From contig OY820579.1 of NCBI GenBank assembly GCA_963681965.1, positions 2,976,001-3,040,000 of the forward strand: 64,000 bases of DNA. The letters are read 5' to 3'. A model generated the notes under the pieces. It searched no databases. It saw only the letters and a program-made list of their open reading frames with translations, and was not told the DNA's origin. Below are positions 1 through 64,000 of this stretch, piece after piece. The translations under genes and the position numbers were made by a program. Source of the DNA: a bacterium. GTDB taxonomy: Bacteria; Electryoneota; JAOADG01. Each line of letters begins with the position of its first letter. Position 1 is the first letter of the stretch.

Positions 1-449
1 CAGTTCCAACGGAAATTCTGGAAAAACCGGGGATGCTCGATCCGAGCGAAATTAATAAGATGCGCCGTCATACATTTTACACAAATTATATCCTCGATCA
101 CATCAAGGGATTTCAAACGGTAAAAACCTATGCAGCATTGCACCACGAGCATATGAACGGCAAAGGGTATCCCTTCCACTTGAAAGCGGAAGATCTTCCG
201 TTAGGTACGCGAATTCTAGCGGTAGCAGACGTTTTCACCGCCTTGACTGAAGACCGACCATACCGCACTGGAATGGCAAAAACCGAAACGATGAAAATCG
301 TTGGCTCGATGGTCGATTCTTATAAACTTGACCCTCAAGTTGTGTTGATTTTATCTGAAAATTATGAGGATATCGACAAAATCCGCGTCGAAGCTCAAGA
401 CCAAGCTCGAATAGTATACAAGCAACTTGTCGAAGTAGATTACGAATAG
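1..449 (+). CDS. HD-GYP phosphodiesterase, C-terminal part (5' end outside the window)
   Basis: The frame is open from the window start (VPTEILEKPG...). It has the intact motifs HHEHMNGKGYP, RILAVADVFTALT and DRPYR. Confidence 0.9.
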   Translation, partial: VPTEILEKPGMLDPSEINKMRRHTFYTNYILDHIKGFQTVKTYAALHHEHMNGKGYPFHLKAEDLPLGTRILAVADVFTALTEDRPYRTGMAKTETMKIVGSMVDSYKLDPQVVLILSENYEDIDKIRVEAQDQARIVYKQLVEVDYE

Positions 450-473
450 TAGATTCCTTCGATCAATTTCTCT

Positions 474-1775
474 TTGATCGATTTAACTGAGATGATTATG
501 AGTTCTGCTTTCCAAATTTCCGAATATGAAATCGTCTGTGCGATTGCCGATGCAATCGATCTGATGAGTCCGATCGTTTCGAATCATCACAAACGTGTTG
601 CATTCATCGCGTCTGCATTAGCACAGATCGGCGATATCCCTGCGAAACAACAACAAGAGTTAATTATAGCGGGATTGCTACACGATATCGGGGCATATTC
701 TGTTCAGCATCGCGCTGAATTACATGAATTCGACAATAAAGATACGTCACTTCATTGCGAACTCGGATACCATTTTTTAAAAGAATACCCACCGTTTGAA
801 AATGTTGCCGAGATTGTTCGGTTCCATCACCGACGCTGGAAAAATGGATCCGATCAAAAAATCGATGGAAAGAATGTCAATGAACTGGCACACTTATTGC
901 ATTTAGCCGATCGCATCGCAATCATGATCAACCAATATGAAGATATCGATCTGCAGATCCCGCGCATCTTGAATATTATTCAAAACGAAGCTGGTTTGAT
1001 GTTCAAACCCGAGCACGTCGACTGGTTCAAAAACTTAGCAATCGATCAACAATTTTGGCACACACTTAATGACGAAAATTTCGAGACTGTTGTAAACAAC
1101 CACATTTCACACGCAAAAGAAGAAATCGAACTGGATCAATTCATTCAATTTTCGCGAATCATCTCTCACATGATCGATTTTAAAAATCATTATGCTGCAA
1201 CACACTCAGTTGGTGTTGCTCAAGTAGCGACTGATTTAGCGCATTTATTAAACTTATCCGAACAAGAATCAAAATTGATTGCGATTGCTGGGTATCTTCA
1301 CGATTTAGGTACACTTGCCGTTCCTGCGGAAGACCTAAAACATAGTGGCGAAACACATCTGCGCGAAGATAAATTGAATCGTCGTTACACATTCTATACA
1401 AAGCAGATAGTCGATCGAATCGACTGGTTGCATAATGTAAAGGCCTATGCCGATATGCGACATTCAATCGACAATGACAAGCAATTTCCCTACAACTTGG
1501 GTGGTGACGATCATTCGATTGCATCAAGAATTCTTGCTCTTGCCGATGTTTATTCTGCTTTTAAAGAATACCGACCAGAGCGGGATGAAGTCTCGCACGA
1601 TGATTTATCGAAATATTTGAGTGGAATGATTTTTAGTGGGCAGCTTGATCCAAGGCTAGTTGAGTTGCTGATGGCGAACATCGACTCGATCGAACAGCAC
1701 CGAAAGTCGGCAGAAGATAGTGCTATGAGTTATTATAAAGAATATTTGAAAATTGCTCAACAAGAGAAGAACTAA
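474..1775 (+). CDS. Tandem HD-domain protein, degenerate HD-GYP paralog
   Basis: Two HD motifs (LLHDIG, YLHDLG). The C-terminal half aligns with the upstream gene, but HHE..GYP is replaced by MRHS..QFP. The start may be at 492. Confidence 0.8.
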   Translation: MIDLTEMIMSSAFQISEYEIVCAIADAIDLMSPIVSNHHKRVAFIASALAQIGDIPAKQQQELIIAGLLHDIGAYSVQHRAELHEFDNKDTSLHCELGYHFLKEYPPFENVAEIVRFHHRRWKNGSDQKIDGKNVNELAHLLHLADRIAIMINQYEDIDLQIPRILNIIQNEAGLMFKPEHVDWFKNLAIDQQFWHTLNDENFETVVNNHISHAKEEIELDQFIQFSRIISHMIDFKNHYAATHSVGVAQVATDLAHLLNLSEQESKLIAIAGYLHDLGTLAVPAEDLKHSGETHLREDKLNRRYTFYTKQIVDRIDWLHNVKAYADMRHSIDNDKQFPYNLGGDDHSIASRILALADVYSAFKEYRPERDEVSHDDLSKYLSGMIFSGQLDPRLVELLMANIDSIEQHRKSAEDSAMSYYKEYLKIAQQEKN

Positions 1776-1792
1776 AAATATTTCTAAACAAA

Positions 1793-3193
1793 TTACTTAC
1801 CTGCTATCGCTTCTTGAATCTCGGTGACTGCGCGTTCACCGGTTTCGAGAGCACCATGTACAGTGCCAAATTGACCATCGCTATGTGTTGCTTCGCCGGC
1901 AAAGAACAGTTTATCATTGACCGCCTCGCCTAAAGCGACTCGTGCATCTCCTTCGCCAATAATTGGATACGAGAATGCTCCTCGAATATAAGGATCTTTT
2001 CCCCAATCGGCGATATGGGATCCGATAAGTGTTTGCGAAGCGGCACCGGGACCAAAGATTCGATCGAGTTCGTTTAAGATTACTTGAATCGCTCCCGAAC
2101 CGAGATTACTCAGATACTCGGCTTTTTCGCCAGCGACATACGCAGTCAGTACATCTCGAGCGGCGCTTCCCCCGGCACGCGCAACTGGATAATAGATCGG
2201 GACAAATCCATCACTGTAAATCGCGCCGGAATCCGGTTCCCAAAAACGGTTCGAGAATTTCAGGAAAATCTTCATTCCCGCACCCATGCCGATTTGATTC
2301 ATTGCGGCAAGTTTTGTCGATGGGAGTGCTGGATAAAACGTGATATCACCATCGCGTAAAACCGGTAAAGGAACTGTGATAATAACTCTTGTAGCCGTAT
2401 AGTGGCTTCCCCGAGCATCAGTCAGTTGAATTGAATCGCTTTCGTAGTTGATCGATTTGATCTGAACATTCAATCTGACTTTAGGAATGATCTGAACCAT
2501 ATAATTCGCAAGCATTGGTAGAAGTGCCGCGTTTTGAACTAAGTAATTAGAATCGCCCGAACTCCACAGTTGTTGCGCATTTGCCAGCCACTTTGCCGAT
2601 ATCCGTCGATTGGAAGCACCATAATCATTGCCAATTCGCGCTTCGAGTAGATGATTTACGCGGATCGCTATCGCTTGCAATTGCGCATAATCGTAGACTG
2701 TGATATCAGCACCATTATAAAGATAGAAATTGTCGATAAACTGATTTAATGCAACATAATCGGGGTCGGAAGTAATTTCAGATTCGGTGCGAAGGAAATT
2801 ATCTAACATTAAATAGGTCGTTAAATCGGGAAGTAATAATGTAGCATGAGATGCTTGAGCGATCTGATACAAAATCGAATCTTCACCACGGATCTCTTCG
2901 GCACCGGTTTCAATTGGAACATCGGTAAAATTTTCTAATGTTCGAACGCGTCCGCCAATTCGATCCGAGGCTTCCAGAATCGTGACATCGATATTTGCGC
3001 GATCCAGTAAATAAGCGGCATAAAGTCCAGCAGCTCCAGCACCGATGACGATAACTTTCTCCGGAGTAGCAGGTTCATTGATGGCGGGATCATCCGACCA
3101 ATTCGACTTTTTGCATGAAGATAGAATTGTCGAAAGTGCAGTCATTGAGGCAGCACTAACCAATATCCGTTTCAATACTTCACGCCGATCCAT
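1793..3193 (-). CDS. Flavin-containing amine oxidase family protein, putative Tat-exported lipoprotein
   Basis: FAD motifs VIVIGAGAAGL and LEASDRIGGR, C-terminal FFAGEAT...GTVHGA, N-terminal MDRREVLK twin-arginine motif and LSSC lipobox. Confidence 0.85.
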   Translation of the reverse strand: MDRREVLKRILVSAASMTALSTILSSCKKSNWSDDPAINEPATPEKVIVIGAGAAGLYAAYLLDRANIDVTILEASDRIGGRVRTLENFTDVPIETGAEEIRGEDSILYQIAQASHATLLLPDLTTYLMLDNFLRTESEITSDPDYVALNQFIDNFYLYNGADITVYDYAQLQAIAIRVNHLLEARIGNDYGASNRRISAKWLANAQQLWSSGDSNYLVQNAALLPMLANYMVQIIPKVRLNVQIKSINYESDSIQLTDARGSHYTATRVIITVPLPVLRDGDITFYPALPSTKLAAMNQIGMGAGMKIFLKFSNRFWEPDSGAIYSDGFVPIYYPVARAGGSAARDVLTAYVAGEKAEYLSNLGSGAIQVILNELDRIFGPGAASQTLIGSHIADWGKDPYIRGAFSYPIIGEGDARVALGEAVNDKLFFAGEATHSDGQFGTVHGALETGERAVTEIQEAIAGK

Positions 3194-3313
3194 GGGAATT
3201 CCTTAGCGGGTTGTACATAGCGAGAATGCAGTAACTTTCTATGCAAGTATACCGAAAAGAATGCGAATATTCAATACATCACAAGCAATATGAAGAAATC
3301 TTTCCGCAAAACT

Positions 3314-4549
3314 CTATTTCAGTAATTGAAAACTCTTAACGGTAGTTAGACCATCCCCTTTTAACTGATAGTAGTAGGTTCCCGATGCAAGATCATTTCC
3401 TTGAAAGCGGATCGAATGCTCGCCTGCCGAATAATTATTCTCCGACAATACTCGCACTAATCGACCATTTGCATCGAATATCGAGAGTTTGATCAATCCC
3501 GGTTTGCGAAGCGAAAACGGAATTTCAGTAGCGTTATTAAATGGATTGGGATAATTTTGTGCCAATGAAAAAGTCGTCACCATCGGTTCGACGGTCTCAT
3601 CGATTCCGGTGAAATTCGTAGCAGCGAGCCAAAGCGAGGCGTTCGTAAACAATTTTCCGTGATTTCCACTCGCATCGGTCCAACCGTAATAGAGCTGATC
3701 GCCGGTATCTCCTGTTCCATCGTCGCACGGTGAACTATCGCCAATTCCCACTACTTTTCCGCGACCATACTGCGCATACGCAACCATCACATTCCAATTG
3801 TCTCGCGACGAATACCATACTGCTCCCCGCACCGTCGGATTATTGGTAGTACTGATCGTTAAAGTAGTTCCGGCATCGAAATTGAATTGGGTGACTGTTC
3901 CGGCTGCTCCCCGAATGATCGAGTCCGAAACTGCAGTATCCATTACATAACTGTCGTATGAATAGCTATTTAAATTAAATAACATTCCGAACGGATTCGC
4001 TTGAACCGAATTTGTGCTCATCAAATCATTCCAAGCGTGGGGCGAATCAATACCATCGTTGTTTCGGTCGGAACCATTGTGATCAGCCACCATAAACAGA
4101 CTTCCCCCGGCAGCGACAAAATTGATAATTGCAGATTTTTCGGTTGTACTAAAAGAGCTATTCGGTTCGACAACAACAAAGACATCGTAATTGGACAAAT
4201 CTTGCACATTCGATCGACTGCCGTACGTAATCGCGCCACTAATGGGCAGCGTCTCGATAATATGACCACGTTTCACCAGCTCAACCCCCCAAGACGAAAT
4301 CGCACCGGACCAATAGGTTTCGGGAGTTGAAGCAGTGATTCCCGATTGCGCTGGAGTGGGAATGCGTTGTGGATTTGACTGACCACCGGTCTGAGTATCA
4401 GCATCGATTACCCAATCGGCATTGGACGCCATCTCAGCTTTCGTGGCATCGAACAGGAATTTTCGTGCAAAAGCGGTCTGCTGTAAGTTCAATCCTAGGA
4501 TTACCAGAATTGCACCAATAAAAATTCGAAACATAAGGGGACTGCGCAT
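3314..4549 (-). CDS. Secreted protein with a GATase1-like alpha/beta domain and T9SS-like C-terminal sorting domain
   Basis: Signal peptide, FDATKAE...NADWVID, DLSNYDVFVVVEPN...FVAAGGSLFMVADH, and CTD LAQNYPNPFN...ASGTYYYQL...FQLLK. The start is uncertain (4549 or 4534). Confidence 0.7.
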   Translation of the reverse strand: MRSPLMFRIFIGAILVILGLNLQQTAFARKFLFDATKAEMASNADWVIDADTQTGGQSNPQRIPTPAQSGITASTPETYWSGAISSWGVELVKRGHIIETLPISGAITYGSRSNVQDLSNYDVFVVVEPNSSFSTTEKSAIINFVAAGGSLFMVADHNGSDRNNDGIDSPHAWNDLMSTNSVQANPFGMLFNLNSYSYDSYVMDTAVSDSIIRGAAGTVTQFNFDAGTTLTISTTNNPTVRGAVWYSSRDNWNVMVAYAQYGRGKVVGIGDSSPCDDGTGDTGDQLYYGWTDASGNHGKLFTNASLWLAATNFTGIDETVEPMVTTFSLAQNYPNPFNNATEIPFSLRKPGLIKLSIFDANGRLVRVLSENNYSAGEHSIRFQGNDLASGTYYYQLKGDGLTTVKSFQLLK

Positions 4550-4602
4550 GGGACTTCCTAAAATCGGTAATTGAGATCGTCTCAATTCTATCGTGATAAG
4601 AT

Positions 4603-4623
4603 AGGCGCACCAAAGGCGCGCCT
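4603..4623 (-). terminator. Hairpin downstream of the 4679-5356 gene
   Basis: Minus strand AGGCGCGCC-TTT-GGTGCGCCT forms a 9-bp stem with one G-U pair. The U tract is weak. Confidence 0.4.
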
Positions 4624-4678
4624 TTTAGATTAGACAAATGCTGCTAAACAAAGTTTACTTCAACACAAATATAAGCAA

Positions 4679-5356
4679 TTAGCGTGGTTTCTCGATGTTC
4701 TTAATCACAGTTTCCGGAGTACCGGGGAGACCGTTCACACCAATGTATTCAACAAACAATCCATCGGATCGAAACCGGTACCGACCATGCCAAAAATGCG
4801 AAAAGAGACCGGTAGGGTGAACAATCATGTCGGTATTGTGATCAGATTTGACTGTTTCATCCCGTTCCGCTTCCAATTTCACTGAGCTAAACTGATCTGG
4901 ACGATAAACCCAAAAATCAATCGATTGAGTCACCCGATTTGAGATTATCGCATGTCCAAGACAAAATGGAATTGACTGAAACCAAGGTTTTTCATCGATA
5001 TCAACAGATTTATCGATGTATTCACCTTTGAATTTCCCTTGAAATTGAATTGTGTTCCCGATCCTTGTCGCAGAGTAGTTTGATATTCCATCAGTCGACT
5101 GATAATGTAGCGAAATCGTTGCAAACAGTGAATCGTGTTCGAATGTGAAGGTCTCATTCGGTCGAACTACAGTCAATCGATTTTTCGCTTCGGGAAAGTA
5201 CTCCCAGTGAATATTTACGGTATCCGATCCGGTTGTCTGTTGGAAGTAATATTTACCGCCGCCGTATACAAGTGGATTTGCCGAAAACGAATAGTTCGAA
5301 TTGGCAAATAACAGTACGAACAATACGATTATCAGGTTGTTTTGCTCAAGTTTCAT
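4679..5356 (-). CDS. Hypothetical exported protein
   Basis: ATG at 5356 gives MKLEQNNLIIVLFVLLFANS, a signal peptide. The longer ORF-track start overlaps add and is rejected. Confidence 0.65.
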   Translation of the reverse strand: MKLEQNNLIIVLFVLLFANSNYSFSANPLVYGGGKYYFQQTTGSDTVNIHWEYFPEAKNRLTVVRPNETFTFEHDSLFATISLHYQSTDGISNYSATRIGNTIQFQGKFKGEYIDKSVDIDEKPWFQSIPFCLGHAIISNRVTQSIDFWVYRPDQFSSVKLEAERDETVKSDHNTDMIVHPTGLFSHFWHGRYRFRSDGLFVEYIGVNGLPGTPETVIKNIEKPR

Positions 5357-5416
5357 AAATCGAGTCACTTTTTCCGTTTGTAAAGTAATTCCAATAGAAA
5401 GATCAGTGCAAACAAC

Positions 5417-5445
5417 TTGCCGAAAGCAATTTGCGGTATTATACT
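5417..5445 (+). promoter_or_regulatory. Sigma70-type promoter of add
   Basis: TTGCCG-N17-TATACT ends 11 nt upstream of the add ATG. Confidence 0.55.
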
Positions 5446-5456
5446 GAACGCTCACT

Positions 5457-6566
5457 ATGAACGAGAAAATACCCCCCCCACATGCACCGGTTCTTGAACC
5501 GGCTCGAGATGTCGCTCGCGACAATCGCGAATTAACCCGAGAGATTGTACTGAAATGGCCCAAGACCGATCTTCATTGCCATCTCGACGGATCTGTCCGT
5601 TGTCAAACGGTATGGGAACTCGCACAAGATCAGAGCATCACCCTTCCTGCTCAATCCTTGGAAGAGTTAGAAAATCAACTAATCGTTGGTGATCGCGCTC
5701 AGAACCTCCGGGAGTATCTAGAACCATTTCACATCGTCAATATGGTTCTTCAGGAAAAATCTGCACTCGAACGTGCTGCTTTCGAACTTGCCGAGGATGC
5801 GTGGTTGGAAGGCGTCTGGTATATCGAGGTGCGCTTCTCCCCGATCCTACACATCCATCACGGGCTTCGACTCACTGAAATCATGGATGCAGTACTCGCT
5901 GGTTTAACCCGTGCCGAACGACAATATGGTATTCGCACTGGTGTGATCGTCTGCGGTATTCGATCAATCGAACCGGAAGTATCGCTACGATTGGCTGAAC
6001 TGACTGTTGCATACAAGAATAAAGGTGTGGTTGCATTCGATTTAGCTGGTGCTGAAGACAATTATCCAGCGAAAGACCATGCCGACGCATTTTATCTGAT
6101 CCGAAAAAACAACATTAATTGTACTGTTCATGCCGGCGAGGCATGGGGACCCGATAGTATAAGCCAAGCTTTGCACAGTCTGTCTACCCATCGAATTGGG
6201 CACGGCACCCGGTTGAAAGAAAATGGCGACTTACTGAATTATGTCAATGACCACCGCATTGCGATGGAAATTTGCGTGACTTCGAACGTTCAAACGAAAG
6301 TCGTCCCGAGTTACGAACAACATCCAATCCGATTCTATTACGACTGTGGTCTTCGCGTGACCATCAATACCGACAATCGAACCATCAGTGGCGTCTCGAT
6401 CACCGATGAATACATGCGGATTCACGAACGGTGTGGTCTCACCCGAGGCGAATTGGAAGATATTGTGATCATGGGTTGGAAAGCGGCATTTTTACCTTAT
6501 CGCGAAAAAGCGATCTTGTTGAAACGGGCACTCAAAGAGATGGAAAAAACTCGAGTTCCCTTCTAG
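5457..6566 (+). CDS. add: Adenosine deaminase
   Basis: PKTDLHCHLDGS, FDLAGAE, TVHAGE, RIGHG, EICVTSN and TINTDN motifs. Confidence 0.93.
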   Translation: MNEKIPPPHAPVLEPARDVARDNRELTREIVLKWPKTDLHCHLDGSVRCQTVWELAQDQSITLPAQSLEELENQLIVGDRAQNLREYLEPFHIVNMVLQEKSALERAAFELAEDAWLEGVWYIEVRFSPILHIHHGLRLTEIMDAVLAGLTRAERQYGIRTGVIVCGIRSIEPEVSLRLAELTVAYKNKGVVAFDLAGAEDNYPAKDHADAFYLIRKNNINCTVHAGEAWGPDSISQALHSLSTHRIGHGTRLKENGDLLNYVNDHRIAMEICVTSNVQTKVVPSYEQHPIRFYYDCGLRVTINTDNRTISGVSITDEYMRIHERCGLTRGELEDIVIMGWKAAFLPYREKAILLKRALKEMEKTRVPF

Positions 6567-6587
6567 ATTTAAATGACAATTAGATAC

Positions 6588-6620
6588 AATAAGGCGGGGC
6601 ATGTGGACCCGCCTTATTTA
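6588..6620 (+). terminator. Intrinsic terminator after add
   Basis: AATAAGGCGGG...CCCGCCTTATT inverted repeat. Confidence 0.75.
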
Positions 6621-6886
6621 TCGAGCCTGATTATCATTATTTACTGTCGTTTTTTTTGAATTGTGACAAAGAAACGAGTTATATTAAAGGTTCATTACTA
6701 CAATTCAATTCAACCAATACATCGGCGATTCTTTTCGAAGTAACCGAAATTAAAATTCGGCAAAATCATTCGAAATTGCGATTATTGGAAATTCTTCGTC
6801 GCAACATTAGCAGAAAACTGCGTTAACGCATTTCAGCAATAGAGCAAATGCAAAAAGTTTCAGTAACGTTTTTGGGATCGTTCACG

Positions 6887-8947
6887 ATGAAAAATCGATA
6901 CTCCGGATCACACTCCTGGCAGGTAATAATCTTAGCACTGCTACTCACTGCCTCACTGGCTAGTGCACAAATCAGATCGATCTATGATGTGATGTACAAT
7001 CCAGCGAATCCAGGCGGTCCATCGCCATTTGCAGGTCAACGTATTCAAGTTACCGGCATCGTTACCAACACCGCAATCAATGCCAATGTCGTCGGTGGAG
7101 ATTTCAGTTTTTCGATCCAATCCCGAGGCGATACAACGGCATTTCACGGTTTGTTCGTTATCAGCAGCAGCTTGAATCCGCAACATTTAGTAACAGTTGG
7201 CGATTCAGTGATTATTACCGGTCGTGTTTCGACAACCGCACCGACTAATATCAAAGTTTCTTCGACCGATCAAATCCAGATCGTTTCGGCTACTGGCTGG
7301 ATACCGACCAATCCCGTGTTCGATATGACAGTTTTAACCAACGAAGATAGCGCAAAAACATATTCAGGTATGTATGTAAAGGTCGCAAATCCGATTATCC
7401 AGACGATTGCTACAGACGGTGCAACTCTGACCAATCGTTCTGTTTCGCTGCTGGTAGGTGGTGGTGGCAGTAGTGGTCGTTGGACTTATCAGTTAACAGT
7501 TGGTGATTCACTCAATTGGATTGGCGGGACCCTTCGAAAAAGCACTGCCGGTTGGATGCTGGAACCGCGCGGTGACGCCGACTTCCTTCCCTACGGTAAT
7601 TTACCTCCGGTACTATCGCAAATCGATGCCACTCCGAACCTCCCCACTCCGGACGATCACGTTGTTTTCAATGTGAAAGTGACAAGCGCACAATCACAAA
7701 TTAATCAAGTCTGGTTGACTTATTTTATTAATGATATCCGGCAAGATTCAATCTTGATGCACAAAGCCAATGGTGCGAACGATTCAATTTATACGGCAAC
7801 TGCCGGTCCCTGGTGGCGTGGTGCTAGTTTGCGTTTCCGTGCCAAAGCCAAAGATAACAACAATTTGATCAGCTCCAGTTTCGAAAAATCGTTTACTGTG
7901 AATTTTCCCGGTGGATTGCTGCCATTCAAGTATATCGCCGACAACATCGACACTTTCTTGAATACGACTCAGACGCTTGATGGTATGGTGGTTTACTATC
8001 AACTTCGGTCGGGACGTACCGACGCTTACTTCGTCGATACTACTTTTACTTACACTTTTGGTTCCGATACGATCCGTAGTGTGGGTTTGTATATCAGTGA
8101 ATCCGGTGCACCATCGACTTTCCCCAATTTGAAACGGGGAAACTACATCCGAATGCCATCAGCAATCAGTTACTACGCATACTCCAATCCAACTTCCTAT
8201 TCATTGCAGGTAACTGGATTGACTAATGCAACTGTGCTTGCATCTGACTTGCCGTTACCACGACCGACACGGTGTCGAACTGGCGATGCGCCACTATTGA
8301 ATAAACTGATCTCCTGCTCGAAAGCACCTTATTACAATTCAGGATCGTGGTTGGAAGTAACAGGGCGCATCATCACTGTAAATCCTACTTCCGGTGGTGT
8401 CAACCTATTGGTGGATGATGGATCGGGAACATTACCCATCCGCATCGTCGACGGCTCAAACCTCCGCTATGTCCGGGCATACAATCCCGATACTTCTGTA
8501 CACGACTCGATTCCATTATCGCAAATGGTTAATCGGTTGTACCGAATTAGAGGTGTGGCATCCAAGTATTATACCGATTTCCAGATGGCAGTTGGATTTG
8601 CCGATGATATCGTTGAATACGATCCTAAAGTCGGCGATACCGATGAACCGATCATTGACGTGCCGGCACGGGTTTTGGTCAACGACCTGAATGAACAGAT
8701 GACTATTCGCTACGGTGGAAAATCCGGTAGCCGAATTCAGCTCCGTGTATTCAATTTGAAGGGGCAAGTCGTTGCAACACTCGCCGATCGCACTAGTAAT
8801 GGTATTGCCGAGATAACTTGGGATGGTCGAAACGACCTACGTGAAAAGCTTCCGCTCGGAACCTACATCATTCAAGTTGTAACCAACACGAATGGCAGTA
8901 CTAAGAGCGCGTTAGCACCGATCGTTATTGGCACTAAACTGAAATAA
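6887..8947 (+). CDS. Secreted multi-OB-fold protein with Ig-like domain and FlgD-type (type B-like) C-terminal sorting domain
   Basis: Signal peptide ending ASA/Q. OB-like units SPFAGQRIQVTGIVT...VGDSVIITGRV and SWLEVTGRI...LLVDDGSGTL. CTD RVFNLKGQVVATL...ITWDGRN...GTYII. Alternative start at 6848. Confidence 0.7.
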   Translation: MKNRYSGSHSWQVIILALLLTASLASAQIRSIYDVMYNPANPGGPSPFAGQRIQVTGIVTNTAINANVVGGDFSFSIQSRGDTTAFHGLFVISSSLNPQHLVTVGDSVIITGRVSTTAPTNIKVSSTDQIQIVSATGWIPTNPVFDMTVLTNEDSAKTYSGMYVKVANPIIQTIATDGATLTNRSVSLLVGGGGSSGRWTYQLTVGDSLNWIGGTLRKSTAGWMLEPRGDADFLPYGNLPPVLSQIDATPNLPTPDDHVVFNVKVTSAQSQINQVWLTYFINDIRQDSILMHKANGANDSIYTATAGPWWRGASLRFRAKAKDNNNLISSSFEKSFTVNFPGGLLPFKYIADNIDTFLNTTQTLDGMVVYYQLRSGRTDAYFVDTTFTYTFGSDTIRSVGLYISESGAPSTFPNLKRGNYIRMPSAISYYAYSNPTSYSLQVTGLTNATVLASDLPLPRPTRCRTGDAPLLNKLISCSKAPYYNSGSWLEVTGRIITVNPTSGGVNLLVDDGSGTLPIRIVDGSNLRYVRAYNPDTSVHDSIPLSQMVNRLYRIRGVASKYYTDFQMAVGFADDIVEYDPKVGDTDEPIIDVPARVLVNDLNEQMTIRYGGKSGSRIQLRVFNLKGQVVATLADRTSNGIAEITWDGRNDLREKLPLGTYIIQVVTNTNGSTKSALAPIVIGTKLK

Positions 8948-8999
8948 GTGTCATTCAAGAACATGATGCAAGTATTCGGTATCTAGGAATTTCGACCAA

Positions 9000-9929
9000 A
9001 TGAACCGATTTTTGGAAATTTTGTTGACAAGGAATGCAATCGTGAGAAACAGCCGTTTCGTATCAATGGCGATTATCGGTGCCAGTTGGCTGATTGTCGC
9101 TTCTTTCGCGTACGCCCAAGTAACCACCGACATCGAACCGCCACAACCGCGATTCGCCGCAATCGGCGCAACAGTGGCAATGGCAGGTGACCCGGCAATG
9201 GCTTTTTTCAATCCAGCAGGATTGACCGGTATTAAAGCACCTTCATTTAATTGTGCCTTTACTCGCCCCTACGATCAGAATTTTTTGACGGTATATCATG
9301 TCACGGCTGCGATGCCGTTACCGAAAAATTGGGGTGTTGCTGGCGTTTCAATTTTGAATAGCGGCGTCAAGTATGGCGGACAATCGTTAAGCAATGAGAC
9401 TGCGGTTGCTTTAGCACACGCAATTACGCTTCAACGCGATATCAATACCGACCTCACTTTCGGATACGCTATTAAAGTGATGTCTCAGAGTTTTGGAACT
9501 TCGCTGGCTGGTGAAGATCTTGGAAGTTCAACTTCTTTCGGTATCGATGCCGGTGTGCGTGCAACACTGTGGCAGCGTACACGCGTAGCGTTCCATATCA
9601 CCAATATCAATCGTCCTGAGATTGGAACGACTGAACCACACGATTTACCCGCAGTGGTTAACGTCGGTCTTGCCTATACTCCCTATCGCGGTGTCTACAG
9701 TGCGATCGAATTGGAACGAACGCTGGGTAATGAACAATTGTTGAAAGGCGGCTTCGAATTTGAAGTCGATCCTCACTTCGACCTTAGAATTGGCATTCGA
9801 TCCAACCCGAACCGGATTGCTTTCGGTTTTGGCATCAAACAGATCATGAATGCTCACGTCGATTACACTTATTTGACTCACTCGTCGCTTCCGGCGACGC
9901 ACATGATCGGATTTGGCTATGATTTCTAA
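9000..9929 (+). CDS. PorV/PorP-like outer-membrane beta-barrel
   Basis: Signal peptide, RFAAIGATVAMAGDPAMAFFNPAGL (FadL/PorV-superfamily NPA motif), alternating beta-strands and C-terminal ...GFGYDF. Confidence 0.75.
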   Translation: MNRFLEILLTRNAIVRNSRFVSMAIIGASWLIVASFAYAQVTTDIEPPQPRFAAIGATVAMAGDPAMAFFNPAGLTGIKAPSFNCAFTRPYDQNFLTVYHVTAAMPLPKNWGVAGVSILNSGVKYGGQSLSNETAVALAHAITLQRDINTDLTFGYAIKVMSQSFGTSLAGEDLGSSTSFGIDAGVRATLWQRTRVAFHITNINRPEIGTTEPHDLPAVVNVGLAYTPYRGVYSAIELERTLGNEQLLKGGFEFEVDPHFDLRIGIRSNPNRIAFGFGIKQIMNAHVDYTYLTHSSLPATHMIGFGYDF

Positions 9930-12537
9930 TATCGTCAACGGGCGCATTCTGGCAGGAATTGCCGTTGGCGTGTTGCTGATGTTGATTCCGGTCGCGTTCG
10001 CACAAGTCGAAGTCGATGAACCCGGTTCTCCGGTTTCGTTGTCCGACTCATTGAAAACAGTTACCGGCAGCCAGATCGACCTGAATATGGCTTCCAGGGA
10101 TCAATTAATCGGAATTGGATTGACTGAAGCAGAAGCCGATGCGATTCTCGATCATATCCTGATGGAAGGACCGTACGAGAATTTTTACGAACTTTACGAT
10201 ACCGAAGGTTTACCCCAAGAAACGGTCGAGCGAATCGGTCCTAAAGTAATCGTTCGGATGCCAGGAGTGGATGATCCAGTCACACAACGACGCGAAGCAA
10301 ACGCATATCGCATCGAACAACTTGTAAGTGACGAAGGATTCAGTGAAGGACTGGCAGATCAATTGGCAGATCAAATTCTTGACCCAATTGATGTGAATTC
10401 CGCTACTGAAGAAGAATTGACCGATATTCAAAATGTCTCGCCGATCGATGCCGCAGCAATTGTTAAGCGCATTCGAAGCGGCAACCCGATAAAAAGTGCA
10501 CGCGAGCTTCGCCAGACACCGGGACTATCGCATTACGGTTATATCAATGCGCGACCCTATGTCAATTATGAACCGGGTATCGGTTTTCAACAAGTTCACG
10601 GTTTCTTCCAGACCCGTCTGTTCGATACTCCCTATCTTCCCGATAATTCGGCATCGATTCGCGACGATGCGCCGACCAACCGCTTGGATCTCAACGCAAA
10701 ACTTCGATTGAATTATCTGAAATGGAAATTCGGTGTAGCAACTCATCGCGCGCGTAATGAAGATTTCCTCTATGACCATACTTTCGGTTCGTTCAGCACA
10801 CCTCAAGGAAAGATTTTTCTTGAAAAGGACTATACAAAATTGGGTCCAGTCACTTTCAAGAAATTAATACTGGGTAATTTTCAAGCTGGATTCGGACAAG
10901 GTTTAATTTTCTCCAGCGGCGACTATTTTCAACCGCGGCAAACCGGATTTGGATACAGCAAGTCGATCAATGGGGTGTTAGGCGACTTGTCGGCATCCAA
11001 TGAATTTGCCTATCGCGGTGCCGCATTCGAAGGTCGCGGCGGTCCATTCGAATTCACAGGTTTATACTCCAGTACTTGGAAAGACGCGGTGCTGAATACC
11101 GACGGTACGGTGAATCGATTTATCGTGATGCAGCCTCGATATGTCTACGATGCCCGTCCACCGATGGATACGATGTATGTTGTTGTCGACCCGAATACCA
11201 GTATTTCCGATACGATCCGTACAAAAGTAGATCGATTTCCCGGTATTCAATCGTATTTGAGTAACACCCGGGAAAACATTTTCGCCGGTAATTTGCAGTT
11301 TATTCCGGCAGTCGGCGTCCGCCTCGGTGCGAGCTGGGTTGAAGCGCTTTACAGCCGTCCGATTCGCGCGCAGCTCGATACGACTACGCTCGTCAACGGC
11401 AGCGATATGCAACAAATGGATGATTACTTTCCCGATATCGAAATCTCGGAAGGTTATTCCAATGCCTCCACCAGCAAACTGTGGAGTGGCGCAAAATCAC
11501 GAATGCGCATTTATGGTTTCGACTGGCAGTTTGTTTACAAGAATTTCTCGTTCCAAGGCGAATACGGCGAACAAGAACATAAAGGGAGTTTCTGGAGAAT
11601 CGGTGACGATCCTCACGGTTTTGTTTCATCGCTGTATGCCCAGTATTCTTCGCTCAATTTGCTACTCCTGTATCGCGATCGAAACGTCGGTTACGACAAT
11701 ATCTACGATCGCGGTTATGCAAACTATTCCCGATTCAAGAGTTCGATTTTCGGCGATGAGTTTTATTTAAAAGACGTCGTGATTGGTCAGCTTTACGACA
11801 ATTCGTTCCAACCACAACCGGAACGCGGCTGGTTTTTGTCGGGACGATATCAGGTTCTGCGTCAATTGATCACCAGTTTCGAACTGGATCAGTGGACCCG
11901 CACGAGCGACGATGCCGAGCATTACCGCTGGGTTATGCGACTTCAGTACCGTCCGATCTTCCCGTTATCGTTCAACTTGCGACTATCCGATCAGGCACGC
12001 GACTATCAGAATTCGGAAAATCCACGCTATTACCGTGCAATGCAAGGTCGACTACAGACGAACGTGCGTTTATCGAATTACGATCAGGTATCATTCCTTT
12101 ATTCTTATTCAGTAACTCAGTTCGCGCCACGTCCCCGACTCTTCTACGATGCGCTACCCGATGGCAAGTCACCGGTTAGCGGTCAGGGAACTTCGCCTGC
12201 CGAAGCATTTGGGATGTCGTTCCGACATAATTTGAATCGGTCGCTCTGGATCGGTGCCGGTGGAACGATGTATGACGGCTTCTTCTGGAATTATGAAGAA
12301 GGCGACTTCTACATTCGTGACGGAAAAGGGATTCGCTTCTATGGCGCGATCGGATCGCATCTCGGATCGGGAGTGTATGTCAAGGCGAAAGCCACCACGG
12401 AACACCCTTTGACTATTACGAATATGGTTGCCCGCAAATACAATTCGTCAATCGCGAGTGATGGTAAAATCCACGTAGGCGATAATGTTGCCAGCGACGA
12501 CTTGAGTTTCCGAATTCAACTCGATTATTCGTTCTGA
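9913..12537 (+). CDS. Helix-hairpin-helix (ComEA-like) domain outer-membrane beta-barrel protein
   Basis: Signal peptide, two HhH units (IDLNMASRDQL..., IDVNSATEEELTDIQNV...ELRQTPGL), LGNFQAGFGQGL, an aromatic-rich barrel region and C-terminal LDYSF. Confidence 0.75.
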   Translation: MAMISNIVNGRILAGIAVGVLLMLIPVAFAQVEVDEPGSPVSLSDSLKTVTGSQIDLNMASRDQLIGIGLTEAEADAILDHILMEGPYENFYELYDTEGLPQETVERIGPKVIVRMPGVDDPVTQRREANAYRIEQLVSDEGFSEGLADQLADQILDPIDVNSATEEELTDIQNVSPIDAAAIVKRIRSGNPIKSARELRQTPGLSHYGYINARPYVNYEPGIGFQQVHGFFQTRLFDTPYLPDNSASIRDDAPTNRLDLNAKLRLNYLKWKFGVATHRARNEDFLYDHTFGSFSTPQGKIFLEKDYTKLGPVTFKKLILGNFQAGFGQGLIFSSGDYFQPRQTGFGYSKSINGVLGDLSASNEFAYRGAAFEGRGGPFEFTGLYSSTWKDAVLNTDGTVNRFIVMQPRYVYDARPPMDTMYVVVDPNTSISDTIRTKVDRFPGIQSYLSNTRENIFAGNLQFIPAVGVRLGASWVEALYSRPIRAQLDTTTLVNGSDMQQMDDYFPDIEISEGYSNASTSKLWSGAKSRMRIYGFDWQFVYKNFSFQGEYGEQEHKGSFWRIGDDPHGFVSSLYAQYSSLNLLLLYRDRNVGYDNIYDRGYANYSRFKSSIFGDEFYLKDVVIGQLYDNSFQPQPERGWFLSGRYQVLRQLITSFELDQWTRTSDDAEHYRWVMRLQYRPIFPLSFNLRLSDQARDYQNSENPRYYRAMQGRLQTNVRLSNYDQVSFLYSYSVTQFAPRPRLFYDALPDGKSPVSGQGTSPAEAFGMSFRHNLNRSLWIGAGGTMYDGFFWNYEEGDFYIRDGKGIRFYGAIGSHLGSGVYVKAKATTEHPLTITNMVARKYNSSIASDGKIHVGDNVASDDLSFRIQLDYSF

Positions 12538-12559
12538 TGATATTAACTATTTCTAATTT

Positions 12560-12593
12560 CAAGAAAAACCTGCTTGATAGCAGGTTTTTCTTG
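12560..12593. terminator. Intrinsic terminator closing the 6887-12537 operon
   Basis: CAAGAAAAACCTGCT-TGAT-AGCAGGTTTTTCTTG perfect 15-bp stem. Confidence 0.85.
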
Positions 12594-12648
12594 TTATAGA
12601 TTGAAAGAGTTCATTGAAATTGCTCAAATACGATGAAAGGAAACGACT

Positions 12649-15600
12649 ATGTATAATAATTCTAATTTCATCAATATGTTTGTGTTAAGTTCATACATCT
12701 CAATTTTAACTATCATTATGACCTGTCCTTCATCTACTTTCGCCCAATCTTGGGAATGGCAGAATCCATTGCCAAATGGTCATTTGTTAATGTCTTCTTC
12801 TTTCGTCGGTTCGAGCAACGGATGGGTTGTTGGTGCCTTCGGAACAATCTTACACACTACAAATAGTGGGTATTCATGGATTAATCAAACTTACAATGTT
12901 TCAATTCAACTTAATAGTGTATCATTCGTCGATTTACGCAATGGATGGGCAGTTGGGTGGTACGGTAATATAATTCACACTTCTAACGGTGGATTATCAT
13001 GGATAAATCAAACAAGTAATGTTTCAGTCAATTTGATAGATGTACTATTTTTAGATTCTCTTCACGGGTGGACAGTCGGAGCCAGTGGGTCAATTCTTCA
13101 TACCGATAATGGAGGGACAACATGGTCTCAGCAATCTAGCGCATCGACGAGCACTTATGAATCAATTTCATTTGTTAACTCTAATATTGGTTGGATCTGT
13201 GGGAGTGATGGATCAATCCTGCATACTATTGATGGAGGTTCAACATGGACGATTCAAACGAGTACAACAACAAATACACTTTTCTCAATCAAGTTTATTG
13301 ATGTAAATAATGGATGGGCTTCGGGAAATTACGGGACGATCATTCACACGACCAATGCAGGTTTAACTTGGATTGCTCAGCGGTCAGGATACGAGAATTC
13401 GCTAACTTGTGTAAATTTCTTCGACGGAAATAATGGATATGCAATTGGAACACTTGGTATGATTTTACACACATCGAATGGTGGAAGCACATGGATCAAC
13501 CAGTCTTACAATCTACTGAGTACATTTCGGACTATTGACCAACTCTCCACCGATACATTATTAATTTGTGGATCTGGCAATGTGATTCTTCGATCTGTCG
13601 ATCAAGGTGCATCTTGGGTTAGAATAAATTCATCTGGAAATATAAGTTATCTTACATCCATTGCCTGTACAGATTCAAACAACATATGGGTAGCTGGGGA
13701 ATTTGGTACAATTCTACATTCATCAAATAGTGGATTCGCTTGGATAAATCAAGAAAGTGAAACCGTAAATGATCTATATGGAATTACTTTTTTCGATACA
13801 TTTACGGGTTGGGTCGCTGGACAAAATGGTACAATCCAACATACTACTAATGGTGGATTGACTTGGTTTTGTCAAAATAGTGGTGTAACTGACGAACTAT
13901 TAGCAATAGCTAATTTTGGCTTGAACCATGTTTGGGCAGTAGGTTCAAATGGAACGATCGTTCACACTTCCGATGGGGGAAGCACTTGGTCAATTCAGGC
14001 GAGTGGAACCACAAATCAGTTAAAAAGCGTTTCGTTCATTGATAGCCTTAGAGGTTGGGCTGTGGGAATGCCTGGATCATTGGGTGTCCCTGGAGTTATT
14101 TTAAGGACTATTAATGGAGGTTTGAGCTGGGTTACAATTTCTAGTAGTACTTCGAACTATTATTATTCAATCAAATTTCTTGATTCTTTATCTGGGTGGT
14201 CTGCCTCATATATGCCAATGCAGGGACGTTGCATTGTATCTCAAACTACTGATGGAGGATATGGTTGGTCACTGAGAGGGTCAATTCAAAATTATTTAAA
14301 TTGTATCACTATGTCTGATAATTCGCATGGATGGGTTGTAGGTGCAAACGGTACTATTATGGCCACATCAGGTACTGGATGGGTTGCTCAGACAAGCGGA
14401 ACTACAAATAAATTACTTGGTGTTGCTTGTTCGGGTAGGTATGCATGGGCAGTTGGAACCGATGGCACTATTTTACGATTTCATCCACAATATCAACAAC
14501 CATTAACACTTGAAAGTCCGAACGGTGGTGAACATTTCACACTCGGCAATTATTTCATTCACTGGAATGCACAATCTGTAACCGGAAATCTTCGAATTCA
14601 ACTCAATCGGAATTATCCTCTTAGTACGTGGGAAGATGTTGGAACGGTTAATGCAAGTTTAAATCTTTTCAATTGGCATGTCACTTCACCATTAACCACC
14701 CATGCTCGGATTCGAATCCTTAGCATAGAGACACCTTCATATGGGGATACAAGTAATGCTGATTTCAGTATAGCGAATAATTCATTGTCTCTTCTTCACC
14801 CATTAGCTGGTGATACGTTGATAAATTTCTCAGTTGATACTATCCGTTGGCAATTCTTTGGATCGACTGATAATATCCGCATTTCTATTAACTATAATTA
14901 CCCATCAGGTGAATGGGTACCGCTTCAGACACTTCCATCTTCTCGAACGTACTATTTATGGACTCTCAACGGACCAGTTAGCAGCAATGTTAGAATCAGA
15001 GTTTTAACAGATACAAGTCCCTCGGTTGGTGATACCAGTAATTCAAATTTCTCGATTGTGAATCCCACATTGCAACTACTATATCCTTACGGGGGAGAAA
15101 TCCTTGCAAGATCAACGACTGAATCGATTAGATGGACTTATTCCGGACCACCGGTTTCATTCCAAATCGCTGTTAATTATACATATCCATCGCAAAACTG
15201 GGTATCATTACAAATGATATCTTCAGCCTATCGCAGACATGCATGGTTTATCGATGGTCCAAATAGTACTAATGTCAGAGTAAGATTGATTTCGAATACT
15301 AATCCGGCATTCGGCGATACTTCTGATACCGATTTTTCAATTCAAAATCCCTCGATCCGAATTACTTATCCGAACGGTGGTGAAATCTGTAGCAGTTCGC
15401 AAGTAGTTATTCGGTGGAATCATGCATTTATAGCAGATACTTGTCACATTCAACTTGAATATGATCGGAATTTTCCCAGCAGTGGTTGGACAACGATCAG
15501 TAGACCATCTGTGTACCCAGATTCTTTCGTTTGGCAACTCCCTTTTCTATCCTCATCGACAGTTCGTATCAGAGCTTTTTTGTTGAACAATACCTCTTTT

Positions 15601-15933
15601 TGCGACACGAGCGATGCCAATTTTTCGATCCAATATTCAGGGATTAATGAAGACGGATCGGAATTGCCGCACTCATTCTCTCTCAATGACGGGTTCCCCA
15701 ACCCATTCAATTCGAGTATCGACTTCAGAGTCGCAGTGCCTCAAGCTGCATTGGTTGTGATAAAAGTATACAATCATCTCGGTCAGGAAGTTGCTACACT
15801 TACAAATGAACGTCTTGAGGTCGGCTACTATATATTTCAGTGGAGACCGACGTATTGTAGTTCAGGGATCTATTTTGTAAATATGAACTCGGAACACTTT
15901 TCGGTTGTTCGAAAAGTGAGTTATATTAAGTAA
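12649..15933 (+). CDS. YCF48/BNR-repeat beta-propeller protein with four Ig-like repeats and T9SS-like CTD
   Basis: Many GW.VG..GTILHT.NGG.TW repeats, four PNGGE...GDTS..DFSI modules and CTD GFPNPFN...SSGIYFV...KVSYIK. Confidence 0.85.
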   Translation: MYNNSNFINMFVLSSYISILTIIMTCPSSTFAQSWEWQNPLPNGHLLMSSSFVGSSNGWVVGAFGTILHTTNSGYSWINQTYNVSIQLNSVSFVDLRNGWAVGWYGNIIHTSNGGLSWINQTSNVSVNLIDVLFLDSLHGWTVGASGSILHTDNGGTTWSQQSSASTSTYESISFVNSNIGWICGSDGSILHTIDGGSTWTIQTSTTTNTLFSIKFIDVNNGWASGNYGTIIHTTNAGLTWIAQRSGYENSLTCVNFFDGNNGYAIGTLGMILHTSNGGSTWINQSYNLLSTFRTIDQLSTDTLLICGSGNVILRSVDQGASWVRINSSGNISYLTSIACTDSNNIWVAGEFGTILHSSNSGFAWINQESETVNDLYGITFFDTFTGWVAGQNGTIQHTTNGGLTWFCQNSGVTDELLAIANFGLNHVWAVGSNGTIVHTSDGGSTWSIQASGTTNQLKSVSFIDSLRGWAVGMPGSLGVPGVILRTINGGLSWVTISSSTSNYYYSIKFLDSLSGWSASYMPMQGRCIVSQTTDGGYGWSLRGSIQNYLNCITMSDNSHGWVVGANGTIMATSGTGWVAQTSGTTNKLLGVACSGRYAWAVGTDGTILRFHPQYQQPLTLESPNGGEHFTLGNYFIHWNAQSVTGNLRIQLNRNYPLSTWEDVGTVNASLNLFNWHVTSPLTTHARIRILSIETPSYGDTSNADFSIANNSLSLLHPLAGDTLINFSVDTIRWQFFGSTDNIRISINYNYPSGEWVPLQTLPSSRTYYLWTLNGPVSSNVRIRVLTDTSPSVGDTSNSNFSIVNPTLQLLYPYGGEILARSTTESIRWTYSGPPVSFQIAVNYTYPSQNWVSLQMISSAYRRHAWFIDGPNSTNVRVRLISNTNPAFGDTSDTDFSIQNPSIRITYPNGGEICSSSQVVIRWNHAFIADTCHIQLEYDRNFPSSGWTTISRPSVYPDSFVWQLPFLSSSTVRIRAFLLNNTSFCDTSDANFSIQYSGINEDGSELPHSFSLNDGFPNPFNSSIDFRVAVPQAALVVIKVYNHLGQEVATLTNERLEVGYYIFQWRPTYCSSGIYFVNMNSEHFSVVRKVSYIK
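14500..15635 (+). repeat. Four tandem ~90-aa Ig-like modules
   Basis: Each unit reads P(N/Y/L)(G/A)G(E/D)...I(R/H)W...(N/D)(R/Y)(N/T)(Y/F)P..W...RIR...DTS..(D/N)FSI. Confidence 0.75.
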
Positions 15934-15963
15934 TATCAATATAAAAACATTGCGGGAGCCATC

Positions 15964-16257
15964 TTGAAACGTAACGAATACGGCGGCAGTTTAGCCGATA
16001 CATTCCTTGAGAAAGCCGATTATATGATCTCAATGGCGCGGATCAGGCTCGATCTCGCGGCAGCCCGTCAACGAGTCGATCGCGCACTACTGGCGCTTGG
16101 AGAAGGCACGTATAGCTTCGCAAACAATCCGAATCAAGCACAACCATTGCCGGTCGAGCTGGATGGCTCGGTAGAGCGAGTTCGGCGGGCACTTCAGGAT
16201 TGTGATCGGTTACAGGAACGACTTGACAAAGTTCGCGAGCAATGGCGCGGTGAATGA
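15964..16257 (+). CDS. Small helical hypothetical protein
   Basis: GGGAG RBS before a TTG start, coiled-coil-like sequence, followed by two hairpins (16262-16292 and 16305-16327). Confidence 0.55.
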   Translation: MKRNEYGGSLADTFLEKADYMISMARIRLDLAAARQRVDRALLALGEGTYSFANNPNQAQPLPVELDGSVERVRRALQDCDRLQERLDKVREQWRGE

Positions 16258-16426
16258 TTTTTTGGTTTGACGACAATAAGAGTCCAAACCAACTTGATTA
16301 TCACTGACTAAAACTTCAGTTTAGTCATTTTTAATCTGCAACTTATCGATATTTGGGTGTTACTAACCAATATCGGATATCGATTACAGTCACGTCGATC
16401 GTTTGTATTTTTTGAAAGAGGATCCA

Positions 16427-17035
16427 ATGAAATTTAAATATTCCATTCTGGCGATTGCCATTTTGTCTGCACTTTTAGTAATCGGCGCCGGGTGTGGCAA
16501 GAAAGTCACGCGCATCGATACCAATGAAACGAAAGACCTTTCGGGTCGTTGGAATGATACCGACAGTCGCACTGTGAGCACCGACGTTATTACTGACGTC
16601 TTGAATCACCCTTGGCTACAACAATTCGTAGCAAAGAAGAGCAAGAATCCTACGGTGATCGTAGGCACGATCCGCAATCTGTCGTCCGAACATATCGCGA
16701 TCGGAACATTCAGTAACGACATTGAAAAAGCATTCATCAATAGCGGAAAAGTGACTGTGGTCGCTTCGGCTCTCGAACGCGGTGAAATGCGCGATGAACG
16801 GCGTGAGATGCAAGAAAATGCCGATCCCGAGACGATCAAGAAATTCGGTCGCGAACGGGGTGCCGACTATATCCTCAGTGGTGAAATCAATGCAATCGAA
16901 GATCGCGAAGGAAAAGAATCGATCATGTATTATCAAATCGATCTGAAACTCACCGATCTTGAAACCAATGCCAAAGTCTGGATCGGTGGTACGAAGATTA
17001 AGAAATACATCGAACGCAGCAAATTGAAGATCTAA
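16427..17035 (+). CDS. lpoB: Penicillin-binding protein activator LpoB family lipoprotein
   Basis: Lipobox GAGC, DLSGRWNDTD, IRNLSSEHI and GADYILSGEI...YYQIDLKLTDLETNAKVW. Confidence 0.8.
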   Translation: MKFKYSILAIAILSALLVIGAGCGKKVTRIDTNETKDLSGRWNDTDSRTVSTDVITDVLNHPWLQQFVAKKSKNPTVIVGTIRNLSSEHIAIGTFSNDIEKAFINSGKVTVVASALERGEMRDERREMQENADPETIKKFGRERGADYILSGEINAIEDREGKESIMYYQIDLKLTDLETNAKVWIGGTKIKKYIERSKLKI

Positions 17036-17041
17036 TCCAGC

Positions 17042-18424
17042 ATGACATTTCAAACCATTACCCAACGACTGCAACGATGGCGGTTATCGGCGCTGATTGC
17101 TGCCATCGTCATAACGACATTATCGGGTTGCGTCAGCAATTATGCGCTGAAGCAAGATGCCGCACGCGATGCGGTAATTCAAGGTAAATATCAGGAAGCT
17201 TTGCAAGTTTACACAAAAGGCGACAAGGCAACCGATTATGTCGATGTATTACTCAATCGCGGTCTATCGAAATTCGAAACAACCGATTACCTCGCTGCGG
17301 AAAATGATCTTCGTCGTGCAGAAGAGCGGATCGAAGAGTTATACACGAAATCGATCTCTCGCGGCGTACTTTCGATGGTTTCCAATGATCGCGCACTGGC
17401 TTATTCGGGAACCAATTTTGAACGCGGAATGATCCACTACTACCGTGGTCTCGGCTTTCTCGAACGGAATCGTCGCGACGACTTTATCATCGAAGGTCGA
17501 TCGCTATCCAAGTATCTGACTCAGCTCCCGGAATTGAGCAAAAAATCCGATACCGATTTCGCTTTCTTGCAATATTTTTCAGGAATTGGCTACGATCTCG
17601 GAAACCAACCGAACGATGCATGGATTTCATACGAACGTGCACGCACTTTGTATCCGAAGCAGCTTGGAACGACACCACCCTTCTTGCCAGCAATCTCTGC
17701 CGTAGCAGCAAAACGCGCTGGAATTATCTCGAGCGACAGTCTTCGACGGTCGGGCTTTAGTATTCCCGATTCTAGCTATGGACGACTGATCGTATTGCTG
17801 GAAAGTGGCGTCTGCGCTGGGTTGGATCAGGAAGATATTACGATTCCGATCTTTGAAACCGATCAACATCATTACGGCGACGATTATGACTATGCCGCTT
17901 TTGGTCGCGAGTGTCGAAGACGATCCTATCACACCGATCCACATCTTCAGATTGTCGATTGGTTGCATGTCGCAATTCCAAAACTCGATATTAACGGCAA
18001 AACGCGCGTCAATTCTGTTCAATTCTCAGCTTCCGGGTTAGGATCTGAACAATTACCGCTAGCAGTCGATCTATCGGATGCGTTCGAACGAGATTTCAAC
18101 GATCGCCTCCCTGCAATTTTGGGTCGAGCAGTTGCCCGAACGATTGTAAAACGTGTTTCGGCAAATACAGCAAAAGATCAAGGTGGTACTGGTTTTTATT
18201 GGTTGGTGAAATTATTGGGTGAAGCGACCGAAACTGCCGATACTCGAAGTTGGGCTTTGCTTCCGGATAAAATCTTCGTTTACGATAAGTATGTACCTAA
18301 CGGATCATATCATCTATCGATATCTGCGAATGAAGATATTATTCCGGTGGATAAAATCGACATCTCCGATGTAAAGGTCGAGGCAGGAAAGTCTACAATT
18401 AAGCGTATTCGAATTCGAGGGTAG
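17042..18424 (+). CDS. COG3014-like TPR lipoprotein
   Basis: Lipobox LSGC, YSGTNFERGMIHYY and TETADTRSWALLP. This family is commonly found next to lpoB. Confidence 0.75.
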   Translation: MTFQTITQRLQRWRLSALIAAIVITTLSGCVSNYALKQDAARDAVIQGKYQEALQVYTKGDKATDYVDVLLNRGLSKFETTDYLAAENDLRRAEERIEELYTKSISRGVLSMVSNDRALAYSGTNFERGMIHYYRGLGFLERNRRDDFIIEGRSLSKYLTQLPELSKKSDTDFAFLQYFSGIGYDLGNQPNDAWISYERARTLYPKQLGTTPPFLPAISAVAAKRAGIISSDSLRRSGFSIPDSSYGRLIVLLESGVCAGLDQEDITIPIFETDQHHYGDDYDYAAFGRECRRRSYHTDPHLQIVDWLHVAIPKLDINGKTRVNSVQFSASGLGSEQLPLAVDLSDAFERDFNDRLPAILGRAVARTIVKRVSANTAKDQGGTGFYWLVKLLGEATETADTRSWALLPDKIFVYDKYVPNGSYHLSISANEDIIPVDKIDISDVKVEAGKSTIKRIRIRG

Positions 18425-18457
18425 CCAGCAGACTCATCAATGAATTGTTTAATAAAG

Positions 18458-18492
18458 AAAACCCGGGAAAAAATTCTTCCCGGGTATTTTTT
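18458..18492. terminator. Bidirectional terminator between convergent genes
   Basis: ACCCGGGAA...TTCCCGGGT flanked by A and T runs. Confidence 0.75.
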
Positions 18493-18511
18493 GATGAAAA
18501 GAGCGTTACAA

Positions 18512-19345
18512 TTACTTAACCTCTTTATGATCCTTCTTTCCATCGTCTTTGCAGTCGCCCTTGCAATCGGTTTTCTTGTCTTTGCAGTCGCCCTTGCAAT
18601 CGGCTTTCTTATCTTTGCAGTCGTCCTTGCAATCGGCTTTCTTATCTTTGCAGTCGTCCTTACAATCGGCTTTCTTGTCTTTGCAGTCGCCCTTGCAATC
18701 AGCTTTCTTGTCTTTGCAGTCGTCCTTGCATTCAGCTTTCTTGTCTTTGCAGTCGCCCTTACAATCGGCTTTCATTTCGTGTTTGCCGTCTTTGCAATCC
18801 TCAGTCTTTTCGACTTTAGCTTCTTCATCTGGACATTTCGTATTAAGCACTGCAAAAACCTGACCGGACTTTGGCGTCAGCTCAACACCACTGGCGACCA
18901 TCATCATCATTTTCCGGGGACCTTTGATTTCGCCTAAATTCATTCCTTCTTTCGCGAAATGCTTCAACATTTCTTCCGGCATATCCAATTCTTTTACCAC
19001 ACCCATCGCGCGCACGCTTGCACCCGCAGCATTTTTCGGCATAAAGAATTTTTCGCCCTGCGCTTTAACAAATAAATCTTTATCGCCGTCTTTGATGATA
19101 ATCCAGCAACCGGCACTTTGACAGACAGTGGTGACGATTCCGTCGATGATAATAGGATCTTTCGATGGTTTCAGATCGATGAGTTTCATCGTTTTAAGAT
19201 CGCCAATCTTCTCGCCGCAAGATAGCGGTGCCATTGCCTTCATGGCAGCAGGTTCTTTTGCCGATTTCATTTCTTCGGCATTCACAGCCAATACTAGTGA
19301 TGCCAAAATTAAAATCGAGATTGCGATCGAAATAACACGCTTCAT
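18512..19345 (-). CDS. DUF4920-like OB-fold periplasmic protein with Cys/Lys/Asp tandem-repeat tail
   Basis: Signal peptide, GIVTTVCQSAGCWIII...FFMPK...ASGV (DUF4920 pattern), then seven K(A/T)(D/E)CK(G/D)DCKD(K/D) units. Confidence 0.8.
   Translation of the reverse strand: MKRVISIAISILILASLVLAVNAEEMKSAKEPAAMKAMAPLSCGEKIGDLKTMKLIDLKPSKDPIIIDGIVTTVCQSAGCWIIIKDGDKDLFVKAQGEKFFMPKNAAGASVRAMGVVKELDMPEEMLKHFAKEGMNLGEIKGPRKMMMMVASGVELTPKSGQVFAVLNTKCPDEEAKVEKTEDCKDGKHEMKADCKGDCKDKKAECKDDCKDKKADCKGDCKDKKADCKDDCKDKKADCKDDCKDKKADCKGDCKDKKTDCKGDCKDDGKKDHKEVK
18542..18772 (-). repeat. 7 x 33-bp coding tandem repeat
   Basis: Contiguous near-identical units of CTTGTCTTTGCAGTCGCCCTTGCAATCGGCTTT with no spacers. 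Confidence 0.95.
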
Positions 19346-19361
19346 TAATGAATCCTTCCCT

Positions 19362-22148
19362 TTACTTTATGATTACAAATTTACCCTGAGTGATCGACCC
19401 GTTGTGTTCCGGAGTTAGATCTTCCACTGAAAACAGATACAAACCTGCCATTACCTGCTGATCGTTGCGGTTCTTCAAGTTCCAATTCTCAGCATAGTCA
19501 TAAGTAGCACCGATATTACGGTCTCCTTCGATATTATGCGGAATGGCAGCCACTAAATCGCCACTGACGGTGAAAATACGAATAAGCGCCTTTCGAGGCA
19601 AATTGTAAAAATAGATCCGCCGGTCTTCTTGCGGGAAGAAATCGGGTGTTCCATCATCGCGATTTTCCCAGGCAAGACCATTTCCATGTGTTTTCGTATA
19701 ATCGACATCGAATCGATAGGGATTCGGCACTACACCGACTTTCCGCATCGATGTATTGTATGAAGGTGCAGTCAATTTCATATTCGAGACTTTTCCAGTC
19801 TCCAGCGACATCGTTCCAGTTTTATAATCACCAAAATCGAATGCAGTCACCGAATAATATCGTGGGATCAATGGTGGAATTCCGTCGACGATGTAATGGT
19901 AACTCGAATCGACCGGATTCCAGAGTTGATACCGCACGCCATTGGATACGTAAGATGCTTCTTTGATACCCCGATTGATATTTACTCGCCGCCAGACATA
20001 GGTTTCACCCTTAATCACTGTATCCGGTTTCGAGCGAATCGTATCGGGCATTGACACCAATGAATCGGTAATTCGATCGTAAAAGGCGTAATCCATTCGG
20101 TCAAATACCGCCAACAACGAGAATTCATTCTCTAAACCGGATTCTGAAACGTAGATTCGGTACCCTTCAAAATCGTGCAATCGCGAAAACGGATCCAGAT
20201 TGATTGAAGTGTCTTCCGATGGGGTCGGTTTCCAAATGATCTCGATCTGATTATTGCGCGATTCGACAGTTATTCGCGGTATCGGCGGCGGCGGCGGACC
20301 CCGGAAATCGTAATCGCCATCACCCGGGTCCAGCATACCATTGTCTTTCATATAATCGAGTCGAGGTGGATACCAAGGGTGCGTATCTTCGGTCAAGCCC
20401 TGTGATGCCCACTCAACATGGTCGGTACTACGTAATGAATCGATGCGACCGTTATTTTCCGTTCCGTCGGGATCCGGGCGAAGATACCGTCCACGCCAAA
20501 TACCTTCAATGACGACACTATCGGTAGGTGTGGTCCAATACAAACCGTCGGAACCGGCATCTTCACCGAACCATCCGTCACCATTCGGATAATTTCGCGT
20601 CTTTGTGTCGTACATCGGATTGTCATATACCCGCGCAGCCCAATCTGCCGCATATTGAATCGTTCCAAAGTTGTAAAGATTTCGATTGAGTCGAGTACAA
20701 GAGATCTGTGCCGAATCCGGATTATGGAATGCCAATCCAGCCACAAAGGCGACTGTCATCGAGAATTTCTCACCGGGATTTAACCGGTAAACTCGGTCAC
20801 CACCCGGTCCAGGTCCATCGTAAATTCCCAATGGTCCCCATGACAACAAGTACCGGGTATCATACCCTTTCGCAATGTCTTCCTTGACTTCATCTTTTGG
20901 CGCTCGCCATTGATGCGCTGGAATGCCGGGATGATCCAGATCGGGTTGCGAATGCGATTGGATATATGTCAGATCGTTTGTTAATACCTGATCGTAATCG
21001 AATTCGCGATTCGACAAAACGTCGTATTTCCGCTCATCGCCCATCGGGGTTCCGAATGTCGATGTCCAAGATTTTGAATCCTGCCATGCTGGTCCAAAAT
21101 CTAAATTTTGGTTATTGTTGGATACCCACCAATTGAAACTGGTTTTGAGACGCGGATTGGGTGCTCGAAGAACGCGAGACCCTAACACATGAGGAACTGT
21201 AAAATCGCTACCGGAACAAACTCCAGGGGGTCGCCCATCGCCATCTGCGATATATGCGACATTCACAACCGAACTGTCATCACTCCCATCAGCCCGCTTG
21301 AAATAATAATATCGTTGAAATCCACAGATATCGTCAGTTTGATACACACCTGGAACTTCTCCGACGCCCCCGACATCACCATCGACATATAGACCAATGT
21401 ATAAGTTTTTTAAATAGTTCGAAGCAATATTTTCAAATTCCCAATCAAAAAAGATAAAGTCTTTCGCATAGGAATATGAAAAAGCATATGATCGTTGCGT
21501 TACTTTAATGCCTAAGGGATAGTGCGGTCCGTCGATCGGATCGGTTGCCACAAAAAACTGATCGGTTAAAGTATCCGAATAAGTCATAATAAAGTCTTGT
21601 TCAGATACCGCTTCCGGTGAGCTTACATAGTCCCCGAGCCGGTTGAAATAATTCTCGCGAGTCGATCGTTCGATAATTCCACCGCGCGATCCTTCCGCTG
21701 GCCAGAGTTCGATAATATTTGTATTGGCAGACGTGCGGACCCATCCATCCGATCCAACCGAAACTCGCGGAAATTCTCGGTTGTCTTTTTGTACCATAGC
21801 ACCAATCCAGAGCGATGCCATGTACATATAAGATTGACCCGATCCAGCCGGATACATTGCCTGAGGTGCATACGTTCCGGGATATTCCGGATCGGTCATA
21901 GCATTCGAATTACGGGTCGAGTAATTACCGATAAACCCATAATTTGTCACATTCATCCAGAGATTGCCGACGCGATGAACGCGATTGTTCACATTCGGAT
22001 TGGCAATTTGAATTTGTGACACCCCTTTTCGAACTGGTCCGCGTTCTTCTTCGATCTCGGCACGTCCAATAGACACCCAGCTAAAGAAGAAAGAACAGAT
22101 CAGAGAAGTACGTAATAATATAAAAAACAATAGTTTCATTATTTTCAT
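19362..22148 (-). CDS. Large secreted protein of unknown function with FN3-like region and PNPY-type C-terminal sorting domain
   Basis: Signal peptide, RVHRVGNLWMNVTNYG, DFEGYRIY, YYSVTAFDFG and CTD VVPNPY...IYFYNLP...IRIFTVSGDLV...GLYLFSVE...GKFVIIK. Confidence 0.75.
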   Translation of the reverse strand: MKIMKLLFFILLRTSLICSFFFSWVSIGRAEIEEERGPVRKGVSQIQIANPNVNNRVHRVGNLWMNVTNYGFIGNYSTRNSNAMTDPEYPGTYAPQAMYPAGSGQSYMYMASLWIGAMVQKDNREFPRVSVGSDGWVRTSANTNIIELWPAEGSRGGIIERSTRENYFNRLGDYVSSPEAVSEQDFIMTYSDTLTDQFFVATDPIDGPHYPLGIKVTQRSYAFSYSYAKDFIFFDWEFENIASNYLKNLYIGLYVDGDVGGVGEVPGVYQTDDICGFQRYYYFKRADGSDDSSVVNVAYIADGDGRPPGVCSGSDFTVPHVLGSRVLRAPNPRLKTSFNWWVSNNNQNLDFGPAWQDSKSWTSTFGTPMGDERKYDVLSNREFDYDQVLTNDLTYIQSHSQPDLDHPGIPAHQWRAPKDEVKEDIAKGYDTRYLLSWGPLGIYDGPGPGGDRVYRLNPGEKFSMTVAFVAGLAFHNPDSAQISCTRLNRNLYNFGTIQYAADWAARVYDNPMYDTKTRNYPNGDGWFGEDAGSDGLYWTTPTDSVVIEGIWRGRYLRPDPDGTENNGRIDSLRSTDHVEWASQGLTEDTHPWYPPRLDYMKDNGMLDPGDGDYDFRGPPPPPIPRITVESRNNQIEIIWKPTPSEDTSINLDPFSRLHDFEGYRIYVSESGLENEFSLLAVFDRMDYAFYDRITDSLVSMPDTIRSKPDTVIKGETYVWRRVNINRGIKEASYVSNGVRYQLWNPVDSSYHYIVDGIPPLIPRYYSVTAFDFGDYKTGTMSLETGKVSNMKLTAPSYNTSMRKVGVVPNPYRFDVDYTKTHGNGLAWENRDDGTPDFFPQEDRRIYFYNLPRKALIRIFTVSGDLVAAIPHNIEGDRNIGATYDYAENWNLKNRNDQQVMAGLYLFSVEDLTPEHNGSITQGKFVIIK

Positions 22149-22556
22149 AAATTATTCCATACGTAGGATGATTTCGACCATTATGCAGGAAAATTGGTAA
22201 TTAACAAACTTCAATAACCCACTTCTGAGAGCAACCCGACTATATCATGCCTCAAAATCTCATCGCTATCATTCAATAATTCGATGGATAGCGGAAAAAA
22301 CTGTTAGACGCGACTTAACACTTGATGCAACTTATGAGAATTTCTACGTATTTATCTATGATGGATAGTTGCATACCAGTTCAAATGAGAGCTTTTCAAA
22401 CTGTTCAAGGTAATGAAACCGTTTATACCAGACAAGCTGAAGGATCAATCTTGCAATGAATGTTGCGAGCTAGCTAGTGTCTGCAAGTGATACACTTTGG
22501 AATCCAATTAACTGGTGATTATCTTTATCAGATATTATTTCTAACCGGAGGTGAGA

Positions 22557-22868
22557 ATGAAGAAGTATTTAACTATGATCTGCCTACTGGCACTAACGGT
22601 GGCGTTCAGTGGTTGTGGAAATCAGGGAACCGAGCGAAAGATTCAGGAAGCCAACGATTTGATCACTCAAGCGGTCAACGAAGGCGCAGAGCTACATGCT
22701 CAGATTCCATTGCAGAAAGCGCGCGAAAGTATCGATCTCGCGAAACAACTTCTCAAAGAGAACAAAACTGACTCGGCACTGACAGTTTCCGCTCTTGCAG
22801 CCGAAGCAGCCCGCGAAGCACTTACTACAACCCGGGAAAATAATTCAATTCCTCATGACGGAAATTGA
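22557..22868 (+). CDS. Small helical lipoprotein (DUF4398-like)
   Basis: GGAGG RBS, MKKYL...AFSGC lipobox and an Ala-rich helical body. Confidence 0.7.
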   Translation: MKKYLTMICLLALTVAFSGCGNQGTERKIQEANDLITQAVNEGAELHAQIPLQKARESIDLAKQLLKENKTDSALTVSALAAEAAREALTTTRENNSIPHDGN

Positions 22869-24189
22869 TACCTCAACAATGTATGCTTCTTCGAAGCGAC
22901 CGCTCAAGAAGTTGAGCGGTCGTTTTTCTCTTCCTCCACGGAAAACTCTTCGTGGAGCATTTTATCGTTTGATTTGGGAAGGTTCGTTCGCGCAGGCATT
23001 CATGGTGATGACCAGTGGCGGCTTGCTTATAGGTCTCGCGAAGTATCTTGGTGCGGCAAATTGGGAAGTGTCCCTGCTGAATGCGATGAATTTTTTGGTA
23101 ATGCCCTTCCAATCCATTCTCGGCATCCATATCAATAAACCCTCTATTCGAAAAAACATCGTAATTATCACGGCAATCATTTCGCGGTCGATCTGGCTCG
23201 CACCGATGGCACTCGTCTGGTGGAAACCCAATCACGCGATCATCCTGTTGCTCCTGTTTGTCTTCGTCCAGAATGTGAGCTTCACAATCAGCACACTGTG
23301 TTGGATGTCGTGGGTGGGTGATATAGTCCATCGGGATTGGCGTGGTCGCTTTTTCGGAATCCGTCAGCGAGCTGCATCGACAGCTTCTGTTATCTTTCTG
23401 ATGAGTGCGGGTTACTTACTCGATAAGTATCGAGAAGTGGGTCGAGAAGATATCGGTCATGTTGTATTAGGTGCGATTGCTGTCGTAATGGGAACGATTT
23501 CTACGGTTTTATTGAGTACAATTCCCCGGACAATTCATCACAGCAAACATATTGAAGAACATGATGTTAGTAAAGTAAAACCGTGGAAGGATCCAGCATA
23601 TCGGAAAGTCATGATCGGAATTGCCGGATGGTATTTTGCCGTCGGTTTTGCAGGTCCGTATTGGGCGGTTCATATGCTGACCCATCTAAAGTTCGACTAT
23701 ATCATGCTGGTTGGATACGGAGCCGGTTTTACCGTCACGATGGCGATTGTTTCACCGTATGCCGGTCGGTGGATCGATAAGTTCGGTGATTTTGGGCTTA
23801 CTACTGCAGGAATGATTTGTCTATCGACCGTACCGATTTATTGGCTGTTCATCACTCCCAGTTTTCCCTATCCGATTATTCCAGAGATTATTATTACGGC
23901 GTTCGGATGGAGTGCCGTACAAATCACTTCTTCCACAATTCCGCTACGGTTTTCGACACCGCATACTCGCAATAAATATATCGCCTCGCTATCTATGGCT
24001 ACCGGTATCGGTTTTACTACCGGTGCTGTTATTGGTGGTCCACTGATGGATCTCTGGGATTCCGCGCGCGGAACGCTGTTTGGATTGCCACTGTACCCCA
24101 CGCATTTCGCTTTCGCAATTACTGGTCTTTTGAGATGGGTAATTGCTGTATATTTCTACCGCCTACAAAAACGCGATTACGCACGATAA
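22855..24189 (+). CDS. MFS transporter
   Basis: About 12 hydrophobic segments, WMSWVGDIV..DWRGRFFG and GRWIDKFG motifs. Confidence 0.85.
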   Translation: MTEIDTSTMYASSKRPLKKLSGRFSLPPRKTLRGAFYRLIWEGSFAQAFMVMTSGGLLIGLAKYLGAANWEVSLLNAMNFLVMPFQSILGIHINKPSIRKNIVIITAIISRSIWLAPMALVWWKPNHAIILLLLFVFVQNVSFTISTLCWMSWVGDIVHRDWRGRFFGIRQRAASTASVIFLMSAGYLLDKYREVGREDIGHVVLGAIAVVMGTISTVLLSTIPRTIHHSKHIEEHDVSKVKPWKDPAYRKVMIGIAGWYFAVGFAGPYWAVHMLTHLKFDYIMLVGYGAGFTVTMAIVSPYAGRWIDKFGDFGLTTAGMICLSTVPIYWLFITPSFPYPIIPEIIITAFGWSAVQITSSTIPLRFSTPHTRNKYIASLSMATGIGFTTGAVIGGPLMDLWDSARGTLFGLPLYPTHFAFAITGLLRWVIAVYFYRLQKRDYAR

Positions 24190-24263
24190 TCAGTTAGATA
24201 TAAATTCTTATTTCCTACTTTTCGCTTCATTACTCTCGAATCTTCATTTACATTTAGTCTACT

Positions 24264-24914
24264 ATGGATCAATCAATGTTTGTCGCCGAATCAATTCGAT
24301 CAAATGGTTTTCCCGATAACGGAAAACCGATCTTGAATGGCATCTCATTGACTATTCGATCGGGCGAATGGTGGCAAATTGTCGGCGAATCCGGGGTGGG
24401 AAAAACGCTGTTCCTGAGGTGTCTTGCCGGACTCATCCCATCACAAGGTAAACTGCTGCTCCATAATCGAAGTATCACTGATTACCCGTTACCGGAATGG
24501 CGAAGACACGTTTTGTTCATCGGTTCGAAACCGATTCCTTTCGCCGATACAATCCAAGATACAATGACGCTCCCATTTCATTGGCGTCATCTTTCAGCAC
24601 CGGACAACGACCATCTTCGACGGACTTTGCATTCGGTAGGTTTGACTTTTGCGATGGATTATTCGACTAAATCGCTCTCAGATGGTGAGCGAGTCCGATT
24701 GGCAATCGCATCGGCAATACTTCTTGCACCTGACATATTGCTGCTGGACGAATCACTCGCTCCGTTAGATCGCAGTAATGCCGATTTAGTGATATCCACG
24801 ATACTTTCCTTATCTACCCAACAAGGCACTGGGATTATATGGGTCGATCACGGCGATCGACTTACTTCCGATCACCCAATTTCGAAACTTGAAATTAAGA
24901 AAAATGAACGTTAA
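24264..24914 (+). CDS. ABC transporter ATP-binding protein (FetA/YbbL-like)
   Basis: Walker A GESGVGKT, signature LSDGE, Walker B LLLDE and H-loop WVDH. It is adjacent to a FetB-like permease. Confidence 0.8.
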   Translation: MDQSMFVAESIRSNGFPDNGKPILNGISLTIRSGEWWQIVGESGVGKTLFLRCLAGLIPSQGKLLLHNRSITDYPLPEWRRHVLFIGSKPIPFADTIQDTMTLPFHWRHLSAPDNDHLRRTLHSVGLTFAMDYSTKSLSDGERVRLAIASAILLAPDILLLDESLAPLDRSNADLVISTILSLSTQQGTGIIWVDHGDRLTSDHPISKLEIKKNER

Positions 24915-25719
24915 CCCGGCATCTCCTACTCCCTATTTTCCGCTTTCTTTACTCGATCTGAGTATCGGCTGTGGGATGATGTTGTTCATTGCTTTTTTGG
25001 CGTGGCGCGGTCGCTACGGGATTGCTAAGACACTACTCTGGGGTGCTGTGCGAGCAGCAGTTCAGCTTCTTGCCGTCGGATATGTTCTAATGTGGTTGTT
25101 CTCGGTGAATTATTTCACTGTGATCTTCGGCGTGTTAATGATTCAATCCTTTGTTGCAGCGTGGCAATCGTCACGTCGTCCGAAAGTAGTTCTGGCTCAT
25201 TTACCATTGTATCTCTGGGTTGCCATCACTGGATCTTCTTTCCTCTTTTTGTTTATTGCATTTGTTTTTGTGATTCAACCTGATCCGTTATGGAAAGGGC
25301 AGATTGTTATCCCGATCGGTGGAATGGTGATCGGTAATGCTCTGAATGCTGTGGCGTTAAGTGTCGATCGACTAGCTGCCGAGTATCGCTCGCGGAGGGA
25401 TTGGATCGAGGCAGCTTTGGCGTTTGGTGCTTCTCCGCGGGAAGCTTCCTTTGAACCCCGCCGCGATGCATTACACGCCGCTGTTGCACCATCGATGAAT
25501 CAACTTTTTGTAGTGGGTATTGTTCAGCTACCGGGGATGATGACGGGTCAAATCATAGGTGGCGTACCACCGACCGAAGCCGTTCGATACCAGATTTTAA
25601 TCATGTATCTCATTACCGCAGGCTGTTTTGGCGGTGCTTGGATTGCGGAACGGCTGATTTGGCGAAAACTCGGATCGGCTGTTGGTGTATTGCTGGAAGA
25701 ACGATCTCAAAACCGCTAA
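24904..25719 (+). CDS. fetB: ABC permease FetB/YbbM (UPF0014) family
   Basis: RAAVQLLAVGYVL, IPIGGMVIGNA, VGIVQLPGMMTGQI and AVRYQI motifs. Confidence 0.85.
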   Translation: MNVNPASPTPYFPLSLLDLSIGCGMMLFIAFLAWRGRYGIAKTLLWGAVRAAVQLLAVGYVLMWLFSVNYFTVIFGVLMIQSFVAAWQSSRRPKVVLAHLPLYLWVAITGSSFLFLFIAFVFVIQPDPLWKGQIVIPIGGMVIGNALNAVALSVDRLAAEYRSRRDWIEAALAFGASPREASFEPRRDALHAAVAPSMNQLFVVGIVQLPGMMTGQIIGGVPPTEAVRYQILIMYLITAGCFGGAWIAERLIWRKLGSAVGVLLEERSQNR

Positions 25720-25733
25720 CTACTTCTCCTGCA

Positions 25734-26648
25734 TTAAAAATCCATGTATCCCAAATGACGCAACGCAAGATATCCAGCTCCGACGACACCCGCTGAATCC
25801 CCCATTTGGGCTTTCAATATTGGAATTGAACCTCTTGGAACGCCAAAAAGCGATTTCTTCAATAAATCCGGCACTCGTTCGTACCAGATCGGAAGATTGG
25901 ATACTCCACCACCTAGCACAATTGCCTCGAGATCGAACGAATTGATCACATTGGCAAAGACTTCCGCCATGATCTGGCAGCTTTCATCGAAAAGCTTTAC
26001 AGCAGCAGGATCGTTTTGGTCGAACCGTCGATAGATCTCGACAACATCACAATCCTCACCAGTCGCCTCGGTATACCTTCGCTGAAGACTCGATCCTGAA
26101 AGATATGCCTCGGCACAACCCCGACGACCGCACTCGCAAAGCCGCCCATTATAATCGATTGTGGTGTGTCCAAATTCACCCGCTCCCCCCTTGGCACCGC
26201 GATATAGCGACCCATTCTGAATAATTCCAAATCCCATTCCCGTACCAAGAATTACTGCCAGTACGAATTTGTATTGTTCTTTCGGGAGAGCAAAGTATTC
26301 GGCAAGTGCTAGACAATTTGCATCGTTTTCTACAATCAACGGTACATTCAATTTGGATTGTAAGGAACTGATAAATCCAATCGTCTCATAAACAGGAGTG
26401 TGCGGAGACCCAAATAGCTGATCTTCAGTTAAAAGATATGTTCCGGGAGTGCCAATGCCGACAGCATGAATAGTATTACCATCGGAAACTTGTCGAACGG
26501 TTTCAAGGATATTCCTGATGACACATTCCAAGCCTTTTTCCGGTTGTGAGAAGGTGCGATAACGCTTGTATACTTTTCGGTCTGCATCCAGTAGACAAGC
26601 TTCAACCTTCGTCCCGCCAAGATCGATTCCGATAACATATTTCGGCAT
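25734..26648 (-). CDS. ROK family sugar kinase
   Basis: IGIDLGGTK, ENDANCLALAE, LGTGMG, GEFGH and CECGRRGCAE. No HTH domain. Confidence 0.92.
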   Translation of the reverse strand: MPKYVIGIDLGGTKVEACLLDADRKVYKRYRTFSQPEKGLECVIRNILETVRQVSDGNTIHAVGIGTPGTYLLTEDQLFGSPHTPVYETIGFISSLQSKLNVPLIVENDANCLALAEYFALPKEQYKFVLAVILGTGMGFGIIQNGSLYRGAKGGAGEFGHTTIDYNGRLCECGRRGCAEAYLSGSSLQRRYTEATGEDCDVVEIYRRFDQNDPAAVKLFDESCQIMAEVFANVINSFDLEAIVLGGGVSNLPIWYERVPDLLKKSLFGVPRGSIPILKAQMGDSAGVVGAGYLALRHLGYMDF

Positions 26649-26667
26649 TTTATGCTCTGGGTTAGAA

Positions 26668-26716
26668 TAAAAAAGCCTTCGGATACGTAATCAATGGAAA
26701 ACGTTTCCGAAGGCTT
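26668..26716 (-). terminator. Terminator-like hairpin between the DUF3098 and ROK genes
   Basis: AAGCCTTCGGA.ACGT...ACGT.TCCGAAGGCTT followed on the minus strand by a T run. Confidence 0.65.
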
Positions 26717-26760
26717 CACAGTATAATTATTGGACACTCGATCAGTGCCAAAATAGATTC

Positions 26761-27006
26761 CTACTTGTCTTGATTGGGCGCTTTTTCTGGCTCAGGTTTG
26801 ATCGAAAGACCAATCGGTACAAATACGATATAGCCCAGTGCCAGTAGGAGCGGTGCAACCGTTACCGACAGCGGATTATCGGCCGGTCCCTGAATCAGCG
26901 CCAGATATCCCAACACGATAAATATTCCAGCAATCCCCAACCATTTCCAGTTCCGGTGCCCTAAAGCAGGATGCTCAATTCGAATGTTCTTTTTGATTTT
27001 TGCCAT
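26761..27006 (-). CDS. Small two-TM membrane protein (DUF3098-like)
   Basis: NWKWLGIAGIFIVLGY...SVTVAPLLLALGY...PIG pattern and GAGGG RBS. Confidence 0.7.
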   Translation of the reverse strand: MAKIKKNIRIEHPALGHRNWKWLGIAGIFIVLGYLALIQGPADNPLSVTVAPLLLALGYIVFVPIGLSIKPEPEKAPNQDK

Positions 27007-27154
27007 ATTTCCCTCAGTGTCACCTATTGTACGAACTTTTAACGCGAACTGTCAAGTACCTGTTCCCTTTGTCCCCGATCACAGAAAAACCGTAAAAATA
27101 ATTGTATATCAGGCGATTCTGTGGTAATTTGCACTCTTGTAAAAGGAGAATGCA

Positions 27155-29008
27155 ATGGATGCACCCAAATCGATGCGACATATTCGAGACGATCTGTTGG
27201 GGAAATTGGATCAATTAGGTTTGGATCACCCCGGTATCGCTCACGAATTGTCACTTATCCGCGAAGATATCGAACATTTCACGACTTCTCAAATCGAACA
27301 GGGACAGCGATTAGCCAAGATTGGCGCGGCGCTGGGTGCAGAACGCGATATTAAAGCATTGCTCGAAATGATATTGCTTGAAGCGATGCGATTGAATAGC
27401 GCCGATGGTGGAACCTTCTACGCAGTAAAAACCGATTCAAAAGGAAATCCCATTTCACTCGAATGGATGCTGACCCGGAACGGAACGTTAAAGACATGGA
27501 TGGGTGGAACAAGTGGTATCCCCATCCCCTTCCCGGAAATCCCCTTGTTTGTCAATGGAAGTGAGAATCACAGCAATGTGAGTGCGCATGTTGCACTCTC
27601 CGGTGAAACGATTAACCTCCCCGATGTTTATGAAGCAGAAGGATTTGATTTTCAGGGACCGCGTGCATTTGACGCCAAGGTGGGATATCGAACTAAATCG
27701 ATGTTGGTTTTTCCGCTTCGCAATCACGAGAATGAAATTGTTGCAGTAATGCAATTGATCAATGTGATCGATGGTAGTGGAAATATTTATCCCTTCGCTA
27801 GCGACAATCAATTGGTCACTTTATCGCTTGCCACACAAGCGGCAGTGGCGTTGACGAATGCAAAACTGATTATATCTCTTGAAAACTTGTTCGATGCCTT
27901 CATCAAAGCGATTGCGCAATCGATTGACGCCAAGGACGATGTTACTGGTGGTCATATTCAACGAGTTGCCGAATTAACGATGATGATCGCCCGAGCGATC
28001 AATGAGACCAATGATGGACCGTTTGCCAATATTTATTTCTCGCAGGACGAGTTACGCGAATTATCGATCGCGGCATGGCTTCACGACACCGGAAAAATTA
28101 CCACTCCGGAAACCGTTATGTTTAAATCGACCAAGCTCGAAGCGTTTGTCGATCGCGTTGATAATGTAAAAATGCGGTTCGAACTAGCTCGGTGTATGAT
28201 GCAAATCGAGGCTTTCCGAAAGAAAATCGAACAAATCGTACCCAACCCCGAACAGAAGCAAAATTGGGAAGAAATCGACCGAAGCTTAACCGAATTTCTC
28301 ACGCAAAATCGCGATGACTGGCACCTAATTGAACGCTTCAACGTCGGTGCCGAATTTTTGAAACCGGAAATTGCCGATCGCATCAAAGCGATTGCTGCAA
28401 CTAGTTTCGAACTTTCTGAAGAACTGGCATTAAACCGCGAAACGCCGTATTTCGGCTACCTCTCGCGCAAAACCTGGGAAGCCAAACAAGAGAAGTGCGG
28501 ACCACGCGAAGAAAAAGATCTTCCCATCGATCCTTCACAACGCAATTTATTAACAGCGAATGAATTGCTGAATATGTTGATTGCACGCGGAACAATCAAC
28601 GATGAAGAACGTACTAAGATGGAAGATCATGTCGTGCAGACGATCAAGATTCTCGAGAAACTGCCATTCCCGCGAAAAATGCAGAATGTCCCGGAATATG
28701 CCGGTGGTCACCACGAATTCCTTAATGGCAAGGGTTATCCAAAGCATTTGAATAGGGAGAATCTCCCGATACAGTCGAAGATAATGGCAGTCGCCGATAT
28801 CTTCGAGGCGCTGTCCGCTGCCGATCGCCCCTATAAGAAGGCGAAACCATTAAGCGAGACCTTGAAAATTATGGGATTCATGGTCAAGGATGGGTGTATC
28901 GACAATGATATTGTGAATGTCTTTCTTCACACCGGTACGATGGCAAAATATGCAAAGGAATTTATCGATCAGAAGCAAATCGATATCGAACTGAACGAAC
29001 CACAATGA
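27155..29008 (+). CDS. GAF + HD-GYP phosphodiesterase
   Basis: GAF motifs ADGGTFY...GYRTKSMLVFPL...VMQLIN, then HIQRV, WLHDTGKI, HHEFLNGKGYP and ADIFEAL...RPYKKA. AGGAG RBS. Confidence 0.92.
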   Translation: MDAPKSMRHIRDDLLGKLDQLGLDHPGIAHELSLIREDIEHFTTSQIEQGQRLAKIGAALGAERDIKALLEMILLEAMRLNSADGGTFYAVKTDSKGNPISLEWMLTRNGTLKTWMGGTSGIPIPFPEIPLFVNGSENHSNVSAHVALSGETINLPDVYEAEGFDFQGPRAFDAKVGYRTKSMLVFPLRNHENEIVAVMQLINVIDGSGNIYPFASDNQLVTLSLATQAAVALTNAKLIISLENLFDAFIKAIAQSIDAKDDVTGGHIQRVAELTMMIARAINETNDGPFANIYFSQDELRELSIAAWLHDTGKITTPETVMFKSTKLEAFVDRVDNVKMRFELARCMMQIEAFRKKIEQIVPNPEQKQNWEEIDRSLTEFLTQNRDDWHLIERFNVGAEFLKPEIADRIKAIAATSFELSEELALNRETPYFGYLSRKTWEAKQEKCGPREEKDLPIDPSQRNLLTANELLNMLIARGTINDEERTKMEDHVVQTIKILEKLPFPRKMQNVPEYAGGHHEFLNGKGYPKHLNRENLPIQSKIMAVADIFEALSAADRPYKKAKPLSETLKIMGFMVKDGCIDNDIVNVFLHTGTMAKYAKEFIDQKQIDIELNEPQ

Positions 29009-29481
29009 AGTCTGAAATGAGAAGAAATTCTTTCATTCTCGCCATCATAATGCTGTTTCTTATCGCATCGTGTGCGAATCGCAAACCATTGAGTACGGCA
29101 ACTACCGGTTCATCCGCGATCGACTCATCTTACGCAAAAATTGATTTAGTAAAGTCGAATGCGTGGATCAATTTGATGCCTTCGACGACCCCAATAAAGC
29201 GAAATATCAGAGTAACAGCCAGCTTTCGTTTTACTGGCTCTGGACGCGCTTATCTTCCTAATTTGAAATACTATTTGGGTGGAAGCGAGATACTTGTTGA
29301 AGAAGCTGTAAATAACTGGAAAGATAGTACAGATTTTTCTTTACATCCCGATGAAGTCAAAATGCTCGACCTGCGCGTCTTATGCCCCGATCGATCGGCA
29401 GATTCTATTCGGATTGAATGGTATGATTGTCGATCAAAATCGCTTAAAAGCAATAAACTGCGAATTACTAAAGCGTACTAA
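29005..29481 (+). CDS. Hypothetical lipoprotein
   Basis: LIASC lipobox and ATGA overlap with the upstream stop. Confidence 0.6.
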   Translation: MKSEMRRNSFILAIIMLFLIASCANRKPLSTATTGSSAIDSSYAKIDLVKSNAWINLMPSTTPIKRNIRVTASFRFTGSGRAYLPNLKYYLGGSEILVEEAVNNWKDSTDFSLHPDEVKMLDLRVLCPDRSADSIRIEWYDCRSKSLKSNKLRITKAY

Positions 29482-29508
29482 TTCTTGTCCCTGCTAAACC
29501 TAAAACTA

Positions 29509-29537
29509 GAAAGCGCGGTATTCAATACCGCGCTTTC
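29509..29537. terminator. Hairpin between convergent genes
   Basis: GAAAGCGCGGTATT-C-AATACCGCGCTTTC perfect inverted repeat. Confidence 0.75.
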
Positions 29538-29560
29538 AGGTCAATCATTGGCAGTAGTTC

Positions 29561-32404
29561 CTATTTCAGTAGGATCACTTTCTGCATATTCGAATACTTC
29601 GAGGTATTCATTTTTACAAAATAAATTCCAGTTGCTTTTCGATCGCGATCCGATACTCCCGACCACGTTGTCGAATGATAACCAACTTCGAATTGTCCAT
29701 TCACTAATGTCGCTACTTTACGACCCATTACATCGAAAATTTCGATTGATACATGATCCGATCTGGGAAGTGCAAATTTGATCTCAGTTGTCGAATTGAA
29801 TGGATTCGGATAGGGAGCCGATAGTGAATACGACTTTGGTAGTGCTCGTTCGGTTTCTTCTACATCGTTCACACCAATACTGAAATCGGCATTGCTAGTA
29901 TCGCCAACTAGAGATGTCTCAACGGGTAGTAGTCGCAATCTTGCATGACCCGTCATCGGTATCGTAACTGTCCAAAATGCCGATCCAGAGTCGACTACCG
30001 AACTCACAATCTCTTGCCATTGATTCGAGGGAAAGAGACGATCCATTTGAATCCGAATCGTACCGGCACGATTCGAATTCCACCGGATAACTTGACGCTG
30101 TCCTACTCCCCAGTATTCTCCCCCATTCGGAGAAATCAACTGATAAACAGGAGTCATCACTATGAAGTCACGCTGCGATACGGCAGTAACTGTTGTATCG
30201 GTTCGCCAAATCAATTTAAACCGGACATTGTTTGCCACCGGACCAGTAACATTCCATCGGTAATAACCGACATTCTGAATGTCGCTGACCAACGTTTGCC
30301 AGGGTCCGTCTGGGAAATTTCGATTAATCAATAAATCGACATTCCCGCGCATTCCATAAGAGATCCAATTAATGGTCTTGGGAATTCTTACCCAAAATGT
30401 ATCCGGTACCGATTGATTGGAAAAGACCATCGATGGGAATTTGATTGAGAAATTACAGTCGGAAGTATCGGCAAACATTTCGCTATTAGAATTCACGATA
30501 CGAATTCGCGCACTGTCAGTGTCGAATCGACCGATAGTCCAAAGATATCGTCCTTGATCTGCAGGTACGTTCGTTGCAATCGTTATCCACTGTCCGACGG
30601 GGTAATGCAAATTCAATTCAATATTGATATAAGTTATCGCGTACGCATCCCAGCGAATAGTGTCGATTTGATTGAAATAAATCGTATCGCCATCATTCTG
30701 AGTTCTCAATCTGAGTAATGGTGAATTAATCGTGAAGTTCTCATCGGAGCGGTCGCTTTGCGTCGTGTCGTTTGGATCGACAATTCGAAGCCGAACATGT
30801 GACGAGGGTTGACCAGTAACTAACCAAGAATAAACACCGTTATTGTTGACATTATTCGCTAATGTTTCCCAATTTGTGTAAGGATAATTGCGATTAATCT
30901 CAATCCGAACAAACGGAATGGTACTACTCGCATTCCAGCGAATTAGCGAAGTGTTCTGAGCCCAAATAGTGTCAGGATTGTTGTGGGAAAGTAATTCGAT
31001 AGAGCGTGCCGGCGTCAGCGCAATAGCCGCTTGCGCATCGGGCAAACCCGCTCCCATTTGACCGACAAATGTTGGATTGTAACTATCCAGATTGATTGCG
31101 GTCGAATATAACAGGCTCTCGACATCGGAATTCATCATCGACGGATTACGCGACCAAATCAAAGCTGCAACTGCTGCAGCATTTGGACAAGCCATCGATG
31201 TACCATCATGCGCTTCATAAGTGTTGTTGGTAAAAGTCGAATAGATATTCGCGCCCGGTGCCGATAATCCAATCCAGTTTCCATAACTCGAAAAATCGGC
31301 GACTACATCGCCAGCAGCCAATGCAGCTACTGCGATGACACCTGTTGCAGCAGCAGGATACATCATTACCGTGTCGCCATTGTTTCCGGCAGCAGCGAAT
31401 AACAAGCAATCGTGAGCTTGTGCAAAGTCAATTGCATCCTGGAAAAATTGCGGTAGTTCAGCATCACTTCCAAAGCTCATGCTAATAATTCGTACACCGG
31501 AGTTGACGGCATATTGAATACCACGAGCAATATTAGTATCGGGGTAATTCGCAAATCCAACTTGAACGGCAATCAGTTTCACGTTGAAACTTGCAGATGC
31601 AACTCCGAAGCCATTATTGGTTCGAGCAGCAATGATCCCTGATGTATGTGTACCGTGCGGATTCGACCCAGCGACGTTGTTGCTGCCAGCAGCAAAATTC
31701 CAGCCGATTACATCGTCTACATATCCGTTGCTATCGTTGTCAACACCGTTTAAATCCGCTTCCGTCATTCGACCATCCTGATCGATATCTTCCGCCGGAT
31801 TGAACCAGAGATTATCTTGGAGATCCTCGTGGGAATACTCAACTCCGGTATCGATCACCGATACTAGAATTTCATCATTTCCACGCGCAGAATCCCATGC
31901 GGCAGGACAATGCATCGAGTCCAAACCCCATAGCGTACCCGCAGTCGACCAGTCGTCGGGGAGCATGCAAGAAAATCGAATTGGTGGTAATTCGGCACGC
32001 TCGATCCCGGATACATGCGCAAATCGAGACGCGATCATTCGAGCCGATACTACATCGGTTGGGATTTTTGAGGTAATTCCATATTGCACCAAATAATCGC
32101 GATCAAGTCCAATCCGATGGAAGTTAGGATTGGCAAGCGATTTTTTATCGAATGTAAAAATGGGTCGCAGTTCGGTTACGCCAAATTCATTGAGTATTCG
32201 ATCGAATTCAGCATTTCCGGTTGGAACTGCAATTTTTCCATTCAACGAGCGATTAACGGATGAAGAAAATTCCGGAGAAAATCGGAGTGAAAGTCTGGTC
32301 AGATCGTATTTATCTGGGCTGGCAAAAACCAATCCGGAGATAAGCGAAAAAAACAAAAAAAATGCCCATACAGATGGAATGGGCTTGCATCTACAATTGT
32401 TCAT
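29561..32404 (-). CDS. S8 subtilisin-like serine protease with four Ig-like repeats and T9SS-like CTD
   Basis: Catalytic triad motifs VIDTG, HGTHTSG and GTSMACP, oxyanion AAAGN, DNDSNGYVDDVIGWNF and CTD PYPNPFN...KVILLK. Confidence 0.92.
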   Translation of the reverse strand: MNNCRCKPIPSVWAFFLFFSLISGLVFASPDKYDLTRLSLRFSPEFSSSVNRSLNGKIAVPTGNAEFDRILNEFGVTELRPIFTFDKKSLANPNFHRIGLDRDYLVQYGITSKIPTDVVSARMIASRFAHVSGIERAELPPIRFSCMLPDDWSTAGTLWGLDSMHCPAAWDSARGNDEILVSVIDTGVEYSHEDLQDNLWFNPAEDIDQDGRMTEADLNGVDNDSNGYVDDVIGWNFAAGSNNVAGSNPHGTHTSGIIAARTNNGFGVASASFNVKLIAVQVGFANYPDTNIARGIQYAVNSGVRIISMSFGSDAELPQFFQDAIDFAQAHDCLLFAAAGNNGDTVMMYPAAATGVIAVAALAAGDVVADFSSYGNWIGLSAPGANIYSTFTNNTYEAHDGTSMACPNAAAVAALIWSRNPSMMNSDVESLLYSTAINLDSYNPTFVGQMGAGLPDAQAAIALTPARSIELLSHNNPDTIWAQNTSLIRWNASSTIPFVRIEINRNYPYTNWETLANNVNNNGVYSWLVTGQPSSHVRLRIVDPNDTTQSDRSDENFTINSPLLRLRTQNDGDTIYFNQIDTIRWDAYAITYINIELNLHYPVGQWITIATNVPADQGRYLWTIGRFDTDSARIRIVNSNSEMFADTSDCNFSIKFPSMVFSNQSVPDTFWVRIPKTINWISYGMRGNVDLLINRNFPDGPWQTLVSDIQNVGYYRWNVTGPVANNVRFKLIWRTDTTVTAVSQRDFIVMTPVYQLISPNGGEYWGVGQRQVIRWNSNRAGTIRIQMDRLFPSNQWQEIVSSVVDSGSAFWTVTIPMTGHARLRLLPVETSLVGDTSNADFSIGVNDVEETERALPKSYSLSAPYPNPFNSTTEIKFALPRSDHVSIEIFDVMGRKVATLVNGQFEVGYHSTTWSGVSDRDRKATGIYFVKMNTSKYSNMQKVILLK

Positions 32405-32581
32405 CAGTCACCTCATCTCAGTAAGTACTACATATTACAATAAATCGTCTGAGTAATCAACTTTTCATAACGATCTCGAAATTTTTTTAACTCAGGGTCG
32501 CCTGATTGATAGCATACCAATTAGTAGAGAAAGGCAAATTGGTTACTTTTGTACGCGAATTAGTCAAGTAAAATCAAAGAA

Positions 32582-33619
32582 TTAGAATCGAACAGGGGTT
32601 GCAAATTGCTTCAAAGCATGATGCAAAGTGGACGATGCACGAATTTCTCCGACATGTCGACCAGCCCAATTTTTCAGAGTTCGAGTACCCCATCCGGTTT
32701 TCGCGCCCCATTGAGCCGGAAGCAATCCCAGAACTTCCAACAAAATGACCGAAACGGCATCCCGGGCAGTCTGTTCGCCATCCCACATTTTAATTGCGAC
32801 ACCAAGACCCAATCCAGTCGCGTTATCGTGCCAACCCATCGCATAATAGCCAGCAGCGCCAGCCTTAGCAATCAGTCCTTTGCAGGCATGCATCAAATCG
32901 GTATCGATCCGTTTGTGTGTTCCGGCGATCATTTCCGGTCGTTCAGTCATTGCACGTCGAACAAGGGCAACATCTTTACCGTAACGCTCACCTTGCTCGG
33001 CAAGACGTGCAAATCCAGTTGCCATTCCACGTAAAGTGGGTCCCCAAGTCACAACCGAACAGTGGTCCATACCCATCGCAATATCGCTTAGCGAATCTTC
33101 GCAATAACGCGCAATCCTAGCTTTGATACGCTGTTGAACGGGGTGGCTTGCTAGATAGTAACCTTCTAAATCGTCGCCATATTTTGCTGCAGTGGCAAGC
33201 ATCGCTGCGTGTTTTCCCGAGCAATTATGATGTAAAATATCCGGTGTGCGACCTTCGCGGAGCAATGATCGACGGGTTTCTTCATCGATAGGTGGTTGAA
33301 TTCCACACTGCAGTGCGTCAGGAGTAACATTAATTCGATCCAAAATTCTCGCAACTGCACGTCGATGCATCTCTTCGCCGGAATGCGAAGCACAAGCGAT
33401 GGCAATTTCATCGATAGAGACCTCATCTCCCCAAACTTCAACAAACGGCAATGCTTGGAGCGGTTTCATTGAAGATCGAGTGAAGGGTCGATCATCGCTA
33501 TCGCCAAGGCTAAACAACAGGTCGCCATTGGCATTTGCGATGGCTACTGATCCGTGGTGAAATGTCTCGATATGATCGCCACGTGTCTGTTCGATCAATA
33601 CTGGTGCGGTGGAACTCAC
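32582..33619 (-). CDS. L-asparaginase II (Rhizobium AnsA-type) family
   Basis: RSSMKPLQA, ACASHSGE and HNCSGKH motifs. GAGGAG RBS before the GTG start. Confidence 0.88.
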   Translation of the reverse strand: MSSTAPVLIEQTRGDHIETFHHGSVAIANANGDLLFSLGDSDDRPFTRSSMKPLQALPFVEVWGDEVSIDEIAIACASHSGEEMHRRAVARILDRINVTPDALQCGIQPPIDEETRRSLLREGRTPDILHHNCSGKHAAMLATAAKYGDDLEGYYLASHPVQQRIKARIARYCEDSLSDIAMGMDHCSVVTWGPTLRGMATGFARLAEQGERYGKDVALVRRAMTERPEMIAGTHKRIDTDLMHACKGLIAKAGAAGYYAMGWHDNATGLGLGVAIKMWDGEQTARDAVSVILLEVLGLLPAQWGAKTGWGTRTLKNWAGRHVGEIRASSTLHHALKQFATPVRF

Positions 33620-33833
33620 AATTGCTCCTCGTTAATATCTGCAAACACATTTATTTGAAACGAATTTCAAATTGTGTTCCTTCATATCCCCTTTGTGTAA
33701 TGGTAATGTAATAAGATTTTGCTTCAGGTGCTATTGAATTTTGGTCTTTGAAATCGCATTGTTTCACGGTAATTCCGAATTTCGCTATTTCACACGTATA
33801 TTTTTATATGACTGCTAAAAACAAGGAATATCG

Positions 33834-36800
33834 ATGAAATCACCGCATCTGCAATCGTTTCAGCAAGCATTATCACAACGCATTCTAGTGATGGACGGCG
33901 CGACTGGTACCGCGTTGGAGCGTATGCAGCCAACTGCAGCGAATTTTGGAGGAATCGACAAAGAAGGGTGTAACGAGGCACTCAACCTATATTCACCACA
34001 GATCGTCGAAGCCTTACATAAGACTTATATCGAAGCAGGCGCCGATATCCTTGAAACGAACTCGTTTAACGGTTCGACGTTAGTGCTAGGTGAATATGGT
34101 CTAGCCGATCAAATTATCGAGGTGAATCGACTATCGGCAGAATTGGCACGATCGGCTATCGACAAATACGGCACTGATCGTCAGATCTTTGTTGCTGGAG
34201 CTATGGGACCGACGAATCGGGCAATATCGATCACAGGTGGTGTCACATTCGATCAACTAGTTGAATCCTATCGACTTCAAGCTACTGGACTGCTTTTGGG
34301 CGGAGCGGATTATTTACTTCTAGAAACACAACAAGATAGCGTTAATCTGAAAGCGGCTTGGATTGGACTAACCAAGGCACTTAAGGAAAATGGCAAAACC
34401 GATGTACCCATCGCGATTTCGGTAACGATCGAATCGACTGGAACAATGCTCGGTGGTCAAACGATCGACGCATTGTATTATACCGTCGCATCACTGAACC
34501 CGGTTTATATCGGGATGAACTGTGCCACTGGTCCGGATAAAATGACCGATCATATTCGGTCTTTGTCGCAAATCTGTCACCGACCGGTTGCCTGCGTTCC
34601 CAATGCTGGTCTACCCAATACCGAAGGGAAATACAGCGAAGGACCGGAGCAGTTCCACCACATTTTCGATCGATTCCTTCGCGAAGGTTATCTAAATGTA
34701 ATCGGCGGCTGCTGTGGAACATCGGCGGAACATATCAAAGTGCTTCGGAAATTAGCCGACGAATACTCTCCGCGTATTCCGATTTTGAAAGCAAATCGCC
34801 GTACTCTCGCAGGTTCGGAACCGCTGGTCATCGACAATTTCATCCGACCGGTATTCGTTGGCGAGCGCACCAACGTGATTGGCTCCCGAAAATTCAAACG
34901 ACTTGTTGCCGAAGAGAAATTCGATTTAGCCGCTGAAGTTGGTAAAGAGCAAGTACACCGCGGTGCTCACTTAGTCGATCTCTGTACCGCCAATCCTGAT
35001 CGGGAAGAGTTGCACGATTTTCTGGCTGTACTCACTCCCCTCCTGCGAAAAGTTCGGGTTCCCATCATGATCGATTCAACCGATCCGGAAGTCGTTCATG
35101 CTGCCTTAAAATCGATTGGCGGAAAAGCGATCATCAATTCAATCAACTTTGAAGATGGCGACAAACGACTGGAGCAGATCTGTCCGGTGGCTAAAGAATT
35201 CGGTGCCTCGCTTGTCGTTGGTCTAATCGATGAAGACAAGCAATCCGGAATGGCTGTTACGCTTGAGCGGAAATTACAGATTGCCGAACGTGGATATAAT
35301 ACGTTGGTCGAAAAATGGGGTTTCGATCCCGGTGAAATTGTTTTCGACCCACTCACATTTCCCTGTGGAACCGGCGATCCGAATTACCGCGGTGCCGCAG
35401 CCGCTACTATTGCCGGTGTTGCCGAAATCAAGAAGCGCTGGCCGGAATGCATGACACTACTAGGAATATCCAATGTCAGTTTCGGGTTGCCTGATACCGG
35501 TAGGGAAGTGCTGAATTCAGTATTTCTTTACGAAGCGGTACAAGCCGGTCTTGACATGGCGATTGTGAATACTGCCGGACTGCACCGGTATGCCACAATT
35601 CCCGCTGAAGAGATCGATTTATGTGAAGACCTCCTATTCGAACGCCGTGCCGATGCTGTGAATCGCTTTGCCGCGCATTTCCGCGAAGCCAAAAAACAGC
35701 AACATGTTGACGAATGGGCACATCTGAGCAACGATCAGAAAATCACCGCCTGCATTGTCAATGGCGTTAAAGCGGGTCTCACCGACTATTTGGATATCGC
35801 ACTCAAAGACCGGCAACCATTAGAAATAATCAATGGTCCGTTGATGGATGGGATGAAAGAAGTTGGACGGCTCTTTGCGGATAACAAACTGATCGTCGCT
35901 GAAGTACTGGAATCGGCTGAAGCGATGAAAGCCGGTGTCGATCATTTAAAGCAATTCTTTGCACCCGGTTCAAAAACATCCACACGCGGAAAGATGTTGC
36001 TTGCCACGGTGAAAGGGGATGTACACGATATTGGGAAAAATCTGGTCGATATGATCTTCTCGAATAACGGGTATGAAGTGATCAATCTTGGCATCAAGAT
36101 CCCCCCGGAAACTTTGATTGCAGCGGTCTTGGAACATAATCCCGATTTCATCGGTCTCTCCGGTCTGCTCGTCCGCAGCGCGCAGCAGATGGTCATTACA
36201 GCGCAGGATTTTGCCGCTGCGGGTATCGATATCCCGCTCATGGTCGGTGGTGCGGCATTGACGCGAAAGTTTACCATGACGAAGATCGCACCGGAACATC
36301 TCGGACCGACATTTTATGCGCAAGAAGCGATGCAGGGACTGCAGTTAGCGAATCGACTCACCGATGATGACGAACGACCGAAGTTGGTTGACGAGTGGAA
36401 AGCAATCCAGCAACAACTGTTTGCATCATCTTCCGAAGAAATCGAGGAACTCCCCCCCGCTCCTTCAGGTTCGCGTTGGCACCCGATCGAGATTTTACGA
36501 GCACCCGATTTTGTTGAACATCATTTGCGCGAAGTACAGTTAGATGAAGTGCTTCCTCTGATTAATCCAATGATGCTCTATGGCAAGCATCTCGGTCTCA
36601 AAAATACCATGGCACGGCTGCATAAACCGACTGACAAACAGGCATGGGAGCTGCAGCAACAAGTCGAAAAAGTAATCGATCGCGCAGTGCATCTTGGTGT
36701 ATTGCGACCGCAAGCAATCTATCGGTACTTCAAAGCGGCAGCGATGAATGAGACGATAATAGTTGCCGATGGATCCGGTAATGAACTCACCCGCATTGAA

Positions 36801-37283
36801 TTCCCGCGCGAGCGTGTCGAACCATTTCGCTGCGCGGCGGATTGGATTCGACCGATCGAGCTAGGTGGCAATGATTCAATTGCGATGTTTGTCGTCAATG
36901 CCGGTCTGGAAGTTGGCAGATTGGCGAAAGAGTGGATGGAGGCGGGCGAATTATTGAATAGCCATATCCTCGCATCGGTCGCAATCGAGACTGCTGAGGC
37001 GACTGCCGAGTGGATACACAAAAAGATTCGTGCCGATTGGGGTGCTCCCGATCCAGCAACAATGGCATTCGGAGATTACATTAAGTGCCGTTACCGAGGT
37101 TTGCGAATTTCCTTCGGTTATCCGGCATGTCCACGAATCGAGGATCAGGCGATTCTGTTTGATCTATTGAAGCCGGAAAACAGTATCGGCGTGAAACTCA
37201 CTGACGGATTCATGATGGAACCGGAAGCGAGTGTCAGTGCACTGGTGTTCCATCACCCGGACGCTAAATATTTCTCGGCATAA
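33834..37283 (+). CDS. metH: Cobalamin-dependent methionine synthase
   Basis: DGATGT, GGCCGT, GERTNVIGS, GISNVSFG, ATVKGDVHDIGKN and R.SFGYPACP. Confidence 0.97.
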   Translation: MKSPHLQSFQQALSQRILVMDGATGTALERMQPTAANFGGIDKEGCNEALNLYSPQIVEALHKTYIEAGADILETNSFNGSTLVLGEYGLADQIIEVNRLSAELARSAIDKYGTDRQIFVAGAMGPTNRAISITGGVTFDQLVESYRLQATGLLLGGADYLLLETQQDSVNLKAAWIGLTKALKENGKTDVPIAISVTIESTGTMLGGQTIDALYYTVASLNPVYIGMNCATGPDKMTDHIRSLSQICHRPVACVPNAGLPNTEGKYSEGPEQFHHIFDRFLREGYLNVIGGCCGTSAEHIKVLRKLADEYSPRIPILKANRRTLAGSEPLVIDNFIRPVFVGERTNVIGSRKFKRLVAEEKFDLAAEVGKEQVHRGAHLVDLCTANPDREELHDFLAVLTPLLRKVRVPIMIDSTDPEVVHAALKSIGGKAIINSINFEDGDKRLEQICPVAKEFGASLVVGLIDEDKQSGMAVTLERKLQIAERGYNTLVEKWGFDPGEIVFDPLTFPCGTGDPNYRGAAAATIAGVAEIKKRWPECMTLLGISNVSFGLPDTGREVLNSVFLYEAVQAGLDMAIVNTAGLHRYATIPAEEIDLCEDLLFERRADAVNRFAAHFREAKKQQHVDEWAHLSNDQKITACIVNGVKAGLTDYLDIALKDRQPLEIINGPLMDGMKEVGRLFADNKLIVAEVLESAEAMKAGVDHLKQFFAPGSKTSTRGKMLLATVKGDVHDIGKNLVDMIFSNNGYEVINLGIKIPPETLIAAVLEHNPDFIGLSGLLVRSAQQMVITAQDFAAAGIDIPLMVGGAALTRKFTMTKIAPEHLGPTFYAQEAMQGLQLANRLTDDDERPKLVDEWKAIQQQLFASSSEEIEELPPAPSGSRWHPIEILRAPDFVEHHLREVQLDEVLPLINPMMLYGKHLGLKNTMARLHKPTDKQAWELQQQVEKVIDRAVHLGVLRPQAIYRYFKAAAMNETIIVADGSGNELTRIEFPRERVEPFRCAADWIRPIELGGNDSIAMFVVNAGLEVGRLAKEWMEAGELLNSHILASVAIETAEATAEWIHKKIRADWGAPDPATMAFGDYIKCRYRGLRISFGYPACPRIEDQAILFDLLKPENSIGVKLTDGFMMEPEASVSALVFHHPDAKYFSA

Positions 37284-37289
37284 GTCAAA

Positions 37290-37319
37290 CGGGCGTTCCA
37301 ACGAACGCCCGCTTTTTTT
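37290..37319 (+). terminator. Intrinsic terminator after metH
   Basis: CGGGCGTTC-CAAC-GAACGCCCG followed by a T7 run. Confidence 0.85.
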
Positions 37320-37355
37320 AACCAAGCACTAAGCACCAATTCCCAAGCACCGCAA

Positions 37356-39791
37356 TCACATCCCCGGATGACCGCGCGGCGCATTCTTGCCGGGTCCACC
37401 ATCCATGAATGTCTTGAAGTTGTAATATAGAAGATTCTGTAGCTCAAAATTGGTGAAGCCTGCAGTGCGTAATGATTCGAGCTTATATTTATTTATGCCT
37501 GCAAGACCAATATTATCAAACGTATTGTGCTTGAGAAGTGATCGTAATGCTATATAAGAATACTCTGCTTCCTCTTCACGCATATTTATATTCACAGATC
37601 CGTTCGCTGATCCTTCAGTGAGCACAAATGAACCAAGTTTCTTTAATGAAGCTAGCAGTGACGAGTCCAATTGCTCAGTATGTAGATGAAAAATAGCTTT
37701 TTCTTTTAAAATTCCCGCAATCCTAAGAATCCCTTTCTGTCGCTCAGCAAAGTATTTCGACAGTTCTTTTGGATTACTAACCATCGGTTTGTCAGAATCG
37801 ATAATGAAACGAATGTTTGTTTCTTTCAGATCTTGATCAACTAATCTTCGTAAGGTGTCATCAGATGGGTAATTATCAGGTAGATCTATGAAAGTTACCC
37901 CTTCACGATTAAGTGTTTTCCAGCCAAATCTAAGCATACTGTTTGCTATAGTAATGGGTACACTAAACATTAGACCCCGATACGGATCTATTTTTGGAAA
38001 GTCTTTGCTGATGGAATCAGCAAGGATAGGATAATATAATTGTTGGAATCGTTTCCTTTCAGAAGCTAGCCTATCCAATATTATTCCTAATTGATTATCG
38101 CGATCGTCGTTCATAGCCAAAGGCTGTATTTTAACTGGATAGAAAGGTCTAATCCCCCTGTATAAAAAAGGTTGTATGACATTTTGTATTGAATAATTTT
38201 CAATTCCACATGTCTTAAAAAGAAAGTGATCATTTATTCGTTCTGCATCATTATTAAATCTTTCAAACCACGATGGTTTCTCATCAATTTTCACTGCATT
38301 CTCAATAAATCGGTACGCCAAATCTCCCACCTTACCCAGCGAACTCGCTTTCACATTTCCCAGCGTATCGTACGGAGTATGATAAGTATCGTACACACCA
38401 CCGATTGTACCGATGATGAATGAGGGAATCCCTGCCTCATCAAACGGAACATGGTCGCTGCCCGGGTACAATCGCCAGTACTGCAATCCCTTCCGAATAC
38501 TTTCCGGCAGCGAATCGACAATCGCTTGACCCATCTGCGGAAATTCAGCCAAACCACCGACACCAAGCGTATCGCCACCGGTACCGACCACATCCATACT
38601 GAGCGAAGCTTTCACATGATAGCCCGATTGCGATAAAGTTTTGACGAAATACGAAGATCCTAGCAAGCCCTCTTCTTCGGCTGTGTATCCGATAAATAGA
38701 ATCGATTGATTGTATTTCTTTCCCGATTTCGCGAACTGCTCCGCTAATTCCATCACAGTCGCTGCACCCGAAGCATTATCATTTCCACCATGATATATAT
38801 TACCTGCCGGATCCATACCGTGATGATCGAAGTGCGCTCCGACAACCACAATATCATTGCGGTGTGCCGGATCGGAAGCCGGCAACAATCCTGCTACATT
38901 CGCCAGTGGTCGCTTCGGATAAAACTTGCCACTTACCCGAACATCACCGATCGCTGTTAGCGCCACTGCGGCTGACTTCTTCAACTTCTTCGCTTCGTCA
39001 CGAAGTTGATCGGAAGTCTTACCACACGATTTCATTAGGATCGAATCGCCAAACGATTTCGCAATATTCAGTACTGGAAAGTCGGGTTGTGCGAGGGTAT
39101 CGAAGATTGCTGGCAATCGCGGTGGGTCGTTGTCGAACTGCAGGAAAGCCACTGCGCCGTATTTCTTGGCGGCAATCGCTTTCATCCCGGCAACTCCTTC
39201 CATATTCCACCGTACACCGGTAAAATCGGGAGTGCCGCGCATCGCCAGCACAATCGCCCCTTTCACATCGACCGAGTCATAATCGTTCCACCCTTTATCC
39301 GGAGCGTAGACACCGTAGCCAACGAAAACAATTTTCCCGGTCCCATGTCCGATTCCCGACCCTTTGTAAATATTCATCTGCTTCCAAAACGTCGCGGAAT
39401 CGCTCTTTCCATTTGGATACTTCACCACCAGATAACTCGGCATGGTGCAGTCGCCAGCCGGATAAGTGAATGGTTGTCGATACCCGGTTTTACCGAACGG
39501 TGGTTCCAAACCGATCCGCTTGAAGTGATCTTCGAGATATTTTTCCGCTCGATTTCCACCGAGAAATCCGGGATACCGACCTTGCAATGAATCCGAAGTC
39601 AGGACAGCTACATGGTGCATCGCTCGACCGGTGTCGAATGGCATTGGCGTGAGTTGTGTCTCATTCGCATCGGTTCGTGCATGTTGCCCCATCACTCCTG
39701 CCGGCTGTGCCAATGCAAAGATCACTACACCTAGCAGTGCAGACAATGCGATTAGAACTGATTGTTGCGCTTTCATATTCGTCCCGTTCAA
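37356..39791 (-). CDS. M28 family aminopeptidase with PA domain and divergent C-terminal domain
   Basis: Signal peptide, VVGAHFDH, DNASG, TAEEEGLLGS, MDVVG, SDHVPF, YHTPYD and PA-domain IVFVGYG...DVKGAIVL. Confidence 0.88.
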   Translation of the reverse strand: MNGTNMKAQQSVLIALSALLGVVIFALAQPAGVMGQHARTDANETQLTPMPFDTGRAMHHVAVLTSDSLQGRYPGFLGGNRAEKYLEDHFKRIGLEPPFGKTGYRQPFTYPAGDCTMPSYLVVKYPNGKSDSATFWKQMNIYKGSGIGHGTGKIVFVGYGVYAPDKGWNDYDSVDVKGAIVLAMRGTPDFTGVRWNMEGVAGMKAIAAKKYGAVAFLQFDNDPPRLPAIFDTLAQPDFPVLNIAKSFGDSILMKSCGKTSDQLRDEAKKLKKSAAVALTAIGDVRVSGKFYPKRPLANVAGLLPASDPAHRNDIVVVGAHFDHHGMDPAGNIYHGGNDNASGAATVMELAEQFAKSGKKYNQSILFIGYTAEEEGLLGSSYFVKTLSQSGYHVKASLSMDVVGTGGDTLGVGGLAEFPQMGQAIVDSLPESIRKGLQYWRLYPGSDHVPFDEAGIPSFIIGTIGGVYDTYHTPYDTLGNVKASSLGKVGDLAYRFIENAVKIDEKPSWFERFNNDAERINDHFLFKTCGIENYSIQNVIQPFLYRGIRPFYPVKIQPLAMNDDRDNQLGIILDRLASERKRFQQLYYPILADSISKDFPKIDPYRGLMFSVPITIANSMLRFGWKTLNREGVTFIDLPDNYPSDDTLRRLVDQDLKETNIRFIIDSDKPMVSNPKELSKYFAERQKGILRIAGILKEKAIFHLHTEQLDSSLLASLKKLGSFVLTEGSANGSVNINMREEEAEYSYIALRSLLKHNTFDNIGLAGINKYKLESLRTAGFTNFELQNLLYYNFKTFMDGGPGKNAPRGHPGM

Positions 39792-39816
39792 ATCAATTTT
39801 TCAGAGTATCTACAAA

Positions 39817-42800
39817 TCAATGTTGCTTGATTTCACCCATCGGTCCCGGTCGATGGTCGGTATCGTAGACTGCTTGATTCATCAAATCGATGGCTTTGTC
39901 AAGTTGTGGATCGCGACCTGCAATGCGATCGGCTGGCGTCATCGGCACAGGATAATCGGGAACACAGCCGTGATGCTCTTCTTCCAGTTTCGTCCCATAC
40001 ACCCACCACCCTCGACCCGGTTGGCGGATATTGCCACCATTGATCGTTTGCCAACCACCGGTCGAAATGACGCCTCCCGCAGTTTCCCAACCGACAACGG
40101 GACCGCGTTTGATTGTCTGAATCGCATGGCTGAAGATCTCGGCATTGGAAAACGATCCTTCGTTACATAATACGGCAATCGGTTTATTCCACCGATACAT
40201 CGGTAATCGGTCCTGCGGAAATCCAATTCCACCACCCCGGCTAATCGTATAGGCATGCTGGGGTTGGGTCAATGTGGTTAATAACAGATCGCAAGTGTGA
40301 CCACCACCGTTATTGCGAACGTCAATAATCAAGGCGTCGCGTCCGTCGGCGGCAGCGTACAAATCGCGTTGGAACAGCTCCATGCTGTGTTCGTCCATCC
40401 CTTGGATATGGATATATGCCACCCGATTCTTAGACTTTTGAGTGACGGTTTCGCGATTTTTCTTCTCCATCTCCTGATATACCAATTGTCTGATCGCAAA
40501 CCAATTTGCCGGAATAACCGAGATTTCCTGTTCTTTGCCCTCTCGGATAATCGTCAAGAGCACCGGTTCACCGGTTTTCCCTTCCAACGGTTTATTCAAA
40601 TTCACTTCGGAAGAGACAGGTTCGCCATTGATCGCGGTTAGAATATCGCCAGGAAGGATTCGCGCTTGCGCTTTATCGCAAGGACCATTGCGAAGCACCG
40701 ATGCAACTTTCAATCCATTTGCCTTATATTTTCGATCGAATGTTAGACCCAGCTCCCCCGCGGTTTGGGTTTTATCGTCATTGCGTGGTTGCGAATAACC
40801 GGTATGACTTGAATTCAATTCACCAAGTAGTAGTTCGACTACATCTTCGAAATCGATATCCGATTTCACATTCATCGCATAGGTTCGATACTTATTGCGC
40901 AATGCTTGCCAGTTGGCACCATGCATCGTCGAATCGTAGTAAGTACTCCCTAATCGGCGCCAGCATTCATCGAGGATCTGAAGCCATTCCCCTGCTTGAT
41001 CGATCCTAAGAGTTGCACGGAAATTAGTATTCTCACTTTTACCTCCATCACTCCCAATGGAAGCCGGAGTGCCATTGCGAAGGAAATAGAAAGTCTTGCC
41101 ATCGGCATCTAGTGTGATACTACCGGGATTAGCACCACCATCAGTGACCGCTTTCAGATCTTCACCAAATCGATTCACCGAATATAAATCACGCTTCTTT
41201 TTCAAATCGGCAGTGAAGTAGAATCGATCTCCTTTCGGATGAATCGCAACGATATTTTCACCACCATTCATATCGGTAATGCGTCTGGCTCGCAAGTAAA
41301 TATCTTCAAAATCGATGACAACACTATCTGCAACTACTCCTTTCGCTTCCGATTTCTTCTCTTTCTTTCCTTTATGATCGGAATCCTTCTTGCTGTCATC
41401 GGATTTATTCTTGTCGCGGGTCTTTTCCCACTCTTTCCATTCTTCATCGGTGCGATCGTTATCGGATTTTCGCAGATAGACAAAATAGACATCCATCTGT
41501 TTGTGATGACGGAGAGATTGCCACGATAGAATGCGACCATCCGCTGACCAAACCGGATTCTCGTCATTGTCCGGGTGCATACTGATGTTTACTGGTGCGA
41601 TACTTCCGTCAACTGGAACGACCCAGATATCACTGTTGAAATCGTAATCTTCAGTTGCATAGGCAATCCATTTGCTATCCGGTGACCAACTGAATTGCGT
41701 TTCCGACCAGGTATTCACTAGGATGTGATCATCCGATCCATCGCTATTCATCATCCGCAATTGTCCTTTACCGTGGATATACGCAATACGATCCCCTTTC
41801 GGCGACCATTTTCCATCATGGCAATCGGCGCTATCTTTGGTCAAGCGGAGTAGATTGAAATGACGTGCTTTCCGGAGTGATACTTTTCCAGTGTCATCGG
41901 GAACGAGTAATGTCAGTGCCTGATAGCCCCATCGATCGGTGGTGAACAAAACGGTGTCGGTGGTTCCCGGCTTAAATGCAGGATTGCAATCGCGCGCGAC
42001 TGATGGCACCGGCACAACGGCTCTGCCACCCAATTCCCGATTGACCAATACAATTTCACCGTGAATCGTCATGGCATAATCAGAACCATCGCTGCTGACC
42101 GCCAATTCTTCAGCATTTGAACTAAACGTGACTTGATTGATCGGACTTTCGATTTCATCATCGGCGATATCGATCTTTAGTTGCTGGAGTTTACCTGGAT
42201 TCGCAAGATCCAGTAAGTAGAGTGAACTATCTGCCTCAATGATTATCCTATGAGTGGTTTGAGACAGTCTCGCGTAACGCGGACCGTCATCCTTAAACGA
42301 AGTGATTTGGATTTTGTTGGTGCCGTCGGAATTCATCCGCCAGATATTGAAACTTCCACTCGAATCACTGATGAAATAGACTAGATTGTCCCTCAAGCTC
42401 CACAGCGGATTGAAATCGTATCCCCGATGAGTCGTCAGTTGGACAGGATCTTTCCCCGTTTCATACCGGTAGATATCCGACTGATCGCTGCCGCGATACC
42501 CTTTCCGTCCGAATAACGTGTGTCCAATCGTCAGTAAATAGGTACTCTCTGAACCGACAGCAACCTCTTCGGCAAAACAATCCACTAATCTAGATGGAGT
42601 ACTTCCAGAAGTTTGAACTTGAAAGATCTGTGGCGACATTGGATAATCGAATTGTCCGCGTGCCGAGTAAAGAATCGATTTTCCATCTCTCGACCAATCT
42701 TGCACGAGTTCGGTCGTTTGTCCATAAGAGAGGCGAATTGGAGTGCCACCATTCGCGGGAATTGCGAAAATATCATGAGTTCCGCTGCGATCGGATGAAA

Positions 42801-43062
42801 ATGCAATGGTTTTTCCATCTGGCGAAAACATCGGCGATCGGTCATATCCAGGATTGGCAGTCAATCGCATCGCCCGACCACCAGCGGATGAAACCGTCCA
42901 AAGGTCACCTTGACAACTGAAAACTAACGTCGATCCATCGGGAGACAATACCGGATAACGTGGGAAAAAAGCAGTAGTAGCATGCACGATCGAGACCGAA
43001 AGTAACAAGAGAAGAGCGAGCATCGTCATAATATTATTGCGGTTAGGACAGTTCGGCATCAT
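39817..43062 (-). CDS. S41 tricorn-like protease (PD40 propellers, PDZ, S41 catalytic domain)
   Basis: SPDG/WSPD repeats, GELNSSH, ILPGDILTAING, LIIDVRNNGGG, SFSNAEIF and TAGGVIST. The start is uncertain. Confidence 0.92.
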   Translation of the reverse strand: MMPNCPNRNNIMTMLALLLLLSVSIVHATTAFFPRYPVLSPDGSTLVFSCQGDLWTVSSAGGRAMRLTANPGYDRSPMFSPDGKTIAFSSDRSGTHDIFAIPANGGTPIRLSYGQTTELVQDWSRDGKSILYSARGQFDYPMSPQIFQVQTSGSTPSRLVDCFAEEVAVGSESTYLLTIGHTLFGRKGYRGSDQSDIYRYETGKDPVQLTTHRGYDFNPLWSLRDNLVYFISDSSGSFNIWRMNSDGTNKIQITSFKDDGPRYARLSQTTHRIIIEADSSLYLLDLANPGKLQQLKIDIADDEIESPINQVTFSSNAEELAVSSDGSDYAMTIHGEIVLVNRELGGRAVVPVPSVARDCNPAFKPGTTDTVLFTTDRWGYQALTLLVPDDTGKVSLRKARHFNLLRLTKDSADCHDGKWSPKGDRIAYIHGKGQLRMMNSDGSDDHILVNTWSETQFSWSPDSKWIAYATEDYDFNSDIWVVPVDGSIAPVNISMHPDNDENPVWSADGRILSWQSLRHHKQMDVYFVYLRKSDNDRTDEEWKEWEKTRDKNKSDDSKKDSDHKGKKEKKSEAKGVVADSVVIDFEDIYLRARRITDMNGGENIVAIHPKGDRFYFTADLKKKRDLYSVNRFGEDLKAVTDGGANPGSITLDADGKTFYFLRNGTPASIGSDGGKSENTNFRATLRIDQAGEWLQILDECWRRLGSTYYDSTMHGANWQALRNKYRTYAMNVKSDIDFEDVVELLLGELNSSHTGYSQPRNDDKTQTAGELGLTFDRKYKANGLKVASVLRNGPCDKAQARILPGDILTAINGEPVSSEVNLNKPLEGKTGEPVLLTIIREGKEQEISVIPANWFAIRQLVYQEMEKKNRETVTQKSKNRVAYIHIQGMDEHSMELFQRDLYAAADGRDALIIDVRNNGGGHTCDLLLTTLTQPQHAYTISRGGGIGFPQDRLPMYRWNKPIAVLCNEGSFSNAEIFSHAIQTIKRGPVVGWETAGGVISTGGWQTINGGNIRQPGRGWWVYGTKLEEEHHGCVPDYPVPMTPADRIAGRDPQLDKAIDLMNQAVYDTDHRPGPMGEIKQH

Positions 43063-43180
43063 TACCCCTGGTTTGAGAAGCTTTGTTGGAATTGACCTAA
43101 TATAATTGAAAAACTGTCAATTCTTCTTGCATGTTGAATTGGCGATCGATAAACTTTGGTGCAGCAAAAGTGAGGAATAT

Positions 43181-43738
43181 ATGCCATTTTTATTTTTAAT
43201 TATTGCCTTAGTCGTCGTAATTCTATGGATTGTAGGAATTTATAATGGATTAGTGCGGGGACGTAAACAAGTCGACAATAGCTGGTCGCAAATCGACGTC
43301 CAATTGAAGCGACGCCACGATCTGATCCCCAATCTGGTTGAAACAGTCAAAGGTTACGCCAAACACGAGCGTGAACTTCTGGAAAACATTACCAAGGCGC
43401 GTGCTCAGGCAGTCGATGCCCGTGATCGAGGGATCGGTCAACAAATCTCTACTGAAAATGCTTTGAGCGGAATGCTTCGAAATCTGATGGTTTCAGTTGA
43501 AGCCTATCCCGATCTGAAAGCCAACACCAACTTTTTAGCACTGCAGGAAGAACTATCCAGCACTGAAAACAAGATTGGCTTTGCCCGACAGCACTACAAC
43601 GATGTTACGACGAATTACAATATTAAAACCGAAGTGTTTCCAAGCAATATTTTCGCCGGGATGTTCGGTTTCAAGCAGTGCGAACTGTGGCAAATCACCG
43701 ATGCCGCTGAGCGCGAAGCACCCAAAGTTTCATTTTAA
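43181..43738 (+). CDS. lemA: LemA family protein
   Basis: WSQIDVQLKRRHDLIPNLV, EAYPDLKA and TENKIGFARQHYN. GAGG RBS. Confidence 0.93.
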   Translation: MPFLFLIIALVVVILWIVGIYNGLVRGRKQVDNSWSQIDVQLKRRHDLIPNLVETVKGYAKHERELLENITKARAQAVDARDRGIGQQISTENALSGMLRNLMVSVEAYPDLKANTNFLALQEELSSTENKIGFARQHYNDVTTNYNIKTEVFPSNIFAGMFGFKQCELWQITDAAEREAPKVSF

Positions 43739-43753
43739 TACTACTATCTCAGC

Positions 43754-44701
43754 ATGAACGAAACGAATCGAGTGACTTTTCTTACTCTTATTGCTCAGAA
43801 CAAGCGCGCCAGCATTCTGTTGACGGTACTGATGTGTCTTCTGATAATGATACTCGGCTTTGTCATCGGCAAAGCTTGGTTCGGCAATGGCGAAATCGGT
43901 ATGGCGCTTGCCTTTGTCTTGAGTGTCGTTTTCAGTTTCATCAGTTGGTACGGTGGTGGCGATATCATTCTTTCGATGTCGGGTGCAAAGCAAATTGAAA
44001 AGAAAGATCACCCGAAACTATTCAATGTGGTTGAAGAAGTCGCGATCGCCGCCGGCATCCCAATGCCGCGGATCTACATCATCGAGGATACCGCTCCGAA
44101 TGCCTTTGCCACCGGTCGCGATCCCGATAATGCGGTCGTTGCAATCACTCGCGGTCTACTCGAAAAATTGGACCGCGACGAGCTGCAAGGTGTGATTGCA
44201 CATGAAATCGCACATATTCGCAATTTCGATATCCGATTTGCGATGCTGATGGCAGTGATGGTCGGCGTGATCGTCTTATTAAGCGATTTCTTTTTGCGTT
44301 CGTCTTGGTTCGGATTAGGTGGTCGTAGACGCGACCGTGACAGCGATAGCGGCGGTGGCGGATACTGGTTTATCGTCGCATTGGTCTTGGCAATTTTAGC
44401 GCCAATCTTTGCGAAAATTATCCAATTGGCGATTAGCCGAAAGCGCGAATATCTTGCCGATGCGACAGCCGTTCAATTTACAAGATATCCTGACGGATTG
44501 GCGCGGGCTTTACAAAAAATCGCCGCAGACGAAGAACCGCTCGAAAGCGCAAATCGTGCGACACAACACTTGTACATCGTCAATCCGTTGAAGAATTTTA
44601 AACAAGGGGTCGATAGTGTGTTCAGTACACACCCCCCCATCGAATCCCGGATCGCACTACTTCGACAACTTGGTGCCGGTCCGACAACTACTCCCAAATA
44701 G
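43754..44701 (+). CDS. htpX: HtpX-like M48 zinc metalloprotease
   Basis: PNAFATGR, ELQGVIAHEIAH, SRKREYLAD and FSTHPP. Follows lemA. Confidence 0.9.
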   Translation: MNETNRVTFLTLIAQNKRASILLTVLMCLLIMILGFVIGKAWFGNGEIGMALAFVLSVVFSFISWYGGGDIILSMSGAKQIEKKDHPKLFNVVEEVAIAAGIPMPRIYIIEDTAPNAFATGRDPDNAVVAITRGLLEKLDRDELQGVIAHEIAHIRNFDIRFAMLMAVMVGVIVLLSDFFLRSSWFGLGGRRRDRDSDSGGGGYWFIVALVLAILAPIFAKIIQLAISRKREYLADATAVQFTRYPDGLARALQKIAADEEPLESANRATQHLYIVNPLKNFKQGVDSVFSTHPPIESRIALLRQLGAGPTTTPK

Positions 44702-44707
44702 GAGGTA

Positions 44708-45241
44708 ATGATGGAAGAATTGAGCCAAGTACCGACCAATACTATTACTCAACCCTCGCCTACTGTTACTCAACCCACGCCGGTATATGCGGGATTTTGG
44801 CGACGTGTTCTTGCTGCGATTATCGATTCGATCTTACTTCAAGTCGTTATGTCGATCATCTCGGTCATTTTCGGTATCGGATCAGCCCTGTCGATGCTCC
44901 CGATGCTGGCAACGGATAACGACGCTGCAATTGCCGGAATGATTGCATCACTCGTCGCATCCATGATGATGTTGATCATCGTCTCAACGATTGTTAACTG
45001 GTTGTATTATTCGTTGATGGAAAGTTCTTCGCTGCAGGCGTCGCTGGGTAAGATGGCAATCGGTATCGTTGTTACCGATCTGGACGGAAATCGAATTACT
45101 TTTTCTCGAGCGACCGGGCGATATTTCTCAAAGATTATCTCGTCGATCATTCTCTGTATCGGCTACATCATGGTCGGCTTTACTGCGAAAAAACAGGGGC
45201 TTCACGATATCATTGCCGGTACGTTAGTCGTCAAAAAGTAA
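44708..45241 (+). CDS. RDD family membrane protein
   Basis: YAGFWRRVLAAIID...QASLGKMAIG...QGLHDIIAGTLVV. Confidence 0.92.
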   Translation: MMEELSQVPTNTITQPSPTVTQPTPVYAGFWRRVLAAIIDSILLQVVMSIISVIFGIGSALSMLPMLATDNDAAIAGMIASLVASMMMLIIVSTIVNWLYYSLMESSSLQASLGKMAIGIVVTDLDGNRITFSRATGRYFSKIISSIILCIGYIMVGFTAKKQGLHDIIAGTLVVKK

Positions 45242-45330
45242 TATCGAATAATCATTCAATTTATGTAGAACCATCATCGCATTGCTCTCCAGCAGTGTGA
45301 ATTAACTAGAACCACTCTTCGGGAGATAAA

Positions 45331-45840
45331 ATGAGCGAATTGGAACAGCAACCGGTAACGCCAGTACCACCGCAACCGTTAGTCAATGCAGGATTTTGGT
45401 TGCGATTGCTAGCACATATTATCGATAAAATTATTGTTTCCTCTTTTCTTTCGATTTTTTCGGTCTTGTTCGGAATTAAAGCGGCAATATCGATGATTCC
45501 CATGTTGATCAATGGCGATGCTGCTACGATCACAACGTTCGTCACAACATTAATTTCATCGATGATGATGTTCATCCCGATCGCGATTCTGACTAAGTGG
45601 CTCTATTTCACGCTGATGGAGAGTTCCTCGATGCAGGCAACTGTAGGGAAAATGGCACTCGGCATCAAAGTAACCGATCTTAACGGTGAAAGAGTTACCT
45701 TTGCACGCGCAACCGGACGTCATTTTTCGAAAATCATCTCATCCGCGATTCTCGGTATCGGCTATATCATGGCAGCATTTACCGAAAAGAAACAGGGATT
45801 GCACGATATCATTGCGGGAACACTTGTCGTAAAAAAGTAG
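45331..45840 (+). CDS. RDD family membrane protein (tandem paralog)
   Basis: AGFWLRLLAHIID...QATVGKMALG...QGLHDIIAGTLVVKK. Confidence 0.92.
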   Translation: MSELEQQPVTPVPPQPLVNAGFWLRLLAHIIDKIIVSSFLSIFSVLFGIKAAISMIPMLINGDAATITTFVTTLISSMMMFIPIAILTKWLYFTLMESSSMQATVGKMALGIKVTDLNGERVTFARATGRHFSKIISSAILGIGYIMAAFTEKKQGLHDIIAGTLVVKK

Positions 45841-45867
45841 ATCGATTGATCACTCTTTGAATGACGT

Positions 45868-45901
45868 AAAAAAAACAGGCATCAGTATGCCTGTTTTTTT
45901 T
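45868..45901. terminator. Bidirectional intrinsic terminator
   Basis: A8-CAGGCAT-CAGT-ATGCCTG-T8. Confidence 0.85.
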
Positions 45902-45916
45902 ACAATGTTGGATGAA

Positions 45917-46135
45917 CTATATCGACATGTCGATTGCTTGACCGAGGAAGCTCACACCGTCGGGACGGAGTCGTTTTTGAAGGTCTTCACGAAGTAATAT
46001 TACACCGGTCGGTTGGTCCAATGGCTGTGGATCGGGAAAAACGACCTCATCACTATACCTCCGACGTTCGCCGGGATAGGCTGAAAGCAAAGGATCCATC
46101 GGTCGAGGACCGCTAATTTCAAAATTTGCAGGCAT
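45917..46135 (-). CDS. Small hypothetical protein (72 aa) ending in GQAIDMSI
   Basis: GAGG RBS 9 nt before the ATG at 46135. The stop lies just before the bidirectional terminator. Confidence 0.5.
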   Translation of the reverse strand: MPANFEISGPRPMDPLLSAYPGERRRYSDEVVFPDPQPLDQPTGVILLREDLQKRLRPDGVSFLGQAIDMSI

Positions 46136-46202
46136 GTGCAAATACCTCAAGCAAAGAGTACAATTTGTCTCAAGTCGTACCTGATTATTGTCGATACATA
46201 AT

Positions 46203-46353
46203 CGCAGGCCAACGGGTTCCACCGCGCCGGTTCCCTAGGTGCAGTTGCCCTCCGGTCAGATCAGCTCTAGTTCCCACCGCCGGAACGGAGCCGTTTGAAC
46301 CTCCGTCGGTCTGGTCATCCAGTACCAGCGGGACTGAACCCTTGGCCGCCCAA
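46203..46353 (-). ncRNA. ssrS: Probable 6S RNA
   Basis: Rod-like fold: closing stem GGCCAAGGGTTC/GAACCCGTTGGCC, inner stem CCGCTGGT/ACCG..GCGG (the G-U pair favours the minus strand), a central bubble and apical stem ACGGAG/CTCCGT. CTGG..ACCAGAC...CGGTGGGAAC resembles, from memory, cyanobacterial-type 6S RNAs. Confidence 0.62.
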
Positions 46354-46364
46354 CTTTAAGTATT

Positions 46365-46399
46365 TCAAAACGACCCCACTAGCGATGAGCGGGGTCGTT
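46365..46399 (-). terminator. Terminator hairpin overlapping the stop of the 46379-46702 ORF
   Basis: Minus strand AACGACCCCGCT-CATCGCT-AGTGGGGTCGTT followed by TT. Confidence 0.6.
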
Positions 46400-46702
46400 C
46401 TGCTCTTCCTCCCGCGGGGTCACCGGTCCGGGGAGATCAAAACCATCGATTAAGCCAAGTCGATACCAACCCAATGAAATCGCTTCGGTGTCTTCGGGTG
46501 TTACCCCTTCGGACGATTCCGGAAGTGCCTTTTGAGCTTCAAACAGCATCCGACCGGCATCGGAAATCTCTACTACATCCACAATCTGATTCACCAGACG
46601 TTCGACTGAAACCGGCATCGATGTTACTTGCAGCGCATACGAAGCCGTGATTGACGGCACCGGCTGTACATTTGATTCAGGAATCGTCTGGAGCGCATTC
46701 AT
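46379..46702 (-). CDS. Small acidic hypothetical protein with DVVEIS motif
   Basis: AAGAGG RBS 8 nt before the ATG at 46702, an upstream sigma54 promoter and a downstream terminator. Confidence 0.6.
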   Translation of the reverse strand: MNALQTIPESNVQPVPSITASYALQVTSMPVSVERLVNQIVDVVEISDAGRMLFEAQKALPESSEGVTPEDTEAISLGWYRLGLIDGFDLPGPVTPREEEQNDPAHR

Positions 46703-46794
46703 TGGGATAACCTCTTTCAAACTCTCCGCTCATCCGGGATTGACACAGATGAGCGGTGACCTATGGGGGCGCAGTACTACTTCGTTAGATGCTT

Positions 46795-46811
46795 ATGCAA
46801 ATGCCGTTCCA
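46795..46811 (-). promoter_or_regulatory. Sigma54 (-24/-12) promoter
   Basis: Minus strand TGGAAC-GGCAT-TTGCAT, which fits GG-N10-GC. Confidence 0.65.
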
Positions 46812-46863
46812 TACTGTTAAGTACAATCATATTAATTGGATAGAAAAAACGTGAATTGAGGAT

Positions 46864-46906
46864 CTGTTACGAAGAGGTAACAGTAACTTGAAGTATAGTT
46901 CAAGTT
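46864..46906. promoter_or_regulatory. Two adjacent perfect palindromes, candidate activator or enhancer sites
   Basis: CTGTTAC-N6-GTAACAG (46864-46883) and AACTTGAA-N6-TTCAAGTT (46885-46906), upstream of the sigma54 promoter. Confidence 0.5.
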
Positions 46907-47454
46907 GGCAGGTGACAACTTCCTCATAATAATCATATATTATTGTTATATTACGACTTAGGAAATTTCAATAACGTTACAAACAGAATTAGTTACACGT
47001 CGCTCTAAATGCTGGAGCAGATCAGAGATACACAAGAGAATCTGGTTTTTACTCAATTATCTGTGAATCTTTCCGATTGAAAAGTACTAGAAGTACTCGG
47101 CGATCTTCTCTTTCATCAAGCGAGGCTAAAATGCTCTTCATACTCAGTGAAGAACATTAGATAATTGTGTAAGATGATGTTAAGTCGTCCAAGTTCACTA
47201 ATTTTGATCAAATGAATTAATATTTTTTTGCCGATGTGATTGACCTTGAAGATCCACACTGACATATTACTCCTGTGAAGAAACAATTTATTAGATCTTT
47301 CGAGAGAATTCTTCACTGTTCATTTTGGCTTCACTTTTTTTATAATCGATGTACTTACTATTCCCTACAAGCAAACGTATTGTTCAAAATCGTCACATAA
47401 TTACTCAATTCAAATAGTCGATTTTTTTTTACCGATGGAGAGATCAATTTTTCA

Positions 47455-49044
47455 ATGATGCTTCTCGTTAAAAGCACACTAATTATTTTTCTCACTACTC
47501 TGCTCTGTCCATTGGCTCGAGCCAATATCTTATTTGTACCGACACAGTTTCAATCGATTGACAGCGCTGAAAGTTCAGCTTCGATGAATGATACAATAAT
47601 TCTATCCAACGGTTCCTATACCGATCAGATAACCCTACATACGTCATTGACGATTGGCTCATTTTATATACTCACTCATGACTCTAATTCGATACGGCAG
47701 ACGAATTGGTTACCGACGAATTCGATTCCATTAATCGATCCTGATTCAAATTCTGTCAATTTGATCGGATTGCACTTTATCTCGTCATCGCAACCAGTAA
47801 CTCAGTTTTGTGTTATCACCGGTCGAGCAAGTGGCTTTCAACTCGATCACTGTGTTTTTTCAGGTACCTTTGATGCCTCGCTAACCAACGTTGCAACCAT
47901 ATCTTTGAATCCTATTTCAGCCGCAAATTTCAATGTGACAAATTGCATTTTCGAGACTACGAATCTAAGTGCAGGTCGGTTGATTGCATTTCTGGGACCC
48001 AACGGTGGTCGGGTTTATATATCGAATTGCGTTTTTTTGGGTCGATCGACCGGTGCTGGACACACAATTTACATCACAAATACTTCAGGCAGCACAGTCG
48101 TTCGGAACTGCCAATTTCGCCATCACGGTGATGGCATTTATATCAGTAGTAATGCTAGTTATGTCGATGGTTGCGAATTTGTCGGATTAAACGATCAAGC
48201 AATTGTGATGCAGGGACGAACCGATTCTGCCATTGTTTCGAACTGTCGGTTCGATTCGATTTCTGCCAATTCAGGTATGTTTGGAGTTGTTGAGTTTTTT
48301 AGTAGTCCGGGTCGAAATATCATGCGGAACTGTACTGTTTCAAATGTCTTTGCTACGAATAATAGTTATTTGCTTTGGATTTCCACATCTTTGGTCCGGA
48401 TATATAATTGCTTGATGTATAACAATATCGTTCTACGTTTCATTAGCCTGACTAATGCTGATTCCGGTTCGAGTTTCGATTCGTGTCGAGTTCGGAATAG
48501 TAGTTTCTTATATGGAGTATATTCATTATCAAACACCCCACGGTTTCATATGTCCTGGTGTGATTTTGACGGAGTATATATTGATACATTGACTCGAAGT
48601 ATCGATTCAATATTTGCCCCGAATTGCTGGTGGGGTGATCCAACCGGACCACGTTATAATGGGAATCCTAATGGCTTAGGGATGCTACTCTCGAATAATA
48701 TTAATCCAATTCCGTGGCGTTTATCGCCCGTTTTTCCTACCGACGAAGTATCCGATCGCAACATTTCAGATCTCCTTCCGAATCGGATATCCGTCGATCC
48801 GGCATTTCCCAATCCATTCAACTCTTCCACCACGCTCTCCTACACCCTTCCGATCAATGCTCACATCGATCTTCGTCTGTACGATCTCAACGGACGTGAG
48901 ATGCAGACACTCGTCAGTCAGCGACAGAATGCCGGCACCTATCGTATACTGCTGGACGGTTCGGGGCATGCTAGCGGAACCTATTTTGTGCGATTGCAGG
49001 CAGGCGAATTTTCGAAGACTCAGAAGATCGTGCTGTTGAAGTAA
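47455..49044 (+). CDS. Right-handed parallel beta-helix protein with T9SS-like CTD
   Basis: VPTQFQSID...DTIILSNGSY start, repeated (V/I)xNCxF coils, APNCWWGDPTGP and CTD AFPNPFN...KIVLLK. Confidence 0.85.
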   Translation: MMLLVKSTLIIFLTTLLCPLARANILFVPTQFQSIDSAESSASMNDTIILSNGSYTDQITLHTSLTIGSFYILTHDSNSIRQTNWLPTNSIPLIDPDSNSVNLIGLHFISSSQPVTQFCVITGRASGFQLDHCVFSGTFDASLTNVATISLNPISAANFNVTNCIFETTNLSAGRLIAFLGPNGGRVYISNCVFLGRSTGAGHTIYITNTSGSTVVRNCQFRHHGDGIYISSNASYVDGCEFVGLNDQAIVMQGRTDSAIVSNCRFDSISANSGMFGVVEFFSSPGRNIMRNCTVSNVFATNNSYLLWISTSLVRIYNCLMYNNIVLRFISLTNADSGSSFDSCRVRNSSFLYGVYSLSNTPRFHMSWCDFDGVYIDTLTRSIDSIFAPNCWWGDPTGPRYNGNPNGLGMLLSNNINPIPWRLSPVFPTDEVSDRNISDLLPNRISVDPAFPNPFNSSTTLSYTLPINAHIDLRLYDLNGREMQTLVSQRQNAGTYRILLDGSGHASGTYFVRLQAGEFSKTQKIVLLK

Positions 49045-49057
49045 TACATATTGTGAA

Positions 49058-49185
49058 GTAGGGGGGGCTCGCGAGCCCTCCCACCATTTATTTCGGAGGT
49101 CAGGCTTCAGCCTGACTCTTTTTATTTATTATTTTTTCAGTAGGGGCGTATGGCATACGCCCTTCGGTTCGTATGCGAACGAACC
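49058..49185 (+). repeat. Cluster of REP-like short palindromes
   Basis: GTAG-GGGGGGCTCGCGAGCCCTCCC (49058-49082), GGAG-GTCAGGCTTCAGCCTGAC (49095-49116), GTAG-GGGCGTATGGCATACGCCC (49140-49162) and GGTTCGT..ACGAACC (49166-49185). Confidence 0.7.
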
Positions 49186-49228
49186 TTGCGTTACTTAGTC
49201 GAAGAGGCTATTCTCAAAGAACCCTTTA

Positions 49229-49441
49229 TCATTGCTTTCTCCCCCTTACCGATGATTTGAACTTCTTGTATTGTCGTTCTCGTAGTACCTTTCGTTGAAG
49301 CAAAAGACTGTCTTCGACAGTTTTGGTTTCCGCTAGTATGATCTGTTGATCGAATTGATAGAGTTCGGTGAGTTGATCGCGAATCATTTGAATGATTACC
49401 GCTTTTCGATCTGAAGTAAATCCTACGAATTCCTGATGCAT
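49229..49441 (-). CDS. Possible small hypothetical protein or gene remnant
   Basis: An open frame with helical composition fills the intergenic gap. No recognisable motif. Confidence 0.3.
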   Translation of the reverse strand: MHQEFVGFTSDRKAVIIQMIRDQLTELYQFDQQIILAETKTVEDSLLLQRKVLRERQYKKFKSSVRGRKQ

Positions 49442-49589
49442 CGGAGCATCATTAATGATAGTAGCGACGCAATTCAAAACCGGGGATATGAGAAAATATG
49501 ATTTCCAAAATTCTCATGCTGGACCATGTTTAATATTGACTGATAATTTTTATTTTATTATTTTTGAAAGGTTAATTTTCGAGGCAAAA

Positions 49590-50939
49590 ATGCGTCATTG
49601 GCTTCGGGTTTTTACGGATATCGGCGAAAATTGGTTTGATTTCTTGCATTCTATCTGTATCACGCTTAACTGGTTATATAAATTTAAATTAGTTGCGATG
49701 ATGCTTATGTTGGTTTCCGTTTCAATTTCACAACCGAATCTTCCTCGCATTGGTCAATATCAACTCCAGTTTTTATCGTCCAATGAGCGCAATCTTGCGA
49801 TTCGTGATGGACACGCATTTGTTACTGGGTGGGCTAGTGGGTTAACCGTAATCGACTTTGCAAACCGGACATCGCCTTCCTTTGTCGCTAGTATTAATAG
49901 TATGGGAATGAACACGCGTGGTATTGCGCTGACCACTCACTATGCTTTCGTCACCAATCCCGACTCAGGTGTTTATGCCATCGATATTTCGCGATACGAT
50001 TCAATGCGAGTCATTTCGTATTTGCCACTTATCGGTGCATGCCGTATGAAAAGTCTGGGTATATATGCTTACGTTGCTGCTTTCGGTCGTGATACAACAA
50101 GTTCAGGGTTGTACATTATCGATATTTCCAATCCGAATGTGCTTGTAATCAATGGTTTCGTTCAAGTACGTCAGATTAATGCATTATGTATCGATAATGG
50201 AATTGCATTTTGTGCTGCGCGTCCCGGAATCGTCACCATCGACATTACTAACCCTGCTTCACCGATCAGAATTGGATCTGCAAGGTGTCCATATCCGGAT
50301 GGTATCGCTATTCAAAATCAGCGCGCGTACGTTGCGAACGACTCAGGACTTTGTATCTTCGACGTAAGCCAACCAGAGAATCCGGTTAGAATTGGATTTT
50401 ATTACATGGATGCACCTACTTGGACAACCGATATCTCTATACAAAATCAATTCGCATTTCTACCGGTGTTCGGAGTTGGTATTCGAATGCTAAATATGAG
50501 TAATCCATCTACAGTAACTTTGCTCGCAATGAATGAAATGCCTGACCAGCGCAATCGTATACATAGTTGCGTAATCGATGAAAACTTCCTCTATACTGCA
50601 GAAGCACAGTACGTTGGTGTATTCAATTTCACTTCATTTCTTCCGGTCGAAGAATTTTCGCAGTCAACGCTTCCTGCAAGTATAACAGTCTCACCGCCAT
50701 ATCCGAATCCAGCGAATGCTGTCACAACTATTGCTTTCTCACTTCCCAGCAATTCGTTTGTCGAAGCGATGCTCTATGATGTGTCGGGGCGGATTGTACA
50801 ACAACTCGTACACGAGCGAATGATTTCTGGGACTCATCGGATACAATTGAATACCCTCAATTTCCCAAGCGGAACATATTTCTGTCGCATAAAAACTGAA
50901 GACGAAATTCTGATTAAGAAGTTAGTTGTAATGAAGTAG
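49590..50939 (+). CDS. LVIVD-repeat beta-propeller protein with T9SS-like CTD
   Basis: YAYVA...GLYIIDISNP-type repeats and CTD PYPNPAN...SGTYFCRI...KKLVVMK. GAGG RBS before the ATG at 49590. Confidence 0.85.
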   Translation: MRHWLRVFTDIGENWFDFLHSICITLNWLYKFKLVAMMLMLVSVSISQPNLPRIGQYQLQFLSSNERNLAIRDGHAFVTGWASGLTVIDFANRTSPSFVASINSMGMNTRGIALTTHYAFVTNPDSGVYAIDISRYDSMRVISYLPLIGACRMKSLGIYAYVAAFGRDTTSSGLYIIDISNPNVLVINGFVQVRQINALCIDNGIAFCAARPGIVTIDITNPASPIRIGSARCPYPDGIAIQNQRAYVANDSGLCIFDVSQPENPVRIGFYYMDAPTWTTDISIQNQFAFLPVFGVGIRMLNMSNPSTVTLLAMNEMPDQRNRIHSCVIDENFLYTAEAQYVGVFNFTSFLPVEEFSQSTLPASITVSPPYPNPANAVTTIAFSLPSNSFVEAMLYDVSGRIVQQLVHERMISGTHRIQLNTLNFPSGTYFCRIKTEDEILIKKLVVMK

Positions 50940-51127
50940 TAGCGTAAATTTACATGCTGCCATAAAGTAAATATCTATCTCTGAAATTGTTTGCGAAATC
51001 TGGCATCGGTTAATTTTAGCAAATTTGCATTATTCAGATCGTATTTTTGTGTAGTACTTAATTGTTCCTTCTTGAAAGAATTGGAAATATTGCATTCACC
51101 GATTATGTGTATTCATTAGTCGGGCGA

Positions 51128-52498
51128 TTACGCCGCAACTGTATCTTCACGAAGGGTACTGAGGTCGATTTCCAGTTGGACAATCTTCTCGTAGAGATTT
51201 TTGCGGGCAATCTTAAGCAATTCAGCGGCTTGCGATACATTCCCATCGCACTTCTGCAGCACCCGTTGAATAAATTCGCGTTCGAAATGTTTACGGGCAT
51301 CTTTCAGAGATAGCATCTCGCCAACACTCTCTACGGTTGTGCTTGTCGGTTTCAATTTATCGCCAAGATCGTCGACTGTGATCATATCGTCCGAAGCCAT
51401 CACCACGGCACGTTCAATCACATTCTCGAGTTCCCGGATGTTCCCGTTCCAACGGTACTGCTTCAGGGCTTGTAGCGCCTGTGCCGTGATGGTAATCGGC
51501 GCTTTCCCGCACTGCAAGCGAAACCGCTCGATAAAATGTTTGGCGATCGCTTCGATATCGTCGACACGTTCGCGTAATGGCGGTAATTTTATCGTAATCA
51601 CATTCAATCGATAGTAGAGGTCTTCGCGAAATCGACCCGCCTTCACCTCTTCATGCAGATCGCGCCACGAAGCTGCAATCACGCGCACATCGACCTTAAT
51701 CGTCTGTTCCCCGCCTACTCGCTCGAACGAGCGCTCCTGCAATACTCGCAATAATTTTACCTGCACCGATAGCGGAAGTTCACCGACTTCATCCAAAAAG
51801 ATCGTACCGGTATGAGCTAATTCGAATCGCCCCTTCCGCTGTTTTATCGCACCAGTGAAGGCACCCGCTTCGTGTCCGAATAACTCGGTTTCCAATAGCG
51901 ATTCCGGCAGCGAGGCACAAGAGACTTTGATATACGGTTTATTGCTACGATTCGAATAATGGCGAATCATGTTCGCCATTACCTCTTTGCCGGTACCGGT
52001 TTCACCCAAGATCAAAACAGTCGCAGGAACTTGCGCAATTTTATCGATCACCGCACGATACAGCTTGGACATCTCTTCATTGTGCGAAAAAGAGGGGAAT
52101 GGCACTGTCTTATTTTTTTCTTGTTGCGATGACCACTGCTTCGAGTATTTTTCAACCAATTCGAAAATTATTTTATAGGAGAGTGGTTTAATCATTAAAT
52201 CGACAGCTCCGCGTTTCATCGCGGTTACAGCCAATTCGATTTCCGGTCGCATCGTCGTTGCGATAACTGGTGTATTCGATCGATTGCGCGTACACCAGTC
52301 GATCAATTCCGTACCGCCGATATCCGATAGCACCAGATCGGTGATCACCAGATCGTAATGCTCGGTTTCCAATAGCTTCAATGCAGTCAAACCGTTTTTC
52401 TCAACGCGATATGTCCACCCAGCCGCTCGAAACTGCGAAACCAGTTGTTGAGCGGATTGCGTGTCTTCATCGACAATGAGTAAGTTCGGCTTCGCCAT
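51128..52498 (-). CDS. Sigma54-dependent response regulator (NtrC/AtoC family)
   Basis: Receiver domain (LLIVDED, DLVITD, KP), GETGTGKE, GAFTGA, FREDLYYRLN, W.GNIRELEN and Fis-type HTH GNVSQAAELL. Confidence 0.95.
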   Translation of the reverse strand: MAKPNLLIVDEDTQSAQQLVSQFRAAGWTYRVEKNGLTALKLLETEHYDLVITDLVLSDIGGTELIDWCTRNRSNTPVIATTMRPEIELAVTAMKRGAVDLMIKPLSYKIIFELVEKYSKQWSSQQEKNKTVPFPSFSHNEEMSKLYRAVIDKIAQVPATVLILGETGTGKEVMANMIRHYSNRSNKPYIKVSCASLPESLLETELFGHEAGAFTGAIKQRKGRFELAHTGTIFLDEVGELPLSVQVKLLRVLQERSFERVGGEQTIKVDVRVIAASWRDLHEEVKAGRFREDLYYRLNVITIKLPPLRERVDDIEAIAKHFIERFRLQCGKAPITITAQALQALKQYRWNGNIRELENVIERAVVMASDDMITVDDLGDKLKPTSTTVESVGEMLSLKDARKHFEREFIQRVLQKCDGNVSQAAELLKIARKNLYEKIVQLEIDLSTLREDTVAA

Positions 52499-54663
52499 TA
52501 CCAATTACCTATCGGTGCTTTCAGCGTGTCGGGAATAATTTTCTTCAACTCCGGTCCCGGTGTAAATCCTAACGGCTGTTTCAAGCTCTGCTGCAGGATG
52601 ATTCCCCAATGATAGTCGCGATTCGATTTCGATATCAGCCAGGTTAATTGTTCCCGCGCTTCCGTATTCCGACCGAGTTTGACCAGAATTTGATATTTAA
52701 GAATATTTGCAATGACGTTATCGATTTCGAAATCCAGAATTCGATTTATTCGCACTAATGCCGAATCGAATTTGGAATTTTTGAAATCGATTTGCGCAAT
52801 CCGGATCAGTACTTCCGTTTGCGTTGTGTCGATCTTTTCCGCCTCAACCAGCATCCGTCGCGCTTCGACCAAATCGTTCTTTTCCTGCAACAGTTGCCCT
52901 AAACCCAGAAGAACTTTCGGTCGATCGGTTTCGGAACAACTCCGCAAAAGTTTCCGATAGAGCTGCTCTTTCTCTTCCCGTTCCATCCGATTCAACGAGT
53001 CTTTCGGCGTTTTCACGATGATCGAATCAGATCCATCACTCTCTGAAAAACTAGTCGGGTCGATATCGGGTCCCGTCAAACCAATCCGGGTATACTCCTG
53101 CCGAGCCATATCCGAGAAACCCATCTGGTTATACAATCCTGCCAATTGAAAATGAGCTTCGTAAAAAAACGGTTCGATCGCTAACGCTTTGTGATAATTC
53201 TCGAGTGCTTCAAACAGTTTACCCTGCCGTTTGTTCACTTGTGCCCAGTTAAAATAATCCATCATCGGTGAGCGAAGACTGGATAAGAACGTGTTATCGT
53301 AGTTTGCGAGCAAAAAGCCCGGAACCAGACACATGATTCCCAGCATTACTTTATCGGCATTATGTTCGACAAGCTTGCGCGAGATATAATAAATTCCCGT
53401 AGCCGAAAGGAGTATTCCGATGGGAACGAGCGGAAAGCGGTATTCTGAACACGTGTAAAATAGCAGATTTCCAATGATGTAGGTAAGTGCTAAGATTATA
53501 ATTATAAGCCATTTACGCCAGAATTTATAAATCGCAAAAATACCTAATCCAGTAAACGTGAGAATAAAAGCCCACCCGAACGGGAGCATCCGAACCATGA
53601 CAGAATAGTCTTTAATGACGAAATATGTCAAATTGGTCGGTATTTCGGTCTTGTTGCTGAACCAAAGTAATTTGCGCCACTCTAATTTGAGGTAATTGAT
53701 CGGGTGGGTTACGATCCAACTTATTCCAGTTTTCAGCCAGTAGTTCGCTGCTTCATTTTGACTTAGTTCTCGACCTGTTCGTTTGGAAGCCTCAATCCGG
53801 TAATCAGCTTCTTCTCGATCCGGTTCAGCCGAAGTTAAAAATAACGGTTCATCGTAAATACCAGAGGCATTTTCGTTATTTCCAACCCAAAAAACCATCC
53901 CTCCGGAAGTCTGAGTCAATCCAAAATGACCGGAATAGCTGTAATTCCGAATGAGAAACGGGAGCATCACAATAATTGCTCCTGCGATCATTAATCCGGA
54001 TTTCTTTAATAAATCGAACCGATTCATTTGAAAAAATAGACCAAAAACCGGGTAAAGGAGCAGAAAAAGCATCGGGATCGGTCGGAATAAAATCGAGATT
54101 CCGATCATCGCACCACCGAGAACCGTTTTCCACCAAATCGTTTGTTGATCCACATCGATCAGGAAATACATTGCAGCTACTGTGAGAAAGAGAATGGGTG
54201 AGGTTGTTAAGATTGTACCGTTATAGACCGGTGTCATGTAATAACCAACCCACAACAACATCGCAATGCGAACAGCAGCCTCAGGTAGAAGCTTACGCGC
54301 CACTTTCAACATTAGTACAAGCGCGAATCCTTCGAGTAGCGTTTGGACGAACATCACCAGATATGGACTGGGAGTTACCAACCAATACAAAATGCCGACA
54401 AAGGTTGGATATCCCGGATTCATAAACCAAATGTCTTTTCCCCAGCCATGCTCGACGAATTTTAAAGCATATTGGTGATAATGAAGCGAATCAATGATCA
54501 AAGTATCTGTGATCGCGGTGCCATTGATTTGGATTAAATGAACGATTCGCGAGATCAACCAAACAATCCAAAGCAAAGCTGGTATTTTTGGGTGCGACCA
54601 TAACCGATCAATCGTGCGATAAATGGGGTCGAGAATTTCTGCAGATTTGTTCCGATTAGCCAT
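52498..54663 (-). CDS. GT-C (ArnT/PMT-like) membrane glycosyltransferase with C-terminal TPR repeats
   Basis: IDSLHYHQYA...NPGYPTF, about 11 TM segments, PFLIRNY...SGGMVFWVGNN.NASG, EYRFP and TPRs. The start is uncertain (54663-54693). Confidence 0.8.
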   Translation of the reverse strand: MANRNKSAEILDPIYRTIDRLWSHPKIPALLWIVWLISRIVHLIQINGTAITDTLIIDSLHYHQYALKFVEHGWGKDIWFMNPGYPTFVGILYWLVTPSPYLVMFVQTLLEGFALVLMLKVARKLLPEAAVRIAMLLWVGYYMTPVYNGTILTTSPILFLTVAAMYFLIDVDQQTIWWKTVLGGAMIGISILFRPIPMLFLLLYPVFGLFFQMNRFDLLKKSGLMIAGAIIVMLPFLIRNYSYSGHFGLTQTSGGMVFWVGNNENASGIYDEPLFLTSAEPDREEADYRIEASKRTGRELSQNEAANYWLKTGISWIVTHPINYLKLEWRKLLWFSNKTEIPTNLTYFVIKDYSVMVRMLPFGWAFILTFTGLGIFAIYKFWRKWLIIIILALTYIIGNLLFYTCSEYRFPLVPIGILLSATGIYYISRKLVEHNADKVMLGIMCLVPGFLLANYDNTFLSSLRSPMMDYFNWAQVNKRQGKLFEALENYHKALAIEPFFYEAHFQLAGLYNQMGFSDMARQEYTRIGLTGPDIDPTSFSESDGSDSIIVKTPKDSLNRMEREEKEQLYRKLLRSCSETDRPKVLLGLGQLLQEKNDLVEARRMLVEAEKIDTTQTEVLIRIAQIDFKNSKFDSALVRINRILDFEIDNVIANILKYQILVKLGRNTEAREQLTWLISKSNRDYHWGIILQQSLKQPLGFTPGPELKKIIPDTLKAPIGNW

Positions 54664-55089
54664 GAGGTTCATCCTTTCCAGAGTTGTCATCACATCGATT
54701 CAACAAAACATCCTATCTCACTTCGATTGTACAATAAAATAGCTGATTTAGTTCCAATTAGGAACATTTATGTGTCGGTAATGGCACCAACCGGAAATAT
54801 AACGCTTTCTCCTTACATTGCATATTGGAGTTCTACCAGTTAAAACAATGAAAAACTAATATTTACATTTTCAAGAGAATTAACAACTTCCCGAATTAAT
54901 GAGTTTTTTTGAATCAATCTCTAAAAAATGGATTTTTACGAGATTTTCGATTAGTTTAATCTATTACAGAACAGTTCGGACGAAATCGCGATTATCGACC
55001 TCGTTTTCTTTTAGGGTATCATCCACGAACACCTGAATTCTATTACTAATAAGTGACTTTTTCGATTGGATAAACGACATTAATTCGAG

Positions 55090-55118
55090 TTGCTTTCTAC
55101 AGTTAATTATTGTATGTT
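55090..55118 (+). promoter_or_regulatory. Sigma70-type promoter candidate
   Basis: TTGCTT-N17-TATGTT about 50 nt upstream of the ATG at 55168. Confidence 0.4.
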
Positions 55119-55167
55119 AGCTCACTAATTCGTTCGCGAAATGAGCGGAAACATCAGGAGTAATCTT

Positions 55168-56778
55168 ATGAATATTCGTAAACTATTTCTTTTTGCACTG
55201 GTACTTGGAACAGCCGTCATTGCTAATGCACAAGTTGTTATTAACGAGATGCTGTATGAAACTTTTTATACTTCCAATGCCGGTTGCTTCACTGAATTAA
55301 AAGGTACCGCTGGAACATCACTCGATGGTTATTGGTTGGTTGGAATCGATGGCGCCTCTGGCGCGTACGACTCAGTTGCATTAACCGGTACTATTCCTAC
55401 AAGCGGTTACTTCGTGATTGCCAAAGACAATACTGTTGCCAATGCCAATCAAATTAGTACAGTTGTCGGATGGCACCAAGCTGGTGGTTCCACCGGTGGC
55501 TCGGGTGATAACGTTGTTCTCAAGAACAATGGCACGATCATCGACGCAGTTGGTTATGGAAATTTTGTTGGTCCCGATGCTTCTGCGATCTGGGCAGGAT
55601 TTCCGACTGACAACCGCTACCACTCAGCGTATGATCCATATCCTGCGATCAAACGTACAGCACCGGCAGATTCTGTAAATCAGACTCTCAGCCGTTTTCC
55701 GGATGGCGTAAATACCCAAGACAATCGACTCGATTTTCGCATTGCATTCCCGACCCCTGGCGCTGCCAACATTTGGGATGCACCTACGTGCGTCGATCGT
55801 ACACTTGCTCAAATCCGCCAGAATCGCACCAATGGCGTTCCGGTAGACTCCGGCGCTTATGTTCGCGTAAGTGGTACCGTTTGCTTCCCCTCAGGGTTGC
55901 TTCAGACCAACAATACTGCGATTAATGTGTACATTCAGGATCAAACTGCAGGTTGCAACCTCTACGGTATTTCGACTGCATGGTTACAATTCGGCGATTC
56001 GATCACGATCCAAGGGATCGTAATTCCGTTCCATGGTCGTACCGAAATTGGCAGTGCATTTCGTCAGCCTTACTTTACGATCATTAATCACGGACCAGCT
56101 CACGTAATGCCGACTCCAGTCGACGTTACTACCGCTGAAATGGCTTCTGCCGGCGCTGAAGCATACGAGGGTATGCTCGTTCGCCTTCAGAACGTGCAAT
56201 TGGTTTCTTTGGCTTCCGGATCATCGTTTGTTTATCCTCCTACTGCATCCGCAAATAGCAAGATCAACATCAACGACGGAACTGGTCAAGCAGTTATGTT
56301 CATCAACAAGGGTAGCAACTGGACTGGCTGGACTACTTATCCGGCGATCGGATCGACGTTGACCGAAGTCTGGGGTATCTGCGATCAGTATGCTTCCACA
56401 ACGGCACCACCGTTCAGTGGCGGTTACGAATTCAGCCCGCGATTTATTTCCGATTTCAGTCCGAACTCGTCTGTATCCGAAACTCCGATTCATGCGGTTG
56501 TCAATGATTTCCGACTTGAATCGGCTTATCCGAATCCATTCAATCGGACCACTGCTATTCGCTATAACATCTCTCAGGGTGAAATTGCGGATATCGCTGT
56601 CTACGATATTTCCGGTCGGTTGGTTGCCAATCTGGCATCGAACCTGAAAGCTGGAAACAATGTCGTATTTTGGAACGGTCGGAATTTAACGGGAACTACC
56701 GTTGCCGGCGGGATGTACATTATCAAGATGAACGGTATGAAGCACACTGCTACTATGAAGGCTGTGTACTTACCGTAA
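55168..56778 (+). CDS. Secreted lamin-tail-domain + OB-fold protein with T9SS-like/FlgD CTD
   Basis: AGGAG RBS, VVINEMLYE...FTELKG...IIDAVGYG...PTPGAAN (lamin tail), VYIQDQTAG...GDSITIQG and EAYEGMLVRL (OB-fold), and AYPNPFN CTD. Confidence 0.8.
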   Translation: MNIRKLFLFALVLGTAVIANAQVVINEMLYETFYTSNAGCFTELKGTAGTSLDGYWLVGIDGASGAYDSVALTGTIPTSGYFVIAKDNTVANANQISTVVGWHQAGGSTGGSGDNVVLKNNGTIIDAVGYGNFVGPDASAIWAGFPTDNRYHSAYDPYPAIKRTAPADSVNQTLSRFPDGVNTQDNRLDFRIAFPTPGAANIWDAPTCVDRTLAQIRQNRTNGVPVDSGAYVRVSGTVCFPSGLLQTNNTAINVYIQDQTAGCNLYGISTAWLQFGDSITIQGIVIPFHGRTEIGSAFRQPYFTIINHGPAHVMPTPVDVTTAEMASAGAEAYEGMLVRLQNVQLVSLASGSSFVYPPTASANSKININDGTGQAVMFINKGSNWTGWTTYPAIGSTLTEVWGICDQYASTTAPPFSGGYEFSPRFISDFSPNSSVSETPIHAVVNDFRLESAYPNPFNRTTAIRYNISQGEIADIAVYDISGRLVANLASNLKAGNNVVFWNGRNLTGTTVAGGMYIIKMNGMKHTATMKAVYLP

Positions 56779-56863
56779 TAAAATTTGGGTCCGGTTCGAG
56801 CCAATCGGAAAGCAACCGGATGGTATGCTTGTCCCAACAGCCTCAACCGGCCCGCTAATTTTG

Positions 56864-56902
56864 AACAAAGAAGACGGAATTTCTTCCGTCTTCTTTGTTT
56901 TT
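56864..56902 (+). terminator. Intrinsic terminator
   Basis: AACAAAGAAGACGGAA-TTTC-TTCCGTCTTCTTTGTT followed by TTT. Confidence 0.85.
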
Positions 56903-57000
56903 GCCTGAACTGTAACGATGAAGTCGATGCAATCAATCAATATCGTATCATATATCGATTCAATTAAGTAAATTGACCTCTACCCAATGGATGAACTTAT

Positions 57001-58164
57001 ATGAAACGTATTAAAGAACCTTCTACGAAGCACCGACGACCATTAAAAATTGGTATCTCTTGTTACCCCACTTATGGCGGGAGTGGTGTTCTAGCAACTG
57101 AACTCGGTATGGAATTGGCGCGCCGGGGACACGAAATTCATTTCATTACATATCAGTTTCCACATAGATTAGCCCTGTTCTCGCCCAATATCCGGTATCA
57201 TGAAGTAGAAGTGATCGAGTATCCATTGTTCGAGTACTACCCCTATTCTCTATCGCTTGCAAGTAAAATGGTGGAAGTTGCCGAGACCTCTGGACTAGAT
57301 ATTCTCCATGTTCATTATGCAATTCCGCATAGTATTAGCGCCTTACTTGCAGCCGAAATCCTGAAGAACAAGCTTCCCTATATCACGACACTTCACGGCA
57401 CCGATATCACACTAGTCGGTAACGATCGGAGTTTCTTGCCGATCGTTAAACTATCCGTTGATCGATCTCCCGGAGTGACGGCAGTATCACAATTTCTTGC
57501 CGACGAAACGGTCAAAACCTTTGAAGTGAAACGTAAGATAGATGTGATCTACAACTTTGTCGACGGTACCGAATTCAAACCGTTATCCGATACCGCAAAA
57601 GCAGTTAGCAGTTTCGCGCGAAATGTTCCTTTACTTGTCCATTTATCGAATTTCCGGGCAGTAAAACGGATTGGCGATGTCGTCGATGTCTTCCACCGCG
57701 TTCGACAGAACTGCGAAGCCAAATTGCTTTTTATTGGCGATGGACCAGACCGCTCAAAAGCCGAACACATGCTAAAAGAATACGGTTTATTCGAAGATTC
57801 GATTTTTGTCGGTAAACAACTCGCTATTGCAGATTTATTAGCAATGGCAGATCTCTTCCTCCTCCCTTCCGAAACGGAATCATTTGGACTGGCAGCACTC
57901 GAGGCAATGAGTTGCGAAGTTCCGGTATTGGCGTATCGAGTAGGAGGTTTATCGGAAGTTGTAGATGATGGTGAGACGGGATTTCTGCTACCATTGGGTG
58001 ATACTGCCGGCATGGCGGAAGCGGCATGCAAGCTGTTGGAGGCACCGAAACTACGTCGCGAAATGGGTAAGAATGCGCGTAAAACAGCGTTGGAACGATT
58101 TAGCAAGAAAGTTATCGTCGATCAGTATGAAGAGTATTACTATCAGTTCATCGGTCAAGAATAA
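57001..58164 (+). CDS. bshA: N-acetyl-alpha-D-glucosaminyl L-malate synthase
   Basis: IGISCYPTYGGSGVLATELG, LHVHYAIPH, TTLHGTDITLVG, HLSNFRAVKR and ESFGLAALEAM. Confidence 0.93.
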   Translation: MKRIKEPSTKHRRPLKIGISCYPTYGGSGVLATELGMELARRGHEIHFITYQFPHRLALFSPNIRYHEVEVIEYPLFEYYPYSLSLASKMVEVAETSGLDILHVHYAIPHSISALLAAEILKNKLPYITTLHGTDITLVGNDRSFLPIVKLSVDRSPGVTAVSQFLADETVKTFEVKRKIDVIYNFVDGTEFKPLSDTAKAVSSFARNVPLLVHLSNFRAVKRIGDVVDVFHRVRQNCEAKLLFIGDGPDRSKAEHMLKEYGLFEDSIFVGKQLAIADLLAMADLFLLPSETESFGLAALEAMSCEVPVLAYRVGGLSEVVDDGETGFLLPLGDTAGMAEAACKLLEAPKLRREMGKNARKTALERFSKKVIVDQYEEYYYQFIGQE

Positions 58165-58199
58165 AAAAATAGCGGAGTGGATTAACTCCACTCCGCTAT
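58164..58199. terminator. Terminator between convergent bshA and RND genes
   Basis: ATAGCGGAGTGGA-TTAAC-TCCACTCCGCTAT preceded by an A run. Confidence 0.8.
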
Positions 58200-58219
58200 A
58201 GTGATTACGATCAGTCGTG

Positions 58220-61200
58220 CTATTCTTCTGACTGAAAACTCTCTTTGAAGCCGAATTTCCGCTTTATCGTCTCTAACACATCATATGCTACTGGAACGAT
58301 GATCAATGTAAGTAGTGTTGATGAAATCAATCCTCCAATCACAACAACACCCAGTGCAACACGGAATTCTGCTGATGGACCCCATCCCAACGCAGTAGGG
58401 ATCATACCGAAAATCATCGCAAGTGTCGTCATCAAGATCGGTCGTAACCGAATTGGTCCAGCAATTAATAAAGCTTCATGAATCGATTTACCCGTTCGAC
58501 GAATGCGATTGGTAAAGTCGACTAAAAGGATCGAATTTTTCGTTACCAATCCCATTAACATGATTAGTCCAATAAATGCAAGCATGTCAAATGGTCGATG
58601 CGCAAACAACAAACCAAAGAAACCACCGATCACTGCAAACGGCAATGCCAGCATGATTGTAAATGGGTGCAGAAAGGAATTGAATTGCGATGCAAGAACC
58701 ATATACACAAATAAAATTGCCAGCGCCAATGCTAAGTACAAGGTTCCGAAACTCTCCTTATTCTGTGAAACTTGCCCCTCATACTTCAAGGTGTAACCAG
58801 GAGGTAACTTATAATCAGCAATCTTAGCTTTAATATCGCTGAATACATCTCCCAGACTTCGTTTCTCAATATTGGAGTTGATGATTGCTTGCCGAGTGCG
58901 ATCTTGTCGGTTGATCTGCGAAGGACCGACTGTCCTGACTAATTCGACAAATTCCGATAACGGGATGACCCGACCATCGCGAAGCGGATAACCGTAGGTA
59001 AGCAATTTCTCAGGATCGGATCGATCAGCACGGTTGAACCGAACATAGACATCGATCTCGTCCTCACCATCGCGAAATGCGGTAGCTTTCGATCCATCTA
59101 CGATCGTTCGAATCATCGCACCGATTTCAGCCGCAGTAACACCGAAGCGAGCTAAATTCTCGCGTTTCATGTGGTATTGAAACTCCGGTTTACCACTTCG
59201 TAAGGAGTTATCAAGATCAACAATACCGGAAACCAATTTGATACGCTGCTCCAAATCCGATGAGATTTTCTTTAAAACACTCACATCGGGACCTTGAACA
59301 TTAATTTGAATTGGACGTTGAGTAATGGTTGCCGATTTATTGCGAATACCGGTTGCCTCTTCTGCCGAGACACGTAATCCGGGTACAGCTTGCACAATTG
59401 GACGAATTTCTTCGCGAATTCGTTTCGAAATACCGATATGATTTGCATTCACCAGGATCGAGGCTTGATTTGCCGAACCATCTTGAGTTCCAACTGTCGT
59501 ATAGTATGACGCGGTTTCAGGATGTTTCCGGACAATTTCTTCGACTTTTTGCACTCGCCGATTCATTTCAGCAAGTGAGATATCCTGCGATGCTTCCATC
59601 ACAATGGAATACTGTCCGCGATCGCCCCGGGCATCTCCGGCAACACCCACGACCGATACGACATAAACCGAACTGATCAAAGTGACGATTGCAATCAAGA
59701 CTACGATCAGCCGATGCGATAATGCCCACCGCAGCATGCCTTGATAATTATCGTCAAGCGATGATAGTAAATTTCCGATTTTGTTTCCCAATGCACTGGC
59801 ACCGCTTTTCCCCGATTCAATCTTCTTAAAGAAATATGCCGAAAGCATTGGTGCTAAAGTGAATGCTTCAATAAGCGATATCAGTACCGCAACGGTTATA
59901 GTAACTCCAAATTGCCGGAAGAATTTTCCGGAAATTCCCGATGTGAATGCGATTGGTAGAAATACAGATACGACTGTCGTGGTGGTTGCCAAAACAGCTA
60001 AGGCAACTTCAGAAGTAGCTTCTCGTGCGGCTTTCCACGGCGACAATCCCTTTTCCATCCAGCGGAAAATATTCTCACGAACAACGATTGCATCGTCGAT
60101 TAACAAACCGATTGAGAGTGAAAGCGCCATCAGGGTGATTAAATTGATCGTGTACCCGAAGATGTAGACAAAAAAGAAAGTTCCAACCAAACACACCGGT
60201 AATCCTGCCACTGTAATGATTGTTCCGCGAAGATCACGGAAAAACAGCATTACGACCAGTGATGCTAGAATTATCCCTTCAAGCAATGCTGCGACAACAT
60301 CATCCCGCGAATTTCGAATAAAATCCGAATCATCGATTGCTAGATCGGCATGCAATTGCGGAAAATCTTTGGTTAATGTTTCCATCGCTTCGCGGATACG
60401 CTTAGCAACTGCGACAGTATTTGCACCTGACTGTTTCCGGATATCGATCGTAACGGATGGCTTTCCATTGCTTCGCGAAATCTGTCGAACTTCTTTAGAG
60501 GTATCGCGAACAGTGGCGACATCGCGTAACCGGATTGGATAATCGCGCACTTCCTTTACGACAATTGAATCGAATTCCGATGACCGTTTAACCGTAGCAT
60601 TCGTTTTCAATAAAAATTCCTGCGCCCCGTTGGTGACACGACCTCCCGGCAGTTCAATATTGGCGCTACGAATTGCATTAGTAACATCGTTAATGCTGAT
60701 GCCATAGGTCGACAATCGATCGCGAGAAACCGATATGGCAATTTCCCGTTCTTCACCACCCACCAATGAGATCGCAGCAACGCCGTCAATTCGTTCCAGA
60801 AACGGTTTTAATTTTTTCTCGACGATATAGCGTAAATCGCCGAGGGTTACATTCGGATCATTGGATGTGATCCCGTACGTCACGATTGGTTGATCGGCGG
60901 GATCGAATTTTTCATATTGAGGTTGAAGAATATCCATAGGCAGATTTTTGCGGATATTTTCAACTTTTTCACGGACTTCGGCAGCCTGTTCCTTGGCACT
61001 AAGTTCCAATTCAAATTCAACAACGACGATCGAAACACCTTCGGTCGAAGTAGATCGAATCTTTTTAACACCTTGCAAAACCGCGAGTGCTTCTTCAATC
61101 GGCTTGGTTACCTGATTTTCGACATCTTCCGGAGATGCTCCGGGATAGGGTACCATCACCGAGACAATCGGCATCGAGATATCCGGAAACAATTCAACCG

Positions 61201-61297
61201 GTAATCGCGAATATCCGATTACACCTAGTACAATAAGTGCTAGTACGCACATTGTGACAAACACGGGATATCGTATCGAGACATCAGCTAGTTTCAT
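58220..61297 (-). CDS. RND efflux permease (AcrB/AcrD/AcrF family)
   Basis: LPVELFPDI, GLLIDDAIVVRENI, GLVTKNSILLVD and RLRPILMTT. Confidence 0.95.
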   Translation of the reverse strand: MKLADVSIRYPVFVTMCVLALIVLGVIGYSRLPVELFPDISMPIVSVMVPYPGASPEDVENQVTKPIEEALAVLQGVKKIRSTSTEGVSIVVVEFELELSAKEQAAEVREKVENIRKNLPMDILQPQYEKFDPADQPIVTYGITSNDPNVTLGDLRYIVEKKLKPFLERIDGVAAISLVGGEEREIAISVSRDRLSTYGISINDVTNAIRSANIELPGGRVTNGAQEFLLKTNATVKRSSEFDSIVVKEVRDYPIRLRDVATVRDTSKEVRQISRSNGKPSVTIDIRKQSGANTVAVAKRIREAMETLTKDFPQLHADLAIDDSDFIRNSRDDVVAALLEGIILASLVVMLFFRDLRGTIITVAGLPVCLVGTFFFVYIFGYTINLITLMALSLSIGLLIDDAIVVRENIFRWMEKGLSPWKAAREATSEVALAVLATTTTVVSVFLPIAFTSGISGKFFRQFGVTITVAVLISLIEAFTLAPMLSAYFFKKIESGKSGASALGNKIGNLLSSLDDNYQGMLRWALSHRLIVVLIAIVTLISSVYVVSVVGVAGDARGDRGQYSIVMEASQDISLAEMNRRVQKVEEIVRKHPETASYYTTVGTQDGSANQASILVNANHIGISKRIREEIRPIVQAVPGLRVSAEEATGIRNKSATITQRPIQINVQGPDVSVLKKISSDLEQRIKLVSGIVDLDNSLRSGKPEFQYHMKRENLARFGVTAAEIGAMIRTIVDGSKATAFRDGEDEIDVYVRFNRADRSDPEKLLTYGYPLRDGRVIPLSEFVELVRTVGPSQINRQDRTRQAIINSNIEKRSLGDVFSDIKAKIADYKLPPGYTLKYEGQVSQNKESFGTLYLALALAILFVYMVLASQFNSFLHPFTIMLALPFAVIGGFFGLLFAHRPFDMLAFIGLIMLMGLVTKNSILLVDFTNRIRRTGKSIHEALLIAGPIRLRPILMTTLAMIFGMIPTALGWGPSAEFRVALGVVVIGGLISSTLLTLIIVPVAYDVLETIKRKFGFKESFQSEE

Positions 61298-62193
61298 GGC
61301 TGAGTACTCCCCGCCACGACAACTGTATCGCCATTATTAAGAAAATCTGCGCCACTACTGATCAGCGTATCGGCACTTGTGATTCCCGATCGAATTTCAA
61401 CGAGATCGCCCTCGCGAATACCGATCTCAACCGGTACTCTTCGAAATGCTGGAGCGCGATAGATCGCTGCAGTTGCTTTACCATTGTTCTCTTGGATTGC
61501 CGACCCCGGAACAAAAAGTGTCTCGTGTTGTTTATCGAGTAACCGGACTTTCAAAAACATGCCGGGCTTTATCCGTGAATCGACCAATCCGATTTCCACC
61601 GTCGTTGCCCGAGATTGTTCATTGGTAGTAGGATATATTTTCTTTACTAACCCCTTTATAACAGCGCCCGGAAACGCTTCGCATGAAAGCTCAGCAGTCA
61701 TACCTGTGCGTACTCGTCCGATGTCCTGTTGAGCAACCGGGACTTTAACGATAATCTCCGATATATCATCGATTGCGTAAATCGGCGTTTGGGAAGTAAT
61801 CGATGTTCCGTTATCGACAAATTTCTTCGAAATCACACCATTGGCAGGGCAGACCAGATCGGTCACAGAAAATTCTTGTGGCTGCAAATTCCGATCGATC
61901 TTTGCCAGCAGATCTCCCTTCTTTACAATCGAACCTACTGATACTTTCTGATCTAGAATTTTACCGCTTAAAGTTGAAGTGACAGTCACACTGCTGCTGG
62001 AAGCAGCATCTCCCCAAGTCTCGATTGCATCCGTTATGCTTTTGGAAATCGGCAGTGCGATCTCCACATGAGCTTTAACAACGACATTCGATTTTGAACG
62101 CAGAGCGGCTTTTTCTTGTACAGTCGATCGAACACGCCAAATTAGCAGCAGTACTATCAAGATGATGACAACCCATATAATCGCATTTTTCAT
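61294..62193 (-). CDS. RND periplasmic adaptor (membrane fusion protein)
   Basis: N-terminal anchor, lipoyl-like SGKI...GSIVKKGDLLAKID and IKPGMF. Very short or absent hairpin. Confidence 0.9.
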   Translation of the reverse strand: MKNAIIWVVIILIVLLLIWRVRSTVQEKAALRSKSNVVVKAHVEIALPISKSITDAIETWGDAASSSSVTVTSTLSGKILDQKVSVGSIVKKGDLLAKIDRNLQPQEFSVTDLVCPANGVISKKFVDNGTSITSQTPIYAIDDISEIIVKVPVAQQDIGRVRTGMTAELSCEAFPGAVIKGLVKKIYPTTNEQSRATTVEIGLVDSRIKPGMFLKVRLLDKQHETLFVPGSAIQENNGKATAAIYRAPAFRRVPVEIGIREGDLVEIRSGITSADTLISSGADFLNNGDTVVVAGSTQP

Positions 62194-63503
62194 TTCTCAA
62201 TCCTCTCCTGCAATTCAAATCGAAGTTCTCCGGTCGCTTTTTTTACACTAGCCAATGCTATTGTCCAATCATATAGCGCTTGTTCCCGACTCATGCGGGC
62301 AGTTGAAAGTGCTAACTCGGCATCGGCAACATCACGCGATGATGTTTGACCGCCGACAAATTCGTTTCGAGCCAATTGATAGGCTTCTTCTGCTTGTGTA
62401 ACGTAACGATCTTGTAGCCGCAATCGGCGCTCGGCATCGTCTAACGCGATCAATGCAAGTTTCATTTCGTTCGAAACAATCCGTTCAATATCAGAAGCTT
62501 GCCAATCGACTTGTTTTAACTGACTCTTCGATTGTTGCACTCTTGCTCGTGTCTGATGTCCATCGAATATTGGATAATTCAACTGTATTCCAATCGTCCA
62601 ATTCTGTTTTAAATCATTCGGATGAAACATATCCTGACCATTCGCCCAAATTAAATTCGCTGTCCCGTTGACCATGGGATAATACCCAACCTTGGATAGT
62701 TTGATACCGATTTCGGTTAGCGATTTCATTTGCTTCAACTGAGTGAATTCTATCCGCTTCTGAATAGCAACAGACATTAATGAATCGAGGGAATAATCTG
62801 TCAACCGATACTGAAGCGAATCAGACGGTTCATCGCTGTCATTGATCGATCGTCCAGTGAGATATGAAAGCATCCGAATCGCACGACTACGATTGGCTTT
62901 TGCCGATTCCCAATTCGTTAAAAATTGATCGGCTTGGACTTGTGCACGCAATAAATCGAATTTTGAGATTTGACCTGCTTCAAAGCGTTTTTGCGCAAGA
63001 TTGGCATTGTCAAACGACGATTCCTTCGACTTTCGCGCAACTCCCTCTACTTTTCGAGATAATACCCAATTCCAATAACTAGTCGTTACAGAATAAGCGA
63101 GATCCTGTTCAATTTTATCGCGATCGGAAGTACTTCGTGTTCGATTGATCCGTTGAAGTTCGATCGTGTTGCTCACGCGCTTTCCATCGAAGATTAGTTG
63201 AGACGCTTGAAAACCGAACCGATAGGAATTATCCGGTGAGAATTTAATAATCTGGTTGCCGAATTTTGCTTCGGTAATTACACCGTTATGCGTAACAATG
63301 CCATTTGCAGAAAGTGAAGGTAAGATTTGTCCACTGATTTCGTCTATCTTTGAATCCAATTCATTCGATTTCTCGATCAAAACCGATCGCTGAGCGTTGT
63401 ATTGCAGCGCATCGCGATAGCAATCGGAAAGCGACAAATTACTTGCAAATACCGATAATGGGAGTAAACAAAGAATTAATTGCACCAATCTGATGTGGGT
63501 CAT
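62190..63503 (-). CDS. TolC-family outer-membrane efflux protein
   Basis: ASQLIFDG, RFEAGQISKFDLLRAQ and LNYPIFDG. ATGA overlaps with both neighbours. Confidence 0.9.
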   Translation of the reverse strand: MTHIRLVQLILCLLPLSVFASNLSLSDCYRDALQYNAQRSVLIEKSNELDSKIDEISGQILPSLSANGIVTHNGVITEAKFGNQIIKFSPDNSYRFGFQASQLIFDGKRVSNTIELQRINRTRSTSDRDKIEQDLAYSVTTSYWNWVLSRKVEGVARKSKESSFDNANLAQKRFEAGQISKFDLLRAQVQADQFLTNWESAKANRSRAIRMLSYLTGRSINDSDEPSDSLQYRLTDYSLDSLMSVAIQKRIEFTQLKQMKSLTEIGIKLSKVGYYPMVNGTANLIWANGQDMFHPNDLKQNWTIGIQLNYPIFDGHQTRARVQQSKSQLKQVDWQASDIERIVSNEMKLALIALDDAERRLRLQDRYVTQAEEAYQLARNEFVGGQTSSRDVADAELALSTARMSREQALYDWTIALASVKKATGELRFELQERIEK

Positions 63504-63958
63504 TGTTGTTGCTCCCATCGGTGCAATATTTGAGCAATTTTCGATAGATTGATTACTGATTGTTCAAACGTTTTTTGTTGACGAGGTGTCAAGCGATTTA
63601 AAAAATCGGTAAAACTAGAGATCATCATCTTGCGATGGCGATTCAAAAAGGAATGTCCTCGAGCCGAAAGCTTTAACTTCGTTTCTCGACGGTCTTCCGG
63701 ATTGATTTCACGTAAGATCCAACCCGATTTCACCAGTTTTTCGATCAATTCAGACGCTGCCGGAGACTTAATCTTCAGAGACTTCGCAACCTCTTTAAGA
63801 GTCCAAAATGGTTGCGTCGACATAACTGCAAGCGCTTGAAATTGCTGTACCGATAAATCGGGGGAATGCATCGCCTTCGATCCCATTCGGTGGAAAGTTT
63901 TCATCGTATCGTGAAAAATCATTACCAATCGTTCGGCTCGATCGTCATTACCAGCCAT
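63500..63958 (-). CDS. MarR family transcriptional regulator
   Basis: LSVQQFQAL...ASELIEKLVKSGWI.R...EDRR...LSARG. First gene of the efflux operon, with a GGAG RBS. Confidence 0.92.
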   Translation of the reverse strand: MAGNDDRAERLVMIFHDTMKTFHRMGSKAMHSPDLSVQQFQALAVMSTQPFWTLKEVAKSLKIKSPAASELIEKLVKSGWILREINPEDRRETKLKLSARGHSFLNRHRKMMISSFTDFLNRLTPRQQKTFEQSVINLSKIAQILHRWEQQQ

Positions 63959-64000
63959 CGCTAACTCCGATATTTGATTGAGTATTTTTCGATTATGTAT

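Follow-up and report, generated by a model that had tools for sequence, protein, structure and literature searches.

The locus described here poses a simple question: what do an exported OB-fold protein, a small outer-membrane barrel and a large barrel carrying HhH units do together? The three genes lie in a window of 64,000 nucleotides, by which we mean the whole stretch of DNA that was analysed. They form a module that is real, strongly conserved and apparently undescribed; our literature search, which took in few subscription papers, found no published description of the HhH-barrel or of the trio. By analogy with loci discussed below, the trio probably lets bacteria capture DNA or RNA fragments as food. 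The fuller reading that we prefer, to which we give slightly better than even chances, is that it forms the core of a nucleic-acid scavenging module of the FCB group, similar to the ddb locus but without a TonB-dependent transporter, in which periplasmic hydrolysis would drive passive uptake.

The three ORFs share one orientation (Table 1), with 52 nt between gene 1 and gene 2 and an 11-nt overlap of gene 2 with gene 3, and plausibly form a three-gene operon. As the preliminary description had it, they are tightly packed between two terminators; both hairpins (6588 and 12560), which a consensus terminator scan overlooked, beat all 200 shuffles. The same description had tied the upstream add gene to the module, and here it does not hold: none of the best 80 of 538 relative loci contains an add homologue, a terminator stands between add and gene 1, and we reject add as a partner. 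This terminator insulates the module on its upstream side. Window genes 3314-4585, 4679-5563 and 12649-15933 likewise have no homologue in the best 80 of the 538 loci. A search of window positions 6400-12800 against Rfam returned no riboswitch or other credible RNA, the lone match (E 0.09, below the gathering score) overlapping a terminator.

Table 1. Features of the three-gene locus, in window coordinates
Feature	Positions	Strand	Remarks
Upstream intrinsic terminator, 3' of add	6583..6622 (core stem from 6588)	+	RNA fold -21.4 kcal/mol, z -4.21, 0/200 shuffles as stable
Gene 1, exported T9SS-type cargo	6887..8947	+	686 aa counted from second ATG; ORF opens at 6848
Gene 1 domains	signal peptide; OB-OB 6974-7594; Ig/FnIII 7595-7906; OB-OB 7919-8620; CTD 8654-8944	+	AlphaFold, VIA, Pfam
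Gene 1 sorting domain, distinct subtype	8654..8944	+	tail P-aliphatic-aliphatic-aliphatic-G, versus K..LLK in type A cargos
Gene 2, PorV/PorQ-superfamily small barrel	9000..9929	+	309 aa; true start may be a later codon
Gene 3	9919..12537	+	872 aa; signal peptide, HhH pair, barrel, C-terminal Phe
HhH1 of gene 3	10072-10257	+	HHH_3 Pfam, model
Acidic linker between HhH units	10258-10377	+	
HhH2 of gene 3	10378-10569	+	HHH_3 Pfam, model
Gene 3 barrel, ~24 strands	10597-12534	+	AlphaFold model, DSSP strand list, counted by hand
Closing intrinsic terminator, bidirectional-type	12560..12593	+	-22.9 kcal/mol, z -7.70, 0/200 shuffles as stable

Gene 1 had been proposed to join several OB units to a sorting CTD, with no catalytic domain. 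The AlphaFold model (pLDDT 90.2, from a 48-row alignment) agrees, containing four OB folds, one Ig domain and the CTD. In the VIA structural search, the OB folds match RPA (residues 28-137, Z 11.4), AsnRS (142-237, Z 11.1), MCM (341-454, Z 10.9) and Stn1 (458-582, Z 10.9); residues 238-341 form an Ig/FnIII domain (Z 12.7) and residues 585-684 a PorU-like CTD (Z 11.1). Sequence searches of the PDB with gene 1 find only CTD, FlgD and Ig matches. For gene 1, Foldseek ranks the p204 HINab-dsDNA complex 5z7d first (E 8e-8), a likeness at the level of domains since the TM-score is only 0.18. The tandem OB folds of the p204 HIN bind dsDNA, and the same fold class is reported for DdbD (10.1101/2025.03.18.642099).

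No catalytic Pfam domain occurs in the 48 aligned rows of the gene 1 family, and no catalytic fusion to the C-terminal module was found among 120 listed of 340 longer homologues (about 100 of these 120 are close variants of one marine form). DUF5689 matches seven of the 48 rows, all below cut-off, and leaves the window's own protein unmatched. Most relatives' cargos add a lamin-tail domain (LTD), giving the same LTD and OB set as Xds, in which the OB domain is reported to be required for activity and the LTD to be dispensable (PMC6746945). Against scavenging, the OB domains of the homologues are acidic (median charges -7, -10, -4 and -7), which counts against simple electrostatic binding; those of the window copy are near neutral. 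A further point against it is that OB folds bind sugars and proteins too.

The CTD of gene 1 is a distinct subtype. It scores below the family cut-offs (TIGR04183, 19.6 against 23; CHU_C, 18.7 against 27) and has no match to TIGR04131 (type B), and we therefore reject gene 1 as a type A or type B T9SS cargo; its fold match to the PorU CTD nevertheless indicates that it works like a CTD. We took a census of 118 complete plus-strand matches to the CTD profile from the best 80 of 538 loci plus the window's first 25 kb. The special tail is present in 79 of them, all located 0.9-4.3 kb upstream of gene 3, while 38 of the remaining 39 have type-A-like tails and one has a variant of the new tail. Because the profile was built from these same genes, it is the tail motif and not the score that serves as an independent test. 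Among gene 1 homologues, the tail occurs in all 120 listed of 340.

Gene 2 had been called a PorV/PorP-like barrel of about 300 residues. Membership of the PorV/PorQ superfamily stands: the NCBIfam family NF033709 matches the window protein with E 6e-14 (52 bits, below the cut-off of 90) and 57 of the 59 gene 2 family members, again below cut-off. The PorP part is much weaker (E 0.005, 16 against a cut-off of 90.55), and PorQ scores 14 against a cut-off of 220; with every score below its curated cut-off, gene 2 is not PorV, PorQ or PorP proper. The family profile finds PorV 6h3i_F in the PDB (E 2e-4), where a sequence search with gene 2 alone finds no match.

Both the tail motif and gene order bear out a cognate pairing of cargo and small barrel, since a special-tail cargo adjoins gene 2 in 69 of 70 loci (among the best 80 of 538), the one miss having only 553 nt upstream. 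By analogy, we infer that the gene 1 CTD binds the gene 2 barrel, which would be a dedicated shuttle or anchor for gene 1. The analogy is with type B cargos of the T9SS and their PorP-SprF partners, for which the reported rule is a cargo gene followed directly by the gene for its cognate small-barrel shuttle or anchor (PMC12618676, PMC9143113); PG1035 is reported as a type B cargo (PMC9143113) and is not an HhH barrel. Our pair differs in that the gene 1 CTD, an Ig sandwich resembling that of PorU, has a tail motif of its own and scores below both type A and type B cut-offs, and in that gene 2 is nearer PorV/PorQ than PorP. Complex prediction for the gene 3 barrel (residues 222-872) with gene 2 (residues 41-309) gave no answer either way (0.45, 0.00 and 0.00 in three runs).

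Gene 3, as expected from the earlier reading, models as a large barrel of about 24 strands preceded by two HHH_3 stretches. The model was built from a 15-row alignment and has a mean pLDDT of 65.9 and a pTM of 0.63; its long loops fall below 50, so an open pore is beyond what it shows. Per-strand hydrophobic parity, the strand number, the C-terminal Phe and VIA matches to outer-membrane barrels (Z 12-14) identify it as an outer-membrane barrel. Short turns alternate with long loops, which would place both termini, and hence the HhH pair, on the periplasmic side. The preliminary description's wide barrel with periplasmic HhH units is thus retained as a modelled barrel and a predicted topology, with its loops at pLDDT <50. 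No Pfam family covers the barrel in the 59 family members, which match HhH families only, and a PDB sequence search also returns HhH matches only. We saw no TonB-type plug or TBDT domain; the N-terminus folds as HhH.

Basic residues are frequent in this barrel. An alignment of 71 full-length sequences covers 624 barrel columns, of which 34 reach 80% Lys/Arg or more and 27 are conserved acidic. The gene 2 family has two basic columns in 297 and the FadL-like family three in 445, a weak control, as these barrels are plugged FadL types and not open channels. Conserved basic strand positions number 17 with lumen parity versus four with lipid parity, and in the model this Arg/Lys pattern fits a polyanion path.

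To what do the neighbouring genes point? Our genome scan gave 552 pattern matches, of which 538 were confirmed as relatives and the best 80 loci retained; these 80 are biased to one subfamily, because two broader alignments contained too much diversity to serve as a seed for the scan. Gene 2 directly precedes gene 3 in all 74 loci with enough upstream DNA (among the best 80 of 538), so that, together with the cargo position given above, the order of the trio is near-fixed across many FCB-type lineages (phylum labels as given by the depositors; 34 of 83 loci are unlabelled and some labels look doubtful). Downstream, again among the best 80 of 538, 65 of 74 informative loci encode a FadL-like barrel and 53 of 61 a member of the 5'-nucleotidase family, some of these being nucleotidase-EEP fusions. 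Altogether, the best 80 of 538 loci hold 57 nucleotidase-family genes (18 of them nucleotidase-N/EEP fusions), 19 EEP, three endonuclease I and nine ComEC-like MBL genes, and 13 genes for an ABC sugar-type binding protein (SBP_bac_1). The nucleotidases that we examined have a plain signal peptide and no CTD; judged by eye, the EEP and MBL proteins have lipoprotein-like N-termini. The core trio often has extra LTD/OB cargos, with type A tails, at its flanks.

The nuclease families added to the module differ by clade. The nucleotidase label changes only twice on a FastTree tree (without bootstrap), and the linkage is therefore largely one inherited arrangement and not many independent events, which weighs against scavenging. 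The nucleotidase link is thus old, having been kept across about 30% identity, and the nuclease types are clade-specific additions. The link to nucleic acid proposed at the outset is strengthened by these conserved neighbours in most relatives (best 80 of 538 loci), which point to nutrition more than to transformation. Against scavenging, the window's own 11-member clade has no adjoining FadL-like barrel or nucleotidase (locus L078 is uninformative), and no FadL-like homologue lies within the 64-kb window.

The family extends well beyond this clade. Profile searches recover 187 representatives at E <1e-30; Atlas clusters fall in Fidelibacterota, Cloacimonadota and Bacteroidota, and further members come from records that carry the labels Marinimicrobia (Fidelibacterota), Zixibacteria, Krumholzibacteria, Eisenbacteria, KSB1 and Gemmatimonadota. 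A distant intermediate (P0136) led to three records from gut Bacteroidales, which profiles then confirmed; a direct plasmid search with the window's barrel gave no match. In the Parabacteroides protein, homology spans HhH1 and about half of the barrel (HH probability 99.4), and the gene before it is homologous to gene 2 (98.2); in B. finegoldii, no gene 2 homologue adjoins the barrel. These homologues differ from the window trio in having one HhH unit only and no OB cargo or nuclease annotated alongside. That neither of the two annotated records (the third is unannotated) has a nuclease annotation near the barrel speaks against scavenging, and we found no function for the Bacteroidales homologues in print.

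A mechanism for scavenging can be outlined on this basis. Gene 1 would leave the cell via the T9SS, and the gene 2 barrel would hold its special CTD at the surface, as the type B/PorP analogy suggests. There, the tandem OB pairs would bind extracellular DNA or RNA without cutting it. Cleavage would fall to secreted and lipoprotein nucleases, whose genes adjoin the module in many relatives and presumably lie elsewhere in the window's genome. The resulting oligonucleotides may then use the Arg-lined barrel of gene 3 to cross the outer membrane. As no TonB-type plug was seen, transport would be passive, pulled by periplasmic nucleases and the 5'-nucleotidase, and nucleosides and phosphate would then be imported at the inner membrane.

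The HhH pair allows a different reading, in which gene 3 is a pilus-independent competence pore that threads long DNA to ComEA/ComEC for transformation. We regard this as rather unlikely. In its favour, ComEA-fold HhH units are fused here to an usher-sized barrel: HHH_3 is found in all 59 family members, gene 3 residues 49-113 (unit 1) superimpose on ComEA 8dss with Z 11.8 and an rmsd of 1.1 (VIA), and gene 3 shares with ComEA the HhH2 fold and a predicted periplasmic location. It differs from ComEA in the fusion to a barrel, in the replaced GIG and key lysine and in its acidic unit 1. The first unit, noted as acidic from the start, has a net charge of -9 in the window copy and is net negative in 62 of 71 full-length homologues, and the linker in 69 of them; among the 71, HhH2 has a positive charge in 31 and a negative one in 28. 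Medians for 80 more diverse two-unit proteins are -2 (unit 1) and +2 (unit 2). Strongly basic first units (net +7 to +13) occur in four distant relatives (P0136, P0152, P0158 and P0162) and argue for competence.

In ComEA of V. cholerae, the K63E mutation or a disturbed GIG is reported to abolish transformation (PMC3879209). By our own mapping through alignments, the K63-equivalent of HhH2 is Asp in all 71 homologues (60 of 63 in the broad alignment), which speaks against a competence pore, even though T. thermophilus 2duy has Leu there and the position is thus not universal. In HhH1, the equivalent is mostly Gln, with Lys in nine of 63 sequences of the broad alignment. The G60-equivalents are Ser, Thr or Pro, and the GIG hairpins are lost from the gene 3 units. 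With the GIG-Lys signature absent, the Asp invariant and unit 1 acidic, a ComEA-type ratchet is doubtful; of the ratchet in the preliminary description, the ComEA-like fold remains and the function is weakened. The second hairpin of HhH2 retains R198 (68 of 71), R195, R212 and an aromatic pair, and is possibly a residual nucleic-acid site. On the periplasmic side, the pair is more likely to act as an acidic gate or docking module than as a ratchet.

Outside gene 3, competence can draw on the ComEC-like MBL lipoprotein in nine of 80 loci (best 80 of 538), on P. gingivalis, where ComEA and ComEC are required and the outer-membrane step is stated to be unclear (PMC11532111), and on ddb-type systems, which reportedly serve feeding and transformation alike (10.1101/2025.03.18.642099). 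Conversely, no comEC, dprA or comF was recognised among the annotated neighbour families (a subset of the ORFs), adjacent nucleases would destroy transforming DNA, and Riemerella transformation relies on a TonB-type barrel and a DUF5689 protein (PMC8459023).

The trio might instead import nothing, and be a surface-display or envelope-biogenesis unit in which gene 3, with gene 2 and a BamG-like neighbour, is a platform or export barrel displaying adhesins or nucleases, its HhH units docking proteins as in GspK and PsbU, HhH users that reportedly do not bind DNA. The acidic charge of HhH1 and linker would suit such docking, a weak T2SSK match occurs in seven of 59 gene 3 members, and cargo N-terminal domains vary while the CTD is fixed. 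For the downstream FadL-like barrel, BamG is the best match of two among four tested members (E 1e-20 to 1e-22, far below cut-off). The best structural matches of gene 3 are also ushers (PapC, Z 14.3, rmsd 5.0 over 361 aligned residues; FimD, Z 14.2), a likeness that reflects size only; porins tie within 1 Z unit (OmpG, 13.8). Apart from barrel size, gene 3 departs from PapC and FimD, with 9-14% identity, an rmsd of about 5 Å and no usher plug, chaperone-binding domains or pilin genes; there is no usher Pfam match and no usher-system gene among annotated neighbours, and we reject a chaperone-usher. No POTRA domain was seen either. Display leaves the Arg ladder and the nucleotidase linkage unexplained, B. 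finegoldii keeps the barrel without an adjoining gene 2 homologue, and we consider this explanation improbable.

It is very improbable that the solute taken up is some other polyanion or phosphorylated compound (polyphosphate, teichoic-acid or phospholipid fragments, nucleotide sugars, acidic glycans): an Arg-rich lumen suits any polyanion, UshA-type and EEP enzymes have a broad substrate range and UgpB is the nearest match of the linked ABC binding protein (below cut-off), but nucleic acid is what HhH, OB/DUF5689, LTD, endonuclease I and ComEC-like MBL have in common.

A broader form of the nucleic-acid reading, unlikely in our estimation, would make the HhH-barrel family a third outer-membrane DNA route, independent of pili/secretins and of TonB and ancestral to the FCB group, with a T9SS-displayed OB antenna under its own sorting code, an acidic DNA-mimicking HhH plug that serves as a gate by docking on the Arg ladder, and a part in both transformation and feeding. 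The scavenging reading gives a widespread, unnamed outer-membrane barrel family a testable role. If it is true, these sediment and ocean lineages would forage on DNA/RNA with a transporter that resembles neither TonB-dependent nor pilus systems, the T9SS would have a further sorting-signal/shuttle pair, and pilus-less Bacteroidota would have a candidate for their unexplained outer-membrane DNA-uptake step.

How does scavenging by the trio compare with known systems? In Riemerella anatipestifer, a screen of 3000 mutants is reported, and RA0C_RS04915, RA0C_RS04920 and RA0C_RS02645, which encode a TBDT-type barrel, a DUF5689 protein and a separate HhH protein, are all needed for transformation (PMC8459023). 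The combination of a barrel, an OB protein and an HhH protein without a pilus is the same as ours. Set beside gene 3 by description only, the Riemerella barrel differs in carrying a carboxypeptidase-regulatory-like domain (TBDT type), and its HhH protein is separate, with three HhH domains and a predicted periplasmic location. Sediment DNA foragers are reported to pair secreted nucleases with periplasmic nucleotidases (PMC8289736). The ddbABCDEF locus of Bacteroides thetaiotaomicron contains homologues of the Riemerella barrel and DUF5689 protein, plus nucleases, for DNA metabolism (10.1101/2025.03.18.642099, PMC12478041). As reported, ddb combines in one locus a surface tandem-OB binder (DdbD, a DUF5689 protein, HIN-like), an outer-membrane barrel and secreted nucleases; linked secreted nucleases occur in most relatives of our trio; in the window and its clade, none adjoins the module. 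In the ddb system, the TonB-dependent transporter DdbC has DdbD as its predicted partner, whereas gene 3 encodes a barrel of about 24 strands with an N-terminal HhH pair and without a TBDT match, and the binder of the trio is a T9SS cargo with its own PorV-like anchor. Lacking a TBDT plug, GIG-Lys and usher domains, the trio falls, on the features tested, outside the DdbCD, ComEA and usher families. By analogy, the trio and the ddb locus nevertheless likely share a purpose.

Among the loci of relatives (the best 80 of 538), those of some clades (L001, L020 and L042) pair a single gene 2 barrel with two tandem cargos of the special-tail type, whose sorting domain (CTD) ends in P-aliphatic-aliphatic-aliphatic-G. 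The contigs of assembly CAJXJG hold both L010 and L034, and these two copies of the locus are either paralogues or the result of a mixed bin. Outside these loci, the relative P0091 (1251 aa) has an N-terminal region fused ahead of the HhH-barrel, which by eye looks TolB-like or TPR-like.

Features in the window and in relatives' loci
Feature	Location	Strand	Remarks
Tandem special-tail cargos	L001:5129-6259; L020:4991-6115; L042:4056-5765
FadL-like barrel, conserved 3' of gene 3	L001:12497-13798; L036:12396-13694
5'-nucleotidase N-terminal metallophosphoesterase/EEP nuclease fusion	L008:13762-15663
Stand-alone lipoprotein, ComEC-type MBL domain	L001:659-1954; L036:13698-15113
Second gene-1-like cargo	window 55141-56778	+	lamin-tail, DUF5689-like OB pair, type A CTD
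Type A CTD cargo, DUF4350/ABC_transp_aux-like domain	window 3314-4585	-	
928-aa exported protein, CTD-like end	window 19362-22148	-	tail type differs from others found
Exported protein, C-terminal Cys/Lys/Asp-rich repeats	window 18512-19345	-

The window itself encodes a second gene-1-like cargo, the domain content of which includes no catalytic domain; it is of the same kind as the cargos flanking the module in relatives. The DUF4350/ABC_transp_aux-like domain of a further cargo is found in secreted nuclease-associated proteins, and this cargo has no homologue in the 80 loci. Pfam and NCBIfam searches with the 928-aa protein gave no match, and no PorV-like gene was seen beside it. The Cys/Lys/Asp-rich repeats of the remaining exported protein are possibly metal-binding.

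Nuclease-type neighbours are found in the relatives' loci. The nucleotidase/EEP fusion is clade-specific (L008 and 17 others of the 80 loci), and in most of these an EEP lipoprotein gene comes next. The ComEC-type MBL lipoprotein occurs in two clades, at a different position of the locus in each. The FadL-like barrel that follows gene 3 may either let nucleotides through or tether some other protein; in two of four members tested its top-scoring match is BamG, with E values of 1e-20 to 1e-22 and scores that fall short of the cut-off.
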